Below, in pieces: positions 1-64,000 of a DNA stretch of 64,000 nt (its first letter is position 1; every line of letters starts with the position of its first letter). The notes beneath the pieces were generated by a model, which did not search any database, had not been told where the DNA came from, and worked only from the letters and a program-made list of their open reading frames with translations. The position numbers and the translations under genes were made by a program. The stretch is taken from positions 256,001-320,000 of the forward strand of contig OY970192.1 in NCBI GenBank assembly GCA_963708135.1. Direction: 5' to 3'. The DNA is from an uncultured Gemmatimonadales bacterium (lineage in GTDB: Bacteria; Gemmatimonadota; Gemmatimonadetes; Longimicrobiales; RSA9).

Positions 1-2
1 GC

Positions 3-746
3 TCCGGGATCGCGAACGTCTCAGATGCGGACCTGGCGGGTTTCCGATCGCGCGTGCTGGGCAGCGGGATCGACCTCAGGAACACGATCGACGCGATGCT
101 CGCGCGCTACTACCTCACCGCCGGGAACAACGACCAGGCGATCCAGGCGGCCGGCCGGGTCTCGCCCACCGTGCTCTCGACGCTCAACTATCCGCCGCCG
201 ACGAGCAACCCCATCTACAACCTGGCCAGCTCCGCGCGCCTGAACTACGTGGGCGGGCTGAAGAGCTTCGTGGACCAGGCGCAGGCCGGCGACCAGCGGC
301 CGTCGTACTGGTTGGACACGAGCGCCCCCGCCCACACCGGCAACCCGGACTCGCTCCTCTATCCGCTCAGGCAGTACTCGAGCGCCGACGCCTCCTTCCC
401 GCTCTACCTGCCGGACGAGATGAAGCTAATCAAGGCGGAGGCCGACGCGCGCAACGGCGACCTCGGCCAGGCGATTACGCTGATCAACGAGGTGCGCACC
501 CAGACGACGCCCGCCGTCGCGGGCGACCCGGTCGCGGGACTCCCCGCCCTCAGCCCGGGACAGCTCCCCGACCTGCAGTCGGTGCTCGAGGAGATCGCCT
601 ACGAGCGGCGGTACGAGCTCTACATGCAGGGTCTGCGCTGGGAGGACATGCGGCGACTGCCGCAGCCGTGGAACAACACCATGACCCTGGAGTGGCTGCC
701 CACGCCCACGCAGGAGTGTGACGCGAACCCGAACGCGGGGTGCTGA
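3..746 (+). CDS. RagB/SusD family nutrient-binding lipoprotein, C-terminal part (5' end outside window)
   Basis: Frame is open from the window edge. Typical SusD C-terminal motifs: EMKLIKAEA, INEVR, ERRYELYMQGLRWEDMRR. Confidence 0.85.
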   Translation, partial: SGIANVSDADLAGFRSRVLGSGIDLRNTIDAMLARYYLTAGNNDQAIQAAGRVSPTVLSTLNYPPPTSNPIYNLASSARLNYVGGLKSFVDQAQAGDQRPSYWLDTSAPAHTGNPDSLLYPLRQYSSADASFPLYLPDEMKLIKAEADARNGDLGQAITLINEVRTQTTPAVAGDPVAGLPALSPGQLPDLQSVLEEIAYERRYELYMQGLRWEDMRRLPQPWNNTMTLEWLPTPTQECDANPNAGC

Positions 747-1000
747 GCCGAGCGAGTTCGAACTTCGGCTGCGCGGCGGACATTCCTTCGCGCGAGCCTG
801 AGTTGATTAACGTCTACAGCCGATATCTTAGGACATCGGGTCCGGATCCGCAGTTGCGATTCGCTGCTGATCCCCGCCACGCGCGGCCGGGCTCGGATCC
901 GCAGAGGGGGACGGAGTGGCGGGCGACGTCTCGCCGGCGCGCCGGCGAGTTTGATTGATACCGCACGGGAACCCGAAACCTGGAACACCGGAGGACGGTG

Positions 1001-2140
1001 ATGTCCCGCTGGAGCCTGCCGCTCACGGCGCGGATACCTCAGGCCGCTGCGCCTCGCGGGCCGCTCGCCACCAGGGGCGGCGCGCTCGCCCGGGCGTTGC
1101 TGGCCAGACTGGTCCTGCCGCTGGCGCCGATTCTCACGCCGGGCGCCGTCGCCGCGCAGCGGTCGCCGCAGGCGCTCTTCTACTACGTGGACCGCGAGGA
1201 CTCCTACAACGACCTGCTGAAGCACATCGACAGGATCGGCGTGCTGGCGCCGTCCGTCTACAACGTCGATTCGGCCGGCGTGGTCTGGGGCGACCTCGAC
1301 CCGCGCGTGGCCGCGCTCGCGAGGGCGCACCACGTGCCGCTCATGCCGCTGGTGGTGAACCGCGGCTTCGACCAGCACCGGCTGCACGTCCTGCTCACCG
1401 ACAGCGCGGCGGTCCGCCGCACCGTGGACGCCATGGCCGAGCTGTGCCGGCGGGGCGCCTACGCCGGCATACAGGTCAACTTCGAGGATCTCGCCATGCA
1501 GGACCGCGACGCGTTCACGCGCTTCTACCGCCGGGCCGCCGAGGCGCTGCACGCCGACGGCCGCGAGATCAGCGTGGCCGTGGTGCACCGCCCCGACGAG
1601 CTGGCGGGCGCCACGCGCTACCTCAAGTGGCTCTTCGAGAACTGGCGCGCCGGCTACGACCTGAAGGCGCTCGCCGACGCGGGCGACTTCATCACCGTCA
1701 TGACGTACTCGGAGCACACCCGGCGCATGCCGCCGGGGCCGTCCGCCTCGCTGCCGTGGGTCGAGCAGAACATCCGCTATTTCCTGAAGTTCATGCCGCC
1801 GGAGAAGCTCTCGCTCGGCATCCCGACCGGCGCCATGCACTGGTACACGAGCCAGGAGGACCGCATCCAGCCGGAAGCCGCCCGGTCGTACTCCGAGGGC
1901 CTCAGCTACACGTGGGCGATGGCCCTGCTCGAGCGCCACGGCGCGAAGCTGCTCTGGAGCGACGAGCACCAGGTGCCCTACGCCTTCTACTCCAACAATG
2001 GCGCGTGGGAATGGATCTTCCTCGAGAACGCCCGCTCCTTCCGCGCCAAGCTCGGGCTCGTGGACAGCTACCACCTGCGCGGGTACTCGGTCTGGGTGCT
2101 CGGACCCGAGGACCAGGCGATGTGGGGGGACGTGCGATAG
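1001..2140 (+). CDS. Secreted GH18 family protein (YaaH/SleL-like chitinase fold) with variant catalytic motif
   Basis: GGAGG RBS at 991-995 and a signal-like N-terminus. Motifs AGIQVNFE (variant of DxxDxDxE), YDLKAL, VMTYSEH, PGPSAS, KLSLGIP, GYSVWVLG. Confidence 0.85.
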   Translation: MSRWSLPLTARIPQAAAPRGPLATRGGALARALLARLVLPLAPILTPGAVAAQRSPQALFYYVDREDSYNDLLKHIDRIGVLAPSVYNVDSAGVVWGDLDPRVAALARAHHVPLMPLVVNRGFDQHRLHVLLTDSAAVRRTVDAMAELCRRGAYAGIQVNFEDLAMQDRDAFTRFYRRAAEALHADGREISVAVVHRPDELAGATRYLKWLFENWRAGYDLKALADAGDFITVMTYSEHTRRMPPGPSASLPWVEQNIRYFLKFMPPEKLSLGIPTGAMHWYTSQEDRIQPEAARSYSEGLSYTWAMALLERHGAKLLWSDEHQVPYAFYSNNGAWEWIFLENARSFRAKLGLVDSYHLRGYSVWVLGPEDQAMWGDVR

Positions 2141-2178
2141 AAGCGGCGCCCGGGCGGGCAGGGCTGGCGAGAGGGGGT

Positions 2179-2228
2179 GGTTTTGGTTTTGGTTTTGGTT
2201 TTGGTTTTGGTTTTGGTTTTGGTTTTGG
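2179..2228 (+). repeat. (TTTTGG)8 hexamer microsatellite
   Basis: Eight perfect TTTTGG units at 2181-2228, preceded by GG, between the GH18 and DUF971 genes. Confidence 0.97.
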
Positions 2229-2261
2229 TGAGGACCGGATGAGGGTAGGGCGAGGAAGCGA

Positions 2262-2591
2262 ATGACGGGGGAAGGAACGACGCCGAGGAGCATCGCGCCC
2301 ACCGAGGACGGGACGGCGCTGCGCATCGTCTGGAAGGACGGGCACATCTCGGAGTACCCGCCGCGCTTGCTTCGGCTGAGCTGCCGCTGCGCCACGTGCA
2401 TCGAGGAAATGACCGGCCATCCGCTGCTCGATCCGGCGAGCGTGCCGGAGGACGTCTATCCGCTGGCCATCCACTACGTCGGCCGCTACGCGCTTCGCTT
2501 CGACTGGAGCGACCTGCACTCGACCGGGATCTACCCGTTCGAGCTCCTGCGCGCCCTCTGCCCGTGCGAGGAGTGCGCGGCGGAAGTGTGA
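2262..2591 (+). CDS. DUF971 / GBBH-like N-terminal domain protein (metal or Fe-S binding)
   Basis: LRLSCRCATC and VGRYALRFDWSDLHSTGIYPFELLR, plus a C-terminal CPCEEC. Confidence 0.88.
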   Translation: MTGEGTTPRSIAPTEDGTALRIVWKDGHISEYPPRLLRLSCRCATCIEEMTGHPLLDPASVPEDVYPLAIHYVGRYALRFDWSDLHSTGIYPFELLRALCPCEECAAEV

Positions 2592-2753
2592 TGTCGCCCT
2601 GCGTCCCCCCGTCGGGTGGCGGGGCGGGTGCGGGGTACGGTGTGCGGCGAGGTGTGGCGAGAAGGGACGGAAGGGTCGGGGCCAAGAAGCCGCCCGGCGC
2701 GGACCTGGGATCCGGCCGGGCGTGGAGCTGCGTCACCCCGTCAGGGAGCGGCC

Positions 2754-3473
2754 TCACTCCCCCTGATCGTCGTGCCCGTGCCCGTGGCCGTGGCCGTGCT
2801 TGTGGTCCTTCGAGTCGTCCGAGCGGCCGCGGTTCGAGTTGCGGTCGTCGCGCTGCTGCGTCCGCTCGTCGCGCCGGTCGTCCCGATCGTTACGCGCGCG
2901 CTGCTGGCCGTTGCGGGAGCGGCTCCGGCTGTACTGCCCGGGCGGGCCCGCCGCGGTGCCCTTGTACCAGCCGCGATGACGGCCGTTGTCGTGCCGGTCG
3001 TCGCGGTCGCCGTCGTTCCGGCCGTAGGAGCCGCGGCTCGACGGATAGTAACCGCCGTTGCCCGGGTAATAGCTGCCGTTCCTCTGGCCGTAGCCGCCGT
3101 TGCCCGGGTAATAGCTGCCGTTCCTCTGACCGTAGCCGCCGTTGCCGCAGTTGGCCTGCCCGCCGTTCTTGTCATGCCAGCGCTGGTGCGCCTGCTCGAG
3201 CTGGCGCTGCAGCGCCGCGTAGTCGCGGGCGTACTGCTGCGGGTTCCGATAGCGCTCCTGTGCGTGCGTCTGCAGCCAGAGCTGCTCCGCGCGCTGGAGC
3301 TGCTGGTGCAGCCGATCGTGCTCGGCCGCCCACCCGCTGTTCGAGCCGCCGTACGTCCCGCAGGAGCCGTAGACGCTGCCGTACTGGCCATAGCTCCCCT
3401 GCGCCTGTGCCGGCGCCGCGCCGGCGGCCACGAGAAGCCCCGCCGCCAGAAGTCCGAACCATCGCGCTCGCAT
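2754..3473 (-). CDS. Secreted low-complexity Gly/Tyr/Asn/Gln-rich protein with His-Gly tail
   Basis: GGAGGGA RBS and signal peptide MRARWFGLLAAGLLVAAGAAPAQA. Internal 14-aa repeat GNGGYGQRNGSYYP; C-terminal HKHGHGHGHGH. Confidence 0.75.
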   Translation of the reverse strand: MRARWFGLLAAGLLVAAGAAPAQAQGSYGQYGSVYGSCGTYGGSNSGWAAEHDRLHQQLQRAEQLWLQTHAQERYRNPQQYARDYAALQRQLEQAHQRWHDKNGGQANCGNGGYGQRNGSYYPGNGGYGQRNGSYYPGNGGYYPSSRGSYGRNDGDRDDRHDNGRHRGWYKGTAAGPPGQYSRSRSRNGQQRARNDRDDRRDERTQQRDDRNSNRGRSDDSKDHKHGHGHGHGHDDQGE

Positions 3474-3648
3474 GTTCCCTCCCTCCGCTGAGTGCACCCC
3501 TCTAGGGGGCACACGGCGTGCCGGGCGCCAGATGGCCGGAAACGCCCATGGTTGCGCGAAAAATTCGAGCTGCCGTCCTCGCCGAAGAGGGAAAACGACC
3601 CCGTGAGGTGGCGTTCGGGTGTCACGAGGAGAGGACGCCGGGCGGATT

Positions 3649-4195
3649 GGAGAGTGGGAGAGTGGGAGAGTGGGAGACGGGCCAGCGCCGGCGTGCGCCG
3701 CGCGTCACCGGGCCGGCAGACGCGCCCCGCGCACGCAGGTCCAACGGAAGCGCGCGCGCCGGGATCGTCGTCCGCGCCCGGCAACCGGAGGGACGCCACG
3801 CGGCCCGCCGCGTCCCCCGCTCCCCCACTCGCCCACTCCAGCTCCCCGTCGCGCGCCGGGATCGTCTTGCGCGCCCGGCAACCGGAGGGACGCCACGCGG
3901 CCCGCCGCGTCCCCCACTCGCCCACTCGCCCACTCCAGCTCCCCGTCGCGCGCCGGGATCGTCGTCCGCGCCCGGCAACCGGAGGGACGCCACGCGGCCC
4001 GCCGCGTCCCCCACTCGCCCACTCCCCCACTCTGGCTTCCCGTCGTCCGCGCCCGGCAACCGGAGGGACGCCGCGCGGCTCGCCGCGTCCCCCGCTCCCC
4101 CACTCACCCACTCTCGCTTCTCGTCGTCCGCGGCCGGCAACCGGAGGGACGCCGCGCGGCGCGCCGCGTCCCCCACTCCCCCGCTCCCCCACTCT
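3649..4195. repeat. Intergenic repeat cassette: (GGAGAGTG)3 left cap plus five 81-97 bp hairpin units ending in CCCACTC octamers
   Basis: Core CCGGCAACCGGAGGGACGC...GCGTCCC starts at 3778, 3875, 3972, 4053 and 4134 (periods 97, 97, 81, 81). Confidence 0.93.
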
Positions 4196-5315
4196 AGCTT
4201 TCCGGATACGGTCCCCAGCCGCGCCCGACCACCTCCCAGCACCCGGTCACGGCGTCGCCGCGCACGCCCCAGAGGCGCGCGTGTAGGTTGACGGAGACGC
4301 ACACGTGGTTGGGCACGATGCGGACGCGCTCGCCGATGCGGGGGCGCCAGTCGGTGTCCGAGAGGTCGAGCACGCCGTGCTCCTCGGAGACGGTGCGGAC
4401 CGTGACCTCGGGGCGGTCGAGGAGGGCGCCGTATCCGCTGCCGTGCGGGCGCAGCTCCTCGCGGGCCAGGGCCTTGGCGCCCGCGTCCACGACGGCCTGC
4501 CCGGGGACGGCGGTGCTGACCACGGTGGCGAGGACGGAGTAGGCGCATGCGTCCCAGCCGCAGGCGCCGATGGCGGCGGTGGTGCGGTCGTTGAAGATGT
4601 AGGTGCCGGGGCGGATCTCCGTGAGGCCGTCGATGCGATGCGAGGCGAAGGCGGCGGGCGTCGAGCCGCCGCTCACGACGGCGGGCTCGAGGCCGGCGTC
4701 GCGGAGCGCATCCAGGAACTCGCCGAGCCGGTCGGAGAGGGCGCGCAGATCGGCGTCCTGCTCGTCCACGTGCTGCCGGATGTGGCCCGGGTAGAAGAGA
4801 AGTCCGCGCCACTCGATTCCAGGCGACGCGGCCGCGGCGGCCGCCAGCGCGACCGCCATCTCGACGGCCGGGATGCCGACGCGATGCATGCCGAGGTCGA
4901 GCTCGACCAGCACGCCCACGGTGCGGCCGGCGCCGGCGGCGGCGGCGGAGAGGGCGCCGAGCGCGTCGGCGGAGTCGAGCGCGACCGTCGCCTTGACGCG
5001 CTCGGGGAGGGCGAGCAGCCGGCGCAGCCTGGCCTCGCCGACGGGCGGATAGGCGAGGAGCACGTCATCCGCGACACCGGCCATGACCTCGGCCTCGTGC
5101 AGCGTCGCCACGGTGAGGCCGGTGGCGCCGCGGCGGAGCTGCTCCTCGGCGAAGGCGGGCGTCTTGTGGGTTTTCGTGTGGGGGCGGAGCGCGAGCCCGT
5201 GGGCGGCGGCGTAGCCGGCCATGCGGTCGAGGTTCCTCGCGACGCGCTCCAGGTCCACGAGGGCGCTCGGGGTCTCGAGGGTGTCGAGCGTCGCGGGGCT
5301 ACGGGCATCGGCCAT
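4194..5315 (-). CDS. PLP-dependent D-threonine aldolase / D-serine deaminase-like protein (alanine racemase fold, DSD1 family)
   Basis: ETPSALVD, LRPHTKTHK (PLP lysine), ELDLGMHRVG, SGGSTP, EIRPGTYIFND, SEEHG, IVPNHVC. Confidence 0.9.
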   Translation of the reverse strand: MADARSPATLDTLETPSALVDLERVARNLDRMAGYAAAHGLALRPHTKTHKTPAFAEEQLRRGATGLTVATLHEAEVMAGVADDVLLAYPPVGEARLRRLLALPERVKATVALDSADALGALSAAAAGAGRTVGVLVELDLGMHRVGIPAVEMAVALAAAAAASPGIEWRGLLFYPGHIRQHVDEQDADLRALSDRLGEFLDALRDAGLEPAVVSGGSTPAAFASHRIDGLTEIRPGTYIFNDRTTAAIGACGWDACAYSVLATVVSTAVPGQAVVDAGAKALAREELRPHGSGYGALLDRPEVTVRTVSEEHGVLDLSDTDWRPRIGERVRIVPNHVCVSVNLHARLWGVRGDAVTGCWEVVGRGWGPYPES

Positions 5316-5432
5316 CGGGCGGTCCTTTCAGCGGGTTCGAGGCTCCGGCGTGGGCGCCGGGAAGCTAGCCGGCGGAGCGCGGCGGAGCCAGCGCCCTTGC
5401 ACCCCGCGAGGGCGGCGGGGTAGCATCGTGTC

Positions 5433-6293
5433 ATGGCACCGCTTCCCCTGGTCCTGCTCGTCCTGCTCGCGGCGCTCGCCGGCGCCGGCGCGGCGTTGTG
5501 GCTCGCCGGCCGGCGGCGGCAGGGCCGCGCGCTCTACCGCGCCGAGCTCGAGAAGGCGCTCGAGGACGGCGTGCTGACGCCGGAGGAGCGGGCGCAGCTC
5601 GACCGCGTCCGGGTGGAGCGCGACCTGAGCGAGGCGGAGGTGCGGCTCGCGGCGCTGGCGCTGTACCGGCGCGCGCTCGGCGAGGCGATGGCGGACTCCC
5701 GGGTGACGGCGGAGGAAGACCGCGCGCTGGCGCGGCTGCAGGCGCAGCTCGGCCTCACCGACGCGGACCTCGCCCCCGAACGCGGCCATATCGAGCGGCT
5801 GCACCTCCTCGCCCGGCTCGAGCGCGGCGTCCTGCCGGTCGTGGGCTCGCCGGTGGCCCTCTCGCCCGGCGACACGGCCCACTGGGTGGTGCACGCCACC
5901 TTCTGCGAGTGGCTCGGCTTGCCCGGCAGGGGACGCGCCGAGCCGGCCCACCTCGGCTTCGATGTGGAGGACACGCAGCCGTTCCACGCCGACGGCCCGC
6001 GTGGCTCGCTCGGCTCCAACCCGCACGTGTTGCCGGTGGACCTGGGTGTCCTGGTCGTGACCGGCCGCGCCCTTCTCTTCCGCGGCGCCAAGCGGCGCCT
6101 CGACGTGCCTTACGCCCGCTTCGTCCGGCTGTCGCTCTACCGCGACGGCATCCGCGCGACGCTCGCCGGTCCCGCCACCGGCTTCTCCTTCCTCACCGCC
6201 GACCCCGAGCTCACCGCCGCGGTGCTGCTCCGCGCCGCGCGCAACAGCCGCCAGGACGACGCCCCGGCGCTCCGCCCCCGCACCACCGCCTGA
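5433..6293 (+). CDS. Membrane-anchored hypothetical protein (two TerB-like helical repeats, PH-like C-terminal domain)
   Basis: N-terminal TM helix; repeats LEDGVLTPEERAQL and ADSRVTAEEDRAL; C-terminal DLGVLVVTGRALLFRG. Domain names are pattern-level guesses. Confidence 0.7.
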   Translation: MAPLPLVLLVLLAALAGAGAALWLAGRRRQGRALYRAELEKALEDGVLTPEERAQLDRVRVERDLSEAEVRLAALALYRRALGEAMADSRVTAEEDRALARLQAQLGLTDADLAPERGHIERLHLLARLERGVLPVVGSPVALSPGDTAHWVVHATFCEWLGLPGRGRAEPAHLGFDVEDTQPFHADGPRGSLGSNPHVLPVDLGVLVVTGRALLFRGAKRRLDVPYARFVRLSLYRDGIRATLAGPATGFSFLTADPELTAAVLLRAARNSRQDDAPALRPRTTA

Positions 6294-6434
6294 GCCGTTC
6301 GACGATCTCGCCGGCCTCCGCTGACGGACCAGCGCGGGCGGCGGCCGGGCGACTGTGGGCCGCCCCGGCCAGCGGGCACGCCTCGTGCGAATCCCGTCCG
6401 CCGGCGAAGGGGCGAAGGATGGAAAGGAGCAGTC

Positions 6435-6836
6435 ATGAAGGATACACTGCAGCGGTACTCCGAGGGGCACCGCGTGGAAGCGCTCGCGGAGCTCCGGGCG
6501 GAGCTGCGGGAATTCAGCCACGATGGGCTGATCGAGTTGCGTGAGGACCTGAGCCGGGGCGCGGTGGTGCGGGGCAGCTGGGCGGGGTGCGTGATCTCCT
6601 ACAAGCGCGGCGCCCCCGGCTCGGCTCGCCGGGACCGGATGGGACGGGCCCGGAATGCCTTCACGGTCCTCTGGGACAACGGGTGGCTCACGGACGAGGA
6701 GGTGGTGGGGCTGGTCGGGGACGAGCTGGGCCGGCGACGCCGCCCGCTCGAGCGCCCCGCGCCCGACGTCGCCCGCGCGCCCGAGGTGTGGCCGGCGGGG
6801 ATCGCCGTCGCCATGGACGAGCCGGACGAGCCATAG
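6435..6836 (+). CDS. Hypothetical protein (133 aa)
   Basis: AAGGAG RBS, GC3-rich codons and a globular-looking sequence. No family recognised. Confidence 0.75.
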   Translation: MKDTLQRYSEGHRVEALAELRAELREFSHDGLIELREDLSRGAVVRGSWAGCVISYKRGAPGSARRDRMGRARNAFTVLWDNGWLTDEEVVGLVGDELGRRRRPLERPAPDVARAPEVWPAGIAVAMDEPDEP

Positions 6837-6912
6837 CGCCTCGCGTGGCGGCGTGGCGGCTGCGATATTGGGGGGGGCAGCCGTCTCGCCGATCCGGCTC
6901 AGGAGTCCCCTC

Positions 6913-7393
6913 GTGTCCGACTCTGTCCACCCGTACCGCCGCCTCCTGCTCGCGGCGCTCGCGTTTCTCGTCGCCGCGTTCGTGGGGGTCGAGTTGTGGC
7001 GCGAGCTCGGCCCCAAGCGCGTCTCGGGCCTGGTTTACGACTGCGCGACGAAGCACCCGGTTCCCGGCGCCTCCGTCGAGTTGTGGCAGCAGACCTTCCT
7101 TACCTGGGACCGCCTCTTCAAGTACCGCGGGACCTCGGATGCCGACGGCCGCTTCACCATCGCCTACGGCGTGGGCCACGCCGTGAAAGCCCGGGCCACC
7201 AAGGACGGCTACCTGCTGGCGGAGAGTTTCGGCTATCCGTCGGAGCAGCTCCGGATCGGTCTGCGGCGTTCTGCCCCCGGACAGAGTCCCCTCGAGTCGA
7301 ACCCGCCATTGCAGGCTGCTGTCCTCCTGCATAGCGACGACCACGCGGAACGGCGTGACCGTCGCCCGCGACACCTGCAACGGCGATCCCTAG
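6913..7393 (+). CDS. Membrane-anchored carboxypeptidase-regulatory-like domain protein with an apparent 1-nt frameshift near 7300
   Basis: AGGAG RBS at 6901 and GTG at 6913; TM helix then VSGLVYDCATKHPVPGASV...SDADGRFTI. The +1 frame from ~7301 reads TRHCRLLSSCIATTTRNGVTVARDTCNGDP-TAG(7391-7393) with host-like codons. Confidence 0.6.
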
Positions 7394-7413
7394 TGTAGCG
7401 TCCGACAAATAGT

Positions 7414-7442
7414 TTGACACAAGGAGGCGCCGGGCGTATCCT
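7414..7442 (+). promoter_or_regulatory. Sigma70-type promoter of the IS630 transposase (probably leaderless)
   Basis: TTGACA(7414-7419), 17 nt, TATCCT(7437-7442); the ATG lies 6 nt downstream. Confidence 0.65.
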
Positions 7443-7448
7443 TGCGCC

Positions 7449-8537
7449 ATGGCGCGACCTGTGTCCAAGATCGAGACCACCGACGCCGAACGGCAAGAGC
7501 TTGAGCGGCGTGTGAAGGCGCCCAGCGTGTCCAAGCGCGACAGCCTTCGTGCCGCCATCGTGCTGCGGCGCGGGCGCGGTCTCGGCCAGGTGCAGGTGGC
7601 GCGGGAGCTGGGCGTGAGCGCCGCGTGCGTCAACAAGTGGTCCCAACGCTTCGAGCGCGAAGGCCTGGACGGCCTGAAGGATCGAAAAGGACGGGGCCGG
7701 CGCCCCTCGATCCCGGCGCACAAGGTGGAGCAGGTCATCACGCGGGCGACTCGGCCGCCCAAGCCGTGCACGCGTTGGAGTGTGCGCACGATGGCCCGTG
7801 AGGTCGGGATCTCGCCGGACAGCGTGCACCGGATCTGGCGGGCAAACGAGATCAAGCCGCACCTGACGCAGACGTTCAAGCTGTCGAACGATCCGCGCTT
7901 CGAGGAGAAGTTCTGGGACGTGATCGGGCTGTATCTCGATCCGCCCGAGAGGGCGCTGGTCCTGTGTTGTGACGAGAAGAGCCAGTGCCAGGCCTTGGAG
8001 CGCACCCAACCGGGCTTACCCCTCGGCGTCGGGGAGATTCGCACCAAGACCCACGACTACACCCGCCACGGCACCATCACGCTGTTTGCTGCACTGAACT
8101 ACCTCGACGGCAAATTGATCGCGCGCACGGAAGAGCGTCACACGCACGTCGAGTGGCTTCGCTTCCTCAAGCAGATCGATCGGGAGACGCCCAAGGATCT
8201 CGATCTACACCTCGTCGTGGACAATTACTGCACGCACAAGCAAGAGAGCGTAACCCAGTGGCTTGCGAAGCATCCGCGCTTCCACCTTCACTTCACGCCG
8301 ACCAGCTCGTCCTGGTTGAATCTCGTCGAGCGCTTCTTCGGAGAGCTGACGCAGGACGTGATTCGGGAGGGCAGCTTCTCCAGCGTACGCGAGCTGGTGA
8401 GTGACATCGAGAGCTACTTGGCCGAACGAAAGCTCCATCCCAAGCCGTACCGGTGGCGAGCCAAAGGCGAGGACATCTTGCGCAAGATCCAGCGTGCACG
8501 CGAGGCGCTCACCGCAGTACGCTCGGAGTCTTGTTAA
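7449..8537 (+). CDS. IS630 family transposase
   Basis: N-terminal HTH domains; DDE motifs CCDEKSQ, VVDNYCTH, WLNLVERFF; also THDYTRHGT. Confidence 0.95.
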   Translation: MARPVSKIETTDAERQELERRVKAPSVSKRDSLRAAIVLRRGRGLGQVQVARELGVSAACVNKWSQRFEREGLDGLKDRKGRGRRPSIPAHKVEQVITRATRPPKPCTRWSVRTMAREVGISPDSVHRIWRANEIKPHLTQTFKLSNDPRFEEKFWDVIGLYLDPPERALVLCCDEKSQCQALERTQPGLPLGVGEIRTKTHDYTRHGTITLFAALNYLDGKLIARTEERHTHVEWLRFLKQIDRETPKDLDLHLVVDNYCTHKQESVTQWLAKHPRFHLHFTPTSSSWLNLVERFFGELTQDVIREGSFSSVRELVSDIESYLAERKLHPKPYRWRAKGEDILRKIQRAREALTAVRSESC

Positions 8538-8621
8538 ATCAACTCAATTGGCAGACACTACACTAGACCTAGGGAGCCTGGCCCTCCGCAGCGTCCCGAA
8601 CCCCGACTCCCGGCCGAGCCC

Positions 8622-9842
8622 CTATTCCAGCGTGCGCCGGAACTGCCGCGTCGCCAGCGCCAGCACGCCGACGGCCATGCCGGCGAGCCACGCGAGCTGC
8701 GGCCAGAGGTCCAGCGGGCCCTCCCCCTTCAGGAAGATCCCGCGCACGATCACCAGGAAATGCCGGATCGGGTTCAGCAGCGTGAGCTCGCGGAACAGCC
8801 ACGGCATGGTTTCGATCGGGTACATGAAGCCGGACAGGATGATGAGCGGCATGAAGAGGAGGAACATCCCCATGAAGGCCTCCTGCTGGGTGTGCGAGAG
8901 GGTCGACACCAGCAGGCCGAAGCCGAGCGCGGCCAGGATGTAGAGGGTGGCGGCGCCGAGCAGGAGGAGGACGCTGCCGCGCAGCGGGATGTGGAACCAG
9001 AAGATCGAGACGGCGGTGATCAGCGCCAGGTCGATGAAGGCGATGATGGCCACGGGCACCGTCTTGCCCAGGATCAGCTCCGTGGCGGAGAGCGGGCTCA
9101 CCATGAGCTGCTCGAGGGTGCCCATCTCGCGCTCGCGCACCACGGAGAGCGCGGTGAGCAGGAGCGACATCAGCATGAGGATGGTGGCGAGCACGCCCGG
9201 CACGTTGTAGACGCGGCTCTCGAGCGAGGGGTTGAACCAGGCGCGGGCGCGCAGGTCGACGCCCTCCGGGATCCGCATGCCGTGGTCCTCGGCGTAGGCC
9301 AGGCCGAAGCGCCGCACGATCTGCGTGAGGTAGCCCTGGGCCACGGTGGCTGTGTTGGAGCTCGTGCCGTCGATGAGCATCTGCACGACGGCGCCGCGGC
9401 CGGCGGCCAGGTCGCGGGCGAAGCCCCGCGGGATCTCGAGCCCGACCACGGCGTGGTTGCCGTCCAGCGCGCGCGCCATGTCGGCGGGGCGCTCGCTCCG
9501 GCCGGCCACGCGGAAGTAGCCGCCCGCCGTGACCGCGTCCACCAGCCGCCTCGCCTCGGCGGTGTGGTCGAGGTCCACGACGTAGAGCGCCGCATTCCGC
9601 ACGTCCGTGTTGACGGCGTAGCCGAAGAGCAGGAGCTGGAGCACCGGGGCGACGAAGACGATCCGCTTCATCTTCGGGTCGCGGAAGATCTGACGCAGCT
9701 CCTTGCGGAGCATCTCGCGCACGCGCAGCGCGGACTCCCGCAGGCGACGTCGCCGTCCGCCACCCGCCATGCCCGCCGCGTCCCGCGCGGGCGGGGCGAC
9801 GGTTCCGGGCGTGCTCGGCGGCCGCGGCGCGGTGCCGCTCAC
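8622..9842 (-). CDS. ABC-2 type transporter permease (YbhR-like)
   Basis: KELRQIFRD, QLLLFGYAVNTDV, WFNPSLESR, VREREMGTLEQLMVSP. GTGA overlap with the upstream stop. Confidence 0.92.
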   Translation of the reverse strand: MSGTAPRPPSTPGTVAPPARDAAGMAGGGRRRRLRESALRVREMLRKELRQIFRDPKMKRIVFVAPVLQLLLFGYAVNTDVRNAALYVVDLDHTAEARRLVDAVTAGGYFRVAGRSERPADMARALDGNHAVVGLEIPRGFARDLAAGRGAVVQMLIDGTSSNTATVAQGYLTQIVRRFGLAYAEDHGMRIPEGVDLRARAWFNPSLESRVYNVPGVLATILMLMSLLLTALSVVREREMGTLEQLMVSPLSATELILGKTVPVAIIAFIDLALITAVSIFWFHIPLRGSVLLLLGAATLYILAALGFGLLVSTLSHTQQEAFMGMFLLFMPLIILSGFMYPIETMPWLFRELTLLNPIRHFLVIVRGIFLKGEGPLDLWPQLAWLAGMAVGVLALATRQFRRTLE

Positions 9843-10957
9843 GCGAGCTCCTTGCGGAACGCGTACGTCGCCAGACCGAGGCCGACGGCGGCGAAGGCGA
9901 TCATGAATGCGCCCTGCACCCAGAGCACCTCGGCGCCCACGCCCTTGAGGAAGATGCCGCGCGTGACGGTGACGAAGTAGCGGGCGGGCACGAGGTAGGT
10001 GATCAGGCGCAGCGGCAGCGGCATGCTGGCGATGTCGAACATGAAGCCGGAGAGGAGCACGGCCGGGAGGAACGTCGCGAGCATGGCGGTCTGCGTGGCC
10101 AGCAGCTGCGAGCGCAGCGCGGCCGAGACGAAGATGCCGAGGCCGAGCGCGCCGAGCAGGAAGAGCAGCGTGAAGGCGGCCAGCAGCGGCAGGCTGCCGC
10201 GCAGCGGGACGCCGAAGATGAGGAGCCCCGCCACCGCCGTCAGCGCCACGTCGAAGAAGCCGATGGCCAGGTAGGGGATCAGCTTGCCGAGGACCACCTC
10301 GAGCCGGCCCACGGGCGTGGCCGCCAGCTGCTCCATGGTGCCGCGCTCCCACTCGCGCGCCACGGTGAGCGCCGTGAGCATGGCGGCGATGACGGTCATG
10401 ACCACGGCGATCAGCCCGGGCACGACCATCCAGCGGCTCTCCAGCCGCGGGTTGTACCAGATGCGCGACTCGGCCCGCACCGGGATCTGCACGGTCCGGC
10501 CCTTCAGCACCACGGCGCGCGACCAGCCGGCCACGATGGCCTGCGCGTAGTTCAGCGCGATCGTGGCCGTGTTGGCGTCGCCGCCATCGAGCAGCAGCTG
10601 CACCCGGGCACCGCGGCCCGCCGCCAGGTCCTTCGCGAAGCCGGGCGGGATGACGAGCGCGCCCAGCACGTCGCCGTGCTCGAGCGGACGGTCGATCCCG
10701 GCGTAGCTGTCCAGCCGGTCCACCACGCTGAAGTAGCCGCTGGCCTCGAACGCCTGCACCAGCGCCCGGCTCCGCTGCGTCACGTCCTGGTCGAGCAGCG
10801 CCAGCTTGATGTCCTTCACGTCCCACGTGATGGCGAAGCCGAAGAAGATGAGCAGCAGGATCGGCAGCAGGAAGGCGAGCGCCATGCTGCGCGGGTCGCG
10901 CCGCAGCTGGATCCACTCCTTCCGCGCCATGGCGCCCAGGCGGCGGCGATCGAGCAT
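9839..10957 (-). CDS. ABC-2 type transporter permease (YbhS-like)
   Basis: KEWIQLRRDPRS, WYNPRLESR, AREWERGTMEQL, LLSGFMFDIASMP; GGAGG RBS. Confidence 0.92.
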   Translation of the reverse strand: MLDRRRLGAMARKEWIQLRRDPRSMALAFLLPILLLIFFGFAITWDVKDIKLALLDQDVTQRSRALVQAFEASGYFSVVDRLDSYAGIDRPLEHGDVLGALVIPPGFAKDLAAGRGARVQLLLDGGDANTATIALNYAQAIVAGWSRAVVLKGRTVQIPVRAESRIWYNPRLESRWMVVPGLIAVVMTVIAAMLTALTVAREWERGTMEQLAATPVGRLEVVLGKLIPYLAIGFFDVALTAVAGLLIFGVPLRGSLPLLAAFTLLFLLGALGLGIFVSAALRSQLLATQTAMLATFLPAVLLSGFMFDIASMPLPLRLITYLVPARYFVTVTRGIFLKGVGAEVLWVQGAFMIAFAAVGLGLATYAFRKELA

Positions 10958-10959
10958 GC

Positions 10960-11898
10960 TCACCCCTCCACCGCGCCGCCCTCGCGGCGCACCAGGGCGA
11001 CGAACACGTCCTCGAGCGACGGGCGCACCGCCTTGATCTCGCGCACCGTGCATCCGGCGTCGGCGAGGCGCGCGGCGACGACGGCGCGGTCGGCGGCCTC
11101 GTCGCTTACCGCCACGTGCACGGCGCGTCCGAACAGCGAGGCCTCCACCACGCCCGGCGTGCCCTGGAGCGCCTCCACCGCGCGCGGCGCATCGTCCACC
11201 GCGACCTCGAGGAGCGGCAGGTCCACCCCCGCGCGCAGCGCCTGCGGCGCGTCCAGCGCGATGAGCCGGCCGCGGTTCATGAGCGCCAGCCGGCGGCAGT
11301 ACTCGGCCTCCTCCATGTAGTGCGTGCTCACGAGCACCGTGGTGCCGCCCTCCGACAGGCCGTTGATCAGGTCCCAGAACGCGCGCCGCGCCACGGGATC
11401 GACGCCCGAGGTGGGCTCGTCCAGGAACAGCACGGCCGGCTCGTGCAGCACCGCGCAGCCGAGCGCGAGCCGCTGCTTGAAGCCGAGCGGCAGGTCCCCC
11501 GTGAGCTGGCGCTCCTGCCCCTCGAGGCCCGCCATCGAGAGCACCCACGCGCGCCGCGCCGCCAGCCGCTCGCCCACCACGCCGTAGAGCCCCGCGAAGA
11601 GCGCGATGTTCTCGCCCACCGAGAGGTCCGGATAGAGCGAGAACTTCTGCGACATGTAGCCGATGCGGCGCCGGATCCGCTCGCCCTCGGTCGCGATGTC
11701 GAGCCCCGTGATCCGGCCCGTCCCCGACGTGGGCGGGAGCAGCCCGGTGAGCATCTTGATCGTCGTCGTCTTGCCCGCGCCGTTCGGGCCCAGAAAGCCG
11801 AAGATCTCGCCCTCCGCCACGTCGAAGCTGACGTGGTCCACGGCCGTGAAGTCGCCGAACTTCCGGGTCAGCTCGCGCACCTCGATGGCGTCAGCCAC
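10960..11898 (-). CDS. ABC transporter ATP-binding protein (YbhF second-domain-like)
   Basis: Walker A GPNGAGKTT, GYMSQKFSLY, LPLGFKQRL, LFLDEPTSGVDP, STHYMEEAE. Confidence 0.95.
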   Translation of the reverse strand: MADAIEVRELTRKFGDFTAVDHVSFDVAEGEIFGFLGPNGAGKTTTIKMLTGLLPPTSGTGRITGLDIATEGERIRRRIGYMSQKFSLYPDLSVGENIALFAGLYGVVGERLAARRAWVLSMAGLEGQERQLTGDLPLGFKQRLALGCAVLHEPAVLFLDEPTSGVDPVARRAFWDLINGLSEGGTTVLVSTHYMEEAEYCRRLALMNRGRLIALDAPQALRAGVDLPLLEVAVDDAPRAVEALQGTPGVVEASLFGRAVHVAVSDEAADRAVVAARLADAGCTVREIKAVRPSLEDVFVALVRREGGAVEG

Positions 11899-12847
11899 GC
11901 CGGCCCGCCCCCGCCACCAGGTGGATGAACACGTCCTCGAGCGAGGGCGCCGTGGCCGCGTCCTCGTGGATGGCGACGCCGCCCGCCTCGAGCGCCGCGC
12001 GCGCCTCCGCCCACGCGGCGCCGGGACGGAGCAGCACGTGCACCGTGTCGCCGTAGAGGGACGCGCTCGCCACCTCGGGCCGCTTCCGCAGCAGGTCGCG
12101 CGCGCGGCGCGGCGCGTCCGTCCACACCGCCCGCAGCTCGCCCGTGAGCCGCGCCTGGAGCCCGGCCGGCGTATCCAGGGCGAGGATCCGGCCGTGGTCG
12201 AGGAGCGCCACCCGGTCGCAGCGCTCCGCCTCGTCCATGTACGACGTCGAAACCACCACGGTCACCCCCGCCGCCACCATCTCGTGCAGGATCAGCCACA
12301 GGTCGCGGCGCGAGATCGGGTCCACCCCGAATGTCGGCTCGTCCAGCAGCAGCACCTCCGGCTGGTGGATCAGCGCGCACGAGAGCGAGAGCTTCTGCTT
12401 CATCCCGCCCGACAGCTTGCCCGCCAGCCGGTCCTCGAAGGGGCCCAGCGCCGAGAAGCGGTAGAGCCGCTCGAGCCGCGCCGCGCGCTCCGCCCGCGGC
12501 ACGTGATAGAGATCCGCGTAGAAGTCCAGGTTCTCCCGCACCGTGAGGTCCTCGTACATCCCGAAGCGCTGCGCCATGTACGCGATGTGCGGCTTCACCC
12601 GCTCCGGCTCGCGCGCCACGCTCACGCCCTGGACGGTCGCATCGCCGGCCGTGGGGCGGAGCACCCCCGCCAGCATGCGGAGCGTCGTCGTCTTGCCCGC
12701 GCCGTCCGGGCCGACGATGCCGAACAGCTCCCCCGGCCGGACCTCGAGCGAAAGGCCGTCCACGGCGACCGCCTCGCCAAAGCGGCGCGTGAGGCGGTCG
12801 AGAACGACGGCGCTTGGCGCCGACGTGCCGATTGCCGCGTCACTCAT
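11891..12847 (-). CDS. ABC transporter ATP-binding protein (YbhF first-domain-like)
   Basis: GPDGAGKTT, LSGGMKQKL, LLLDEPTFGVDP, STSYMDEAE. Confidence 0.95.
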   Translation of the reverse strand: MSDAAIGTSAPSAVVLDRLTRRFGEAVAVDGLSLEVRPGELFGIVGPDGAGKTTTLRMLAGVLRPTAGDATVQGVSVAREPERVKPHIAYMAQRFGMYEDLTVRENLDFYADLYHVPRAERAARLERLYRFSALGPFEDRLAGKLSGGMKQKLSLSCALIHQPEVLLLDEPTFGVDPISRRDLWLILHEMVAAGVTVVVSTSYMDEAERCDRVALLDHGRILALDTPAGLQARLTGELRAVWTDAPRRARDLLRKRPEVASASLYGDTVHVLLRPGAAWAEARAALEAGGVAIHEDAATAPSLEDVFIHLVAGAGRRG

Positions 12848-13120
12848 CACGAGGCGCCTTGCGATCCCGGCGCCGGCCCACCTGCCGAGGACCGGCGCGC
12901 CTGACCTGCCGGGGACCGGCGCGCGTGACCCGCCGGGCGGCTGCTGCGGTGGGGAGGCCCTCTCCGGCCCTGCGAAACGCTCGGCCCACCGCAACCACTT
13001 CCACACCGCCCACCCCGCCACGTGCCTCGCGGACGGCAGTCCTCGGTCCTGCGAGGGCCTCCCCACCTCCGCGGAACGCCCGTGGCGACACGGCCGGCCG
13101 GTGGCGCGCCGGCCGGCGCA

Positions 13121-14125
13121 TCACCGCGCCGCCGTCTCGGCCGGCCGGATCAGGACGTCGGCCGGGACGCCGGGCTTCAGATCGCGCGCCGTGTCGCCGG
13201 CGATCGCGACCTTCACCTCGTAGACCAGCTTCACCCGCTCCTCCTCGGTCTGGACGTTCTTGGGCGTGAACTCCGCCTCGCTGGAGATGAAGCGGACGCG
13301 GCCGGGATAGGTGCGGTCGGGGTAGGCGTCGGAGCTGAGCGTGGCCGGCTCCCCCAGGTGCAGCCGGCCGACCTGGTCCTCCGGGACGTAGATACGGACC
13401 CAGCGGTCGGCCGGGTTCATGAGCGTGACCACCGGCGCCCCGGCCGAGACCGTCTCGCCCGGCTCGCGGTGGCGCACGGTGACGACGCCCGGGAAGGGGG
13501 CGCGGACGACGGCGTTGGCCAGCGTGGCGTCGATCTGCCGGACGTTCGCGCGCGCCTGCGCCACCATCGAGCGCTGCGCCTGCACCCGCTCGGCGCGCGG
13601 GCCGCGCTCGACCAGCCGGAGCTGCTCGAGCGCCTGCTCGTGCTGCGCCTCGGCCATGTCGGCGGCCGTCGTCGCCTTGTCCAGCGCCTCCTGGCTGAGC
13701 GCCCCGCCGCGCTGGAGGGTACGCGTGCGCTCGAGGTCCCTGCGGGCGTCGGCCAGCTTCTGCCGCGCCGAGAGCTCCGCCGCGCGCGCCTGCCGCACCT
13801 CCTCGGGGCGGGAGCCGTGCTCGAGCTCCGCGAGCTGCGCCTCCGCGGCGGCCTCCTGCGCCGCCGCGGCCGCGCGCCGGGCCGCGACCTCCGCCGTGTC
13901 CAGCACCGCCAGCACCTGGCCGCCGGCCACGGCGTCGCCCTCGTGCACCAGGATCTCCGCGATGCGCCCCGGCGCCTGGAAGCCCAGGTCCGCCTCGCGG
14001 GCCTCCACCGTGCCGGACGCGCTCACCTCCGAGGCCGGGCGGCCGCGCCGGAGCGCGAGGAACGCCACGGCCGCCCCGACGATCACCACGACGGCCAGGA
14101 TGGCCGCCCACCGCTTCCGGGTCAT
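13121..14125 (-). CDS. HlyD family efflux periplasmic adaptor (YbhG-like)
   Basis: N-terminal TM, ASGTVEAREADLGF, coiled coil, FISSEAEFTPKNVQT, LKPGVPADV. ATGA overlap with the TolC stop. Confidence 0.93.
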   Translation of the reverse strand: MTRKRWAAILAVVVIVGAAVAFLALRRGRPASEVSASGTVEAREADLGFQAPGRIAEILVHEGDAVAGGQVLAVLDTAEVAARRAAAAAQEAAAEAQLAELEHGSRPEEVRQARAAELSARQKLADARRDLERTRTLQRGGALSQEALDKATTAADMAEAQHEQALEQLRLVERGPRAERVQAQRSMVAQARANVRQIDATLANAVVRAPFPGVVTVRHREPGETVSAGAPVVTLMNPADRWVRIYVPEDQVGRLHLGEPATLSSDAYPDRTYPGRVRFISSEAEFTPKNVQTEEERVKLVYEVKVAIAGDTARDLKPGVPADVLIRPAETAAR

Positions 14126-15540
14126 GGCGTGGACTCCAGGTTGAGGGCGAGCCAGCGCGGCGAGAGCTCGCCGGTCGAGCGCGCGATGTCGATCCTCGCT
14201 CCGAGCAGCGCGTAGCGCGCGCCGGTCAGCGAGGCCTCCGCCTCGTACAGCGCCGCCTCCGCCGCCAGGTAGTCCGTCTGCGTCCCCGCGCCGGCGTTCA
14301 GCGAGAGCGTCTCGATCCGCACCACCTCGCGGGACTGCCGCACGGCCGCCTCCAGCGCGGTCGTGCGGGCCGCCGCCGAGCGCCAGGCGACGAGCGCCGC
14401 ATCCAGCGACCGCGCCACGTCCCGCTCCGCCTGCCGCTCCGCCGCCGCCGCGCTCCTCGCCTCGGCGTCCGCGGCATCCACCGCGCTCGCCCGCGCGCCG
14501 CCCGTGAACAGCGGGTACGAGAGCTGGACGCCCCCCTGCCACTCGCCCTGGGGGCTGCCGCTCGCGCTGCCGTACTCGTTGTAGCGGCCGAGCGTCTGGA
14601 GCCGCGGCAGCCACGCCGCGCGCGCCTCCGAGCGCCCCGCCTCCGCCGCAGCCCGCTCGCGGCGCGCGCGCGCGAGCTCCGGACTCGAGCCGAGCGCTCG
14701 CTCGAGCAGGACGGCCCGGTCCGGTGCCGCCCCCTGGCCCCGCACGGGCGCGAGCGCGCGAGCGTGAACCTGCTCCAGGGGAACATCCATGGCGCGCGCC
14801 AGCTCCCGCTCGGCGGCGTCCGCCTCCGCATCCGCCCCGACACTGTCCGCGCGCGCCCGGGCCAGCGCCGCCTCGGCGCGGACGAGGTCGATCTGGGCGC
14901 CCTTCCCCTCGTGGAACATCTGCCCGGCCCGATCCTCTTCCGCCGCGAGCGCCCGCACCCGGGCCGCCGCCGCCGCGAGTACCTCGCGGCTCGAGCGGAC
15001 GCGCAGGTACGACTTCGCCGCGGCCGCGGTCTGCGCCGCCGCCGCCGCGCTCACCGCCGCGCCCGCCGCGGCCTCCGTCTCCCGCGCCCGGCGCACGCGC
15101 GCGGCGCGCGCGCCGCCGTCGAAGAGGAGCCAGCCGAGCGAGGCGTCGCCCTGGTAGAGCGTGCGGTCGAACGCAGGCGGGCTGCGCAGGTCGAAGCCGT
15201 GCAGCGGCGCCACCACCATCGGCTTCTCGAAGCGGACCGCGCTGCCGTTCACCGACAGGGAGGGCAGCCACGCCGAGCGCGCCTGCCCGACCGCCGCCGC
15301 CGCCCGGTCCTCGCCCGCCCGCGCCGAGGCCACCGCCGGGCTGGCCCCGAGTGCCGCCGCCACCGCCGCGTCCAGCGTCAGCGTGTCTTCCGCCGCGCCC
15401 TGCGCCGCGAGCGGCCCGGCGAGCAGCAGCGGCGCCGCCAGCAGGAGAAGCACTCCGCCGAGCCGCGGGAGATCCCCGCCATGCGTCCGCCGCCACGCCT
15501 CCGCCGCCGTGCCGGCGACGCCTCCCAGGTCCCTCCTCAT
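14122..15540 (-). CDS. TolC family outer membrane efflux protein
   Basis: Signal peptide, TLTLDAAVAAAL, AWLPSLSV, WLLFDGG, LSYPLFTGG. ATGA-coupled to tetR. Confidence 0.9.
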   Translation of the reverse strand: MRRDLGGVAGTAAEAWRRTHGGDLPRLGGVLLLLAAPLLLAGPLAAQGAAEDTLTLDAAVAAALGASPAVASARAGEDRAAAAVGQARSAWLPSLSVNGSAVRFEKPMVVAPLHGFDLRSPPAFDRTLYQGDASLGWLLFDGGARAARVRRARETEAAAGAAVSAAAAAQTAAAAKSYLRVRSSREVLAAAAARVRALAAEEDRAGQMFHEGKGAQIDLVRAEAALARARADSVGADAEADAAERELARAMDVPLEQVHARALAPVRGQGAAPDRAVLLERALGSSPELARARRERAAAEAGRSEARAAWLPRLQTLGRYNEYGSASGSPQGEWQGGVQLSYPLFTGGARASAVDAADAEARSAAAAERQAERDVARSLDAALVAWRSAAARTTALEAAVRQSREVVRIETLSLNAGAGTQTDYLAAEAALYEAEASLTGARYALLGARIDIARSTGELSPRWLALNLESTP

Positions 15541-16268
15541 CGCGCCTCCTCCTCCGTGCTCGCCAGCCCCCGACGCACGAACAGCGCGGCGTGGTCCACC
15601 ATGCGGCGCCGCGTATCCGCCTCGCGCGTGTCCAGCTTCATGATCTTGCGCAACATCGGCCGCGCCAGCGTCATGTGTACCGGCTGCGAGATCACGCTCG
15701 CCGCCATGAGCGAGGCGTCCCCCGGCCGGATCGTGCCGTCCCGCTGCCCCTGCTCCACCGCCCCCCGCAGCGCGGCGAGCATCGGCCGCATCACCGCCGC
15801 CGCCTCCTCCGGCAGCTCCCGCCCCACGATCACCTCCTGCATCATCAGCTGCGGCACCTCCGGATTCGCGTCCAGCGACGCGAAGAACGCCCGCACCACC
15901 GCCTCGATCCGGTCCAGCGGCGCCCCCGGCCCCGCCGCCGCCGCGAGCACCCGCTCCCGGAACGGCCCCACGCACGCCGCCACCACCGCACCGTACAGCG
16001 CCCGCTTCGAGCCGAAGTGGTACGTGATCGCCCCCAGGTTCGCCCCCGCCGCCCGCGTGATCGCACGCACCGACGTGCCATCGTAGCCGTGGCGCGTGAA
16101 GAGCCGCCGCCCCGCGCGGATGAGCGCGTGCGCCGTCGCGGGACCGGGCGAGTCCGCCGCAGCGGACGGCCGCCCGGCCGGGTGGGCCTCGTGGGCTCCG
16201 TGGGTCTGGCTCGCGCCGGCTGGCCGTGCGTGGCCGGCCGTGGTCTTCCTGCCGCTCGATTCCTTCAT
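15537..16268 (-). CDS. TetR/AcrR family regulator (CecR/YbiH-like)
   Basis: HTH LFTRHGYDGTSVRAITRAAGANLGAITYHFGSKRALY; first gene of the efflux operon. Confidence 0.92.
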   Translation of the reverse strand: MKESSGRKTTAGHARPAGASQTHGAHEAHPAGRPSAAADSPGPATAHALIRAGRRLFTRHGYDGTSVRAITRAAGANLGAITYHFGSKRALYGAVVAACVGPFRERVLAAAAGPGAPLDRIEAVVRAFFASLDANPEVPQLMMQEVIVGRELPEEAAAVMRPMLAALRGAVEQGQRDGTIRPGDASLMAASVISQPVHMTLARPMLRKIMKLDTREADTRRRMVDHAALFVRRGLASTEEEAR

Positions 16269-16281
16269 ACGACTGTATGAA
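16264..16281. promoter_or_regulatory. Probable TetR autoregulatory operator
   Basis: Perfect 7-4-7 palindrome TTCATAC-GACT-GTATGAA overlapping the tetR start codon and a putative -10. Confidence 0.75.
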
Positions 16282-16326
16282 TAAGCCGCCGCGACCGCGC
16301 GCGCAAGAGTGGCCTCGGCCGAGAAG

Positions 16327-16366
16327 GGGAGAGTGGGAGAGGGGGAGAGTGGGAGAGTGGGAGACG
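16327..16366 (+). repeat. (GGGAGAGT)-type octamer array, 5 units
   Basis: GGGAGAGT GGGAGAGG GGGAGAGT GGGAGAGT GGGAGACG, followed nearby by CGGTTGCCGG (reverse complement of the 3.8 kb core). Confidence 0.9.
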
Positions 16367-16680
16367 GGTGAGCTCGCGGCGGCGCGCGGGTTGCCGGGGC
16401 GGGAGCGGTTGCCGGCGCACGCCGGCCGGGGCGCGGACGCGCCCATGGCGCGCCGGCGGCGGCCACGACGCTGGCGCACCGGCGATCAAGGTTCTGGCCA
16501 GAACGCGCCGAACGTGCTACCATGGCTCCGCGCAGGCGCAGGATTTCCCCGATCCCGTGTCGCGCGCCAGCCTCGCGTTCCCCGCGTGGGCCGCTTGTCA
16601 CTCGACAAGATGGCATTCCCCGGCACGAGCAGTCGCTCGCGCCGGAGCCGGATCACCTCTCCCTGATCCCGGAGGATCTC

Positions 16681-18123
16681 ATGCGGAGGATTGTCCCTCT
16701 GATCATCGGGCTGGGCCTGGCCGCGTCCGCGTGCGCCGACTCGCCCACCGTGCCGCATTCGGCGGCGCGCGTGCACGCGGCGATGGCCGCCGCTGACAGA
16801 ACGAGCGTCACGGCCGGCGGCTATCTCGTCGCCTTCCGGGGCGGTGGTGTGCCGGCGGGCTTCGCCTCGGACGTGGCGACGCTGGGCGGGCGGGTGCTGT
16901 GGTCGCACGGAGGCGTCGGACTGGCGTCGGTGGCCGGCCTGGATGCCGCGGGGGCGGCGACGCTGGGGCGCTCGCGCGACGTGGCGGAGGTGGACCCGGA
17001 CCCGATCGTTTCGCTGGAAGCGCCGCCGGCCTCACGGATGGTGCGGGCGTCACTCCCGGGAGTGACTGCGGCGGAGAACCCGGCGGGAGCCTTACTCTAC
17101 GGCTGGCAGTGGAACATGCTGGCGATCCATGCGGATGCGGCGTGGTCGAGCGGGCATCTCGGCTCCGCGGCCGTGACCGTGGCGATCCTCGACACGGGGG
17201 TGGACTACGACGACTACGACCTGGCGGGGCTGGTGGACCTGTCGCGCTCGAAGTCGTTCGTGGAGAGCGACGACGAGATCACGGCGACGTACTTCCCGAC
17301 GCGGAGCGCGGTGAGCGACTACAACGGGCACGGGACGAACGTGGCCAGCCAGGTGAGCAGCAACGCGCTCGTCTATGCGGGCGTGACGTCCCGGACGACG
17401 CTGATGGCCGTGAAGGTGCTGGGAGCGGATGGGCAGGGTGGCCTGGGCGCGATTCTGGGCGGGGTGCTCTGGGCGGCGGACCACGGCGCGAACATCGCGA
17501 ACATGAGCCTCGGCGGGGCGTTCGCCAAGGCGGCCGCCGGGCGGCTCACGTCGCTGGTCAACGGTGTCTTCAACTACGCCAGACGTCGGGGCATGTTGAT
17601 CGTTGTCTCGGCGGGCAACGACTCCGAGGACATGGACCACGACGGCAACCTGAACGTGATCTTCTGCGCCTCGCCGCACGTGCTGTGCGTGTCGGCGCTG
17701 GGTCCCACCCTGCCCGACGGTTCGCCGGACGAGTTCGCGGGCTACAGCAACTACGGTCGCTCCGAGATCTCCGTGGCGGCACCCGGGGGGAACATCGGCT
17801 CCGAGGTCGCGCTCTGGCCCTGGGGCGCCGGAAGCGCATCGGCGGTCTGGAGCCTCTGCTCGAAGACCTACCTCTCGGGCGGCGACCCCACCGCGCTGCC
17901 CTGCGCGAACGGCCTGGGCCTTCTGGGCTACGCCGGCACCAGCCAGGCGGCTCCGCACGTCTCCGGCCTGGCCGCGCTCCTCGCCGCCGGGGGGATCACC
18001 GACCCCGCGCAGCTCAAGGCGATCATCCAGAAGTCCGCTGTGGATCTCGGGCAGCCGGGCGTGGATCCGTTCTACGGCGCCGGCCGGATCGATGTGGCGC
18101 GGGCGCTGGAGCTGTTGCGGTAG
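16681..18123 (+). CDS. S8 subtilisin-family serine protease, lipoprotein
   Basis: GGAGG RBS and lipobox LAASAC. Triad motifs ILDTG, NGHGT, GTSQAAPHV; oxyanion SAGN. Confidence 0.93.
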   Translation: MRRIVPLIIGLGLAASACADSPTVPHSAARVHAAMAAADRTSVTAGGYLVAFRGGGVPAGFASDVATLGGRVLWSHGGVGLASVAGLDAAGAATLGRSRDVAEVDPDPIVSLEAPPASRMVRASLPGVTAAENPAGALLYGWQWNMLAIHADAAWSSGHLGSAAVTVAILDTGVDYDDYDLAGLVDLSRSKSFVESDDEITATYFPTRSAVSDYNGHGTNVASQVSSNALVYAGVTSRTTLMAVKVLGADGQGGLGAILGGVLWAADHGANIANMSLGGAFAKAAAGRLTSLVNGVFNYARRRGMLIVVSAGNDSEDMDHDGNLNVIFCASPHVLCVSALGPTLPDGSPDEFAGYSNYGRSEISVAAPGGNIGSEVALWPWGAGSASAVWSLCSKTYLSGGDPTALPCANGLGLLGYAGTSQAAPHVSGLAALLAAGGITDPAQLKAIIQKSAVDLGQPGVDPFYGAGRIDVARALELLR

Positions 18124-18173
18124 GACCTGCCCGGCGGGCGACGGTCGGTGCGGGCGCACCGGCCTCCGGCGAA

Positions 18174-18403
18174 GGGGAGTGGGAGAGTCGGAGAGTGGGG
18201 GAGCGCGGCGGCCTCGCGGCGCTCCTCCGATTCCCGTGCGCGGCGACGATCCCGGCGCGCGACCGTGCGAACGGCGCGACCGCCGCTGCCGGGTGAGCTG
18301 CGGCCGCCCGCGCGGCCGCGCACCCCGCGCGCCGCTCCCGGGCGCGGTGGCGTGCGGCGCGCGAGGACGGTCGCCCGTCCCCCACTCCCCACTCCCCCGC
18401 TCT
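18174..18403. repeat. Intergenic cassette with G-rich left and C-rich right octamer caps and one inverted copy of the 3.8 kb unit
   Basis: GGGGAGTGGGAGAGTCGGAGAGTGGGG ... CCCCACTCCCCACTCCCCCGCTCT. Internal GACGATCCCGGCGCGCGAC is the reverse complement of 3848-3866. Confidence 0.85.
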
Positions 18404-18427
18404 GACGACCCCTGTCCCGGCCGCCCC

Positions 18428-18943
18428 TCAGGCCAGCCCGGGCAGAATCGCGCCCTCGAGCGCGAGCAGCCGGTCCTTCACGTCGATGCCGCCGCCGTAG
18501 CCCGCCAGCTTGCCATCGGCGCCGATCACGCGGTGGCACGGGATGACGATCGGGATCGGGTTGACGGCGTTGGCGCGCCCGACCGCCCGGGCGCCGGCCG
18601 GCCGGCCGAGCTCCACGGCCAGCGAGCCGTAGGTCCGCGTGTGGCCGTACGGGATGCGCAGCAGCGCGTCCCAGACCCGTTTCCTGAAGCCGGCGCCGCG
18701 CGGCCGCAGCGGCAGGCTGAACTCGCGCAGCTCGCCGCGGAAATAGGCGTCCAGCTGCGCGACGACGTCGGCGCACGCCGCGGCGCTCCACGCAACGTCG
18801 TCGCCGGAGGCACGGATGCCGGCGGCGAGCGCCTCCTCAGGCCCCGCGGCGTGGAAGTCGATGCGGACGAGACGGCGCTCATCGTCCACCGCGGCGAGCA
18901 GCGGGCCGATGGGGGTGTCGAAGCGGTGTGCGAGGAGCTTCAT
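18428..18943 (-). CDS. ogt: Methylated-DNA--protein-cysteine methyltransferase
   Basis: IPYGHTRTYG, ARAVGRANAVNPIPIVIPCHRVIG (PCHR active site). Confidence 0.95.
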   Translation of the reverse strand: MKLLAHRFDTPIGPLLAAVDDERRLVRIDFHAAGPEEALAAGIRASGDDVAWSAAACADVVAQLDAYFRGELREFSLPLRPRGAGFRKRVWDALLRIPYGHTRTYGSLAVELGRPAGARAVGRANAVNPIPIVIPCHRVIGADGKLAGYGGGIDVKDRLLALEGAILPGLA

Positions 18944-19974
18944 GGCTCGTCTCCCAGGCTCAGCCACAGGTGGTGCGTGGCCAGGCTGCGCCACGGCGCG
19001 AAGGGCGCCATGAGCGCACGCGTCTCCGCCGCGTCCGGCCGTTCGCTCAGCACGAAGAAGCGCCGCAGCGCCTCGCCCAGCCCCGAATCGCCGACCGGCA
19101 CGCGGTCCGGCAAGCCCACGCCGCGCATGAGGATGTAGTTCGCCGACCACGGGCCGATCCCGCGCACCGCCAGCAGCGCCGCCTCCCCGGCCGCTTCAGC
19201 CGACGCCGCCGCCGACTCGCCGCCGGCGCGCTCCGGCCCCACGCCGGCCCGGCCGCCGCCGGGCGTTCCAACCGGCGTCGAAGGCCGTCCATCGGGGCGT
19301 GCCGTGCCAACCGCGCGCGCGAGGCTCTCGAGGTCCAGCGTCCCGGCCGCGACCAGCCGGGCCGCGCCCACCAGGTACTCGGCCTTACGTCTCGAGAAGC
19401 GACGCCGCGCCAGGTCCGCGGGGTCGAGCGCGGCCACGGCCGCGGGCGTCGGATGCGCCCGCCAGCCGTCACCGGCGTCCGCGCCCGCGAGCTCGATCAC
19501 CTCGCGCCGGAGCGCGGCCGCGAAGGCGAGGTTGACCTGCTGGCCGATGATCGACCAGCACAGCGCCTCGAACACGCTGCCGTTGAGCGGCATCCGCAGT
19601 CCCCGCCGCCCGCGCACGAGCGGCGCGAGCCGGGCGTCGCGCGCCACGCGACGCTCGAAGGCGGTGGGATCCAGTCCGAGGCCGAGCACCCGCGCGGCGA
19701 GCACGCGTGCCTCGGGCTCGGCGCGCAGCGGCAGCGCGCGGCGGGCGAGGATGCGGCAGCGGGCGGCGTCGCCATCCAGCTCGATCTCGAGACGCGCGGG
19801 AATCCCGGCCAGCAGCGCCACCTTGACCGCGCACCGTCCGTCCGCCCGCTCCGTCGGGCTCAGGGGGTCGCGTCCGAGGTAGCGGAGTGGCACCTCCGCC
19901 CGGTAGCCGCGCGGCAGCTCGAGCGTGAAGGCTCGCGCGCGGGCGCGAGCCGCCGTGCCGGCGTTGTTGGTCAT
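18940..19974 (-). CDS. alkA: DNA-3-methyladenine glycosylase II (AlkA family)
   Basis: FEALCWSIIGQQVNL, HhH motif LLAVRGIGPWSANY, PVGDSGL, FAPWRSLATHHLW. ATGA-coupled to ogt. Confidence 0.9.
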   Translation of the reverse strand: MTNNAGTAARARARAFTLELPRGYRAEVPLRYLGRDPLSPTERADGRCAVKVALLAGIPARLEIELDGDAARCRILARRALPLRAEPEARVLAARVLGLGLDPTAFERRVARDARLAPLVRGRRGLRMPLNGSVFEALCWSIIGQQVNLAFAAALRREVIELAGADAGDGWRAHPTPAAVAALDPADLARRRFSRRKAEYLVGAARLVAAGTLDLESLARAVGTARPDGRPSTPVGTPGGGRAGVGPERAGGESAAASAEAAGEAALLAVRGIGPWSANYILMRGVGLPDRVPVGDSGLGEALRRFFVLSERPDAAETRALMAPFAPWRSLATHHLWLSLGDEP

Positions 19975-20422
19975 CATGCCAACATAACACGCCCCCCGCC
20001 CGCCGCGTTCGCGTGCCCCCGTCCGTGCCCGCGGCCCTGACCCTGCCCCGTATTGCCTGTCGGTCTCCGCCCGTCCGCGTGCCCTGCCGTTCACCGCGCC
20101 GTTCGTTCCGACGGTCAGGCAGGGTTCACGGGTGGGGCTCCGTACTGTGCGCCGCCTCGTTCCGGTTGCAGGACCCGCCACTCGAGCGTAGCGGGCGCGC
20201 GACGGGCGGGTTTTGCACGCCCGGCCGGCACAACCCGGCCCTCGATGCTCCGCGGGAAATCGAGAGGCGGATTGTGACTGCCATCCATGCACAACCCGGC
20301 TTTCGGTCTGCGGGCCGCGACGAGAGGTGCCGCACGTGCGGCCGGCTGACCCCCTCCGCGGCCCCTGCCCGTGCCTCGTGCCCGCCCCCGTGCCCCTCCC
20401 GCCGTACCCCGTCGGGTCCCTA

Positions 20423-20482
20423 CCCTCACCCTCACCCTCACCCCCAATCCCACCCCCACCCTCACCCCCACCCTCACCCTCG
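20423..20482. repeat. (CCCTCA/CCCCCA)10 hexamer tract
   Basis: Ten in-register, partly degenerate hexamers read directly from the sequence. Confidence 0.9.
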
Positions 20483-20609
20483 CAGTCAAGTAAGGATTCC
20501 CCCCGCTCACTTTCCTGGAAAGCCCCGACACCGCGCGGTGTGGCAACCGGCAACTTGGAGGCGTGGCGCGATGAGGCGCCCCGCAACCGAACGACGACGA
20601 GGTCGAGCG

Positions 20610-20993
20610 ATGATGGGCATGGAGCAGTCGGAGCCGCGCGTCGGAGGGCTGGCCTGGACGAGGCGCCTGCGCTGGGCCTGGGTGCAGGGGCCGCAGGTGC
20701 GCGACCGCTACGGGGTGAAGGAGGCGATGGTCGGGCGTCCCGAGCCGCTGGCGGTGCGTCGCCTCCCCGAGGCGGGGCAGTGCGCCGAGTGCGGCGAGGA
20801 GCTTCCCCGCCGGGCGATGGTGGGCGTGAGCGCGGGCGGTGCCGCCTACTGTGGCGCCTGCCTGACCACGACGCGCCCGGAGCCGGAGGTCCGGATCGAG
20901 TCGGAGGAAGGCGTGCGCGTGCTGGTCGGCGCCGGCGCGCCAATGCCGCGCGACCCGGGCTGCATCCGCGGCAGGATCGGACGCGTCGCGTAA
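20610..20993 (+). CDS. Small hypothetical protein with two CxxC pairs (possible zinc finger)
   Basis: GAGG upstream of the start; CAECG and CGAC motifs; host-like codon usage. Confidence 0.6.
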   Translation: MMGMEQSEPRVGGLAWTRRLRWAWVQGPQVRDRYGVKEAMVGRPEPLAVRRLPEAGQCAECGEELPRRAMVGVSAGGAAYCGACLTTTRPEPEVRIESEEGVRVLVGAGAPMPRDPGCIRGRIGRVA

Positions 20994-21040
20994 GATACTT
21001 TGGCGCGCCGGCCGCCGCGCCGGTCGCCGCGCCGGCCACC

Positions 21041-21088
21041 GCTCCACCGCTCCACCGCTCCACCGCTCCACCGCTCCGCCGCTCCACC
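21041..21088. repeat. (GCTCCACC)6 octamer tandem repeat
   Basis: Five perfect units plus one GCTCCGCC variant. Confidence 0.92.
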
Positions 21089-21199
21089 GACGCCCGGGTT
21101 TACCGCACCTGCCCGCGCCGCTAGATTTGCGCGTCGCCTCGCGGAGCCCCGCGGGTGCGCCAGCCCGGGCCGGCTGCCGCCGCTCCCGGCCGGGCAACC

Positions 21200-21272
21200 G
21201 GGGCGTTAGCTCAGTTGGGAGAGCGTCTGGTTTGCAACCAGAAGGTCACCGGTTCGAGCCCGGTACGCTCCA
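21200..21272 (+). tRNA. tRNA-Ala(TGC), CCA not encoded
   Basis: Acceptor GGGGCGT/ACGCTCC with G3-U70; D-arm GCTC..GAGC; anticodon arm TCTGG-TTTGCAA-CCAGA; T-arm ACCGG-TTCGAGC-CCGGT. Confidence 0.97.
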
Positions 21273-21568
21273 TTTCCCCGAGGTCCCTCCCCGCTGGACT
21301 GCCTGTCGCCAGGCGCAGCGGGAGCTCGCTTCCCGAGGGCCCGTCCTGACGCCCGGCGGCGTCGCTGGCAGCAACGCTCCCCTGGCGGCGCTATGGCGCG
21401 GGAGATCCCCGCCGTCGACGCTCTTCGATCCTCCGCAGGTCCCTCCGCTCCGTTGTCCGCCTCGCCTGGGCCGGCCTCCGCGCATTCGGTAAGATCATTG
21501 ACAAAATCGCGGCGGCATCGAGAAATGGGCGGCGGGCGGACGCGGGTGGGGCGCAGGAGAGGAGTCGG

Positions 21569-22789
21569 ATGCGAAAGATCAACACGCGCAGCTTCCGCCG
21601 GGCGACCCGCAGCACGGCGCGGGAGGTGAACCGCCAGATCGTGCTGAACCTGGTGCGGGAGCACCAGCCGGTCTCGCGGGCGGAGCTGGCGCGGCTGCTG
21701 GACGTGGCGCGGGGGTCGGTGACGCCGCTGGTGAAGGCGCTGCTAGCGGACGATCTGATCTACGAGCGCTCGAGCGGGGCCACGGCGCGGGGGCGGCGGC
21801 CGAAGCTGCTGTACGTGCGGACGCGGGACCGTCTGGCCGTGGGGATCGACGTGCGCTCGAGCGGGACCTCGATCCTGCTGGGCGACTTCTCGGGGCGCCA
21901 GATCGCGCGCGAGACAATGGCGACGCCGGCCTCGGCGGAGGCGCTCGTGGCGCAGCTGGTCGCCCACGTGCGGCGGCTGCTGCGCGAGTTCGGCGATCAC
22001 GGCGAGTGCGAGGGGGTCGGGCTGGTGGTGCCGGGGATGGTGGACCGGAGCACGGGGGTGGTGCTGAACGCGCCGACCGTGGGCTGGCGCGAGGTGGACC
22101 TGCGCGGTGCCCTCGCCGCGGAGCTGGATCTGCCGGTGCACATCGACCGCGACGCCGTCGCCTGCGCGATGGCCCATATGTGGCTCAGCCACCCGGGCGG
22201 GGACGCCGCCGACAACTTCGTCTATCTCACCGTCTCGGACGGCGTCGGCACCAGCCTCGTCGTCGGCGGCGCCGTGCTGCGCGGATTCTGGAGCACTGCC
22301 GGCGAGTTCGGCCACCTGCCGATCAGCCTCGACGGCCCGCAGTGCGCCTGCGGCGCCCGCGGCTGCCTCGAGGCGTACGCGTCCAACCTCGCCACCGTCG
22401 CGCGTTATTTGGGCAGGGACCTCGCCTCACACGACGCATACGCGGCCGTTCGGGAGGCCGGCACAGGCATCGCCGACGTCATCGCGCGCGCCCGGTCCGG
22501 CGATGCCGCTGCCGTCTGGGCGCTCTGGGAGACCGGCCGCTACCTCGGCATCGGCATCGCCAACATCATCAACTCCGTCAGCCCCGCGCGCGTCGTCGTG
22601 GGCGGCGAGATCACCGGGGCCTGGGACCTCATCGAGCGCGCCGTCGCCGACTCGATCCGCGCCCGCGCCCTCACCGGCGCGTCCGCCGCCACCCCGATCG
22701 TGGTGGAGAGAGGCGAGGACGCGCTCCGCCTGCGCGGCGCGTCGGCGCTCGTGCTCGCCCCGGTGTTCGTGGCGCCGGAGGTGGCGTGA
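21569..22789 (+). CDS. ROK family transcriptional repressor (NagC/XylR/Mlc-like)
   Basis: N-terminal wHTH (QPVSRAELAR, RGRRP) and ROK motif GEFGHLPI..GPQCACGARGCLE. Confidence 0.93.
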   Translation: MRKINTRSFRRATRSTAREVNRQIVLNLVREHQPVSRAELARLLDVARGSVTPLVKALLADDLIYERSSGATARGRRPKLLYVRTRDRLAVGIDVRSSGTSILLGDFSGRQIARETMATPASAEALVAQLVAHVRRLLREFGDHGECEGVGLVVPGMVDRSTGVVLNAPTVGWREVDLRGALAAELDLPVHIDRDAVACAMAHMWLSHPGGDAADNFVYLTVSDGVGTSLVVGGAVLRGFWSTAGEFGHLPISLDGPQCACGARGCLEAYASNLATVARYLGRDLASHDAYAAVREAGTGIADVIARARSGDAAAVWALWETGRYLGIGIANIINSVSPARVVVGGEITGAWDLIERAVADSIRARALTGASAATPIVVERGEDALRLRGASALVLAPVFVAPEVA

Positions 22790-22915
22790 CGGCCGCGTCC
22801 GCAGAACGGGCGACGCGCGGCCTGTCCGCGGCCGGATCCCGGCGGTGGCCGCGTGGCCGTCCGGGTCGGGGCCAGCCCCGGTCCGGACCTCGCTTCGTGG
22901 CGATTGACGAGTTTG

Positions 22916-22944
22916 TTGACAAAATCATGGCCGGTCATTAGACA
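22916..22944 (+). promoter_or_regulatory. Putative susC promoter/operator
   Basis: TTGACA, 17 nt, TAGACA. The 11-mer TTGACAAAATC also occurs at 21498-21508 upstream of the ROK gene. Confidence 0.5.
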
Positions 22945-23013
22945 GAGACCCTGATTCCACCGACTCCGGATCAGTCAACGCGCCGGAGCGTCGTTGAACT
23001 CACAACCTACGAG

Positions 23014-25983
23014 ATGGCGCCTATGGGACGGGTACGATGCATCATCGGAGCGCTCCTGGCGGTTGTGTGGATTGCGCCGCTGGGGGCGCAGACGCCGGGT
23101 GGCACGATTCAGGGCCGCGTGACGGAAAGCGCGACGAAGGAGCCGCTGTCGGGGGTCGTGGTCACGGCCGGTAATCACGGAGCCTTGACGGATCAGGACG
23201 GGCGCTACGCGCTGGCGAACCTGCCGGCGGGGACGTACACGGTGAAGACGAGCATGCTGGGGTATGGCGAGGCGAGCAAGACGGTGACGGTGGCGGCGGG
23301 GCAGACGGTGGAGGCGGATTTCGCGTTGACGACAGAGGCGGTGAGCCTGTCGCAGCTGGTGGTCGTGGGGTACGGCCAGCAGCGGGCGGGGAACATCACG
23401 GGCGCGGTGAAGCAGGTGAATGCGAGTGAGTTCAACAAGGGGCGGATCGTGAGCCCGGAGGAGCTGATCGAGAGCAAGATCGCGGGCGTGCAGGTGGTGG
23501 ACGACAACGCGCCGGGCGGCGGGCTGTCGATCCGGATCCGCGGCGCGACATCGATCAATGCGAGCAGCGATCCGCTGTACGTGGTGGACGGCGTGCCGGT
23601 GGGGACGGGCTCGGGGGGCGGGCTGTCGCCGGCAGGGCGCGATGCACTGAACTTCCTGAATCCGAACGACATCGAGAGCATCACGGTGCTGAAGGATGCA
23701 GCGTCGGCGGCGATCTACGGCGCGAACGCGGCGAACGGCGTGGTGCTGATCCAGACGAAGTCGGGAGCGCGGGCGCCGAGCTTCACGTACAGCACGAGCA
23801 TGTCGGCCGCGTCGGTGACGCGGGTGCCGGAGGTGCTCACGGCGGCGCAGTTCCGTTCGGCGGTGCAGCAGTACGCGCCGGACCGGGTGTCGATGCTGGG
23901 GAATGCGAACACGGACTGGTTCAACCTGATCGACCGCACGGCGTACGGGCAGGAGCACAACCTGGCGATCGCGGGGGCCGGGGCGCACAACGACTATCGT
24001 CTGTCCTTCGGCTACCTGAACCAGGATGGCGTGATCAGGGGCAGCTCCACGGACCGTCTCTCGCTGGGACTGAACTTCGACCAGCGGTTGCTGAGCGACA
24101 ACCTGGATCTGCGCGCGAACGTGCTGGGCGCGCGGACAAAGGACGTTTTCACGGCGGGTGACGTGCTGGGGAACGCCGTTGGCATGGCGCCGACGCAGCC
24201 GGTCTACGACCCGAACGCGCAGACGGGCTACTGGGACTGGCAGACGACGGGCGCCTCGGCGAGCAACCCGCTGGCGAGCCTGAACCTGTCAACCGACCAG
24301 GGCGCGACGTGGCGCAGCGTCGGCAACCTGCAGGCGGAGTACCACCTGCCGTTCCTGGAGGCGCTGAAGGCGCACGTCAGCGTGGCGTACGACGTGGGGA
24401 AGGTCAACCGGCAGACGTTCATCCCGAACGACCTGGCCAGCCAGGAACGGCAGGGGCATGGCCGGATCACGCTGGTGAACAACACGCAGACGAACACGGT
24501 CCTCCAGTCGTACCTGAACTACAACGCCGCGCTCGGCGCCGTGCCGGGCACCATCGACCTGACGGGCGGCTACTCCTACAACGAGTCGCACGGCGAGTAT
24601 CCGTTCTTCCAGGAGACAGGGCTCGACAGCAACCTGCTCGGCGTCAACGGGATTGCGACGGCTACCACGTTGCAGCCGGGCAAGAGCGTGGTGGACAGCA
24701 AGCTGATCTCCTTCTTCGGGCGCGCGAACTACAACCTGAAGGACCGCTACCTGCTGGCTTTCAGCCTTCGGCGCGACGGCTCGTCGCGCTTCGGTCCCGG
24801 GAACCAGTGGGGGCTCTTCCCCGCCGCGTCGGCGGCGTGGCGCATCTCGGAGGAGCCCTTCATGAAGGGCCTTACGGCGCTCTCCGACCTGAAGCTGCGC
24901 GGCTCGTGGGGGAAGACGGGCAACCAGGCGTTCGCGGACTACCAGCAGTACGCGACCTACACGTACAGCAATCCGCAGGCGGAGTATCAGTTCGGCAACA
25001 ACTTCGTCAGCACGATCCGGCCGAGCGCGGTGGACCCGAACATCAAATGGGAGCAGACGAACTCCTACGACCTGGGCATCGACTACGGCTTCTTCAACCA
25101 GCGCGTCAACGGCTCTCTCGACTGGTACACGAAGAAGACGACGGACCTGATCTTCACGGTCCCGGTTCCCGCCGGCACGAACTACTCGAATTACCTCACC
25201 ACGAACATCGGCAGCATGCAGAACAAGGGGATCGAGCTGAGCCTCAGCGCGAACGTGCTGAAGGGCGGCGAGGGTCGGCTCGGCTGGACGGCTGACTTCA
25301 CCGCGTCGCACAACGCGAACCAGCTGCTCAGCATCACGCGCGCGGGCTCGCAGCTGATCCAGGTCGGCGGTGTCTCGGGCGGCGTGGGCACGACGATCCA
25401 GGCGCTCGAGCCCGGGCAGCCGATCAACTCCTTCTACGTCTGCCCGCAGTACTACCAGGACGGCAAGCCGGTGGAAGGCAAGTACGTGAGCCTGGCGGAC
25501 ACGGTCGCCTCGATCTGCAACTCGGCCAGCCTGCGGGCGTACCACGACCCGGCGCCCAGCTGGATGCTGGGTCACTCGTCGTACTTCACCCTCGGGCACT
25601 TCGACCTGGACATGACACTGCGGGCGTACCTGGGCAACTACGTCTACAACAACGTGGCCTCGCAGGGTGCCTACCAGTCGCTCACCACCGGCGGCTCGCC
25701 CTCGAACGTATCCACGTCGGTGCTCAAGACGGGTTTCGTGGTCCCGCAGTACCTGTCGGACTTCTACGTGGAGAGCGGGTCGTTCCTGCGCATGGACAAC
25801 GCGACGATCGGGTACTCGTTCCACTACCGCGACCAGCCGGTCCGGCTGTATCTCTCGGTGCAGAACGCGTTCACCCTCACGGGCTACAGCGGCGTCGATC
25901 CAACGGCCGGGCTGAACGGGATCGACAACAACATCTACCCGCGCTCGCGCACCGTCACCGGCGGCCTGAGCGTCCAGTTCTAG
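23014..25983 (+). CDS. susC: SusC/RagA family TonB-dependent outer membrane transporter (starch locus)
   Basis: CarboxypepD-reg-like N-terminus, VVVGYG, plug motifs PLYVVDGVP and NPNDIESITVLKDAASAAIYG, IKWEQT, C-terminal Phe. Confidence 0.95.
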   Translation: MAPMGRVRCIIGALLAVVWIAPLGAQTPGGTIQGRVTESATKEPLSGVVVTAGNHGALTDQDGRYALANLPAGTYTVKTSMLGYGEASKTVTVAAGQTVEADFALTTEAVSLSQLVVVGYGQQRAGNITGAVKQVNASEFNKGRIVSPEELIESKIAGVQVVDDNAPGGGLSIRIRGATSINASSDPLYVVDGVPVGTGSGGGLSPAGRDALNFLNPNDIESITVLKDAASAAIYGANAANGVVLIQTKSGARAPSFTYSTSMSAASVTRVPEVLTAAQFRSAVQQYAPDRVSMLGNANTDWFNLIDRTAYGQEHNLAIAGAGAHNDYRLSFGYLNQDGVIRGSSTDRLSLGLNFDQRLLSDNLDLRANVLGARTKDVFTAGDVLGNAVGMAPTQPVYDPNAQTGYWDWQTTGASASNPLASLNLSTDQGATWRSVGNLQAEYHLPFLEALKAHVSVAYDVGKVNRQTFIPNDLASQERQGHGRITLVNNTQTNTVLQSYLNYNAALGAVPGTIDLTGGYSYNESHGEYPFFQETGLDSNLLGVNGIATATTLQPGKSVVDSKLISFFGRANYNLKDRYLLAFSLRRDGSSRFGPGNQWGLFPAASAAWRISEEPFMKGLTALSDLKLRGSWGKTGNQAFADYQQYATYTYSNPQAEYQFGNNFVSTIRPSAVDPNIKWEQTNSYDLGIDYGFFNQRVNGSLDWYTKKTTDLIFTVPVPAGTNYSNYLTTNIGSMQNKGIELSLSANVLKGGEGRLGWTADFTASHNANQLLSITRAGSQLIQVGGVSGGVGTTIQALEPGQPINSFYVCPQYYQDGKPVEGKYVSLADTVASICNSASLRAYHDPAPSWMLGHSSYFTLGHFDLDMTLRAYLGNYVYNNVASQGAYQSLTTGGSPSNVSTSVLKTGFVVPQYLSDFYVESGSFLRMDNATIGYSFHYRDQPVRLYLSVQNAFTLTGYSGVDPTAGLNGIDNNIYPRSRTVTGGLSVQF

Positions 25984-25991
25984 GAGGGTCC

Positions 25992-27575
25992 ATGAGCCTC
26001 AGAGCACTCAAGGCGCCTGCAGCACTGGCGATCGGGCTGCTGGTCCTGGCAGCCGTAGGCTGTACGGACCCGACGGTGCAGCCGAAGAGCACGGTGACCG
26101 GCGCCAACGTCTTCAACGATCCGAGCAGCTATGAGTATCTGCTGGCCCGGGTCTACGCGGGGCTGGCCGTGAGCGGCCAGCAGGGGCCTGCCGGCAACGC
26201 CGACATCCAGGGCATCGACGAGGGCTTCTCCCAGTATCTCCGCCTGTACTGGGAGTGCGAGGAGCTGCCGACGGACGAGGCCATCATCGCCTGGAACGAC
26301 ATCGGGCTTCCCGAGATGAACACGCTGACCTGGACCTCGTCCAGCCGCATGGTGGTGGCGATGTACTACCGGATCTACGTACAGGCCATGATGGCGAACG
26401 ACTTCCTGCGCGAGACCTCGGCCGACGCGCTGGCCTCGCGGGGCGCCATCTCGCCGACGCTGAAGGCGAAGATCGGGCAGTACCGGGCGGAGGCGCGCTT
26501 CCTCCGGGCGCTCAGCTACTGGCACGCCATCGACCTGTTCGGCAACGTGCCGCTCGTCACCGAGAACGATCCGGTCGGCGGCGCGCCCCCCGCGCAGGCC
26601 ACGCGGCAGGAGATCTACGATTACGTCGTGCAGGAGCTGACGGCCATCCGCGACTCGCTGCCGCAGCCCGGCCCGGACACCTACGGCCGGGCCACGACGC
26701 AGGCCGCCAACATGTTGCTCGCCGAGGTCTACCTGAATGGCGGCGTCTACACGGGGACGGATCACTACACGGAGGCGCTCAACGCCGTGCAGGACGTCAT
26801 CGGCTCGGGCCAGTACAGCCTGGACCCGAACTACCGCCACCTGTTCATGGCGGACAACAACACCTCGCCGGAGATCATCTTCGCCATCACGCAGGACGGG
26901 AAGCACACGCAGACGTACGGCGGGGTGACCTTCCTGGCCCATGCCGCCTGCGGCGGGAACATGTCCGCCGGCAGCTACGGCATCGACTACTGCTGGGGCG
27001 GCACGCGCCTGAAGCCGCAGGCGTATGACTTCTACGCCCCCGGCGACGGGCGGGCGTCCTACTTCCACACCGACGGCCAGAGCGTCGGGGTGGCCGACAT
27101 CGGCAGCTTCAACGACGGCATTGCCGCGCCCAAGTTCACCAACGTCAACTCGCTCGGACAGCAGGGCTCGGACCCGACGTTCGTGGACACGGACTTCCCG
27201 ATGTTCCGGCTGGGCGAGGCCTACCTGATCTACGCGGAGGCCGTGGTGCGGGGCGCCGGCGGCAGCATGGACCAGGCGGTCGCCTACATCAACAAGCTGC
27301 GCGAGCGGGCGTACGGCAACACCAGCGGCGACATCACGGCCGCCCAGCTCACGCTCCCCTTCATCCTGGCCGAGCGCGGCCGCGAGCTCCTGTGGGAGGC
27401 GCATCGCCGCACGGACCTCATCCGCTTCGGCGAGTTCACGGGCGGGGACTACCTGTGGGCCTGGAAGGGTGGTGTCGAGGCAGGCACTTCCGTCCCCGCC
27501 ACCATGAACCTCTACCCGCTCCCGGAGTCCGAGCTGGTGGCGAACCCGAACCTGACGCAGAACCCGGGCTATTGA
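25992..27575 (+). CDS. susD: SusD family maltooligosaccharide-binding lipoprotein
   Basis: Lipobox AAVGC. ELPTDEA, EARFLRALSYW, DTDFPMFRLGE and ERGRELLWEAHRRTDLIRFG..FTGGDYLWAWKGG resemble starch-type SusD. Confidence 0.93.
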   Translation: MSLRALKAPAALAIGLLVLAAVGCTDPTVQPKSTVTGANVFNDPSSYEYLLARVYAGLAVSGQQGPAGNADIQGIDEGFSQYLRLYWECEELPTDEAIIAWNDIGLPEMNTLTWTSSSRMVVAMYYRIYVQAMMANDFLRETSADALASRGAISPTLKAKIGQYRAEARFLRALSYWHAIDLFGNVPLVTENDPVGGAPPAQATRQEIYDYVVQELTAIRDSLPQPGPDTYGRATTQAANMLLAEVYLNGGVYTGTDHYTEALNAVQDVIGSGQYSLDPNYRHLFMADNNTSPEIIFAITQDGKHTQTYGGVTFLAHAACGGNMSAGSYGIDYCWGGTRLKPQAYDFYAPGDGRASYFHTDGQSVGVADIGSFNDGIAAPKFTNVNSLGQQGSDPTFVDTDFPMFRLGEAYLIYAEAVVRGAGGSMDQAVAYINKLRERAYGNTSGDITAAQLTLPFILAERGRELLWEAHRRTDLIRFGEFTGGDYLWAWKGGVEAGTSVPATMNLYPLPESELVANPNLTQNPGY

Positions 27576-27635
27576 ACGGGCCGGATCGGGCTTTTCCCGG
27601 GCTCTCTCGCTCTTCCCTCGGGCCGAGCCGCTCGA

Positions 27636-27671
27636 GGGGAGAGTGGGAGAGCGGGGGAGTGGGGGAGTGGG
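27636..27671 (+). repeat. G-rich octamer array
   Basis: GGGGAGAGTGGGAGAGCGGGGGAGTGGGGGAGTGGG between susD and the amylase gene. Confidence 0.85.
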
Positions 27672-27700
27672 TGATCTGCCGGGTGGCGCAGGTGCGCGGC

Positions 27701-29341
27701 GTGATCCGCAACGACAGAAAAGCCGCTCGCGCGGGCGTCCGCGACCGGCCGGCATGGCGGGACCTGGCCACCCGGCTGGCCAGCGTCCTGCTCGCCCTGA
27801 CCGCGGCCGCCTGCGCGGCGACGCCCACGAACCCGCCCGTCACGGGCGTCCCCACGCCGGGGCGCCCCACCCTCGATCCGACCTACCGCCCCAGCGGGCA
27901 CATGGCCGCGGGCGACGCTTTCGTCCAGCTCTTCGAGTGGAAGTGGACGGACATCGCGGACGAGTGCGAGCGCGTGCTCGGCCCCGCCGGCTTCCGCGCG
28001 GTGCAGGTCTCGCCGCCCGAGGAGCACAGCATGGAGCCGAACCACACCTGGGCCGAGCGCTACCAGCCGGTCAGCTACAGCATCGCGCGCAGCCGTTCCG
28101 GCACGGGCGCGGAGTTCACGGACATGGTCCAGCGCTGCCACGCGGCGGGCGTGGACATCTACGTGGATGCGATCCTGAACCACATGACCAATACGCCGAG
28201 CCCGGGCGTCGGGAGCAACGGCACCGCGTACACGAAGTACTCCTACCCCGGGCTCTACTCGCCCTCCGACTTCCACCCGCCGTGCACGGTGAGCGACTAC
28301 ACGAGCGCGGCCAATGTGCAGGACTGCGAGCTGTTCGGCCTGCCCGACCTGAACACCGGGCTGCCCGCCGTCCGGCAGAAGATCGCGGGCTACCTCATCA
28401 TGCTCGCGCGGCTGGGCGTGGCGGGCTTCCGGATCGACGCCGCCAAGCACATCCAGCAGGTCGAGCTGGACGAGATCTTCACGCTCGTGGACTCCACCCT
28501 GAGCGCCGAGGGGCGGCCGGTGCCGTACTATTTCCTCGAGATCAGCACGGGGGCGGGCGAGGCGCTCGGGCCGCGCGACTACTTCGGCGAGGCGTACCGC
28601 TCGGGCGGCGCGGCGGACATCACCGAGTTCACCTTCACCGGCGTGGGCGACAAGTTCCTCGGCACCGGCGGCCAGCACATCTCGCAGCTGAGCCCCGACG
28701 GGCCGGCCGGCAGCCAGTTCTCTCCGACGGCCTGGGGACTGATGCCCTCCGACAAGGCCGTGGTCTTCCTCGAGAACCACGATACACAGCACGGCAACGC
28801 GATCGGCTACCGCGACGGCCAGGTCTTCCGCCTGGCCAATGTGTGGATGCTCGCGCAGCCCTACGGCTACCCGAAGTCCCTGTCCAGCTACGCCTTCATC
28901 CGCCCCGCCGAGAACGACAGGGGGCCGCCCTCGGACGCCGCCGGCAATACCGAGGACGTGACGTGCGCCGCGAGCCTCGAGACCGCCCGCGACGGCGACT
29001 GGGTGTGCGAGCACCGCGACCCCTACATCCTGCCAATGGTCGGCTTCCGGAAGCTCGTGGCGGGGACGCCCGAGACCCACTGGTGGGACGACGGCGCGAA
29101 CGCCATCGCGTTCTCGCGCGGCGGCGCGGGCTTCGTGGCGATCAGCCGCGAGGACACCACGGTGACGGCGAGCGTCGCCACCGGGATGCCGCCCGGCAGC
29201 TACTGCGACCTGCTCACCGGCGGCGCCGGCGCCGGCGCCGGCTGTGCCGGGGCCGCCATCGTCGTGGATTCCGCCGGCGCCGTCCGGCTCGACCTCGCCC
29301 CGAACACCGCCCTTGCCATCGACACCGCCACGCGGCGCTGA
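27701..29341 (+). CDS. GH13 alpha-amylase lipoprotein, animal/Alteromonas/Streptomyces-like (start uncertain)
   Basis: Lipobox TAAAC; FVQLFEWKW, VQVSPP, ERYQPVSY, DAILNH, GFRIDAAKH, FLENHD, WVCEHR. Confidence 0.92.
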   Translation: MIRNDRKAARAGVRDRPAWRDLATRLASVLLALTAAACAATPTNPPVTGVPTPGRPTLDPTYRPSGHMAAGDAFVQLFEWKWTDIADECERVLGPAGFRAVQVSPPEEHSMEPNHTWAERYQPVSYSIARSRSGTGAEFTDMVQRCHAAGVDIYVDAILNHMTNTPSPGVGSNGTAYTKYSYPGLYSPSDFHPPCTVSDYTSAANVQDCELFGLPDLNTGLPAVRQKIAGYLIMLARLGVAGFRIDAAKHIQQVELDEIFTLVDSTLSAEGRPVPYYFLEISTGAGEALGPRDYFGEAYRSGGAADITEFTFTGVGDKFLGTGGQHISQLSPDGPAGSQFSPTAWGLMPSDKAVVFLENHDTQHGNAIGYRDGQVFRLANVWMLAQPYGYPKSLSSYAFIRPAENDRGPPSDAAGNTEDVTCAASLETARDGDWVCEHRDPYILPMVGFRKLVAGTPETHWWDDGANAIAFSRGGAGFVAISREDTTVTASVATGMPPGSYCDLLTGGAGAGAGCAGAAIVVDSAGAVRLDLAPNTALAIDTATRR

Positions 29342-29392
29342 GCGCCGCCGGGTGAAGACGCCAGGCGCGGCCGCGCCGCTGGCCGCGAGTCG

Positions 29393-31465
29393 GTGAAGAC
29401 CCTCATGCCCGCTCGCGCCGCCGCCCTCGCCCTCGCCCTCGTCGTCCTCCTGGCCGGCGTGCGCGCGGCCGCCGCGCAGCAGGCCGGGGCCGGCGTGCCG
29501 CAGTCGGCCCGCGTCGCCTCCCCGGATGGACGTACGGTGGTCACGGTCGAGACGCGGGATGGTGGGCTCTACTACGCCATCGAGCGCGACGGCCGGCCGC
29601 TGCTGGTCCCGTCCCGCCTCGGCTTTGCCTTCAGCGGCGGCGACTCGCTCTACGCCGCGCTGCGCATCACCGGCACGGCCCGCGATTCGGCGGACACGAC
29701 GTGGACGCAGCCGTGGGGGCAGGTCTCGCGGGTGCGCGACCACCACAACGAGCTGCGAGTCCGTGTGGCCGAGGACCGGCCGCCCGGGCGCGGCTTCGCG
29801 GTGGTATTGCGCGTCTTCGATGATGGCGTCGGCTTCCGCTACGAGGTCTCCGACAGCGGCGGCTTCCACGATTTCCAGATGATGGAGGAGCTGACCGAGT
29901 TCGCCATGGCGGACAACGCGAAGGCGTGGTGGATCCCGGCCGACATCCCCGCGGACGACCGGCAGGAGTTCCTCTACTCGGAGAGCCCGGTCAGCCGGCT
30001 GGACACGGTGAACGTGCCGCTCACGATGGAGGTGACGGACGGGCCCGTCGTCGCCATCCACGAGGCCGACCTCGAGGACTACGCGGGGATGTATCTGGCG
30101 CGCACGGGGCCGCGAACCCTGCGCACCACGCTGGCGAAGTGGAAGGACGGCGTCGCCGTGAAGGGGACGGCGCCGTTCACGACGCCGTGGCGCATGCTCG
30201 AGATCGCGGACAGCGCGGGCGGGCTCGTGCCGGACGTGCTCGAGCTGAACCTGAACCCGCCCAGCCGGATCACCGACGCGAGCTGGATCCGGCCCATGAA
30301 GTACGACGGCATCTGGTGGGGCATGCAGATCGGGCTCTACACCTGGGCCGAGGGCCCGCGCCACGGCGCCACGACGGCGCGCGCCGAGCGCTACATCGAC
30401 TTCGCCGCCGCGAACGGCCTGGCCGGCACGCTGGTGGAGGGGTGGAACGTCGGCTGGGGGCCGCAGCACGTGCCGTTCTCGTACACGCAGGCCTCCCCCG
30501 ATTACGAGCTTCCGGCGGTTGCGGCGTACGCGCGCAGCAAGGGCGTGGCGCTGATCGCGCACAACGAGACGTTCGAGAACGTGACGAACTACGAGCGCCA
30601 GCTCGACGACGCGTTCTCGCTCTACCAGCGGCTGGGCATCCACGCGGTGAAGACCGGCTACGTGGGGGACAGGACGGACACCGGCGAGTCCCATCAGGGG
30701 CAGTACATGGTGCGCCACCAGCGCCACGTCATCGAGGCGGCGGCGCGGCACCACCTCATGCTCGATGTCCACGAGCCGATCCGGGACACGGGCGAGCGCC
30801 GCACCTGGCCCGACATCATGACCCGCGAGGGCGCGCGCGGGCAGGAGTACAACGCATTCGGCCCGGCGGGCGGCAACCCGCCGGAGCACGAGACGATCCT
30901 CTTCTTCACCCGCATGCTCGCCGGGCCGATGGACTTCACGCCCGGCATCTTCGACCTCTTCGTGAAGAGCGCGAACGGCACACCGCGCACCCCCGAGCAG
31001 CCGCGCCCGCGCAGCACGCTGGCCCGGCAGCTCGCGCTCTACGTCGTCCTCTACTCGCCCATGCAGATGGCGGCGGACCTGCCGGAGAACTACGAGGGGC
31101 AGCCGGCCTTCCAGTTCATCCGCGACGTGGCCGTGGACTGGGACACGACGCGCGTCCTCGCCGGCAGGATCGGCGACTACGTCATCGTCGCCCGCCGGCA
31201 GCGCGGCTCCCCAACCTGGTTCCTCGGCGCGATCACGGACGAGCAGGCGCGCACCTTTGACGTGCCGCTCACGTTCCTCGCGCCGGGGAGGCGCTACGTG
31301 GCCGAGATCTACGCGGACGGGCCGGGCGCCTCCTGGCGGGACCGCCCCCTGGCCATAGCCATCCGCCGGCGTGGGGTGGACGCCGGCTCCAGCCTGCATA
31401 TCGTCATGGCGGCGGGCGGCGGCGAGGCGGTCCGCATCCGGCCGGCCGGAGCGGAGGACCGATGA
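29393..31465 (+). CDS. susB: GH97 alpha-glucosidase/glucoamylase (SusB-like)
   Basis: DDGVGFRY, WIRPMKYDGIWWGM, YIDFAA, LVEGWNVGW, VKTGYVG, TREGARGQEYN, GPMDFTPG. Confidence 0.93.
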   Translation: MKTLMPARAAALALALVVLLAGVRAAAAQQAGAGVPQSARVASPDGRTVVTVETRDGGLYYAIERDGRPLLVPSRLGFAFSGGDSLYAALRITGTARDSADTTWTQPWGQVSRVRDHHNELRVRVAEDRPPGRGFAVVLRVFDDGVGFRYEVSDSGGFHDFQMMEELTEFAMADNAKAWWIPADIPADDRQEFLYSESPVSRLDTVNVPLTMEVTDGPVVAIHEADLEDYAGMYLARTGPRTLRTTLAKWKDGVAVKGTAPFTTPWRMLEIADSAGGLVPDVLELNLNPPSRITDASWIRPMKYDGIWWGMQIGLYTWAEGPRHGATTARAERYIDFAAANGLAGTLVEGWNVGWGPQHVPFSYTQASPDYELPAVAAYARSKGVALIAHNETFENVTNYERQLDDAFSLYQRLGIHAVKTGYVGDRTDTGESHQGQYMVRHQRHVIEAAARHHLMLDVHEPIRDTGERRTWPDIMTREGARGQEYNAFGPAGGNPPEHETILFFTRMLAGPMDFTPGIFDLFVKSANGTPRTPEQPRPRSTLARQLALYVVLYSPMQMAADLPENYEGQPAFQFIRDVAVDWDTTRVLAGRIGDYVIVARRQRGSPTWFLGAITDEQARTFDVPLTFLAPGRRYVAEIYADGPGASWRDRPLAIAIRRRGVDAGSSLHIVMAAGGGEAVRIRPAGAEDR

Positions 31466-33138
31466 AGGCGACGACGTGGCTGGCCGTGGTCCCCGCGAGC
31501 CTCGCGCTCGCGGCGTGCGCCGGGCGCGCCCCGCGGGCGGAGACGCCGGACGATACACGCGTGGCGCCACCCGCGCGGGCCGTGGCGGCGGGCTCCGACA
31601 GCGTGCCCGGCTGGGAGCGCGGCGGCACCTGCTACGAGATCTTCATCCGTTCCTTCGAGGACAGCGACGGCGATGGCATCGGCGACCTGAAGGGACTCAC
31701 CGCGAAGCTCGACTACGTGAACGACGGTGACCCGGCCACGAGCAGCGATCTGGGCGCTTCCTGCATCTGGCTCATGCCTGTGTCGCCGTCCCCGAGCTAT
31801 CACGGCTACGACGTCACCGACTACTACGGCGTGGAGCCGGACTACGGTACGAAGGAGGACTTCAGGCGCTTCGTGGCCGCCGCGCACCGTCGCGGCATCG
31901 CGGTGATCATCGACATGGTGCTGAACCACAGCTCGAGCCGGCACCCCTATTTCCAGGCGGCGCTCCGCGACACCGCCTCGCCCTACCGCGCCTGGTACCG
32001 CTTCGCGCCAGAGCCGCTCGGGAAGGGGCCGTGGGGCGGGGAGGCCTGGCGCCGCTCGCCGGTCCGCGACGAGTACTACTACGCCATCTTCTCCCCTGGC
32101 ATGCCCGACCTGGACTACCACACGCCGGCGGTGCGCGCGGAGGGGAAGAAGATTGCCGCCTACTGGTTGCGGGAGATGGGCGTGGACGGCTTCCGCCTCG
32201 ACGCCGTGCAGTACCTGCTGGAGGACGGCCCCTGCGAGATGGACTGCGCCGGCACGCACGCCTACCTGCGCGAGTACGTGGACTCGATCCACGCGATCGA
32301 CCCGCGCGCCTTCACGGTGGGCGAGGTCTGGGACAGCATCGGCGCGCTGCTGCCGTACTATCCGGACCAGCTCACCTCCTACTTCGTCTTTCCGCTCTCC
32401 GACTCGATCCTCGGGGCGGTCCGGACGGACACCGCCCGCGGGCTGCTGCCGGGGTTCCTCCGGCTCCAGGACACGCTGCCGCCATACCGCTATTCGCCGC
32501 TCCTCGGCAATCACGACATGAAGCGCGCGCTCACCGCGCTGGGAGGCGACGTCGCCCGGGCGAAGCTCGCCGCGACCCTCCTCCTAACCCTGCCCGGCCT
32601 GCCTTTTGTCTATTACGGCGAGGAGCTCGGCATGAGCGGCGACAAGCCGGACCCGCGGCTCCGGACGCCAATGCAGTGGGCGCCGGAGCGCGGCGTCGGC
32701 TTCACGGCCGGCACCCCCTGGGAGCCGCCCCAGCCCGACTCCATGACCACCAACGTTCAGGTCGAGGATGCGGACCCCGGCTCGATGCTGAACCTCTACC
32801 GTCGCCTGATCCACCTGCGCGCCGGCGACCCCGCGCTCGGCGTCGGGCGGCTGGTCCCGCTCACCGCCACGAGCCCGCACGTCGCGGCCTACGTGCGCCG
32901 AGACGGCGAGCGCGCCGTGCTGGTGGTGGCGAACCTGGGAAGCGCCGCGGCCGCCGGCGTGACGATCGCCTCGGCTCCCGGCGCGCTGCCGCCAGGGCGC
33001 TACGCCGCGCGCAACCTGCTCGGAGGGGCGGACGGGGCGGAGTTGGGGGTGGGGGCTGACGGGAGGATCCGCGGGTACGCGCCGGCGCGGGCGCTCGGGC
33101 CGGTGAGCGCACTGGTGCTCTCGCTCATCCGGCGCTGA
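31462..33138 (+). CDS. GH13 alpha-amylase family lipoprotein
   Basis: Lipobox LALAAC; YEIFIRSFEDSDGDGIGDL, YHGYDVTDY, DMVLNH, DGFRLDAV, VGEVW, GNHD, YYGEELGM. Confidence 0.93.
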   Translation: MKATTWLAVVPASLALAACAGRAPRAETPDDTRVAPPARAVAAGSDSVPGWERGGTCYEIFIRSFEDSDGDGIGDLKGLTAKLDYVNDGDPATSSDLGASCIWLMPVSPSPSYHGYDVTDYYGVEPDYGTKEDFRRFVAAAHRRGIAVIIDMVLNHSSSRHPYFQAALRDTASPYRAWYRFAPEPLGKGPWGGEAWRRSPVRDEYYYAIFSPGMPDLDYHTPAVRAEGKKIAAYWLREMGVDGFRLDAVQYLLEDGPCEMDCAGTHAYLREYVDSIHAIDPRAFTVGEVWDSIGALLPYYPDQLTSYFVFPLSDSILGAVRTDTARGLLPGFLRLQDTLPPYRYSPLLGNHDMKRALTALGGDVARAKLAATLLLTLPGLPFVYYGEELGMSGDKPDPRLRTPMQWAPERGVGFTAGTPWEPPQPDSMTTNVQVEDADPGSMLNLYRRLIHLRAGDPALGVGRLVPLTATSPHVAAYVRRDGERAVLVVANLGSAAAAGVTIASAPGALPPGRYAARNLLGGADGAELGVGADGRIRGYAPARALGPVSALVLSLIRR

Positions 33139-33297
33139 ACCGGCTCGGGCAGGTGGAGGTGTCGGGGTCGGGTGCACCGGGGGGGAGACCCGCGGACCCC
33201 GCAGCGGCCGCGAGCGTCGCCCGGTCTCCCACTCTCCCACTCTCGCCGCTCGGCCCGCTCTCCCCGTCCAGCCCCACTCCCCCCCCCCACCCCTCGA

Positions 33298-34725
33298 TCA
33301 GCTCTCGACCCCGTCCTCACCCTCCATGAGCCCGCTGCTCGGCACCGGCTGCACGGCCTCCTGCACGCCCAGCGGCTCCGTCTCGTCGGCCTCGAGCATG
33401 CGCGCCTCGGGGACGAGCTCGGCGCCGACGTCCTGGACCAGCATCATGGCGGCGGCGGCGGCGAACATGCAGACGCCGCCGAGCATCACCATGTAGAGAG
33501 ACGCGTTCGGGTTGTCCCGTCCCCACGCGGCGCGGATCAGCGGGCCGAAAGCGAGCGAGGCGATGATCTCGGGGATCACGATGAAGAAGTTGAAGATACC
33601 CATGTAAACGCCCATGCGGCGGGCGGGCAGGGCGCCGGAGAGGATGGCGTAGGGCATGGCGAGGATCGAGGCCCAGGCGATCCCGACGCCGACCATGGTG
33701 AGCAGCAGCAGGTAGCGGTCGTGCACGAGGTAGACCGCGAGCAGCCCGAGGCCGCCGCAGACGAGGGCGAGCGCGTGCGTCGCCTTGCGACTCGTCGCCT
33801 CGGCCAGCTTCGGCAGCGCGAACGCCACCGCGAAGCAGGTGATCGAGTAGAACGCGAAGGCGAAGCCGCCCCACTCGATGCCGCGCGTGTAGAGGTCGCT
33901 CTGCGGGTCCGTTGCGCCGAACACGTGGCGCGCCACGGCGGGCACGAAGAACAGCCACATGCAGTAGAGGCCGAGCCAGGTGAGGAGCTGCACGACGGCC
34001 AGCTGCTTCATGGTGGCGGGCATCTCGCGGATCGACTCGCCGATCTCGCGCAGCAGCGGCCCGAGCCAGCCCGCGCCGTGCTCGGACCAGCGCAGCTCGG
34101 CGGGATCCTCGGGCGGGTACTCGCTGCTCGTGGCCACGGTCCACAGCACCGCGACGAGGAACGCCACCGCGCCCGCCATGAACGAGTACTTGACCGAGAG
34201 CGGGATCCCGCTCGCCGTGCTGCCGGTCACCCCCAGCCAGGACAGCAGGAACGGCAGCGCGTTGGCCAGGCTCGCGCCGATCCCGATGAAGAAGGACTGG
34301 ATCACGAAGCCGGCCGTGCGCTGGCTCGACGGCAGCTTGTCCGCCACGAAGGCCCGGAACGGCTCCATCGAGACGTTGATCGAGGCGTCCAGGATCCACA
34401 GCAGCGTGGCCGCCATCCAGAGCGCGCTCGACATCGGCATGAGGAAGAGCGCGACGGACGCCAGGATGGCGCCGGTCAGGAAATAGGGCCGGCGCCGGCC
34501 GAGCCGCCCCCACGTCCGGTCGCTCAGCGCGCCCACGACCGGCTGCACGAGCAGCCCCGTCACCGGCGCGGCCAGCCAGAGCAGCGGCACCTGGTCGGGG
34601 CGCGCGCCCAGCCGCTCGTAGATGGCCGACATGTTGGCCAGCTGCAGCCCCCAGCCGAACTGGATGCCGAGGAAGCCGAAGCTCATGTTGAACATGGCCG
34701 GATAGCTCAGCCGCGGCTTCTTCAT
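33298..34725 (-). CDS. MFS sugar transporter (maltose/sucrose, SLC45-like)
   Basis: NMSFGFLGIQFGWGLQ, LWLAAPVTGLLVQP, GRRRPYF, DASINVSMEPFRA, MGVYMGIFNFFIVIP. Confidence 0.93.
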   Translation of the reverse strand: MKKPRLSYPAMFNMSFGFLGIQFGWGLQLANMSAIYERLGARPDQVPLLWLAAPVTGLLVQPVVGALSDRTWGRLGRRRPYFLTGAILASVALFLMPMSSALWMAATLLWILDASINVSMEPFRAFVADKLPSSQRTAGFVIQSFFIGIGASLANALPFLLSWLGVTGSTASGIPLSVKYSFMAGAVAFLVAVLWTVATSSEYPPEDPAELRWSEHGAGWLGPLLREIGESIREMPATMKQLAVVQLLTWLGLYCMWLFFVPAVARHVFGATDPQSDLYTRGIEWGGFAFAFYSITCFAVAFALPKLAEATSRKATHALALVCGGLGLLAVYLVHDRYLLLLTMVGVGIAWASILAMPYAILSGALPARRMGVYMGIFNFFIVIPEIIASLAFGPLIRAAWGRDNPNASLYMVMLGGVCMFAAAAAMMLVQDVGAELVPEARMLEADETEPLGVQEAVQPVPSSGLMEGEDGVES

Positions 34726-35063
34726 GCGGTGGGTCTCCGCTGGTGGGGGGAGGCGCCGGACGCGCCCGGAACTCTAGTGCGCCGAAGCGGTTCCGAGCAA
34801 GGCTCGCCAGGCGACGAGGGGGCGGGGGGCCGCGGCGGTGCCGGGCGCGCCACGGGACGCCCGCCGGCGCAGGGGGAGCCGGGTCGCGAGGCCGAACATT
34901 TCTGCCATTTCGTCGATGTTCGCGAGGCGCCCTCGCAGTTCGAGCCGCTATGCGGACCAAAATCCCGCTCCGCGCCGGCGTGTGTTCGACGCGACGGGGG
35001 TTTGATCCATATAGGCGCCATTTCTGCGATCGCGTCCCGGAGACCTCGACGATCGGGGACTTT

Positions 35064-35141
35064 GGTCCGCCCGTCGCGGCGCTCGGCTCCGCCCGGGTCA
35101 CGGGCCCCTCGCGGCCGTTCGGTCCGCCCGTCGCGGCGCTC
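35064..35141. repeat. 21-bp direct repeat pair
   Basis: GGTCCGCCCGTCGCGGCGCTC at 35064-35084 and 35121-35141. Confidence 0.8.
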
Positions 35142-35178
35142 TGCTCCCGGTCCGGTCGCGGCCGGGTCGCGGGCGCGC

Positions 35179-35985
35179 TCACGTCCCGGTCTTCGTCCAG
35201 ATCAGGATGGCGCCGCACGCGCCGCCGGTCGCGCCCTGGAACTCGTAAGGCATCTCGGCGGGGCCGGCGTAGACCTCGATGGCGGCCACGTCGGCCAGAG
35301 GCACGACGTCGTCGAGGCCCTCGGTCGGGCTGCTCATGTCGTGGAACATGCCGTTGACGTAGATGGCCGGGGTGCACGAGCGGGTGAGGGAGATCCGGCC
35401 GCGCGTGGACTCGACGATGTAACCGCTGCCTCTGGCGCGCGGCACGACCCGGATGCCGAGCACGCCGCGCAGCGCGTCGCTGAGCCCCTGCCCGCGCTCG
35501 ACCTTGTGCGCGAGCGGCTCTCCGGTAATGAAGGTCCCGGCAAGCGCGCGCCGACGGCTGTAGAAGCCCGACCGCTTCAGGGCGGCGTCCTGCCGGCGCG
35601 CCTCGACCTCGACGGGCGGCAGCTCTACGGGGGCGGGGAGCAGCGCCACGTCGGCGCGCACGTCCGCGCGGGCGCCGAAGCCGATGCGCAGCCGTTCGGT
35701 CTGGTAGCCGAGCAGCTCGATGGCGACGAGGTGCTCGCCCGGCGCGATCCCCCCAACGATGACCTGCCCGTTGGCGTCGCTGGTGCCGCGCTGCCTGCCG
35801 CCGTCGAGGAGGATGGCGGCGGTGGCGAGAGGGCGGCCGGTCTCGTAGGCCGTGACGGTGACGCGCAGGGTCGCGCTGCCGCCGCCGGCGGCGCGCTGCC
35901 CCGCGAGCGCTCCCGGCAGGGCGGCCAGCGCGATCGCCAGCGGTGCGGCACGGCGGAGCGCCGGGAGCGTGCGGACAACTCCCAC
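35179..35985 (-). CDS. Carboxypeptidase-regulatory-like domain plus TonB plug-like domain protein, no beta-barrel
   Basis: Signal peptide; TSDANG..LLGY..VELPPVEV; GFYSRR; CTPAIYVNG; DVAAIEVY; ends CGAILIWTK. Confidence 0.8.
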   Translation of the reverse strand: MGVVRTLPALRRAAPLAIALAALPGALAGQRAAGGGSATLRVTVTAYETGRPLATAAILLDGGRQRGTSDANGQVIVGGIAPGEHLVAIELLGYQTERLRIGFGARADVRADVALLPAPVELPPVEVEARRQDAALKRSGFYSRRRALAGTFITGEPLAHKVERGQGLSDALRGVLGIRVVPRARGSGYIVESTRGRISLTRSCTPAIYVNGMFHDMSSPTEGLDDVVPLADVAAIEVYAGPAEMPYEFQGATGGACGAILIWTKTGT

Positions 35986-35989
35986 CGCG

Positions 35990-38419
35990 CTACTCCGCGC
36001 GCAGCGCGGCCATCGGGTCCGCGCGCGTGGCGCGCCACGCGGGCACCCAGGCGGCGGCGAGCGCCACGGCCAGGAGCAGCGCGAGCGCCGTGAGCAGGGC
36101 GAGCGGATCGGCGGGGCTCACCTGGAAGAGCAGCGAGCGGAGGAAGCGCGAGGCGAGGAGGGCGGCCGCGAGGCCCACGGCTCCGCCCGCGGCGGCGATC
36201 CGGCCGGCATCCGCGAGCACGGCGGCCCGGAGGCGCGCTGGGGTGGCGCCGAGGGCGACGCGGATGCCGAGCTCGTGGGTGCGCTCGCGCACCGCGGCGG
36301 CCATGGCGCCGTAGAGGCCGAGGGCGGCGAGCAGCAGCGCGGCGAGGCCGAAGGAGGAGAGGAGCAGGGTGGAGAGGCGGGGCAGCGCGAGCTGGGTGCC
36401 GAGAAGGCCGTCCATGGTCTCGGCGCGGGCGAGCGTGGCCTCGGGCGCGGCCGCGCGCAGCGCGCCACGGAGCGCGGGCAGGGCGGCGGCGAGCGGCCCG
36501 CGCGTGCGGATGGCGAGCGTGCCCTGGAAGAACCAGCCGCGCCACGGGACCCAGACCGACGGCGTCGCCTCGCGCAGGCTGCGGTAGTGGATGTCCTCGG
36601 CCTCGCCCACCACGGTGTGCCAGGGGTTGGCGCTGGTGTCCCAGGTCAGGCGGAGCTGCTTGCCGATCGGGTCCTGGCCGGGCCAGAAGCGCTCGGCCAC
36701 CGAGTGGCTCACGACGACGACAGGCGGCGCGTCCCCGCCCTCGTTCTCGCGGAAGCCGCGCCCGCGCAGCAGCCGGATCCCGAAGGTGCGGAAGTAGTCG
36801 CGGCCGGCGACCTCGAAGGGGATGAACGGGTTGGCCGCCGCCGCGGCGTCAGACTGGCCGGCGGCGGCCCAGCGGGCGGTGAAGACCTGCGGGCCGTAGA
36901 AGGGCAGCGCATCGACGGGTGTGAGCGAGACCACTTCCGGCAGCGTGCGTAGCGCCGGCGCGACGCGGTCGTACAGTCGGGTGAAGACGCTGTCCGCATC
37001 GCCGCCGCCGATCGGGTGTGCGATGGTGATCACGGACAGGTGCGCGGGCTGGTAGCCGAGCGGGATCCGTGTGAGCCGGTCGAGGCTGCGCGCCAGCAGG
37101 GCGGCGCCGGCGAGCATGACCAGCGCGAGCGCCACCTGCGAGGCGACGAGAGCCTGACGCAGCCGCCGTCGCCTGCCGCCGCCGCGGCCCGCGCGGGCGT
37201 CCATCCGGAGCGGCGCGGCCAGGCTGCCGCGCGCCGCGCCGAGCGCGGGGAGGAGCGCGGCGAGCACGAGGGCGACGAGCGTGGTAGCGGCGGCGAGGCC
37301 GAGCGGGGCGGAGGAGAGGCGGAGCACGTCGAGGCGCGGCAGCCGCTCGGGGGCGAGCCGCGTGAGCGCGTCGAGCGCGCCCACGGCGCACGCGAGCCCG
37401 AGCAGCCCGCCGGCCACGGCCAGCGCGGCGCTCTCCCACACGAGTGGCCGCAAGATGTCGGCGGTGCCGGCCCCGATGGAGCGGCGCACGGCGACCTCCG
37501 CCTCCCGGGCCGTGGCGCGGAGCAGGACGAGGCCGCCCACGTTCACGCACGCGATGAGCAGCAGCAGCGCGACGGCCGCCGCGAGCACGAGGAGCTCGGG
37601 GCGCACGGAGCCGAGCACCGCGTGCCGGAAGGTCTCGACCTGCGCCCGCGCGATCGGCGCGCCCTGCGTCTTCCGGGCGACCCGCTCGGCGTCCACGCGG
37701 CGCATGATCGAGAAGAACTCCGCGTGCGCCGCGGCCGGCGTCGCTCCCGGCGCGAGGCGCGCCACCACGTCCAGGTTCGGGTAGACGATCGGCGTCCAGT
37801 ACTCGGCGCCGGCCGGATAGGCGAGGCCCGGCGGTGCCACGCCCACGACCCGCGCCACGTCCCCCGTGTACGGGTTCCCGATGCGACGGCCGATCACGCC
37901 CGGGTCGCCGCCGAAGTCGCGTCGCCACGTCTCGTAGCTCAGCACGACCGATCCGGGGAAGCGGCCGACGGGCACCTCGTCCGCCGTCCCGAAGAAGCGG
38001 CCGAGCGCCGGCCGCACGCCCAGCAGCGCGAAGAAGTTGCCCGTGACCCAGGCGGCGCGCAGCGTGAGCGCGCGATCGCCGTCGGTGACGGCGGTCTCGA
38101 AGGCGCCCTGGTGCGCCACCCCCGCCACGTCGCCGAGTGTGCGGCTGGCGGAGCCGAGCTGCTTCAGCTCCTCCTGTGTCATGCTGACGTCCACGCCGCC
38201 CGGGTCGAGCGTGCGGAGCAGGACCAGCCGGTCGGGAGCGCGCACGGGCAGCGGGCGCACGAGGACGGCGTCCGTCGCCGCGAAGAGCGCCGTCGCCATC
38301 CCAATGCCGAGGGCGAGGATGAGCACGGCCGTGGCCGTGAAGGCGGGGGCGCGCCGCAGCCCGCGCAGCGCCTGCCCCAGCTCCCGGCTGGCGCGCTCCA
38401 GGACGTACGGACGCGCCAT
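35990..38419 (-). CDS. ADOP/MacB-FtsX duplicated ABC transporter permease
   Basis: LILALGIG, LLLIACVNV, QVALALV, ERTHELGIRVALGA, PAWRATRADPMAALRAE. Confidence 0.93.
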   Translation of the reverse strand: MARPYVLERASRELGQALRGLRRAPAFTATAVLILALGIGMATALFAATDAVLVRPLPVRAPDRLVLLRTLDPGGVDVSMTQEELKQLGSASRTLGDVAGVAHQGAFETAVTDGDRALTLRAAWVTGNFFALLGVRPALGRFFGTADEVPVGRFPGSVVLSYETWRRDFGGDPGVIGRRIGNPYTGDVARVVGVAPPGLAYPAGAEYWTPIVYPNLDVVARLAPGATPAAAHAEFFSIMRRVDAERVARKTQGAPIARAQVETFRHAVLGSVRPELLVLAAAVALLLLIACVNVGGLVLLRATAREAEVAVRRSIGAGTADILRPLVWESAALAVAGGLLGLACAVGALDALTRLAPERLPRLDVLRLSSAPLGLAAATTLVALVLAALLPALGAARGSLAAPLRMDARAGRGGGRRRRLRQALVASQVALALVMLAGAALLARSLDRLTRIPLGYQPAHLSVITIAHPIGGGDADSVFTRLYDRVAPALRTLPEVVSLTPVDALPFYGPQVFTARWAAAGQSDAAAAANPFIPFEVAGRDYFRTFGIRLLRGRGFRENEGGDAPPVVVVSHSVAERFWPGQDPIGKQLRLTWDTSANPWHTVVGEAEDIHYRSLREATPSVWVPWRGWFFQGTLAIRTRGPLAAALPALRGALRAAAPEATLARAETMDGLLGTQLALPRLSTLLLSSFGLAALLLAALGLYGAMAAAVRERTHELGIRVALGATPARLRAAVLADAGRIAAAGGAVGLAAALLASRFLRSLLFQVSPADPLALLTALALLLAVALAAAWVPAWRATRADPMAALRAE

Positions 38420-38617
38420 CAGCGCGGCTCGCCGGCGGTTGGTGGGGCGGGTCTCTCGTCGGGCGACATCGGGCCTCGTGGGGAGGAGGACGGGCCGGTT
38501 GGCTGGACCCCGTTAGCTACACTCCGGCCGCGGGCCGCGTCAAGAGGCCGTGCGTCCTCTTGCGCGGCCGCCGCGACGGCGGCATCTGAGGGAGTGCGCA
38601 TCGGCGGAGGGCGAGTG

Positions 38618-39322
38618 ATGAGCAGGATCGTGACGGTCGCGCTGGTCGGATGGGTGCTGCTCCCGGTGGCGACGGCGTGCGGCCGCGGCGGCTCGGGCCG
38701 CGCCGGCGGCGAGCGCACGGCGCCACCCGCCGGCGCCACCCCGGCCGCCACTCCGGGTCCGGACTCCGCCGCGGCCGCCACCACAGCCGCGGCTGGCCCG
38801 GGCATGGCCGCCGGGGCCGGCATTGCCTCGGGCATGCCGCCGGCTCCCACGCCCGCCGCCGCAGACACCGCCCCGTCCGCCATGGTGGGCCCGTCCGGGA
38901 CAATGGGCCGCGGCGGCATGATGGGCCGCGGCGGCATGCGGGGGATGATGGGTGGCGCCGCGGACACCGGCGCCGCGCCCCGCGCCCGGGTCGCCGCCCC
39001 GCCTCCCGGCGCCGCGGGCGCCGCCGGCTGCCCCGCCGTCACGCAGGCCCTCGCCGACGCGGGCCGGAAGCTCTTCACGGGTGCTGGGAACTGTCAGACC
39101 TGCCACGGCCCGACCGCCTCCGGGACGGCGCTGGCTCCGGACCTCACGGATCGGACGTGGGAGAACGTCGATGGCTCGTATGCCGGCATCGCACGCGTGA
39201 TCCGCGCCGGAGTCCCCCACCCAAAGAACCACCCCGCTCCCATGCCCCCCGCCGGCGGCGCCTCCCTCACCCCCACCCAGCTCTGCGCCCTCGCCGCCTA
39301 CGTCTTCTCCCTCTCCCACTAA
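38618..39322 (+). CDS. Cytochrome c lipoprotein with Ala/Pro- and Met/Gly-rich linker
   Basis: GGAGG RBS, lipobox VATAC, heme motif CQTCH, APDLTD..W, probable axial Met in PMPP. Confidence 0.88.
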   Translation: MSRIVTVALVGWVLLPVATACGRGGSGRAGGERTAPPAGATPAATPGPDSAAAATTAAAGPGMAAGAGIASGMPPAPTPAAADTAPSAMVGPSGTMGRGGMMGRGGMRGMMGGAADTGAAPRARVAAPPPGAAGAAGCPAVTQALADAGRKLFTGAGNCQTCHGPTASGTALAPDLTDRTWENVDGSYAGIARVIRAGVPHPKNHPAPMPPAGGASLTPTQLCALAAYVFSLSH

Positions 39323-39414
39323 CCTCACCCTCCCCCCCTCACCCTCACTCACCCATACCCGAATCCACACCCTCGAACTCTCCCTCACCCTCCCTCACCC
39401 CCACCCCCACCCTC
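39323..39414. repeat. C-rich degenerate (CCCTCA)-type tract between convergent genes
   Basis: Almost G-free 92-nt spacer with multiple CCCTCA and CCCCCA units. Confidence 0.8.
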
Positions 39415-41835
39415 TCACTCCGCCCGCAGCGCCGCGATCGGATCCACCTTCGTCGCCCGCAGCGCGGGGATCGCCGAGGCCAGCACGCCCGCGAGCACGA
39501 GCGTGCCCGCCACGCCGCCGAAGACCACAGGATCGCGCGGCCGCACGTCGAACAGGATGATGGCGAGCAGGCGCGACACCCCGAGCGCCACGGCGAGGCC
39601 GACGGCCATGCCGATGGCGAGCTGCACGAGCCCCTGGCGCAGGATCAGGCGGACGACGCGGCCGGCCTCGGCGCCGAGCGCCATCCGGATCCCCACCTCG
39701 CGCGTGCGGCGGCTGACGGAGAAGGACATGACGGCGTAGAGCCCGACGGCGGCCATGAAGAGGGCGATGAAGCCGAAGATCATAAACATCGTGCCGAAGA
39801 CGCGCACGAACCAGAGCGGCTGCGCGATGGCCTGGTCGAGCGGCATGATCCAGTAGAGCGGCAGGTCGGGCTCGAGCGCGGCCGCGGCCGCGCGCACCTG
39901 CGCGGTCACGGCCATGGGCGGCCCGGCGGTGCGCGCCGAGATGTAGACGAAGTTGGAGTGCTGCTGCGCGAGCGGGCGGAAGACCACCGGCGGCATCGGG
40001 TCCTCCGGGTCGCCTCCGAAGATGTCCGGCACCACGCCCACGATGGTCAGCCACGGCGCAGTGCTCTTCGACGCGCCCATGCGGATGCGCCGGCCGAGCG
40101 GGTCCTGGCCGGCGAGGAAGCGGTCCACGAAGCGCTGCGTGACGATGGCCACGGGCGGCGCGTCCTCGCGGTCGGCGTCCGTGAACAGGCGGCCGCGGGA
40201 GAGGGGAATGTCGAGCGTGGAGAAGAAGCCGGGCGTCACCGAGGCGCTCCTGGTGAGCGGGTAGTCGGCATCGCGCCCGTAGGTCTTGCCCTCGAGCGCG
40301 AACCGGTCGCCGCCGAGTCCCTGCTGCGCCCCGGGCAGCCCCGAGCTCACGGCGGCCGCGCGCACGCCGGGCAGCGCCGCCACCCGGTCCGGCAGCTGCC
40401 GGAAGAACCGCTTCTGGCGGGCCGTGTCCGTGTACACCTCGGGGAACCCGACGCGCGCGGTGAAGACGTCCTTCGTCGCGAAGCCCGGGTCCATGGTGCG
40501 CAGGCGGGTCACGCTCTTGACCATGAGCCCGGCGGCCACGAGCAGCGCGCACGAGAGCGCGACCTCGAGCATGACGAGCACCTTGCTCATGCGCCCGATG
40601 CGCGTGCTCGAGGAGCCGCGCGCCTCGTCCTTCAGCACCTCGCCCACGTCCGTGCGCGCCGACTGCACCGCCGGGATCAGGCCCGCGGCCAGGCTGGACA
40701 GCGCGCCCGCGCCGAGCGCGAAGAGCAGCACCGGCGGGTAGAGCTCGAGGCGGATGTAGGACGGGACGTCGGCGTCCACGATGGCGCGCCTGAACGCGTC
40801 CACGCCCACCCAGGCGACGAGGATGCCGAGCGCCACCCCCGCGAGCGCCAGCATGCTCGATTCCGCCAGGAACTGGCGTACCACCTGCCCCCGCGTGGCG
40901 CCGATGGCGGTGCGGATCGCCACCTCCTTGGTGCGGTGCGCCGCCCGGTCGAGCAGCAGGTTGGCCACGTTCGCGCACGCGATGAGCAGCACGAAGAAGA
41001 CCGCGCCGAGCATCGTGTAGAGCAGTCTCCGCGGCTGCGGCCCGATGCTCCATTCAGGGAAGCTGATCGCGCTGGCCGTGAAGCCGCTGTCCGGCTCCGG
41101 GTACTGCGCCGCCAGCCGCCTGGCCGTGGCTGCAATATCGGCGGACGCCCGGGCCAGGTCCACGCCGGGCGCGAGCCTGCCGACGGCGATCAGGTACTGG
41201 CCCTCCCCGCGCTTCGTGGCGAGCGGGTCCGTCTGCAGCGGCAGCCACACCTTGATGTGCTGCGGGAAGTCGAAGCCCTGCGGCATGACCCCGATCACCG
41301 TGTACGGCTCGCCGTTCACCCGGATCTGGCGACCCAGGATGGCCCGGTCGCCGGCGTAGCGCTGCTGCCACATCTCGTAGCCGAGCACGGCCACCTTCTC
41401 GCCCCCCGGCGCCGCCTCGTCCGCGCGGAACGTGCGCCCGAGCAGCGGTGAGACGCCCAGAACCTGGAACACGTCGGCGGTGAACCAGGCCCCATCGACT
41501 CGCTCCGCGCGCTCGGTGCCGCTCACGTTCATCGTGCCGGAGGTGTAGCCGCCGAGCGCCGTGAAGCTCTTCTGCTGCGCGCGGTAGTCGGCGAAGTCGT
41601 GGATCGAGATCGCGCTCCGCGTGATGTCGCGCGCCGGGTTCGCGCGCGCGACCACCGCCACCCGGTCGCCGCCCGGGTAGGGCAGCCCGCGCATGAGGCC
41701 GCCGTAGATGATGCTGAACATGGTGGTCGTGAGCCCGATCCCGATCGCCAGGGCCAGCACGGCCACCGCGGTGGGGCCGGGCGTGCGGGCGAGCGTGCGG
41801 GCCGCGTAGCGGAGATCGCGCAGCAGAGCATCCAT
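39415..41835 (-). CDS. ADOP/MacB-FtsX duplicated ABC transporter permease
   Basis: DLRYAARTL, VLLIACANVANLL, RRTREVGIRMALGA, PALRATKVDPIAALRAE. Confidence 0.94.
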   Translation of the reverse strand: MDALLRDLRYAARTLARTPGPTAVAVLALAIGIGLTTTMFSIIYGGLMRGLPYPGGDRVAVVARANPARDITRSAISIHDFADYRAQQKSFTALGGYTSGTMNVSGTERAERVDGAWFTADVFQVLGVSPLLGRTFRADEAAPGGEKVAVLGYEMWQQRYAGDRAILGRQIRVNGEPYTVIGVMPQGFDFPQHIKVWLPLQTDPLATKRGEGQYLIAVGRLAPGVDLARASADIAATARRLAAQYPEPDSGFTASAISFPEWSIGPQPRRLLYTMLGAVFFVLLIACANVANLLLDRAAHRTKEVAIRTAIGATRGQVVRQFLAESSMLALAGVALGILVAWVGVDAFRRAIVDADVPSYIRLELYPPVLLFALGAGALSSLAAGLIPAVQSARTDVGEVLKDEARGSSSTRIGRMSKVLVMLEVALSCALLVAAGLMVKSVTRLRTMDPGFATKDVFTARVGFPEVYTDTARQKRFFRQLPDRVAALPGVRAAAVSSGLPGAQQGLGGDRFALEGKTYGRDADYPLTRSASVTPGFFSTLDIPLSRGRLFTDADREDAPPVAIVTQRFVDRFLAGQDPLGRRIRMGASKSTAPWLTIVGVVPDIFGGDPEDPMPPVVFRPLAQQHSNFVYISARTAGPPMAVTAQVRAAAAALEPDLPLYWIMPLDQAIAQPLWFVRVFGTMFMIFGFIALFMAAVGLYAVMSFSVSRRTREVGIRMALGAEAGRVVRLILRQGLVQLAIGMAVGLAVALGVSRLLAIILFDVRPRDPVVFGGVAGTLVLAGVLASAIPALRATKVDPIAALRAE

Positions 41836-42116
41836 CGGGACCTCGCGTGGAGGAGGCGTGGGACGGCGCTTCCTTCCAGAACGGGCGAACGGCGCCTGGG
41901 GTTTCAGGGGCCGCCGCGCGCCGGCCGCGGCTGCCGGCCGGGCGACGCGCGGTGCGCGATGCAGCCGCCCCGTCTCCCCACTCGCCCACTCTCCCACTCT
42001 CCCTCTTGCAACCGTCGCGGCGCCGGGTGCATCTATCGAAACGAGGGTGCTCTCCCGCGCGTAGGGGCTCCACCGACCGAGCCGGAGCCGACGCTCCCCG
42101 ACAAGGAGGCCGCACC

Positions 42117-44585
42117 ATGCCCGTGGGATCCGATCTCCGCCACGCCATCCGCTCCCTCGGCCGGAGCCCCGGCTTCACGCTCGCCGCGCTGCTCACGCTG
42201 GCGCTCGGCATCGGGGCGACGACGGCCGTCTTCACGCTCGTGGACCGCGTCGCCATCCGGCCGCTGCCGTACGCCACGGCGGGGCGGCTGGTCGATGTCG
42301 GCACCTCCTGGCCGAAGATCGGCACGGGCATGCGCGTGCACATCTCGCCGGCGGACTACTTCTACTTCCGGAGCCACGCGCGCACCCTCGAGGACATCGC
42401 GATCTACCAGACGGACCGCGTGAACGTGACGGGGAACGGCGCGGCGGAGCTGGTCCCCACCGTCGAGACGAGCGCGAGCATCTTCCACGTGCTCGGCGTG
42501 CGGCCCGCGCTGGGCCGGCTGCTGAACGAGCAGGACGACCGGCCGTCGGAGGTCGGCGAGAACGCCGTGGCACCCGGACCGGCGGAGCCGGTGGTGGTCC
42601 TCTCCCACGACTTCTGGGTCCGGCGCTACGGCGGCGACCCCGCGATCGTCGGGCGCACGATCCAGGTCGAGGGACGGGCAATGCCGGTCGTGGGCGTGCT
42701 GCCGGCGCGGGCACAGCTGCCGGAGCTGGACGCCGACCTCTGGCTGCCGCTGGGGCTGAACCCCGCCGGGCGGGCCACGAACTGGCACACCCTCAAGTCG
42801 ATCGCGCTGCTCCGCCGCGGCGCCACGGTCGAGGCCGCGCAGCGCGAGCTGGACGGCTTCCGGCGCCGGTTCGTGGAGCTCTTCCCGAGCGCCTACAGTG
42901 ACGACTTCATGCGCTCGACCGGTTTCCACATGGACGTGCGCTCGCTGCGCGAGATCGTGCTCGGCGGCGTGGGCCGCGCGCTGTGGGTGCTTCTCGGCGC
43001 CGTCGCCCTGGTGCTGCTCATCGCGTGCGCGAACGTGGCCAACCTCTTCCTCGTGCGCGCCGCGGGCCGACAGCGCGAGGTGGCCGTGCGCCGCGCGCTC
43101 GGTGCCGACCGGCGTCGCCTGGCGGGCCACTACGTGACCGAGTCGCTCGTGCTCTCGCTCGCCGGCGGCGCGCTGGGCGCGCTCCTCGCCTGGGGCGGGC
43201 TGCGGCTGCTGCTTCGCCTCTCGCCGAGCTGGCTGCCGCGCCTCGAGGAGATCCACATGGACGCCGCCAGCCTCGGCTTCGCCCTCGGCGTGGCGGTGCT
43301 CGCCGGCACCCTCTTCGGCCTGTTCCCGCTGCTGCGCGTCGGCGCCCCCGACGCCGTGCTGCGCGGGAGCGGCCGGAGCGGAGCGACGACGCGCCGCCAG
43401 CACGCCTTCCGGCGCGCGCTCATCGTGGCGCAGATGGCGCTCTCGCTCGTGCTCCTCGCCGCGGCCGGGCTCATGGTGCGGAGCTTCGTCCACCTGCGGG
43501 CGGTGGACCCGGGGATGAAGCCGCGCGGGGTCGTCGCCATCGGGCTGGTGCTGCCGCAGAGCAGCTACGGGACCTACGACGCGGTGGCCCGCTTCTACCG
43601 GGCGCTCACCGCGCGCGTCGAGGCGCTGCCCGGCGTGACGAGCGCGGGGCTCGTGGCCACGCTGCCGCTCAGCGGCGAGATCGGCTGCAACGGCCTGGCC
43701 TTCGAGTCGCGCCCGGGCGAGGACCACTGCGTGGGCGTGAACATCGTCTCGCCCGGCGCGTTCCGCGCGCTCGGCATCGACGTGCGCGGGCGCGTGCCGG
43801 ACTGGGACCAGGCGGTGGCGGGGCGGGCGGGCGTGGTCGTGAGCCCCGCGTTCGCGCGCCGCTTCTGGCCCGGCCAGGATCCCGTCGGCCAGGGCGTGCG
43901 CGGGAACGGCCGCGGCCCCGTCTACTATCCCGTCGTCGGCGTCACGGGCGCCGTCCGCTACGCCGGGCTCGACCAGCCGGCCGAGGAGATGGCCTACTTC
44001 CCGATGGTTCCGACCGAGGGCGCGCCACTGTGGAACCCGCCGCGCTGGCTCACGCTCGTCGTGCGCACGGGACTCGCCCGCCCCACGTCCGTCGTCCCGC
44101 TCGTCCGCCGCACCCTGGCCGCGCTGGATCCCGGCATCCCGGTGGCGGACGTCACCACGATGGACGAGGTCATCGCCCGCTCCACCGCGCGCTGGTCCTT
44201 CGCGCTCATGCTGCTCGGCGTGGCCGCCGCCATGGCCCTCGTGCTGAGCGTCGTCGGACTCTACGGCGTCATCGCCTACCTCGTGGCCGACCGCACCCCC
44301 GAGATCGGCATCCGCATGGCGCTCGGCGCGCGCGTCGGCCAGGTGACGGGCGCGTTCGTCGCGCAGTCGGCGCGCATGGCCGCGCTCGGCATCCTCCTCG
44401 GCCTCGCCGCCGCCCTGCTGGCGACGCGGGCGCTCCGCTCGCTCCTCTTCGACGTCAGCGCCACCGACCCGCTCACACTTTCCGCCGTGGCCGCCCTGCT
44501 GCTGGCCGTGGCGCTCCTCGCCAGCTGGCTGCCCGCGCGCCGGGCCGCGCGGGTGGACCCCGCCCGGGCGCTTCGGACGGAGTGA
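42117..44585 (+). CDS. ADOP/MacB-FtsX duplicated ABC transporter permease
   Basis: AAGGAGG RBS; DLRHAIRSL, LIACANVANLF, EIGIRMALGA, PARRAARVDP. Confidence 0.94.
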   Translation: MPVGSDLRHAIRSLGRSPGFTLAALLTLALGIGATTAVFTLVDRVAIRPLPYATAGRLVDVGTSWPKIGTGMRVHISPADYFYFRSHARTLEDIAIYQTDRVNVTGNGAAELVPTVETSASIFHVLGVRPALGRLLNEQDDRPSEVGENAVAPGPAEPVVVLSHDFWVRRYGGDPAIVGRTIQVEGRAMPVVGVLPARAQLPELDADLWLPLGLNPAGRATNWHTLKSIALLRRGATVEAAQRELDGFRRRFVELFPSAYSDDFMRSTGFHMDVRSLREIVLGGVGRALWVLLGAVALVLLIACANVANLFLVRAAGRQREVAVRRALGADRRRLAGHYVTESLVLSLAGGALGALLAWGGLRLLLRLSPSWLPRLEEIHMDAASLGFALGVAVLAGTLFGLFPLLRVGAPDAVLRGSGRSGATTRRQHAFRRALIVAQMALSLVLLAAAGLMVRSFVHLRAVDPGMKPRGVVAIGLVLPQSSYGTYDAVARFYRALTARVEALPGVTSAGLVATLPLSGEIGCNGLAFESRPGEDHCVGVNIVSPGAFRALGIDVRGRVPDWDQAVAGRAGVVVSPAFARRFWPGQDPVGQGVRGNGRGPVYYPVVGVTGAVRYAGLDQPAEEMAYFPMVPTEGAPLWNPPRWLTLVVRTGLARPTSVVPLVRRTLAALDPGIPVADVTTMDEVIARSTARWSFALMLLGVAAAMALVLSVVGLYGVIAYLVADRTPEIGIRMALGARVGQVTGAFVAQSARMAALGILLGLAAALLATRALRSLLFDVSATDPLTLSAVAALLLAVALLASWLPARRAARVDPARALRTE

Positions 44586-45012
44586 GCTGCAGCCGCACGC
44601 GGCCGGGCCGGGCGCGGGGGCGGGCAAGATCGGCGAGTGGACCTCTCGGTGTGGATCGAGATCGCCTTCTTGATCGGAATTCGAGAAGAAAGGCGCACCG
44701 GCCGCCTCTTGGCGATGCCGCGACCGCGATCTTGCTCGATTTCCGGGATGTTTCGCGATCTGGTCGGTCCTGCGCCCGGCCATTGCGCCATCTTGATCGG
44801 GCAATCGACGGGCTTCGTGGTCGATGAGCCGCGCTGCCGCAACCGGTCGGCGGCGGCAGCGCCGTCGCCTGCGGGAATGCCTTCCCGTCCGGGACCTCGA
44901 GAGAGGGGCGGCAGCGCGGCCGCACATTCGTGACTCGCCTCTCGCGCACGCGCGCGGAACTCCCTAGAATCCCGGGCCGTAGAACGGCACCTCCAGCGGA
45001 CAAGGAGCCAGC

Positions 45013-47301
45013 GTGCAGCCAACGATCGAATCCAGGCCGGGGACGAGCGGGCGCGTCCTGCTCGGCGCCCTCGCCGTCCTCGCGGCGGCCGCCCCGCTCG
45101 GCGCGCAGCAGGCGGCGAAGGAGACTCTTGAAAGCGTCCCGGCGGCGCTCGCGGCGAGTGGAATCCTGGCCGGGCGGCCGGGCCCGCAGAGCGTCAACTG
45201 GATCGAGGGCGGCGCCGCGTTCTCCTACACGACGTACAACCAGGAGACGAAGCGTGAGGAGGTCCACCGCTACGACCCGAACGCGCTCCAGGACGCGCTG
45301 CTCTTCGACAACCGGGTGCTCACCATGCCGGGCGAGTCGAAGCCGCTCGAGTACCGCTCCTTCCAGTGGGCCGCGGACTCCCGCCACGTCGTGTTCGAGG
45401 CCAACTTCCGCAGGATCTACCGCCGCTCGGGGCTGGCGGACTTCTACATCTACGACACGAAGGACCACACGCTGAAGCTGGCGGTGAAGGACGCGCGCAC
45501 GGCGGAGCTCGCGCCGGACGGCTCCGTCGTCGGGTTCGAACGTGGCGGCAACATGTACATCTACGACATCGCCGCCGGCCGCGAGACCCAGCTCACGGAT
45601 GATGCCACCGACAGCATCTTCAACGGCGTGCACGACTGGGTCTACGAGGAGGAGTTCGGCGAGGCGCAGGCGTGGAAGTGGTCGCCGGACAGCCGCCACA
45701 TCGCCTTCTGGCAAACGGACGAGCACCAGGTCCCGTTCGTCCAGATCACCAACTACGCCGGCCACCACCCGAAGTGGGAGCACATCAACTACCCCGAGGT
45801 CGGCGACCACAACCCGGTGGTGAAGATCGGCGTCGTGGACGTCAAGAGCGGCAGGACCACCTGGCTCGACACCGGCCTCACCGGCGACGTCTACATCCCG
45901 CGCATCTACTGGACGTCCGAGCCCAACACGCTGGCCGTCGTCACCCTCGACCGGCCGCAGAACCATGTCCGGCTGTTCTTCTTCGACGTGACCACCGGCC
46001 AGCGCAGGCAGGTGTTCGAGGAGACGAGCGACACCTGGATCGACGTCTACGACTTTTACGCGGGCATCAACGACTTCTTCACATTCCCCACCGGCCTGAA
46101 GGAGTTCTTCTGGGTCTCCGACCGCGACGGGCACCAGCACGTCTACCGCTACGGCTACGACGGCAAGCTGATCGACCAGGTCACGAAGGGGCCGTTCACC
46201 GTCACGCGCGTCGAGGCCGTCAACCCCAGGACGAAGACCCTCTACTTCACCTCCACCGAGGTCTCCCCGCTCCAGCGCCAGCTCTACGCCATCGGTTTCG
46301 ACGGCACCGGCAAGCGGCGCATCACGCAGGCGCCCGGGACCCACGACATCGACATGTCCCCCGACGGGCGCTTCTTCATCGACTCCTGGTCCAGCACCAC
46401 GCAGCCGCGCCAGGTCGAGCTCTGGAGCACGGCCGGCGGCGGCAAGAAGCTCAAGACCCTCGAGGACAACGCCGCCACCTCCGAGTGGCTGAAGACGCAC
46501 GCCTACTCGCCGCAGGAGAACTTCAGCTTCACCACGAGCGACGGCGTCCGCCTCGACGGCTCCATGATCCGGCCGCCCGACTTCGACCCGTCGAAGAAAT
46601 ACCCCGTCCTCATGTCCGTCTACGGCGGGCCCGGCTCGCAGCAGGTCTACGACTCCTGGACCAGCAACGGCTGGGACCAGTACCTCGCCCAGCACGGCTA
46701 CATCGTGGTCGGCCTCAACAACCGCGGCACCAACAACTACAGCCGCGACTTCATGAAGGTCGTCTACGAGCACCTCGGCAAGTGGGAGAGCAACGACTTC
46801 GCCGAGGCCGCGAAGTGGCTCGCCTCCCAGCCATGGGTCGATTCCAGGCACATGGCCATCCAGGGCACCAGCTACGGCGGCTACAGCACCGTCTACACCC
46901 TGCTCACCCACCCCGGCGTCTTCGCGCTCGGCATCGCCAACTCGCCCGTCACCGACTGGCGCCTCTACGACACCATCTACACCGAGCGCTACATGGGCCT
47001 GCTCTCCGACAACGAGAAGGGCTACGAGCAGAGCGCCGCCATGCCCTACGCCGACAGCCTCCAGGCCCACCTCCTCCTCGTCCACTCCGCCATGGACGAG
47101 AACGTCCATCCCCAGAACACCATGCAGCTCCTCACCGCCCTCACCAACGCCGGCAAGGACGTCGAGCTGCGGTTCTACCCGCCCGGCGCCCACGGCGCCG
47201 CCTACAACCGCGAGAGCTACGTCACCATGACCGAGGTCTACACGAACGAGCTCTGCCGCTGGCTCAAGCCCGGCTGTACTCCGGTGAACCTGAACCAGTG
47301 A
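45013..47301 (+). CDS. S9B dipeptidyl-peptidase IV family peptidase
   Basis: DWVYEEE, WSPDSRHIAF, YGGPGSQ, nucleophile GTSYGG, YDTIYTERYMG, DENVHPQ, C-terminal His. Confidence 0.95.
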   Translation: MQPTIESRPGTSGRVLLGALAVLAAAAPLGAQQAAKETLESVPAALAASGILAGRPGPQSVNWIEGGAAFSYTTYNQETKREEVHRYDPNALQDALLFDNRVLTMPGESKPLEYRSFQWAADSRHVVFEANFRRIYRRSGLADFYIYDTKDHTLKLAVKDARTAELAPDGSVVGFERGGNMYIYDIAAGRETQLTDDATDSIFNGVHDWVYEEEFGEAQAWKWSPDSRHIAFWQTDEHQVPFVQITNYAGHHPKWEHINYPEVGDHNPVVKIGVVDVKSGRTTWLDTGLTGDVYIPRIYWTSEPNTLAVVTLDRPQNHVRLFFFDVTTGQRRQVFEETSDTWIDVYDFYAGINDFFTFPTGLKEFFWVSDRDGHQHVYRYGYDGKLIDQVTKGPFTVTRVEAVNPRTKTLYFTSTEVSPLQRQLYAIGFDGTGKRRITQAPGTHDIDMSPDGRFFIDSWSSTTQPRQVELWSTAGGGKKLKTLEDNAATSEWLKTHAYSPQENFSFTTSDGVRLDGSMIRPPDFDPSKKYPVLMSVYGGPGSQQVYDSWTSNGWDQYLAQHGYIVVGLNNRGTNNYSRDFMKVVYEHLGKWESNDFAEAAKWLASQPWVDSRHMAIQGTSYGGYSTVYTLLTHPGVFALGIANSPVTDWRLYDTIYTERYMGLLSDNEKGYEQSAAMPYADSLQAHLLLVHSAMDENVHPQNTMQLLTALTNAGKDVELRFYPPGAHGAAYNRESYVTMTEVYTNELCRWLKPGCTPVNLNQ

Positions 47302-47330
47302 CCCCCGGTTCCTCCACGCCACTCCTCCCC

Positions 47331-47848
47331 AGAGTGGGGGAGTGGGAGAGTGGGGGACCCGAGCGACGCTCGCCGCGCCCGCCGCGGACGCGACGCTCCC
47401 GAGGCCCGGCGCCGCCTCCCGCGCGCCGTGAGGCTTGCGAGGCCCGGCGCCGTTCCCGGGCGCCGCGAAGGTCGCGAGGCCCGGCGCCGTTCCGGGGCGC
47501 CGTGAGGCTTGCGAGGCCCGGCGCCGTTCCCGGGCGCCGCGAAGGTCGCGAGGCCCGGCGCCGTTCCGGGGCGCCGTGAGGCTTGCGAGGCCCGGCGCCG
47601 TTCCCGGGCGCCGCGAAGGTCGCGAGGCCCGGCGCCGTTCCGGGGCGCCGTGAAGCCCGCGAGGCCCGGCGCAGGTTCCGGGCGTCGCGGAGGTCGCGAG
47701 GCCCGGCGCCGTGAAGCTTGCGAGGCCCGGCGCAGTTCCCGGGCGCCGCAAAGGTCGCGAGGCCCGGGCCGTTCCCGGCGCCCCGAAGCCGGCCCGGAGT
47801 CTCCCACTCTCCCGCTCTCCCACTCTGTCACTCTGTCACTCTGTCACC
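47331..47848. repeat. Intergenic cassette: G-rich octamer left cap, about 11 x 37-bp palindromic units (74-bp dimer), C-rich octamer right cap
   Basis: CGAGGCCCGG at 47400, 47438, 47475, 47512, 47549, 47586, 47623, 47660, 47697, 47721 and 47758. Units alternate TGAGGCTT and CGAAGGTC linkers. Confidence 0.93.
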
Positions 47849-47896
47849 CCCGGCCCCCTCCCGCACCCCCTCCCTCACCCCCGCGAGCGCCGCCCC

Positions 47897-47951
47897 TTGA
47901 CACGCCCCCTGGCACGAGTGTAGCATGGACCGCGTTGAGACTGATTCTCAA
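47897..47951 (+). promoter_or_regulatory. Sigma70 promoter with downstream Fur-box-like palindrome
   Basis: TTGACA(47897), 18 nt, TAGCAT(47921). TTGAGACTGATTCTCAA (47935-47951) resembles the 7-1-7 Fur box TGATAAT-N-ATTATCA. Confidence 0.75.
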
Positions 47952-47978
47952 GCTCACTCGGGCCACCACTCAGCCGCC

Positions 47979-49058
47979 ATGCCACACGTACAGCACGAGT
48001 CCGCCGCCACCGGGGCCGCCGTCGGGGCCTCCACCGCCGCCACGCGCGCGGGGACGCGCACCGGCCGGGCGGGCCGCGCGGCGCCGCGCCGGCCCACGCT
48101 GTGGAAGACCTTCTTCGCTCTCGCCGCGCTGGCGGTGGCGGGGGTTCTCCTGTGGGCGGGGCTGGTGGCGGGGGGGAGCCCGGATCCGCTGACGCGGAAC
48201 ACGGGCTCGCGGGCGGCGGTGGTGGACATCGGGGTGCTGGTGTTCCGTGAGGGGCTGGAGTGCATCCTGGTGCTGGCGGCGATCACGGCGAGCATGGTGG
48301 GCACGAGCCAGTCGTACCGGAAGCCGATCGCGGCGGGGGCGGCGCTGGGGTTCGTGGCGACGCTGCTGACGTGGGCGGGGGCAGTGCGGGTGGTGGACGC
48401 GCTGACGACGAGCATCTCGGCGCTTTACGTGCAGGCGATCACGGGGCTGCTGGCGATCGTGGTGCTGGTGATCGTGATGAACTGGTTCTTCCACAAGGTC
48501 TACTGGACGGGCTGGATCTCGATGCACAACCGGCGCAAGCGGGCGCTGCTGGACAGTGTGGAGCGCTCGGACCGGTCGCGGGCGAGGGTGCTTTGGGGCT
48601 TTGCTGCGCTGGGGTTCACGTCGCTGTACCGCGAGGGCTTCGAGGTCGTGCTGTTCCTGCAGAACTACCGGCTGAAGCTGGGGGGGCCGCCGGTGGGGTG
48701 GGGGGTGCTGGTGGGGCTGCTGCTGACGGGGGTGGTGGCGGTGCTGACGTTCGTCGCGCACCGTCGTCTGCCGTACCGCCGCATGCTGGTGCTGACGGGG
48801 ATCCTGCTCGGCGCGGTGCTGCTGGTGATGGTGGGCGAGCAGGCGCAGGAGATGCAGCTCGCGCACATGATTCCGACGACGGTGATCCCGTGGCTGGCGG
48901 CGCTCGTCCCGTCGTGGATGAGCCTGTGGTTCGCGGTGTTCCCGACGGTCGAGACGCTGACGGCGCAGCTGATCGCGGCGCTGCTGGTGCTCGGCTCCTA
49001 CCTCGTGGTCCGGCTGCAGCTCTCGCGGCTGGCCCGGGGCGCGACGGCGCGGGCCTGA
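47979..49058 (+). CDS. FTR1/EfeU family iron permease
   Basis: Two RExxE motifs (FREGLE, YREGFEVVLF) and multiple TM helices. Start placed downstream of the Fur-like box. Confidence 0.9.
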   Translation: MPHVQHESAATGAAVGASTAATRAGTRTGRAGRAAPRRPTLWKTFFALAALAVAGVLLWAGLVAGGSPDPLTRNTGSRAAVVDIGVLVFREGLECILVLAAITASMVGTSQSYRKPIAAGAALGFVATLLTWAGAVRVVDALTTSISALYVQAITGLLAIVVLVIVMNWFFHKVYWTGWISMHNRRKRALLDSVERSDRSRARVLWGFAALGFTSLYREGFEVVLFLQNYRLKLGGPPVGWGVLVGLLLTGVVAVLTFVAHRRLPYRRMLVLTGILLGAVLLVMVGEQAQEMQLAHMIPTTVIPWLAALVPSWMSLWFAVFPTVETLTAQLIAALLVLGSYLVVRLQLSRLARGATARA

Positions 49059-49372
49059 TCGCCCGCGCGCCCTCCTCCTCCTCCAGTCCCGCACCCTGGC
49101 GGCCGCTGGTTCGCGGCCCCGCTCCATGGCATGCCGATTGTCCCATCTTCTCCGCCTGCCGCCGCTCGGCGCAGGCGACGCTGTCCCTGGCGGCCGCCGG
49201 TCCCGCCCCGTTCCGGCCCGTCCGCCGGGCGCCGGCGTTCCGGGGGCATGACGGAGCCGCGCGGGCTCGTCGCATACAGGATTGTATTCCGTTTCCCGCT
49301 GTATTATCCTGCACGGGTTCCCCTCGTCCCCACAACACCACTCGCGCGGCAACGCCGCGAGGAGGCATCCAG

Positions 49373-51318
49373 ATGCGACGCTCGATCGTCACGGGAATTC
49401 TCGCGGGCCTCGGGATCGTCGCCATGGCGCCGTCACTGGCGTGGGCGCAGGCTGGGGCGGATGCCGCGGCGCGGCCGGTGGCGAGTGCGGCGGCGCCGGC
49501 GGCGCGGCAGGGACCCACGGACGCGGTGGAGGTGGGGGCGTTCATGGACGGGATGATGGCGGCGCAGCTCAAGGACAAGAAGGTGGAGGGCGCGACGGTG
49601 GCGGTGGTGCGGGATGGCAAGCTGCTGTTTGCGAAGGGGTACGGCTGGGCGGACCTGGCGAAGCACGTTCCGGTGGACCCGGAGAAGACGCTGTTCCGGA
49701 TCGGCTCGGTGTCGAAGCTGTTCACGTGGACGGCGCTGATGCAGCTGGTGGACGAGGGGAAGGTGGATCTGCACGCGGACGTGAACAAGTATCTGGACTT
49801 CAAGATTCCGGACACGTATCCGGGCCACCCGATCACGGTGTGGAACCTGATGACGCACACGCCGGGGTTCGAGGACCGGGGCTTCTCGCTGTTCAGCGAG
49901 ACGAGCGAGCCGCGTGGGAGGTTCCTGGCGGAGCACATTCCGGCGCGGGTGCGGCTGCCGGGGACGTACTCGGCGTACTCGAACTACGGCGCGGCGCTGG
50001 CGGGCTACATCGTGGAGCGGGTGAGCGGTCAGTCGTGGGAGTCGTACGTGCGCCAGCACATCTTCGAGCCGCTCGGGATGCAGCACGCGGCGATGGAGCA
50101 GCCGCTGCCGAAGGACATTGCGGGGGACATGTCGGTGGGGTACGCGAAGGGCGGGGAGGAGCCGCAGCCGAAGGAGTTCGAGACACTGCTACCGATGGCG
50201 CCGGCGGGGAGCGGCAGCGTGAGCGCGGAGGACATGGGGCGCTTCATGATCGCGCAGCTGCAGAACGGGGAGTTCGAGGGCCGGCGGATCCTGTCGGACT
50301 CGATCGCGCGGCTCATGCACTCGCGGCAGTTCGCGCACGATCCGCGGCTGCCGGCCTTCGACCTGGGCTTCTACGAGCAGGATTCCCACGGCGTGCACAT
50401 CATCGGGCATGGCGGGGACACGCAGTGGTTCCACTCGGACCTGTCGCTCTTCCCGGATGAGAACCTGGGCGTGTTCGTGTCCTACAACACGGCGAGCGGG
50501 GGGAGGAGAGCTTCGGGCCGTTCCTGCAGCAGTTTCTCGACCACTACTACCCGCAGCCGCCGCGGCTATTGAAGGGCGCGCCCGCGCCGGACCTGGCGCC
50601 GTATCTCGGCAGCTACCGGCTCAACCGGATGTCGTACACGACGGCCGAGAAGGCGATGGGGCTGGCCTCGAAGATCACGGTGCAGGAGGACCCGAAGACG
50701 CCGGGCGGCCTCATCGTGGCGACGCCGCTCGGCCGCAAGCGCTACGTGGCCGCCGGCACCGACCTGTTCCAGGAGGTGGACGGCCCCGAGCAGGTGGCGT
50801 TCCAGGTGAAGGACGGGCAGGCGACGCACTTCTTCCTGAGCGACATGCCGATGATGGCGGCGGAGCGCGTCGCGTGGTACCAGGCGGCCACCTTCAGCCA
50901 GCTGGTCCTGGGCATCGCGCTGCTGCTCCTCCTCACCGTGCTGCTCGCGCTGCCCGGCCGCTGGCTCTTGCGCAAGCGCTTCCCGCAGATCCCGCCGATC
51001 GAGGGGCGGGCGCGCGTGGCCCGCTGGGTCGAATTCGCGGTCGCGGTGCTCGGCATCGGCTTCGTCATCGCCTTCGTGGTGGCGCTCAGCAACGCGGGCG
51101 GCCTCATGAAGGGGAACGGCGGGCCGATCTACTTCGCGCTCACGCTCTCGACGCTGGCGGCCGTGGGCACGCTCGCCCTGCTGTGGTACGCCATCCTCGC
51201 CTGGCGGCGAGGCCTCTTCGACATCTGGGGGCGCGTGCACTACACCCTCGTCACCGTCGGCGCCCTGGCCTTCGTCTGGGCGTTGGCGCAGTGGAACCTC
51301 CTCGGGTGGCGCCTCTGA
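49373..51318 (+). pseudogene. Beta-lactamase-family (S12) serine hydrolase with C-terminal TM helices; frameshifted at G6 run 50498-50503 (pseudogene or sequencing error)
   Basis: SVSK (SxxK), YSN and HGG motifs. Adding one G joins ..YNTASGG-EESFGPFLQQFLDHYYP.. to the 50569-51318 ORF. Confidence 0.85.
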
Positions 51319-51397
51319 CGCGTTAGCGGCGCGCACTCCTCCCGCCGCCGTCGGCGGCCCCGCTGTGTGAGGCGGGTCCGCCGGCGGCCGGCACCTC

Positions 51398-53173
51398 CTA
51401 CCACGCCAGCCCGTAGGCCTCGCGCCGCGGGTCCGCGCCCGTCTGCAGGACGCCGTCCGGCAGCAGACGGATCATCTGCGCGCCGCCGAAATCGTGGGAG
51501 CGCGCGTCGCGCACGATGACCCGGTTGCCCAATGAGCGCAGCCGATCCGCCGTGGCGCCGGGGAACCCGGGCTCGAGCTGGAGCGTGCCGTCGGCAAAAC
51601 TGCGCCAGCGCGGCGCCTCGACCGCCTGCTGCGGCGTCAGCCCCCACAGCGCAACGTCGTCGAAGACCTGCAGGATTGTCTGCGTCTGGCCATCGCCGCC
51701 GGGCGTCCCGATCACCATGGCCAGCGAGCCGTTCGGGTTGAGTACCATCGTCGGAGAGAGCGTATGGTAGGTGCGCTTCCCGGGCGCGATCACGTTGGCA
51801 GACGTCGGATCCAGCTTGAACAGCGCACCCCGGTCCTGCAGGATAAACCCGGTGCCCGGGACCATGCGGCCGCTGCCGAAGAGCGCGAAGTTGCTCTCGA
51901 TCAGGCTGACCGCGTTGCCGTGGCTGTCCACCACGCAGAGGTAGACCGTGTCACCGCCGCGCGGGTCGTTCTTGCCCGTTCCCTGCGCCTCGGGCGTCCG
52001 GCCGGATGTGCCGGCGCCACTCGCGCCCGCCGGGGGGGAGGCGTCGTCGGTCGCCTCCGCCGGGCGCAGTCCCTTCGCCCGCTCGCGGGCATATGCCTTC
52101 GAGATCAGCCTCTGTACCGGCACGTCCACGACTGCCGGGTCGCTCACGTAGCGGTCGCGGTCCGCGAACGCCAGCTTCTTGATGCGCGCCAGCAGGTCGA
52201 TGGCCGGCGCGCCCCTCCGGTCCATCCCCTTCAGGTCGAACAGCTCCGCCATGTTCATCTGTTCGAGGAGCGCCAGCCCCTGCGTGTTCGGAGGGAAGGC
52301 CAGCACCCGGTAGCCGGCGTACGTTGTGCTGATCGGCTCCGTCCATGTCGACGTATGCCGGGCGAGGTCCGCCGCGCTGATCAGTCCGCCCATCCGGTCC
52401 ATGTACGCCGCGACTTTCCGTGCGATCGGGCCCCGGTAGAAAACCGCCGGCCCGCCAGAGGCAATGGCCTCCATGGTGCGCGCCAGGTCCGGGTTGCGCA
52501 GCCGCGCGCCGACCGCCGGCACCTTGCCTCCCGCCAGGTAGATCGCCGCGATCGACGAATCGCGCTCGATCAGCGCCTTCTGGCTTCGTATATCCTCCGC
52601 CAGCGTGCTCGAGACCGGATACCCGTCCCGCGCGTAGTGGATCGCCGGCGCCAGCGCCTGTGCCAGCGTGATCGTGCCGTAGCGCGCCAGCGCGTCCGAC
52701 CACGCCATCAGCGTCCCCGGCACCGTCACGGAGAGAACCCCCGTGTCCGGCACCACCGTGAGGCCGCGCTCGCGGAAGAACGCGGGCGTCGCCCGGCTCC
52801 CCGCCCGTCCGCTGCCGTTCAGCGCCACCACCTTCCCCGTCTTCCCGTCACGGATCAACAGGAACGCGTCCCCCCCCAGCCCGTTCATGTGCGGCCGCAC
52901 CACGCTGAGTACCGCCGCCGCCGTGATTGCCGCGTCCACCGCGTTCCCGCCCCGCCGCAGCACCGCCGCCCCGGCTTCCGCCGCCAGTGGGTGCCCCGCC
53001 ACGATCGCCGCCGTCGTACCGCCCACCTCCGGCCGGCCCTTGTCGGCCGCCGCCGGTTCCTGCGCCTTGAGCTGCGCCGTGCTCACCAGCGAAAGCGATA
53101 CGGCGAGCACCGAGCGCGCGAGCGCGGTCAGGAGAGGCCCGCGCGGGGGTCGAAGGGTGGAAGCGTGGCGCAT
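51398..53173 (-). CDS. ggt: Gamma-glutamyltransferase (Ntn-hydrolase T3 family), secreted
   Basis: GGNAVDAA, GLGGDAF, VTVPG, PPNTQG, nucleophile Thr in GDTVYLCVVD, PGKRTYHTLSP, GTPGGDGQTQ, GADPRRE. Confidence 0.93.
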   Translation of the reverse strand: MRHASTLRPPRGPLLTALARSVLAVSLSLVSTAQLKAQEPAAADKGRPEVGGTTAAIVAGHPLAAEAGAAVLRRGGNAVDAAITAAAVLSVVRPHMNGLGGDAFLLIRDGKTGKVVALNGSGRAGSRATPAFFRERGLTVVPDTGVLSVTVPGTLMAWSDALARYGTITLAQALAPAIHYARDGYPVSSTLAEDIRSQKALIERDSSIAAIYLAGGKVPAVGARLRNPDLARTMEAIASGGPAVFYRGPIARKVAAYMDRMGGLISAADLARHTSTWTEPISTTYAGYRVLAFPPNTQGLALLEQMNMAELFDLKGMDRRGAPAIDLLARIKKLAFADRDRYVSDPAVVDVPVQRLISKAYARERAKGLRPAEATDDASPPAGASGAGTSGRTPEAQGTGKNDPRGGDTVYLCVVDSHGNAVSLIESNFALFGSGRMVPGTGFILQDRGALFKLDPTSANVIAPGKRTYHTLSPTMVLNPNGSLAMVIGTPGGDGQTQTILQVFDDVALWGLTPQQAVEAPRWRSFADGTLQLEPGFPGATADRLRSLGNRVIVRDARSHDFGGAQMIRLLPDGVLQTGADPRREAYGLAW

Positions 53174-53238
53174 GGGTCCGGCTCCGGCGTTGCGGGGGGA
53201 AGGCATGGCGGGCGCGTCCGGGACGCACGGCCAAGGGA

Positions 53239-53352
53239 TTGTATACAAAACATGGCGCGCTCCGCCGCGGCGAGGCAAGTGGCGTGCTGAAGGGCAGGTG
53301 CGCCGTCAACAATCTTGCTTGGGGCCACCCGTGTGCATAGCTTTGCATACAA
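53239..53352. promoter_or_regulatory. Two GntR/FadR-type operator-like palindromes in the ggt-susC divergent region
   Basis: TTGTATACAA (53239-53248, perfect) and TTGCATACAA (53343-53352, one mismatch). Confidence 0.65.
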
Positions 53353-53558
53353 ACCTGCCGACAATGTGAGGGTGCGAGCCGGAGAGCGACACGACGCGCT
53401 CCTCGCGGATTCGCGAAGCGGGTGCCCCGCCTCTGGGCGCCCCATAGCAGCCGCCGATTCAGATGTCGATTTGCGCGTTCCGCGTCGCCGCGGGGCGCGG
53501 GAACGCCCGTTGGTCATGGGCGGTCGGCGTACTCCTCCCCCTTGCCTGGAGGCGTGCC

Positions 53559-56555
53559 ATGGATCCAACCCCGAAGCGAATCACTCACTGCAGCGGGCCG
53601 ATGCGTCGTGCGGCGGCGCTCGCCGCCACACTGGCGTGTCTTGCGCTGGTCCTTGCCATGCCGCGCGCCCTGGTGGCGCAGGGGGGCGCGGTCGGGGGGA
53701 AGGTCGTGGATGCGCAGTCGCTTCAGCCGCTGACGGGCGCGCAGGTGGTGGTGGCGGGGACGAATCTCGGTGGGCTGACGGATGCGCGCGGCCGCTTCAG
53801 GATCACGGGGTTGACGGGCTCACAGGTCGAGCTGCGGGTGGTCATGATCGGCTACAAGACGGCGACGCAGGCGGTGACGGTGGGCACGGAGGACGTACGG
53901 ATCGCGGTGTCGCAGGCGGCAGTGGCGCTGGAGGAGCTGGTGGTGACGGGGACGCCGGGGCAGACGCAGATGCGGGCGGTCGGCAATTCTGTGACAAAGC
54001 TGAACACCGGCGCCGTACTGGAAGCGAAGCCGGTAGGATCGGTGGAGTCACTGCTGAAGGGAGAGGTCCCGGGTCTCACGGTACGGACGGGGCAGGGCAA
54101 CCTGGGGACTGGGGGCGTGATTCGGGTCCGAGGTGTGTCGAGCCTGTCGCTGAGCAATCAGCCGCTCATCTACGTGGACGGCGTACGGGTCAACAACGAC
54201 CCGCGTGCGGGTCCGTCGATTCGAGGGGGGTCGCAGAGCTCGCGGCTGGACGACATCGATCCCGAGGACATCGAGACCATCCAGGTGATCAAGGGGCCGG
54301 CGGCGGCCACGCTCTACGGGACCGAGGCGTCCAATGGGGTCATCCAGATCACGACGAAGCGCGGCGCGCAGGGGCGGCCGACGGTCTCGGCCACAGTGAA
54401 GGGCGGAGGGAACTACTTCCGCAATCCGGCGGGCCGCCTGCCCACGAACTACTGGAAGGACCCGTCAACCGGGCAGCTGGTCTCTGACAACCTGTACGCG
54501 GATGAGTTAGCGGCCGGCCGACATCCATTCACGAACGGTCCGATCCGCTCGGCCGACGTTCAGGTCCGGGGAGGCTCGGACAATGTTCACTACTTCACGG
54601 CGGTGGGGCTGGAGGACTCGCAGGGGATGGTCAACTACAACTGGCTCAAGAAGTACAACCTGCGCGGCAACGTGCAGTTGATCCCGAACGAGAAGTGGGA
54701 CATCAACTTCGATCTCGGCTACCTGAACAGCCAGACCCGGTACGGTCAGGCGGCGAACGGCTGGGATGTCATGGGCCAGTTCATCTGGGGGTCGCCGCGG
54801 ACCGTCGACACGAGGCTGCGGGGCTTCCTGCGGGCGCCGCCGGAGGTGGCGGCCACCATTGACTCCCGCTCGAAGGTGGACCATACCACGGTGAGCGTCC
54901 AGATCAACCACCATCCCACGCACTGGCTGACGAACCGGCTGACCATCGGCACGGACGTGACACAGGCCGCCAACTCGATCCTGTTCCCGCGCAGTCCGGA
55001 GGGTTCCGGGGGCTTCTTCGGCGCGGCCAGCCTCGGGGACAAAACGCTCGATGAGAACCGGGACCAGTTCACGACAGTGGACCTGGCCAGCACAGCGGTG
55101 CTCGATCTGGCGCCTGAAATCAACGCGTCGACCTCGGCGGGGGCGCAGTACTACGTGAAGCAGACGGAGCTCGTGGGGACCCGCGGCCTTCAGTTCCCGG
55201 CCCCGCCCATCACGACCATTGGCGGCGCGGCGCAGACCTTCGCGAACGAGACGTACCTCGAGAACAAGACGGCGGGTGGGTTCGTCCAGGAGCAGCTGTC
55301 CTGGAAGAACCGGCGGTTCCTGACGGGCGCGGTGCGCTTCGACGATAACAGCGCGTTCGGCGCCAACTTCAACTTCGTGACCTACCCCAAGGTGAGCGCC
55401 TCGTGGGTGCTGAACGAGGAACCGTTCTGGCACCTGGGCGTCGTGAATGCGCTGAAGCTTCGCGCCGCTTGGGGCGAGGCGGGCCAGCAGCCGGATGTGT
55501 TCGCGGCGGCGCAGCTTTACCAGCCCGAGACGGGTCCGGGCGACGCGTCGGTGCTCACGCCGCAGACCATCGGCAACCCTGATCTGCGCCCGGAGAAAGG
55601 TGAGGAGCTGGAGCTCGGCTTCGATGCCGGCGTGTTCTCCGATCGGATCGGGCTCCAGTTCACCTACTACAACCAGAACCGCAAGGACGCCATCCTGGCA
55701 GTGCCGATCGCGCCATCGAGTGGCTTCCCGGGGGTGAAGTTTGTCAACCTCGGGCTCGTACGCGATCGTGGCATCGAGATGGGCGCCAAGGCCCGGATTC
55801 TGGACGGTCCAAAGCTGGCCTGGGAGCTCGGCGTCAACTACTCGACCAACCACAGTCTGGTCATCGACCTGGGCGGCACCCCTCCGATCGCCACGGGAAC
55901 GCTGCAGCTGCAGAAGGAAGGCTACCCGGTGGCCGCCTTCTTCATGCGCCGCGTCGTGTCGGCGCAGGTGGACGCCAACGGCAAGGTTACGTCCGCGCTG
56001 TGCCAGTCGGAGAGTGGGCCGCCGGTGCCGTGCGACCAGGCGTCGGCCGTCTACGCCGGGCAGCCGAACCCGACCTGGTCCGGCAGCGTGGAGAACGCGC
56101 TGACCGTGCTGGGCAACGTGCGGCTCGAGGCCAGCGTCAACTTCCAGGGCGGCTTCCAGATGATCGACGGCGACATCGCGGCCTCCCACCTCGCGTTCCG
56201 GAATAGCAGGGCCATCAACACGGGGGAGTATCCGATCCTGCAGGCCTACGACCAGGTGGCCGGCTTCTCCTTCTACGAGTGCGGCCTCTACGACGCGGGC
56301 TGGGCCAAGCTGCGCAACCTCTCCGCGACCTACACCTTCCCCGAGCGGCTGGCCTCCCGCTTCGGCCTCTCCCGCGCCGCCTTCACCCTGGCGGCCCAGA
56401 ACGTGGCCGTCCTGTGGCAGGCGCAGAAGGACATCTTCGGCCGCCGGATCGTCGATCCCGAGGTCCGGCTGACCGCCAGCGAGCAGTCGGGCTACGTCCA
56501 GACCGTCATGCCCCAGATGTCGAGCATCGTGGCATCCCTGCGCGTGACCTTCTGA
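53559..56555 (+). CDS. SusC/RagA-like TonB-dependent transporter
   Basis: GGAGG RBS; LEELVVTG, PLIYVDGVRV, DIDPEDIETIQVIKGPAAATLYGTEASNGVIQITTK, NPDLRPEK, C-terminal Phe. Confidence 0.94.
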   Translation: MDPTPKRITHCSGPMRRAAALAATLACLALVLAMPRALVAQGGAVGGKVVDAQSLQPLTGAQVVVAGTNLGGLTDARGRFRITGLTGSQVELRVVMIGYKTATQAVTVGTEDVRIAVSQAAVALEELVVTGTPGQTQMRAVGNSVTKLNTGAVLEAKPVGSVESLLKGEVPGLTVRTGQGNLGTGGVIRVRGVSSLSLSNQPLIYVDGVRVNNDPRAGPSIRGGSQSSRLDDIDPEDIETIQVIKGPAAATLYGTEASNGVIQITTKRGAQGRPTVSATVKGGGNYFRNPAGRLPTNYWKDPSTGQLVSDNLYADELAAGRHPFTNGPIRSADVQVRGGSDNVHYFTAVGLEDSQGMVNYNWLKKYNLRGNVQLIPNEKWDINFDLGYLNSQTRYGQAANGWDVMGQFIWGSPRTVDTRLRGFLRAPPEVAATIDSRSKVDHTTVSVQINHHPTHWLTNRLTIGTDVTQAANSILFPRSPEGSGGFFGAASLGDKTLDENRDQFTTVDLASTAVLDLAPEINASTSAGAQYYVKQTELVGTRGLQFPAPPITTIGGAAQTFANETYLENKTAGGFVQEQLSWKNRRFLTGAVRFDDNSAFGANFNFVTYPKVSASWVLNEEPFWHLGVVNALKLRAAWGEAGQQPDVFAAAQLYQPETGPGDASVLTPQTIGNPDLRPEKGEELELGFDAGVFSDRIGLQFTYYNQNRKDAILAVPIAPSSGFPGVKFVNLGLVRDRGIEMGAKARILDGPKLAWELGVNYSTNHSLVIDLGGTPPIATGTLQLQKEGYPVAAFFMRRVVSAQVDANGKVTSALCQSESGPPVPCDQASAVYAGQPNPTWSGSVENALTVLGNVRLEASVNFQGGFQMIDGDIAASHLAFRNSRAINTGEYPILQAYDQVAGFSFYECGLYDAGWAKLRNLSATYTFPERLASRFGLSRAAFTLAAQNVAVLWQAQKDIFGRRIVDPEVRLTASEQSGYVQTVMPQMSSIVASLRVTF

Positions 56556-56585
56556 CCGCAACTCCGACGACAAGGAGAATCAATC

Positions 56586-57869
56586 ATGTTCGGTCATCTC
56601 CAACAGAAGCCGCCCCGCGGCCGGGCCGGATGGCACCGGTGGCCGCTGATGGCGCTGCTTCTGGGGCTGGCCCTGCCAGGGGCCGGCTGCAATCGGTTGC
56701 TGTCCGTGGATCTGCCCGGCGTGGTCAGCTCCACGGCGCTCGACAACCCCCAGCTCGCCCAGACGCTCGTCCTCGGCGCAGAAGCCGACTTCGACTGCGC
56801 GCTCACCAACTACGCCGGCGCCACGGCGGCGCTGACCGATGAGCTGGACGGCGCCACCGGTTGGGCCGCCTACACTGCGTGGGACACACGCAAGATCACC
56901 CCGGACAACGGGAACCTGGCCACGGCCGGCTGCACGGGGTTCGGCTTCGGGGTTTACACGCCGATCCAGACCGCGCGCTACCAGGCGGAGCACAACGCCG
57001 AAATCATCTCGGGCTTCAGCGACGCGGACGTGCCCAACAAGACCGACGCCCTCGCCACGCTCGCGGCGTACGAGGGCTACAGCTACATCCTGTTGGGCGA
57101 GGGGTTCTGCGCGGCGGCTGTGGACCTCGGGCCGAAGATGACACCCGCGGAGCTGCTCCAGGCCGCTGTCGACCGCTTCACAAAGGCCGTGGATCTGGCC
57201 GGGCAGGCAGGGGACGACGACATAGCCATCCTGGCCCACGTCGGCCGCGCCCGCGCGCTGCTCGACCTCGGCCGCGCAACCGATGCGGTGGCCGACGCGC
57301 AGGCGGTTCCGGAAGGCTACGTCCACCTCGTGACACGGTCCTCCGTCACGCAGTCCCGCTGGAACGTGGTCGCGGATGTCACACACAGACAGTACTTCTA
57401 TTCGGTCTCTCCCAGCTACCGCGACCTGACCTTCGATGGGGTGCCCGACTCGCGGGTCAGTGTCCACGACGCCGACAGGCTCGGTCACGATGGCGTGACC
57501 GAGGTCTTCCTGGTCAACAAGTTCAGCGACGTCAGCGACCCGATCGTGATGGCCAGCTGGGAGGAAGCGCAGCTGATCCTGGCCGAGGCCGAGGGTGGAA
57601 CCGACGCGGTGGCGGCCATAAACCGGCTGCATGCCGAGTACGGGCTGCCGGACTACCAGGGCGGCACCGAGGAGCAGATCAAGCAGCAGATCATCGAGGA
57701 GCGGCGCAGGCAATTCTTCCTGGATGGGCACCGGCTGGGCGACCTTCTGCGCTACGGGCTGCCGTTCCCGTCGGGCGTAAACGCCAAGGGCCAGCCCTAC
57801 GGCGAGACGACCTGCCTGCCGCTTCCGCAGGTGGAAGCGCAGAACAATCCCTCGATCGGCGGAAGCTGA
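56586..57869 (+). CDS. RagB/SusD-like lipoprotein
   Basis: AAGGAG RBS, lipobox PGAGC, EAQLILAEA, ERRRQFFLDGHRLGDLLR, CLPLP. Confidence 0.9.
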   Translation: MFGHLQQKPPRGRAGWHRWPLMALLLGLALPGAGCNRLLSVDLPGVVSSTALDNPQLAQTLVLGAEADFDCALTNYAGATAALTDELDGATGWAAYTAWDTRKITPDNGNLATAGCTGFGFGVYTPIQTARYQAEHNAEIISGFSDADVPNKTDALATLAAYEGYSYILLGEGFCAAAVDLGPKMTPAELLQAAVDRFTKAVDLAGQAGDDDIAILAHVGRARALLDLGRATDAVADAQAVPEGYVHLVTRSSVTQSRWNVVADVTHRQYFYSVSPSYRDLTFDGVPDSRVSVHDADRLGHDGVTEVFLVNKFSDVSDPIVMASWEEAQLILAEAEGGTDAVAAINRLHAEYGLPDYQGGTEEQIKQQIIEERRRQFFLDGHRLGDLLRYGLPFPSGVNAKGQPYGETTCLPLPQVEAQNNPSIGGS

Positions 57870-57886
57870 ACGGAAAGGACCGGATC

Positions 57887-59740
57887 ATGACCACACGCCA
57901 AATGCAGCGGCCGCGCCCGCGAGCGGCGAGCCGCACGCGCGGCTGGCTGCGAGGCGCCGTAGTGCCGACCGGGCTGGCCTGCGCACTCCTGCTCCTGCTC
58001 GCCTCGCCTCCCGCGGCCGCACAACAGCCGGAGCCCGCGCTGCTCGCGCACCCGATGAGCGTCCAGTACGACGTGCAGGTCCCCACGCGGGACGGCGTGC
58101 ACCTGTCCGCCGATGTCTACCGGCCGGCGGATGCCGCCCGCCACCCGGCGATCTTCGAGCTCACGCCGTACAACAACAATGCCGGCGATGTCATGGAGCG
58201 GGCGTGGCACTACGTGCGACAGGGCTACGCGTTCGTCCCCGTGGACGTGCGGGGCCGCTACGACTCCGAGGGGAAGTTCGATCCCTGGCGGACGGACGGG
58301 CCGGACGGCTCCGACGTGATCGACTGGATCGCGCGCCAGGGGTGGTCGGACGGGCACGTGGCCACGATGGGCGCGTCCTACCTCGGCATGGACCAGTGGC
58401 TTGTGGCGCGCGAGAACAACCCGCACCACACGGCACTGGTCTCGTACGTGGCGCCCGAGAACGGGTTCCGGGACGTCATGCGCTTCGACGGGGTGCCCAA
58501 GCTGGATCTCATCTTCACGTGGGCGGCAGGCATGTACGGCCACGTCAACCAGTCGGAGGCGGGCTGGAACTGGCACGCGGTCATGCTGGGCCTGCCGCTC
58601 ACCCAGCTCGGCGAGCGCGCGGGGCGGCCGATCCCGTTCTGGGTGGACTGGATGCGGCACGACCGGGAGGACGCCTACTGGGAGCCGGTCAGCATGAGCG
58701 GGCACTACGGCGGCTTCGACAAGCCTTCCTTCAACGTGACCGGCTGGTGGGACGGACAGATCATCGGGACGACATCGCACTTCGTTAACGCAGAGCGCGC
58801 TTCCGGCCACCCGGAGCGCAGCATGCTCGTGATCGGCCCCTGGTTGCACGGGGTCAACCGGACGCGCAAGCTGGGCGAGCGGGACTACGGTCCGCATGCC
58901 ATCATCGACCTGCAAGGGCTCCAGGACCGCTGGCTAGGTCACGTCATGCTCGGTGCGCCGGATCCGGGGCTGGCGCGAGTGATGTACTTTCTGCCGGTGA
59001 AGAACGTCTGGAAGACCGCGGCCGGCTGGCCGGTTCCGGAGACCCGCTTCACCGCCTACTACCTGGCCGGAGGCGGCCACGCCAACACGCTGCTCGGCGA
59101 TGGTGCGCTCTCCACCCGCGAGGGAGCCGGCCGGCCGGACCACTTCACCTACGACCCTGCCAGGCCCGTGCCCACGGTGAGCAGCCGAACCGCCGGCGCC
59201 CGCGGCGGGATCGCGCAAGGCAGCGTCGACAACCGCGCCGTGGAGACGCGGCAGGACGTGCTCGTCTACACCAGCCCGGCGCTCGAGGAGGGGATGGAGG
59301 CGACCGGTCCCGTCGAGGCCACCATCTACTTCACCACGGATGTGCCGGACACCGACATCACCGTGAAGCTGCTCGACGTCTACGCCGACGGCCGGGCGCT
59401 CAATCTGAGCCATGGGATCGCCCGGGCGCGGTACCGGACCTCGTTCGCGCAGCCACGGCTGGTCACGCCCGGAGCGAGGGATTCCGTGCGCGTGCGCATG
59501 TTCCCCTCGAGCAACTACTTCGAGGCGGGCCACCGGATCCGCATCGAGGTTTCGAGCAGCAACTTCCCGCTCTTCGGCCGCAACCTGAACACGGCCGACA
59601 GCCCCGATACCACATCGGCCATGCGCGTCGCCCACACCACGATCCTTCACGACGCCCGCTCCCCCTCCCGCATCGTGCTGCCCGTGATTCCGGCTGGCGC
59701 CACCGCCACGACGGACGTCACGGATGGAGGGCGCCGCTAG
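57887..59740 (+). CDS. CocE/NonD family (S15) serine hydrolase, secreted
   Basis: PTRDGVHLSADVYRP, TPY, DVRGRYDSEG, GASYLG nucleophile, GWWD, IGPWLH, GHRIRIEVSSSNFP. Confidence 0.93.
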   Translation: MTTRQMQRPRPRAASRTRGWLRGAVVPTGLACALLLLLASPPAAAQQPEPALLAHPMSVQYDVQVPTRDGVHLSADVYRPADAARHPAIFELTPYNNNAGDVMERAWHYVRQGYAFVPVDVRGRYDSEGKFDPWRTDGPDGSDVIDWIARQGWSDGHVATMGASYLGMDQWLVARENNPHHTALVSYVAPENGFRDVMRFDGVPKLDLIFTWAAGMYGHVNQSEAGWNWHAVMLGLPLTQLGERAGRPIPFWVDWMRHDREDAYWEPVSMSGHYGGFDKPSFNVTGWWDGQIIGTTSHFVNAERASGHPERSMLVIGPWLHGVNRTRKLGERDYGPHAIIDLQGLQDRWLGHVMLGAPDPGLARVMYFLPVKNVWKTAAGWPVPETRFTAYYLAGGGHANTLLGDGALSTREGAGRPDHFTYDPARPVPTVSSRTAGARGGIAQGSVDNRAVETRQDVLVYTSPALEEGMEATGPVEATIYFTTDVPDTDITVKLLDVYADGRALNLSHGIARARYRTSFAQPRLVTPGARDSVRVRMFPSSNYFEAGHRIRIEVSSSNFPLFGRNLNTADSPDTTSAMRVAHTTILHDARSPSRIVLPVIPAGATATTDVTDGGRR

Positions 59741-60604
59741 ATGGCCACGCCGAGGCCCCGACCGGAAGCGGTGGATCCCGCGCGCGGCCCGGTTCCGCTC
59801 GAGATCCGGCCCCTGGCCGGTTCGGCGGAGCTGCAGGCGTGCGTGGAGCTCCAGCACCTGACCTGGGGCGCTTCGTTCGACGGCTGCGTGCCGGCCAGCC
59901 TGCTCCAGGTGCTGGTCAAGGTCGGTGCCCTCGTGGCCGGCGCCTTCACGCCCGAGGGCATGCTCGCCGGCTTCGTCTTCGGCGTCACCGGCCCGCGCGC
60001 CGGCGCGCTGGTGCACTGGTCGCACATGCTGGCCGTGCGGCCGGAGCTGCGCAACCACGGCATCGGCCAGCGCCTGAAGCATTTCCAGCAGAGGTTCGTG
60101 CGCGAGCTCGGCGTGCGCGAGATGCTCTGGACCTACGACCCTCTCGTCGCCCGCAACGCCCACTTCAACCTCGACCGGCTCGGCGCGCGCGTCATCGACT
60201 TCGTCCCCGACATGTACGGCGACACCGGCAGCGCTCTGCACCGCTCCGGCACGGACCGCTTCATCGTGAGCTGGCTGACCAATGGCCACGCCACCGCCGC
60301 GCCGCCTTCTCCCGCGCCGCCTTCTCCCGCGCCGCTGCCTCCGGAGGCGCTCCGCGCGCCCCTCGTGGAGGACGGCGTGGGCGCGCTTCCGGTCGCACAC
60401 GGTGGGCCCCGGTGGTGCCGCATCGAGATCCCGCCCGACATGGAGCGGCTGCAGAACGCCGAGCCGGCCGCCGCGCGCGCCTGGCGCCTCTCCACCCGCG
60501 CGGCGTTCGAGCGCTGCCTCGCCGCCGGCGTCCTGCCCGTCGGCTTCCACCGCGACGGCGAAGGCCGCTGTTTCTACGTGCTCGCCGGCGGGGGGGTGGG
60601 GTGA
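59741..60604 (+). CDS. COG3375-type GNAT acyltransferase (D-amino-acid N-succinyltransferase-like)
   Basis: SHMLAVRPELRNHGIG..LK..Q, WTYDPL..RNAHFNL.RLGA, DMYG, TDRF. Confidence 0.85.
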   Translation: MATPRPRPEAVDPARGPVPLEIRPLAGSAELQACVELQHLTWGASFDGCVPASLLQVLVKVGALVAGAFTPEGMLAGFVFGVTGPRAGALVHWSHMLAVRPELRNHGIGQRLKHFQQRFVRELGVREMLWTYDPLVARNAHFNLDRLGARVIDFVPDMYGDTGSALHRSGTDRFIVSWLTNGHATAAPPSPAPPSPAPLPPEALRAPLVEDGVGALPVAHGGPRWCRIEIPPDMERLQNAEPAAARAWRLSTRAAFERCLAAGVLPVGFHRDGEGRCFYVLAGGGVG

Positions 60605-60623
60605 AGGGGAGGTGTCGACGGCG

Positions 60624-60710
60624 AGAGTGGGGGAGTGGGGGAGTGGGCGACCCCGGGCCTGCTTCGCGGCGCGATCGGGGGGCCGGGCCTCGCGACCGTC
60701 CCGGCGCCTG
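60624..60710. repeat. G-rich octamer cap followed by an inverted copy of the 47.4 kb unit
   Basis: AGAGTGGGGGAGTGGGGGAGTGGG, then CCGGGCCTCGCGACC (reverse complement GGTCGCGAGGCCCGG). Confidence 0.8.
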
Positions 60711-60955
60711 TCGCGTCACGTGGTTCCGCGGGCTCGATTGCCCGCCCCGCCCGAGGTCGCCGCAGGGCCGGCGGTACGCCCGTGGGCTGCGGCGACCCTC
60801 GACGCGGCGGCCGGATTGTGCGGGTGCGGTGCCCGCGAACATGGCGAGGCCCGCGCACGCGCGGCGCCCCCGATCGGCGCCCGGGTCCGGCCGTTTCAGC
60901 CGCGCGTTCCGCGACGTAAGTTGCTCCCGAAAGGGCCTACCGAAGGAGCGCTTCC

Positions 60956-61735
60956 ATGCTGGTCATAATCAAGCGTGACTACGAGGAGGCGAGCCGGGAG
61001 GCGGGGCGGCTCGTGGCGAACCGGCTGCGCAAGAAGCCGAACCTGGTCCTGGGGCTGGCCACGGGGGGGACGCCGCTCGGGCTCTACCGCGAGCTGATCC
61101 GGCTGCACCGGGAGGAGGGGATCGACCTCTCGAAGGCGACGACCTTCAACCTGGACGAGTACCTCGGCCTGCCGCCCGACCACCCGCAGAGCTACAGCCG
61201 CTTCATGCGGGAGAACCTGTTCGACCACGTGAACATCCCCGAGCGCTTCATCCACGTGCCGGACGGCATGGCGCTCGACGTGGAGGAGCACTGCCAGTGG
61301 TACGAGGACGAGATCCGCCGCGCCGGCGGCCTCGACCTGCAGGTCCTCGGCATCGGCGCCAACGGCCACCTGGCCTTCAACGAGCCGGGCTCCTCCCTCG
61401 GCTCGCGCACGCGGGTCAAGACGCTGACGAAGAAGACGCGCGAGGACAACGCCCGCTTCTTCGGCAGCCTGGCCGATGTCCCCCGCCACGCCATCACCAT
61501 GGGGATCGGCACCATTATGGAGGCGCACGAGCTGCTGCTGCTCGCCAGCGGCGAGCGCAAGGCCGACGCCATCCGCGCCGCCGTTGAGGGCCCGATCACC
61601 GCCATGGTCCCCGCCTCCATCGTGCAGATGCACCCGCGCGCCTTCCTCGTCGTGGACGAGCCCGCCGCCGCCGGGCTGCAGGGCGAGTATGCCGCGTCGT
61701 TCGAGGAGGCTGTGATCGTGAGGCGGAGCTTGTAG
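60956..61735 (+). CDS. nagB: Glucosamine-6-phosphate deaminase
   Basis: VLGLATGGTP, TFNLDEY, DLQVLGIGANGHLAFNEPG, AITMGIGTI. Confidence 0.96.
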   Translation: MLVIIKRDYEEASREAGRLVANRLRKKPNLVLGLATGGTPLGLYRELIRLHREEGIDLSKATTFNLDEYLGLPPDHPQSYSRFMRENLFDHVNIPERFIHVPDGMALDVEEHCQWYEDEIRRAGGLDLQVLGIGANGHLAFNEPGSSLGSRTRVKTLTKKTREDNARFFGSLADVPRHAITMGIGTIMEAHELLLLASGERKADAIRAAVEGPITAMVPASIVQMHPRAFLVVDEPAAAGLQGEYAASFEEAVIVRRSL

Positions 61736-61744
61736 AGGAAGTCA

Positions 61745-61774
61745 CCCAAACCAAAACCAAAACCAAAACCAAAA
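61745..61774 (-). repeat. (TTTTGG)4+ microsatellite on the minus strand
   Basis: CCCAAA followed by (CCAAAA)4, directly abutting the stop codon of the DUF5916 gene. Confidence 0.92.
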
Positions 61775-64000
61775 CTAGAACGCGAGCCGGTGCACCACCT
61801 TCGCCACCAGCGCCCCGTTCAGCGGGCGCTCGAGCGAGCGGAGCTCCGGGAAGCGGTAGCGCGCGGAGGGGTCGGTGGTGAAGCCGGAGTTCCAGACCAC
61901 GTAGACGTCGTCGCCGATGACCGGGATCCAGTGGAAGCGCAGGTTGAAGTCGGCGCGCTGGTCCTCGTTGTTGTACTGGACGAAGGCGAGGAAGCTCGTG
62001 CGGGTGGTGAAGGCGTACTCGATGTTGCTGCCGAGGTCCACGGCCGTGAAGTGGCCGTCCGGCAGGCTGGCGGTGGTGCGGTTCAGCCGCACGCCCAGGA
62101 TCAGGTGGCCGCCGCCGCGCCAGTCGCCGGAGAGCTCGAGGTCGGTCGAGTGGCCGCCGTAGAAGCCGCCCCAGCCGAGCTGTGCCTGGCCGCTCAGCGC
62201 GCCGGCGGACGAGCTCTCCAGCTGCACCTCGCCCCGCGTCCACCAGTAGCGGCCGGCCGGGACACTGATGTCGTTGAAGATGTCGAAGGAGTCCGTGGGC
62301 GCGTCCATCTCGCGCTGGACGTTGGCCTCGAAGCGCGCGCCCGACTGGAAGTCCGCGCCGAGCACGCGCCACTCGAAGCGCGCGTACTGCCAGTCGGCGG
62401 GTTTCGTGAGGCTGCCGGTCTCGTCGGCGATGATGTCCCAGCTGGGGATCGGCTTGAGGTCGAGCTGCCGGATCCCGAGCACGCCCGGCCGCGGCTGCAG
62501 GTCGATGTGCCCGGAGGTCTCGCGGATACCCGTGCGGCGCACGAAGCCGAGGGTGGGGTTGAAGCCGGCGTCGATGCCGTAGAAGGAGACGAAGCCGTCC
62601 ACCAGGTCGTTGGGGTAGTCGAGCCCCAGTCGCCACGCGGCCGCCCGGCCGGTCGAGTCGGGCACGTCCGTGCCCGCCACCCAGAAGGAGGGCTGGAGGT
62701 TCCGTCCGCCCACGACGAGCGGGAAATCCCCGTCGATCCCCAGGGCCCGCTGGCCATGCGGGACGCCGGGCCCGGAGCGGTTCACGGCCATGAGCCCGAC
62801 CGAGGCACGGGCCAGGAGGTCGTGCTTCACCCGGACGACGACGTCGTTCGCCGCGTCGTCGCCGCCCGTGCGGGCGTCCATGAAGCCGAGCGTCCACGGG
62901 CCCACGCGGCCGTAGACGCGCGCGCCGCCCAGGATCGGCACCGGGTCGCCCGTCTCCTCGTTCAGCCCGACGCGCCGCGAGTAGAAGAGCGTCGTCCGCT
63001 CGCGTGAGCCGAAGTCGAAGAGCGCGCTCGACTCCAGGAAGAACTCACGCTTCTCCGGGAAGAAGAGCGGGAAGCGCGTCAGGTTGATCACCTGCCGGTC
63101 CGCCTCGACCTGCGCGAAGTCCGGGTTGACGGTCAGGTCGGCGGTCATCGTCGCCGTGAGGGAGAGCTTGGCGTCGAGGCCGACCTGGCCGTCCAGCGTC
63201 GAGCCGCCGAGGGCCTCGCCGGAGGGGTCGTGCTCGGGCGCGATCGCCCGGCCGAGCAGGTACGGTCGCAGCGCCCACGGGTGGCCACCCCCCAGCCGGC
63301 CCAGCCCGGCGAGCGAGCCCTCGTAGAGCTGCTCGTACAGCCCCTGCGACCGTCCCCACGAGCGCCACAGGTCCTCCTCGTTCCTGCGCCGGATGAAGCG
63401 TCGCACATTGAAGCCGAACACCGGCGCGGCGCCCGCCGGGTAGCGCAGGGTGCGGAACGGGATGCGCAGCTCCGCCGTCCAGCCGCCTTCGTCCCGGGTC
63501 ACCGCGACGTCCCAGATCCCGTTCCAGTTGTCGTTCGGATGATCGCCGCCGGAAAGCTGCGCGTCCCAGCGCGCGCCGTTCGGGTTTGTCCGGAACAGGA
63601 AGGCCGTGCGCCGGTCGTGGAAGCCGTCGATCAGCACCGTGAGGTTGTCGTCCGCCCGGAAGTCGCCGTCGCGCCGCAGCGTCGCGGCCCGGATCCCCGC
63701 CGGGTCATCATCGTACGCCCGGATGGCGACGTAGAGTGCCTCGTGGTCCCGTGCCACCCGCACCACCGTCCGCTCCGACGCCGGCGCGCCCTCGTCCGGC
63801 TCCCGCTGCCGGAAGTCGTCGATCGAGTCCGCCGCGGCCCAGACCGGCTCGAGCAGCCGCCCGTCCAGCTTCACCGACGTCTGCACGGCCGCCGCCGTCA
63901 GCGTGGCCGCCGCCGTGGCGGACGGCGGCAGGTGCTCCGAGGCCGTCTCCTGCGCGCGCCCCGGTAGCGCCGGAACGAGCACGCACAGGCAGGCGAGCGC
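61775..64000 (-). CDS. DUF5916 / CBM9-like domain outer membrane protein (5' end outside window)
   Basis: LDGRLLEPVW, FRQREP.EG, GWTAELRIPF, DLTVNPDFAQVEAD..VINLTRFPLFFPEKREFFLE, FYSRRVG, C-terminal Phe. Confidence 0.88.
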   Translation of the reverse strand, partial: ALACLCVLVPALPGRAQETASEHLPPSATAAATLTAAAVQTSVKLDGRLLEPVWAAADSIDDFRQREPDEGAPASERTVVRVARDHEALYVAIRAYDDDPAGIRAATLRRDGDFRADDNLTVLIDGFHDRRTAFLFRTNPNGARWDAQLSGGDHPNDNWNGIWDVAVTRDEGGWTAELRIPFRTLRYPAGAAPVFGFNVRRFIRRRNEEDLWRSWGRSQGLYEQLYEGSLAGLGRLGGGHPWALRPYLLGRAIAPEHDPSGEALGGSTLDGQVGLDAKLSLTATMTADLTVNPDFAQVEADRQVINLTRFPLFFPEKREFFLESSALFDFGSRERTTLFYSRRVGLNEETGDPVPILGGARVYGRVGPWTLGFMDARTGGDDAANDVVVRVKHDLLARASVGLMAVNRSGPGVPHGQRALGIDGDFPLVVGGRNLQPSFWVAGTDVPDSTGRAAAWRLGLDYPNDLVDGFVSFYGIDAGFNPTLGFVRRTGIRETSGHIDLQPRPGVLGIRQLDLKPIPSWDIIADETGSLTKPADWQYARFEWRVLGADFQSGARFEANVQREMDAPTDSFDIFNDISVPAGRYWWTRGEVQLESSSAGALSGQAQLGWGGFYGGHSTDLELSGDWRGGGHLILGVRLNRTTASLPDGHFTAVDLGSNIEYAFTTRTSFLAFVQYNNEDQRADFNLRFHWIPVIGDDVYVVWNSGFTTDPSARYRFPELRSLERPLNGALVAKVVHRLAF

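Follow-up and report, generated by a model that had tools for sequence, protein, structure and literature searches.

The susC-susD-cocE-GNAT run in the window analysed here (the whole 64,000-nucleotide stretch of DNA) is best explained as an operon-like unit for the uptake and use of peptides or amides rather than glycans, with D-amino-acid-containing peptides favoured, a reading to which we give a probability of about 0.5. A peptide or amide substrate, as opposed to a glycan, is likely, while D-amino-acid peptides as the main substrate are a more tentative assignment, held at somewhat under even odds. The four genes lie on one strand with gaps of 30-93, 17 and 0 nt. The GNAT reading frame opens, with ATG, directly after the stop of cocE (59740/59741), as the earlier note had described, and this arrangement suggests that the two genes are co-expressed. 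The features are listed in Table 1; alternative starts lie at 53463 and 53559 for susC and at 56586 for susD.

Table 1. Features of the locus and its surroundings, with positions in the window.
Feature	Position	Strand	Evidence
DPP4-type dipeptidyl peptidase (S9B), secreted	45013..47301	+	DPPIV_N 301.7 bits, Peptidase_S9 175.8 bits; signal-peptide-like N-terminus
S12 (beta-lactamase-family) serine hydrolase, signal peptide, C-terminal four-helix membrane domain	49373..51318	+	PF00144 215 bits
Gamma-glutamyltransferase-family protein (T03, GGT), secreted, divergent from susC	51398..53173	-	TIGR00066 419.8 vs cut-off 357.85
ggt-susC divergent intergenic region, about 427 nt, presumed promoter region	53174..53600	.	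Coordinates
SusC/RagA-family TonB-dependent transporter	53601..56555	+	TIGR04056 419.7 vs 368.25; CarboxypepD_reg, Plug and barrel domains
SusD/RagB-like lipoprotein, predicted surface, 406 aa	56649..57869	+	PF07980 28.9 vs 23.1; N-terminus ...LPGAGC, lipoprotein-type
CocE/NonD (S15) serine hydrolase, secreted	57887..59740	+	TIGR00976 365 vs 66.3
Two-part GNAT acyltransferase, cytoplasmic	59741..60604	+	Weak Pfam only (PF00583 20.8 vs 20.7); fold confirmed
Glucosamine-6-phosphate deaminase NagB	60956..61735	+	TIGR00502 313.8 vs 236.9
CBM9-like/DUF5916 exported protein, convergent	61775..63982	-	PF19313 63.7 bits, PF06452 38.4 bits

All genes named in the earlier note were recovered at or near its coordinates. 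Its statement that the locus has no glycoside hydrolase (GH) is borne out across the 12 ORFs scanned from 44 to 64 kb, among which no CAZyme or GH family was found; the CBM9-like/DUF5916 gene lies convergent at the downstream edge. GH13/GH97 and GH18 families occur on two other SusCD loci within the same window. The susC-susD-cocE-GNAT run encodes no inner-membrane transporter or regulator, and the ggt-susC intergenic region yielded no sigma-70-like site, no Rfam family and no inverted repeat. NagB is probably a separate unit, its gene lying 351 nt beyond the GNAT gene. GGT, S12, DPP4 and nagB are neighbours without conserved linkage to SusCD. The DPP4-type S9 peptidase gene, just upstream, was missing from the earlier gene list; it is a neighbour that possibly belongs to the same peptide-scavenging neighbourhood.

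The S12 gene had been described as membrane-anchored; it is present and anchored, but it does not end at 50572, since its C-terminal four-helix membrane part runs on in another frame up to 51318. The motifs SVSK, YSN and HGG are visible in the translation, and no NCBIfam S12 subfamily model scored above cut-off. The frame change in the record falls at a G-run near 50497-50518. Orthologues are contiguous at 646-684 aa (the 646-aa one at locus L063), and in independent contigs of run X1 the G-run at about 50497 is longer by one G (depth 5.98 of 5.98, one contig). Because this additional G brings both parts into a single frame, and the orthologue is contiguous, the break in the record most likely stems from an error of assembly.

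The AlphaFold model of the SusD-like lipoprotein (pLDDT 86.3) has a SusD-like fold, with a Foldseek probability of 1.0 to SusD-like structures at TM 0.57-0.67. By bit scores and Foldseek, neither SusC nor SusD was found to stand nearer to RagA/RagB than to transporters of glycans: RagA matched SusC at 117 bits, whereas other SusC homologues gave 157 and 143, and on the SusD model RagB reached TM 0.57-0.61 and glycan SusDs as much as 0.67. Of the SusC genes in the study genome, 17 score over the cut-off; a quick ML tree places 12 of them in a clade (SH-aLRT 99) that includes the study locus and all six other peptidase-linked loci, and the three GH-linked SusC genes outside it.

Conservation of the ggt/susCD/cocE/GNAT set, which the earlier note had named as its own refutation test, was not observed across genomes. 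SusC lay within 1.5 kb of the GGT orthologue in 0 of 29 loci, the GGT orthologue was absent from all SusCD-orthologue loci examined, and the CocE orthologue adjoins a SusCD orthologue in one of four other genomes. In 4 of 4 genomes two genes for M19 dipeptidases come after the CocE orthologue. No GNAT or NagB match was found in any of 12 related SusCD loci, and among the genomes searched the exact arrangement occurs in the study genome only.

At the level of gene families, the functional theme of peptide or amide hydrolases by SusCD is conserved, unlike the exact gene set. In 11 of the 12 related loci in other genomes, Pfam families of peptidases or amidohydrolases stand beside the pair; the twelfth (L041) has only a DPP4-like tblastn match at 24% identity. 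Forty further loci of the phylum were taken in rank order from a SusD-homologue search, with genes called by a crude custom GC3-based caller. In 36 of these (34 without the creatininase family), at least one of the up to three closest called genes on either side encodes a peptidase or amide hydrolase, a count that overstates independent support because the census contains orthologous groups, for example eight loci of one genus with identical layout; a GH lay near the SusD homologue in one. At a locus with 52% SusD identity (G190), genes for S9, GntR, amidohydrolase, MR/MLE, M55 D-aminopeptidase, GGT, SusC, SusD and S12 share a single strand. An island in the study genome combines two SusCD pairs with M19, CocE, NSAR, a 50%-identical paralogue of the GNAT and five S12 genes, one being an S12-M15 D-Ala-D-Ala dipeptidase fusion. 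The D-specific families M15, M55, S12 and M19 are recurrent around SusCD paralogues and orthologues, and DUF5916 proteins also flank two SusCD loci with S12-M15 (L193 and L200). What stands of the PUL-like import system for non-standard peptides proposed earlier is the non-glycan SusCD, the peptide/amide-hydrolase setting of its relatives and the recurrence of D-stereospecific families; the gene set conserved together does not.

The assignment of the GNAT to the NSAR pathway fits the gene context of its family: an MR/MLE gene of the NSAR/OSBS subfamily lies less than 400 nt away in 60 of 80 homologue loci, and by sequence the study GNAT is a member of this NSAR-partner family. Its predicted model is most like the amino-acid N-acyltransferases PA4866, PAT and YncA. 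A published account of D-to-L amino-acid conversion combines a GNAT succinyltransferase, NSAR/OSBS and an M20 desuccinylase. The study locus resembles that pathway in the pairing of its GNAT family with NSAR/OSBS-subfamily genes, and differs in that its GNAT, of predicted function, is detached from NSAR and joined to a SusCD-CocE run; no MR/MLE gene was found among 36 window ORFs scanned, and neither NSAR nor M20 is adjacent. The genome's own copy of that MR/MLE gene scores 328 bits against the N-acylamino acid racemase of D. radiodurans and 329 bits against TIGR01928. An NSAR racemase is encoded away from the study locus at C1:4,241,937-4,243,163, and a third GNAT paralogue follows an M20 gene.

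Taken together, we infer a scheme in which the SusD-like lipoprotein, together with the barrel formed by SusC, would catch oligopeptides outside the cell at its surface and use TonB energy to bring them in. They would be trimmed in the periplasm by the secreted serine hydrolase of the CocE/S15 family, and the neighbouring S12, DPP4 and perhaps GGT may assist. The products would then cross the inner membrane through a transporter not encoded at the locus, after which the GNAT would N-acylate, probably N-succinylate, the released D-amino acids, and the NSAR racemase at C1 with an M20 deacylase would turn these into L-amino acids. Peptides that contain D-amino acids would be the favoured substrates, for example the stem peptides of peptidoglycan from soil necromass.

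Counting against the D-peptide reading, the breakdown of ordinary L-peptides is just as usual a role for CocE/S15, DPP4 and S9 enzymes. The locus might serve generic L-oligopeptide scavenging through a RagAB-like importer and periplasmic dipeptidyl peptidases, S15 and DPP4 releasing Xaa-Pro-type dipeptides and the GNAT being a passenger or having an unrelated role. We regard this as unlikely, though deserving serious weight: many related loci carry mainly S15 and S9/DPP4 families, M19 dipeptidases follow the CocE orthologues, the study locus lacks a racemase or epimerase, and RagAB is described in a preprint as a SusCD pair able to import ordinary oligopeptides (10.1101/755678). It sits poorly with the abutment of GNAT and cocE, the tie of the GNAT family to NSAR, and the recurrence of M15, M55, S12 and NSAR near paralogous SusCD pairs. 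Association by chance, with no functional unit past susC-susD, would suit a genome rich in paralogues (tblastn matches to 24 S12, 7 GGT, 6 CocE and 3 GNAT) and an arrangement restricted to it; the 17-nt and 0-nt gaps on one strand, the recurrence of the same families next to independent paralogues of SusCD as well as in other genera, and their absence from the GH-linked SusCD loci of the same genome make it improbable.

The kinships of the hydrolases bear on another possibility, uptake and hydrolysis or detoxification of ester or amide natural products (amino-acid esters, beta-lactams, alkaloid-like esters), in which CocE, S12 and GGT would hydrolyse and the GNAT would acylate the freed amine. 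The best solved relative of the CocE/NonD protein is the Rhodococcus cocaine esterase CocE (283 bits); alpha-amino-acid ester hydrolases come next at about 100 bits. The Ser, Asp and His of the CocE/NonD protein (GASYLG, GWWDG, GPWLH) align to the CocE triad positions. Among solved structures the GGT lies closest to 2nlz, a Bacillus halodurans GGT homologue labelled 'cephalosporin acylase' (331.7 bits, nucleophile Thr aligned); CapD reaches 112.7 bits, and the CapD-type reading raised in the earlier note is not supported. Beta-lactamases, too, belong to the S12 family. The natural-product account is nevertheless very improbable, given sub-threshold S12 subfamily scores, the unconserved linkage of GGT and S12 to SusCD, and relatives whose neighbours are mainstream peptidases (M19, M20, M28, S9), not tailoring or efflux genes. 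A glycan or amino-sugar locus (e.g. for peptidoglycan glycan or chitin-derived material), with its CAZymes elsewhere and nagB and the CBM9-like protein as partners, would explain why these two genes lie directly downstream and accords with the GH18 SusCD locus in the window; the distance of nagB and its lack of matches in related loci, the GH-linked SusC genes outside the clade and the single GH in the census leave it hardly probable at all.

RagAB of Porphyromonas gingivalis is described as a SusCD-type oligopeptide importer (bioRxiv 10.1101/755678), and our results suggest that the study locus is a non-glycan, RagAB-like kind of SusCD system leaning to D-amino-acid peptides. The two share a TonB-dependent barrel of the SusC family lidded by a SusD-family lipoprotein, predicted peptide use and a locus without CAZymes, whereas the study system shows no specific sequence or structural kinship to RagAB (see the bit and TM scores above), belongs to another phylum, and has its transporter co-located with hydrolases and a D-amino-acid-pathway GNAT. 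Like Bacteroidota polysaccharide utilisation loci (the Sus paradigm), it has tandem susC-susD followed by secreted hydrolases on the same strand; unlike them, its hydrolases are of peptidase/amidase families and not CAZymes, it has no hybrid two-component or SusR-type regulator, its SusD is short and its host is one of the Gemmatimonadota. Murein-peptide recycling in E. coli and Bacillus uses L-Ala-D/L-Glu epimerase, LD-carboxypeptidases and dipeptidases on the cell's own wall, via inner-membrane permeases. The proposed system would likewise use D-residue cell-wall peptides via stereospecific peptidases and an enolase-superfamily racemase/epimerase, but its SusCD importer, set in the outer membrane, implies that the material is scavenged from outside the cell. 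A sugar-type importer joined with peptide-cutting enzymes and a member of a D-amino-acid-recycling family suggests a soil bacterium feeding on peptides, for example from dead bacterial cell walls.

susC, susD, cocE and the GNAT gene form an operon-like run in the window (Table), with spacings of 30-93 nt between susC and susD, 17 nt between susD and cocE and 0 nt between cocE and GNAT; a further 351 nt separate GNAT from nagB. Genes were called from an ORF listing and a third-position G+C screen, together with Pfam and NCBIfam. The source genome (G000) is a single contig of 5.45 Mb with ~70% G+C that is placed in Gemmatimonadota by the names its homologues and related loci bear, and the stretch is present in a single public run, labelled soil metagenome (X1). 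The record and the X1 contigs differ by A-to-G at four window positions (54467, 56139, 57516 and 57901), through either strain variation or assembly errors. A scan for promoters and terminators found no promoter-like site and 6 terminator-like ones, where 4.6 would be expected, Rfam gave no matches in 44-64 kb, and an imperfect 24-nt inverted repeat in the GNAT-nagB interval (60742-60810) is no more stable than its shuffles (z -1.43). By eye, a signal-peptide-like N-terminus was recognized in the translations of S12, GGT, SusC, CocE and DPP4 and the sequence ...LPGAGC in that of SusD; GNAT and NagB show neither.

Table. Features of the locus and of other parts of the window, with model scores in bits and cut-offs where available.
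Feature	Position	Strand	Model and score
DPP4-type S9 peptidase	45013-47301	+	
FTR1 permease	47925-49058	+	
S12/Beta-lactamase-family hydrolase	from 49373	+	PF00144, 215
GGT (gamma-glutamyltransferase, T03)	51398-53173	-	TIGR00066, 419.8 vs cut-off 357.85
SusC	53601-56555	+	TIGR04056, 419.7 vs cut-off 368.25
SusD-like	56649-57869	+	PF07980, 28.9 vs cut-off 23.1
CocE/NonD	57887-59740	+	TIGR00976, 365 vs cut-off 66.3
GNAT	59741-60604	+	PF00583, 20.8 vs 20.7; no NCBIfam match
NagB	60956-61735	+	TIGR00502 (equivalog model), 313.8 vs cut-off 236.9
CBM9-like/DUF5916 protein	61775-63982	-	
SusD + GH18 pair	3-2140		
Alanine-racemase-fold protein with D-serine-dehydratase-like C-terminal domain (further D-amino-acid enzyme)	4194-5327	-	
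Insertion sequence, DDE_3/HTH transposase gene	7413-8537		
Starch-type locus: ROK regulator, SusC, GH13, GH97, GH13 (opposite-strand MFS transporter next)	21350-33138		
Fragment with TonB-receptor plug domains	35179-36117		
Three consecutive large MacB/FtsX-type permease genes	35990-44585		

The earlier note had described a SusC-SusD (SusCD) locus equipped with amide and peptide enzymes and lacking any glycoside hydrolase. That absence is borne out: a scan of 12 ORFs between 44 and 64 kb found no member of a GH, PL or CE family, only a CBM9-like domain. SusCD beside carbohydrate-active enzymes, the arrangement by which a PUL is recognized, is thus not what we see at susC-susD-cocE-GNAT. Both glycan-type SusCD loci elsewhere in the window were recovered, showing that the method detects such enzymes where they are present.

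The rest of the genome offers a comparison set of 17 SusC genes scoring over the cut-off. Three have GH neighbours (GH13/GH97, GH18 and GH27), seven including the window locus have peptidase or amidase neighbours, and for the remainder the neighbourhood shows neither kind or is ambiguous. A quick IQ-TREE tree of these 17 proteins groups 12 of them in a clade (SH-aLRT 99) to which every one of the seven peptidase-linked genes belongs, with the three GH-linked ones outside. A different SusCD pair of this genome has, ~4.4 kb upstream, a gene that fuses a NagB-like domain with a PIG-L-type deacetylase (L218:933-2930; G000:C1:583,933-585,930) and is followed by a sodium:solute symporter.

A paralogous island of ~32 kb (G000:C1:4,211,800-4,244,000; L043, L044) carries a far more complete 'D-amino-acid peptide' gene set than does the window locus. 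It opens with a small GNAT, an amino-acid permease, S12, GntR and two back-to-back SusCD pairs, continues with S12+DUF3471, M19, S12+DUF3471, a D-aminoacylase-like Amidohydro_3, CocE, S12+DUF3471 and an S12-M15 fusion, and closes with two genes of the class-A-like beta-lactamase family and a GNAT paralogue at 50% identity, which immediately precedes an MR/MLE gene (NSAR). Five S12 genes are present in all, counting the fusion of S12 with M15 (D-Ala-D-Ala dipeptidase).

Across the phylum, SusD homologues were found in 177 of 301 genomes at E<=1e-10, a tally that includes the unpublished G097 and G157. The closest are at 58% (G211), 57% (G130), 56% (G208), 53% (G190) and 52% (G274) identity; all others are at <=49%, the level of the own-genome paralogues. 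We read 12 related SusCD loci for gene content. G211 and G208 have asnB, SusC and SusD followed by a convergent M20 (plus MBL and DLH), and G130 has an additional TonB receptor and a PD40-amidohydrolase. In G274 the order is CocE paralogue, SusC, SusD, CocE orthologue (60%), M19, M19, and G190 carries on one strand S9, GntR, amidohydrolase, MR/MLE, M55 D-aminopeptidase, GGT (30%), SusC, SusD and S12. The more distant loci have an amidohydrolase, M28, CocE or several S12 genes. Neither GNAT nor NagB had a match in any of the 12.

Synteny of ggt, susCD, cocE and GNAT, which the earlier note itself had set as a criterion, does not hold across related genomes. GGT orthologues (46-58% identity) occur in many genomes, and in none of the 29 such loci read was there a SusC within 1.5 kb, on which basis we reject GGT as a conserved SusCD partner; an amino-acid permease was present in 8 of the 29. 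CocE orthologues (61-62%) were found only in G274, G130, G208 and G211 among the 301 genomes, always with two M19 dipeptidase genes directly after (4/4), and beside the SusCD orthologue in G274 only. As the evidence stands, GGT and nagB should be left out of the system. CocE orthologue plus two M19 genes is in itself a conserved block in one genus (L171, L172, L173, L035). Since the SusCD pair lies between two CocE genes in G274 and the two CocE genes are adjacent in G130, the transporter pair has apparently moved in or out.

What is retained is a theme of enzyme classes. For a census we took the next 40 rows of SusD matches (ranks 10-58, leaving out loci already read, own-genome rows and two G097 rows), identified genes with a crude caller based on third-position G+C and ran 233 of the 235 nearest ORFs (<=3 per side) against Pfam. 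A peptidase or amide-hydrolase family was found in 36 of the 40 loci (34 without the creatininase family), which are not independent of one another, as eight loci of one genus, four of another and two triplets share layouts. Four loci (L194, L198, L203 and L204) had no such family among their nearest ORFs, and a glycoside hydrolase was seen in one, the GH13 of L203. The window SusCD belongs to a clade whose neighbours are overwhelmingly peptide and amide hydrolases. The families comprise S9/DPP4, Amidohydro_1/3, S12, M28, M15, M1, trypsin, amidase signature and class-A-like beta-lactamase; Peptidase_M15 (D-Ala-D-Ala dipeptidase) was present in four loci, PF00144 in seven and alanine racemase in one.

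Several recurrent proteins were noted alongside. A fusion of S12 with a VanX-type M15 D-Ala-D-Ala dipeptidase, ~800-850 aa long and often straight after SusD, occurs at L044:7571-10111 and in L184, L193 and L200, with tblastn matches in L051, L081, L087, L100 and L127. Exported CBM9-like/DUF5916 proteins stand convergent to the ends of three SusCD loci belonging to this clade (the window, L193:12986-15295 and L200:13079-15451), and the window protein has six tblastn matches in G000. A PGA_cap-family protein (L048:11550-12938) lies directly upstream of a SusC-SusD-S12-GntR run and scores 242.8 bits (cut-off 700) to MslH, the model for the lasso-peptide C-terminal Trp epimerase.

Window SusC has the N-terminal carboxypeptidase-regulatory-like domain (PF13715), the plug (PF07715) and the 22-strand-type barrel (PF00593) and matches TIGR04056 over its full length; the SusC/RagA signature motif TIGR04057 reaches 45.6 bits against a cut-off of 46.2. 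SusD is a SusD/RagB lipoprotein by Pfam match, SusD fold, lipoprotein-type N-terminus and position directly after susC, and its AlphaFold model (pLDDT 86.3) matches many SusD-like structures with Foldseek probability 1.0. By these comparisons RagA/RagB are not nearer relatives of the two proteins than glycan SusC/SusD are: SusC scores 157 bits to the homologue 8aa4, 143 to BT2264, 128 to BT1763 and 117 to RagA, and the SusD model gives TM 0.66 to BT1762 and 0.57-0.61 to RagB. These scores and fold matches do not discriminate, as neither separates peptide from glycan transporters. SusCD-type peptide import is already known from RagAB (bioRxiv 10.1101/755678). For the window SusCD, oligopeptide binding and import is predicted from gene context.

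The S12 gene has a frame change within a G-run near 50497-50518. Its orthologues run uninterrupted over 646-684 aa and share the membrane tail, and a single contig of X1 (depth 5.98 of 5.98) has an extra G behind 50497 that brings both parts into frame; we therefore attribute the break most likely to an error of the record and set aside a true pseudogene, noting that X1 may be the source sample, so that the extra G is not an independent biological replication. The protein has a general PF00144 match and falls below the subfamily cut-offs for AmpH (78.4 vs 266), D-aminopeptidase (77.7 vs 443) and class C (88.7 vs 415), and hence is not assigned to the D-aminopeptidase or D-Ala-D-Ala carboxypeptidase subfamily. 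GGT scores above the TIGR00066 cut-off, and the nucleophile Thr of its 'TVYL' motif aligns with that of 2nlz, labelled cephalosporin acylase, which is the closest solved relative (331.7 bits). GGT structures follow at ~243 to 257 bits (E. coli and Bacillus GGTs at ~243), and a CapD-type poly-gamma-glutamate depolymerase is not indicated, with 112.7 bits for CapD against 331.7 for 2nlz. The CocE-like protein is a member of CocE/NonD (S15 clan), closest to Rhodococcus cocaine esterase at 283 bits, with alpha-amino-acid ester hydrolases at ~100 bits. The Ser, Asp and His of its GASYLG, GWWDG and GPWLH motifs align with the CocE triad positions (S117, D259 and H287).

The AlphaFold model of the GNAT protein (pLDDT 86.1) has the GNAT fold. 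Its top Foldseek matches, all to GNAT amino-acid N-acyltransferases, extend over no more than the N-terminal ~170 residues; the C-terminal ~90 residues had no match among the Foldseek matches listed. A PDB sequence search found nothing significant (best E 0.015), and the Atlas, entered from a GNAT homologue, returned generic GNAT clusters only, with look-alike clusters in Bacillota and Chloroflexota that offer no more than a lead towards a possible relation with the characterised G. kaustophilus enzyme. Among 8000 candidates scored, 2458 relatives were found at E<=1e-3, the closest at 73% identity and the others at <=55%.

A scan of representative genomes matched at least 601 stretches, of which the best 80 (L051-L130) were read; most are from Gemmatimonadota and the remainder from Acidobacteriota, KSB1, Caldithrix, Ignavibacteriaceae, Hydrogenedentes and Deferribacteres. 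An MR/MLE gene lies <400 nt from GNAT in 60 of these best 80 and anywhere in the locus in 63, so that a GNAT of ~280 aa followed by an NSAR/OSBS-type racemase of the MR/MLE family is a conserved pair across several phyla. Other neighbours in the same best 80 of at least 601 are S12 (20), D-aminoacylase-like amidohydrolase (14), amino-acid permease (12) and SusC (10), and more rarely M19 (8), S12-M15 fusion (5), M55 (5), S13 (4) and CocE (4). GNAT-NSAR pairs with an orthologue of the window's membrane-anchored S12 nearby were seen in L063, L096 and L127, again among the best 80 of at least 601, and L109 has a 50% match to the N-terminal part only. In G000 itself, one GNAT paralogue adjoins NSAR and a third lies downstream of M20; the GNAT-paired MR/MLE scores 328 bits to the Deinococcus N-acylamino acid racemase, 310 to the Amycolatopsis NSAR and 329 to TIGR01928. 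No MR/MLE or M20 was found beside the window copy among the window ORFs scanned. The GNAT-NSAR-M20 pathway is already known: a preprint (bioRxiv 10.1101/2022.03.03.481873) describes the conversion of D- to L-amino acids by a succinyltransferase of the GNAT type, NSAR/OSBS and an M20-family desuccinylase. Window GNAT is a member of the NSAR-partner family, for which a role as D-amino-acid N-succinyltransferase is predicted.

Taken together, we consider a peptide or amide, rather than a glycan, to be the substrate of the locus with a probability of about 80%. Under such a model, peptides would be imported in a TonB-driven manner and trimmed in the periplasm by the S15-family enzyme, perhaps aided by S12, DPP4 and GGT; in the cytoplasm, D-amino acids would be N-succinylated and passed on to NSAR and M20 enzymes whose genes lie elsewhere. 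Scavenging of ordinary L-oligopeptides is the main rival. We give D-residue peptides as the main substrate somewhat less than an even chance. A broader proposal is that Gemmatimonadota, and perhaps neighbouring soil phyla, hold a large diversified SusCD clade dedicated to D-amino-acid peptides of cell-wall necromass, wired in mix-and-match fashion to stereospecific peptidases (S12, S12-M15 fusion, M55, M19, S15) and to the succinyl-dependent GNAT-NSAR-M20 D-to-L route, with the window operon as one member; this is speculative and, as a whole, rather unlikely.

In a search of the literature outside subscription journals and supplements, we found no description of peptidase-linked SusCD loci or clades in Gemmatimonadota and none that connects SusCD with the NSAR pathway; neither 'peptide utilization locus/loci' nor 'protein utilization locus' occurred as a phrase in the papers listed by one of the queries. 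Outside Bacteroidota, a SusC/SusD pair is routinely taken for a glycan importer, and the KEGG label for SusD/RagB, for instance, is 'starch-binding'. Were the D-peptide SusCD clade real, it would be a counterpart to glycan PULs, a 'peptidoglycan-peptide utilisation locus' system. If a clade in this abundant soil phylum does import peptides, especially those with D-residues, inferences drawn from genomes about carbon and nitrogen cycling by Gemmatimonadota would come out differently, work on what becomes of peptidoglycan-derived D-amino acids in soil necromass would have specific genes to start from, and the little-studied GNAT-NSAR pathway would acquire an ecological role.
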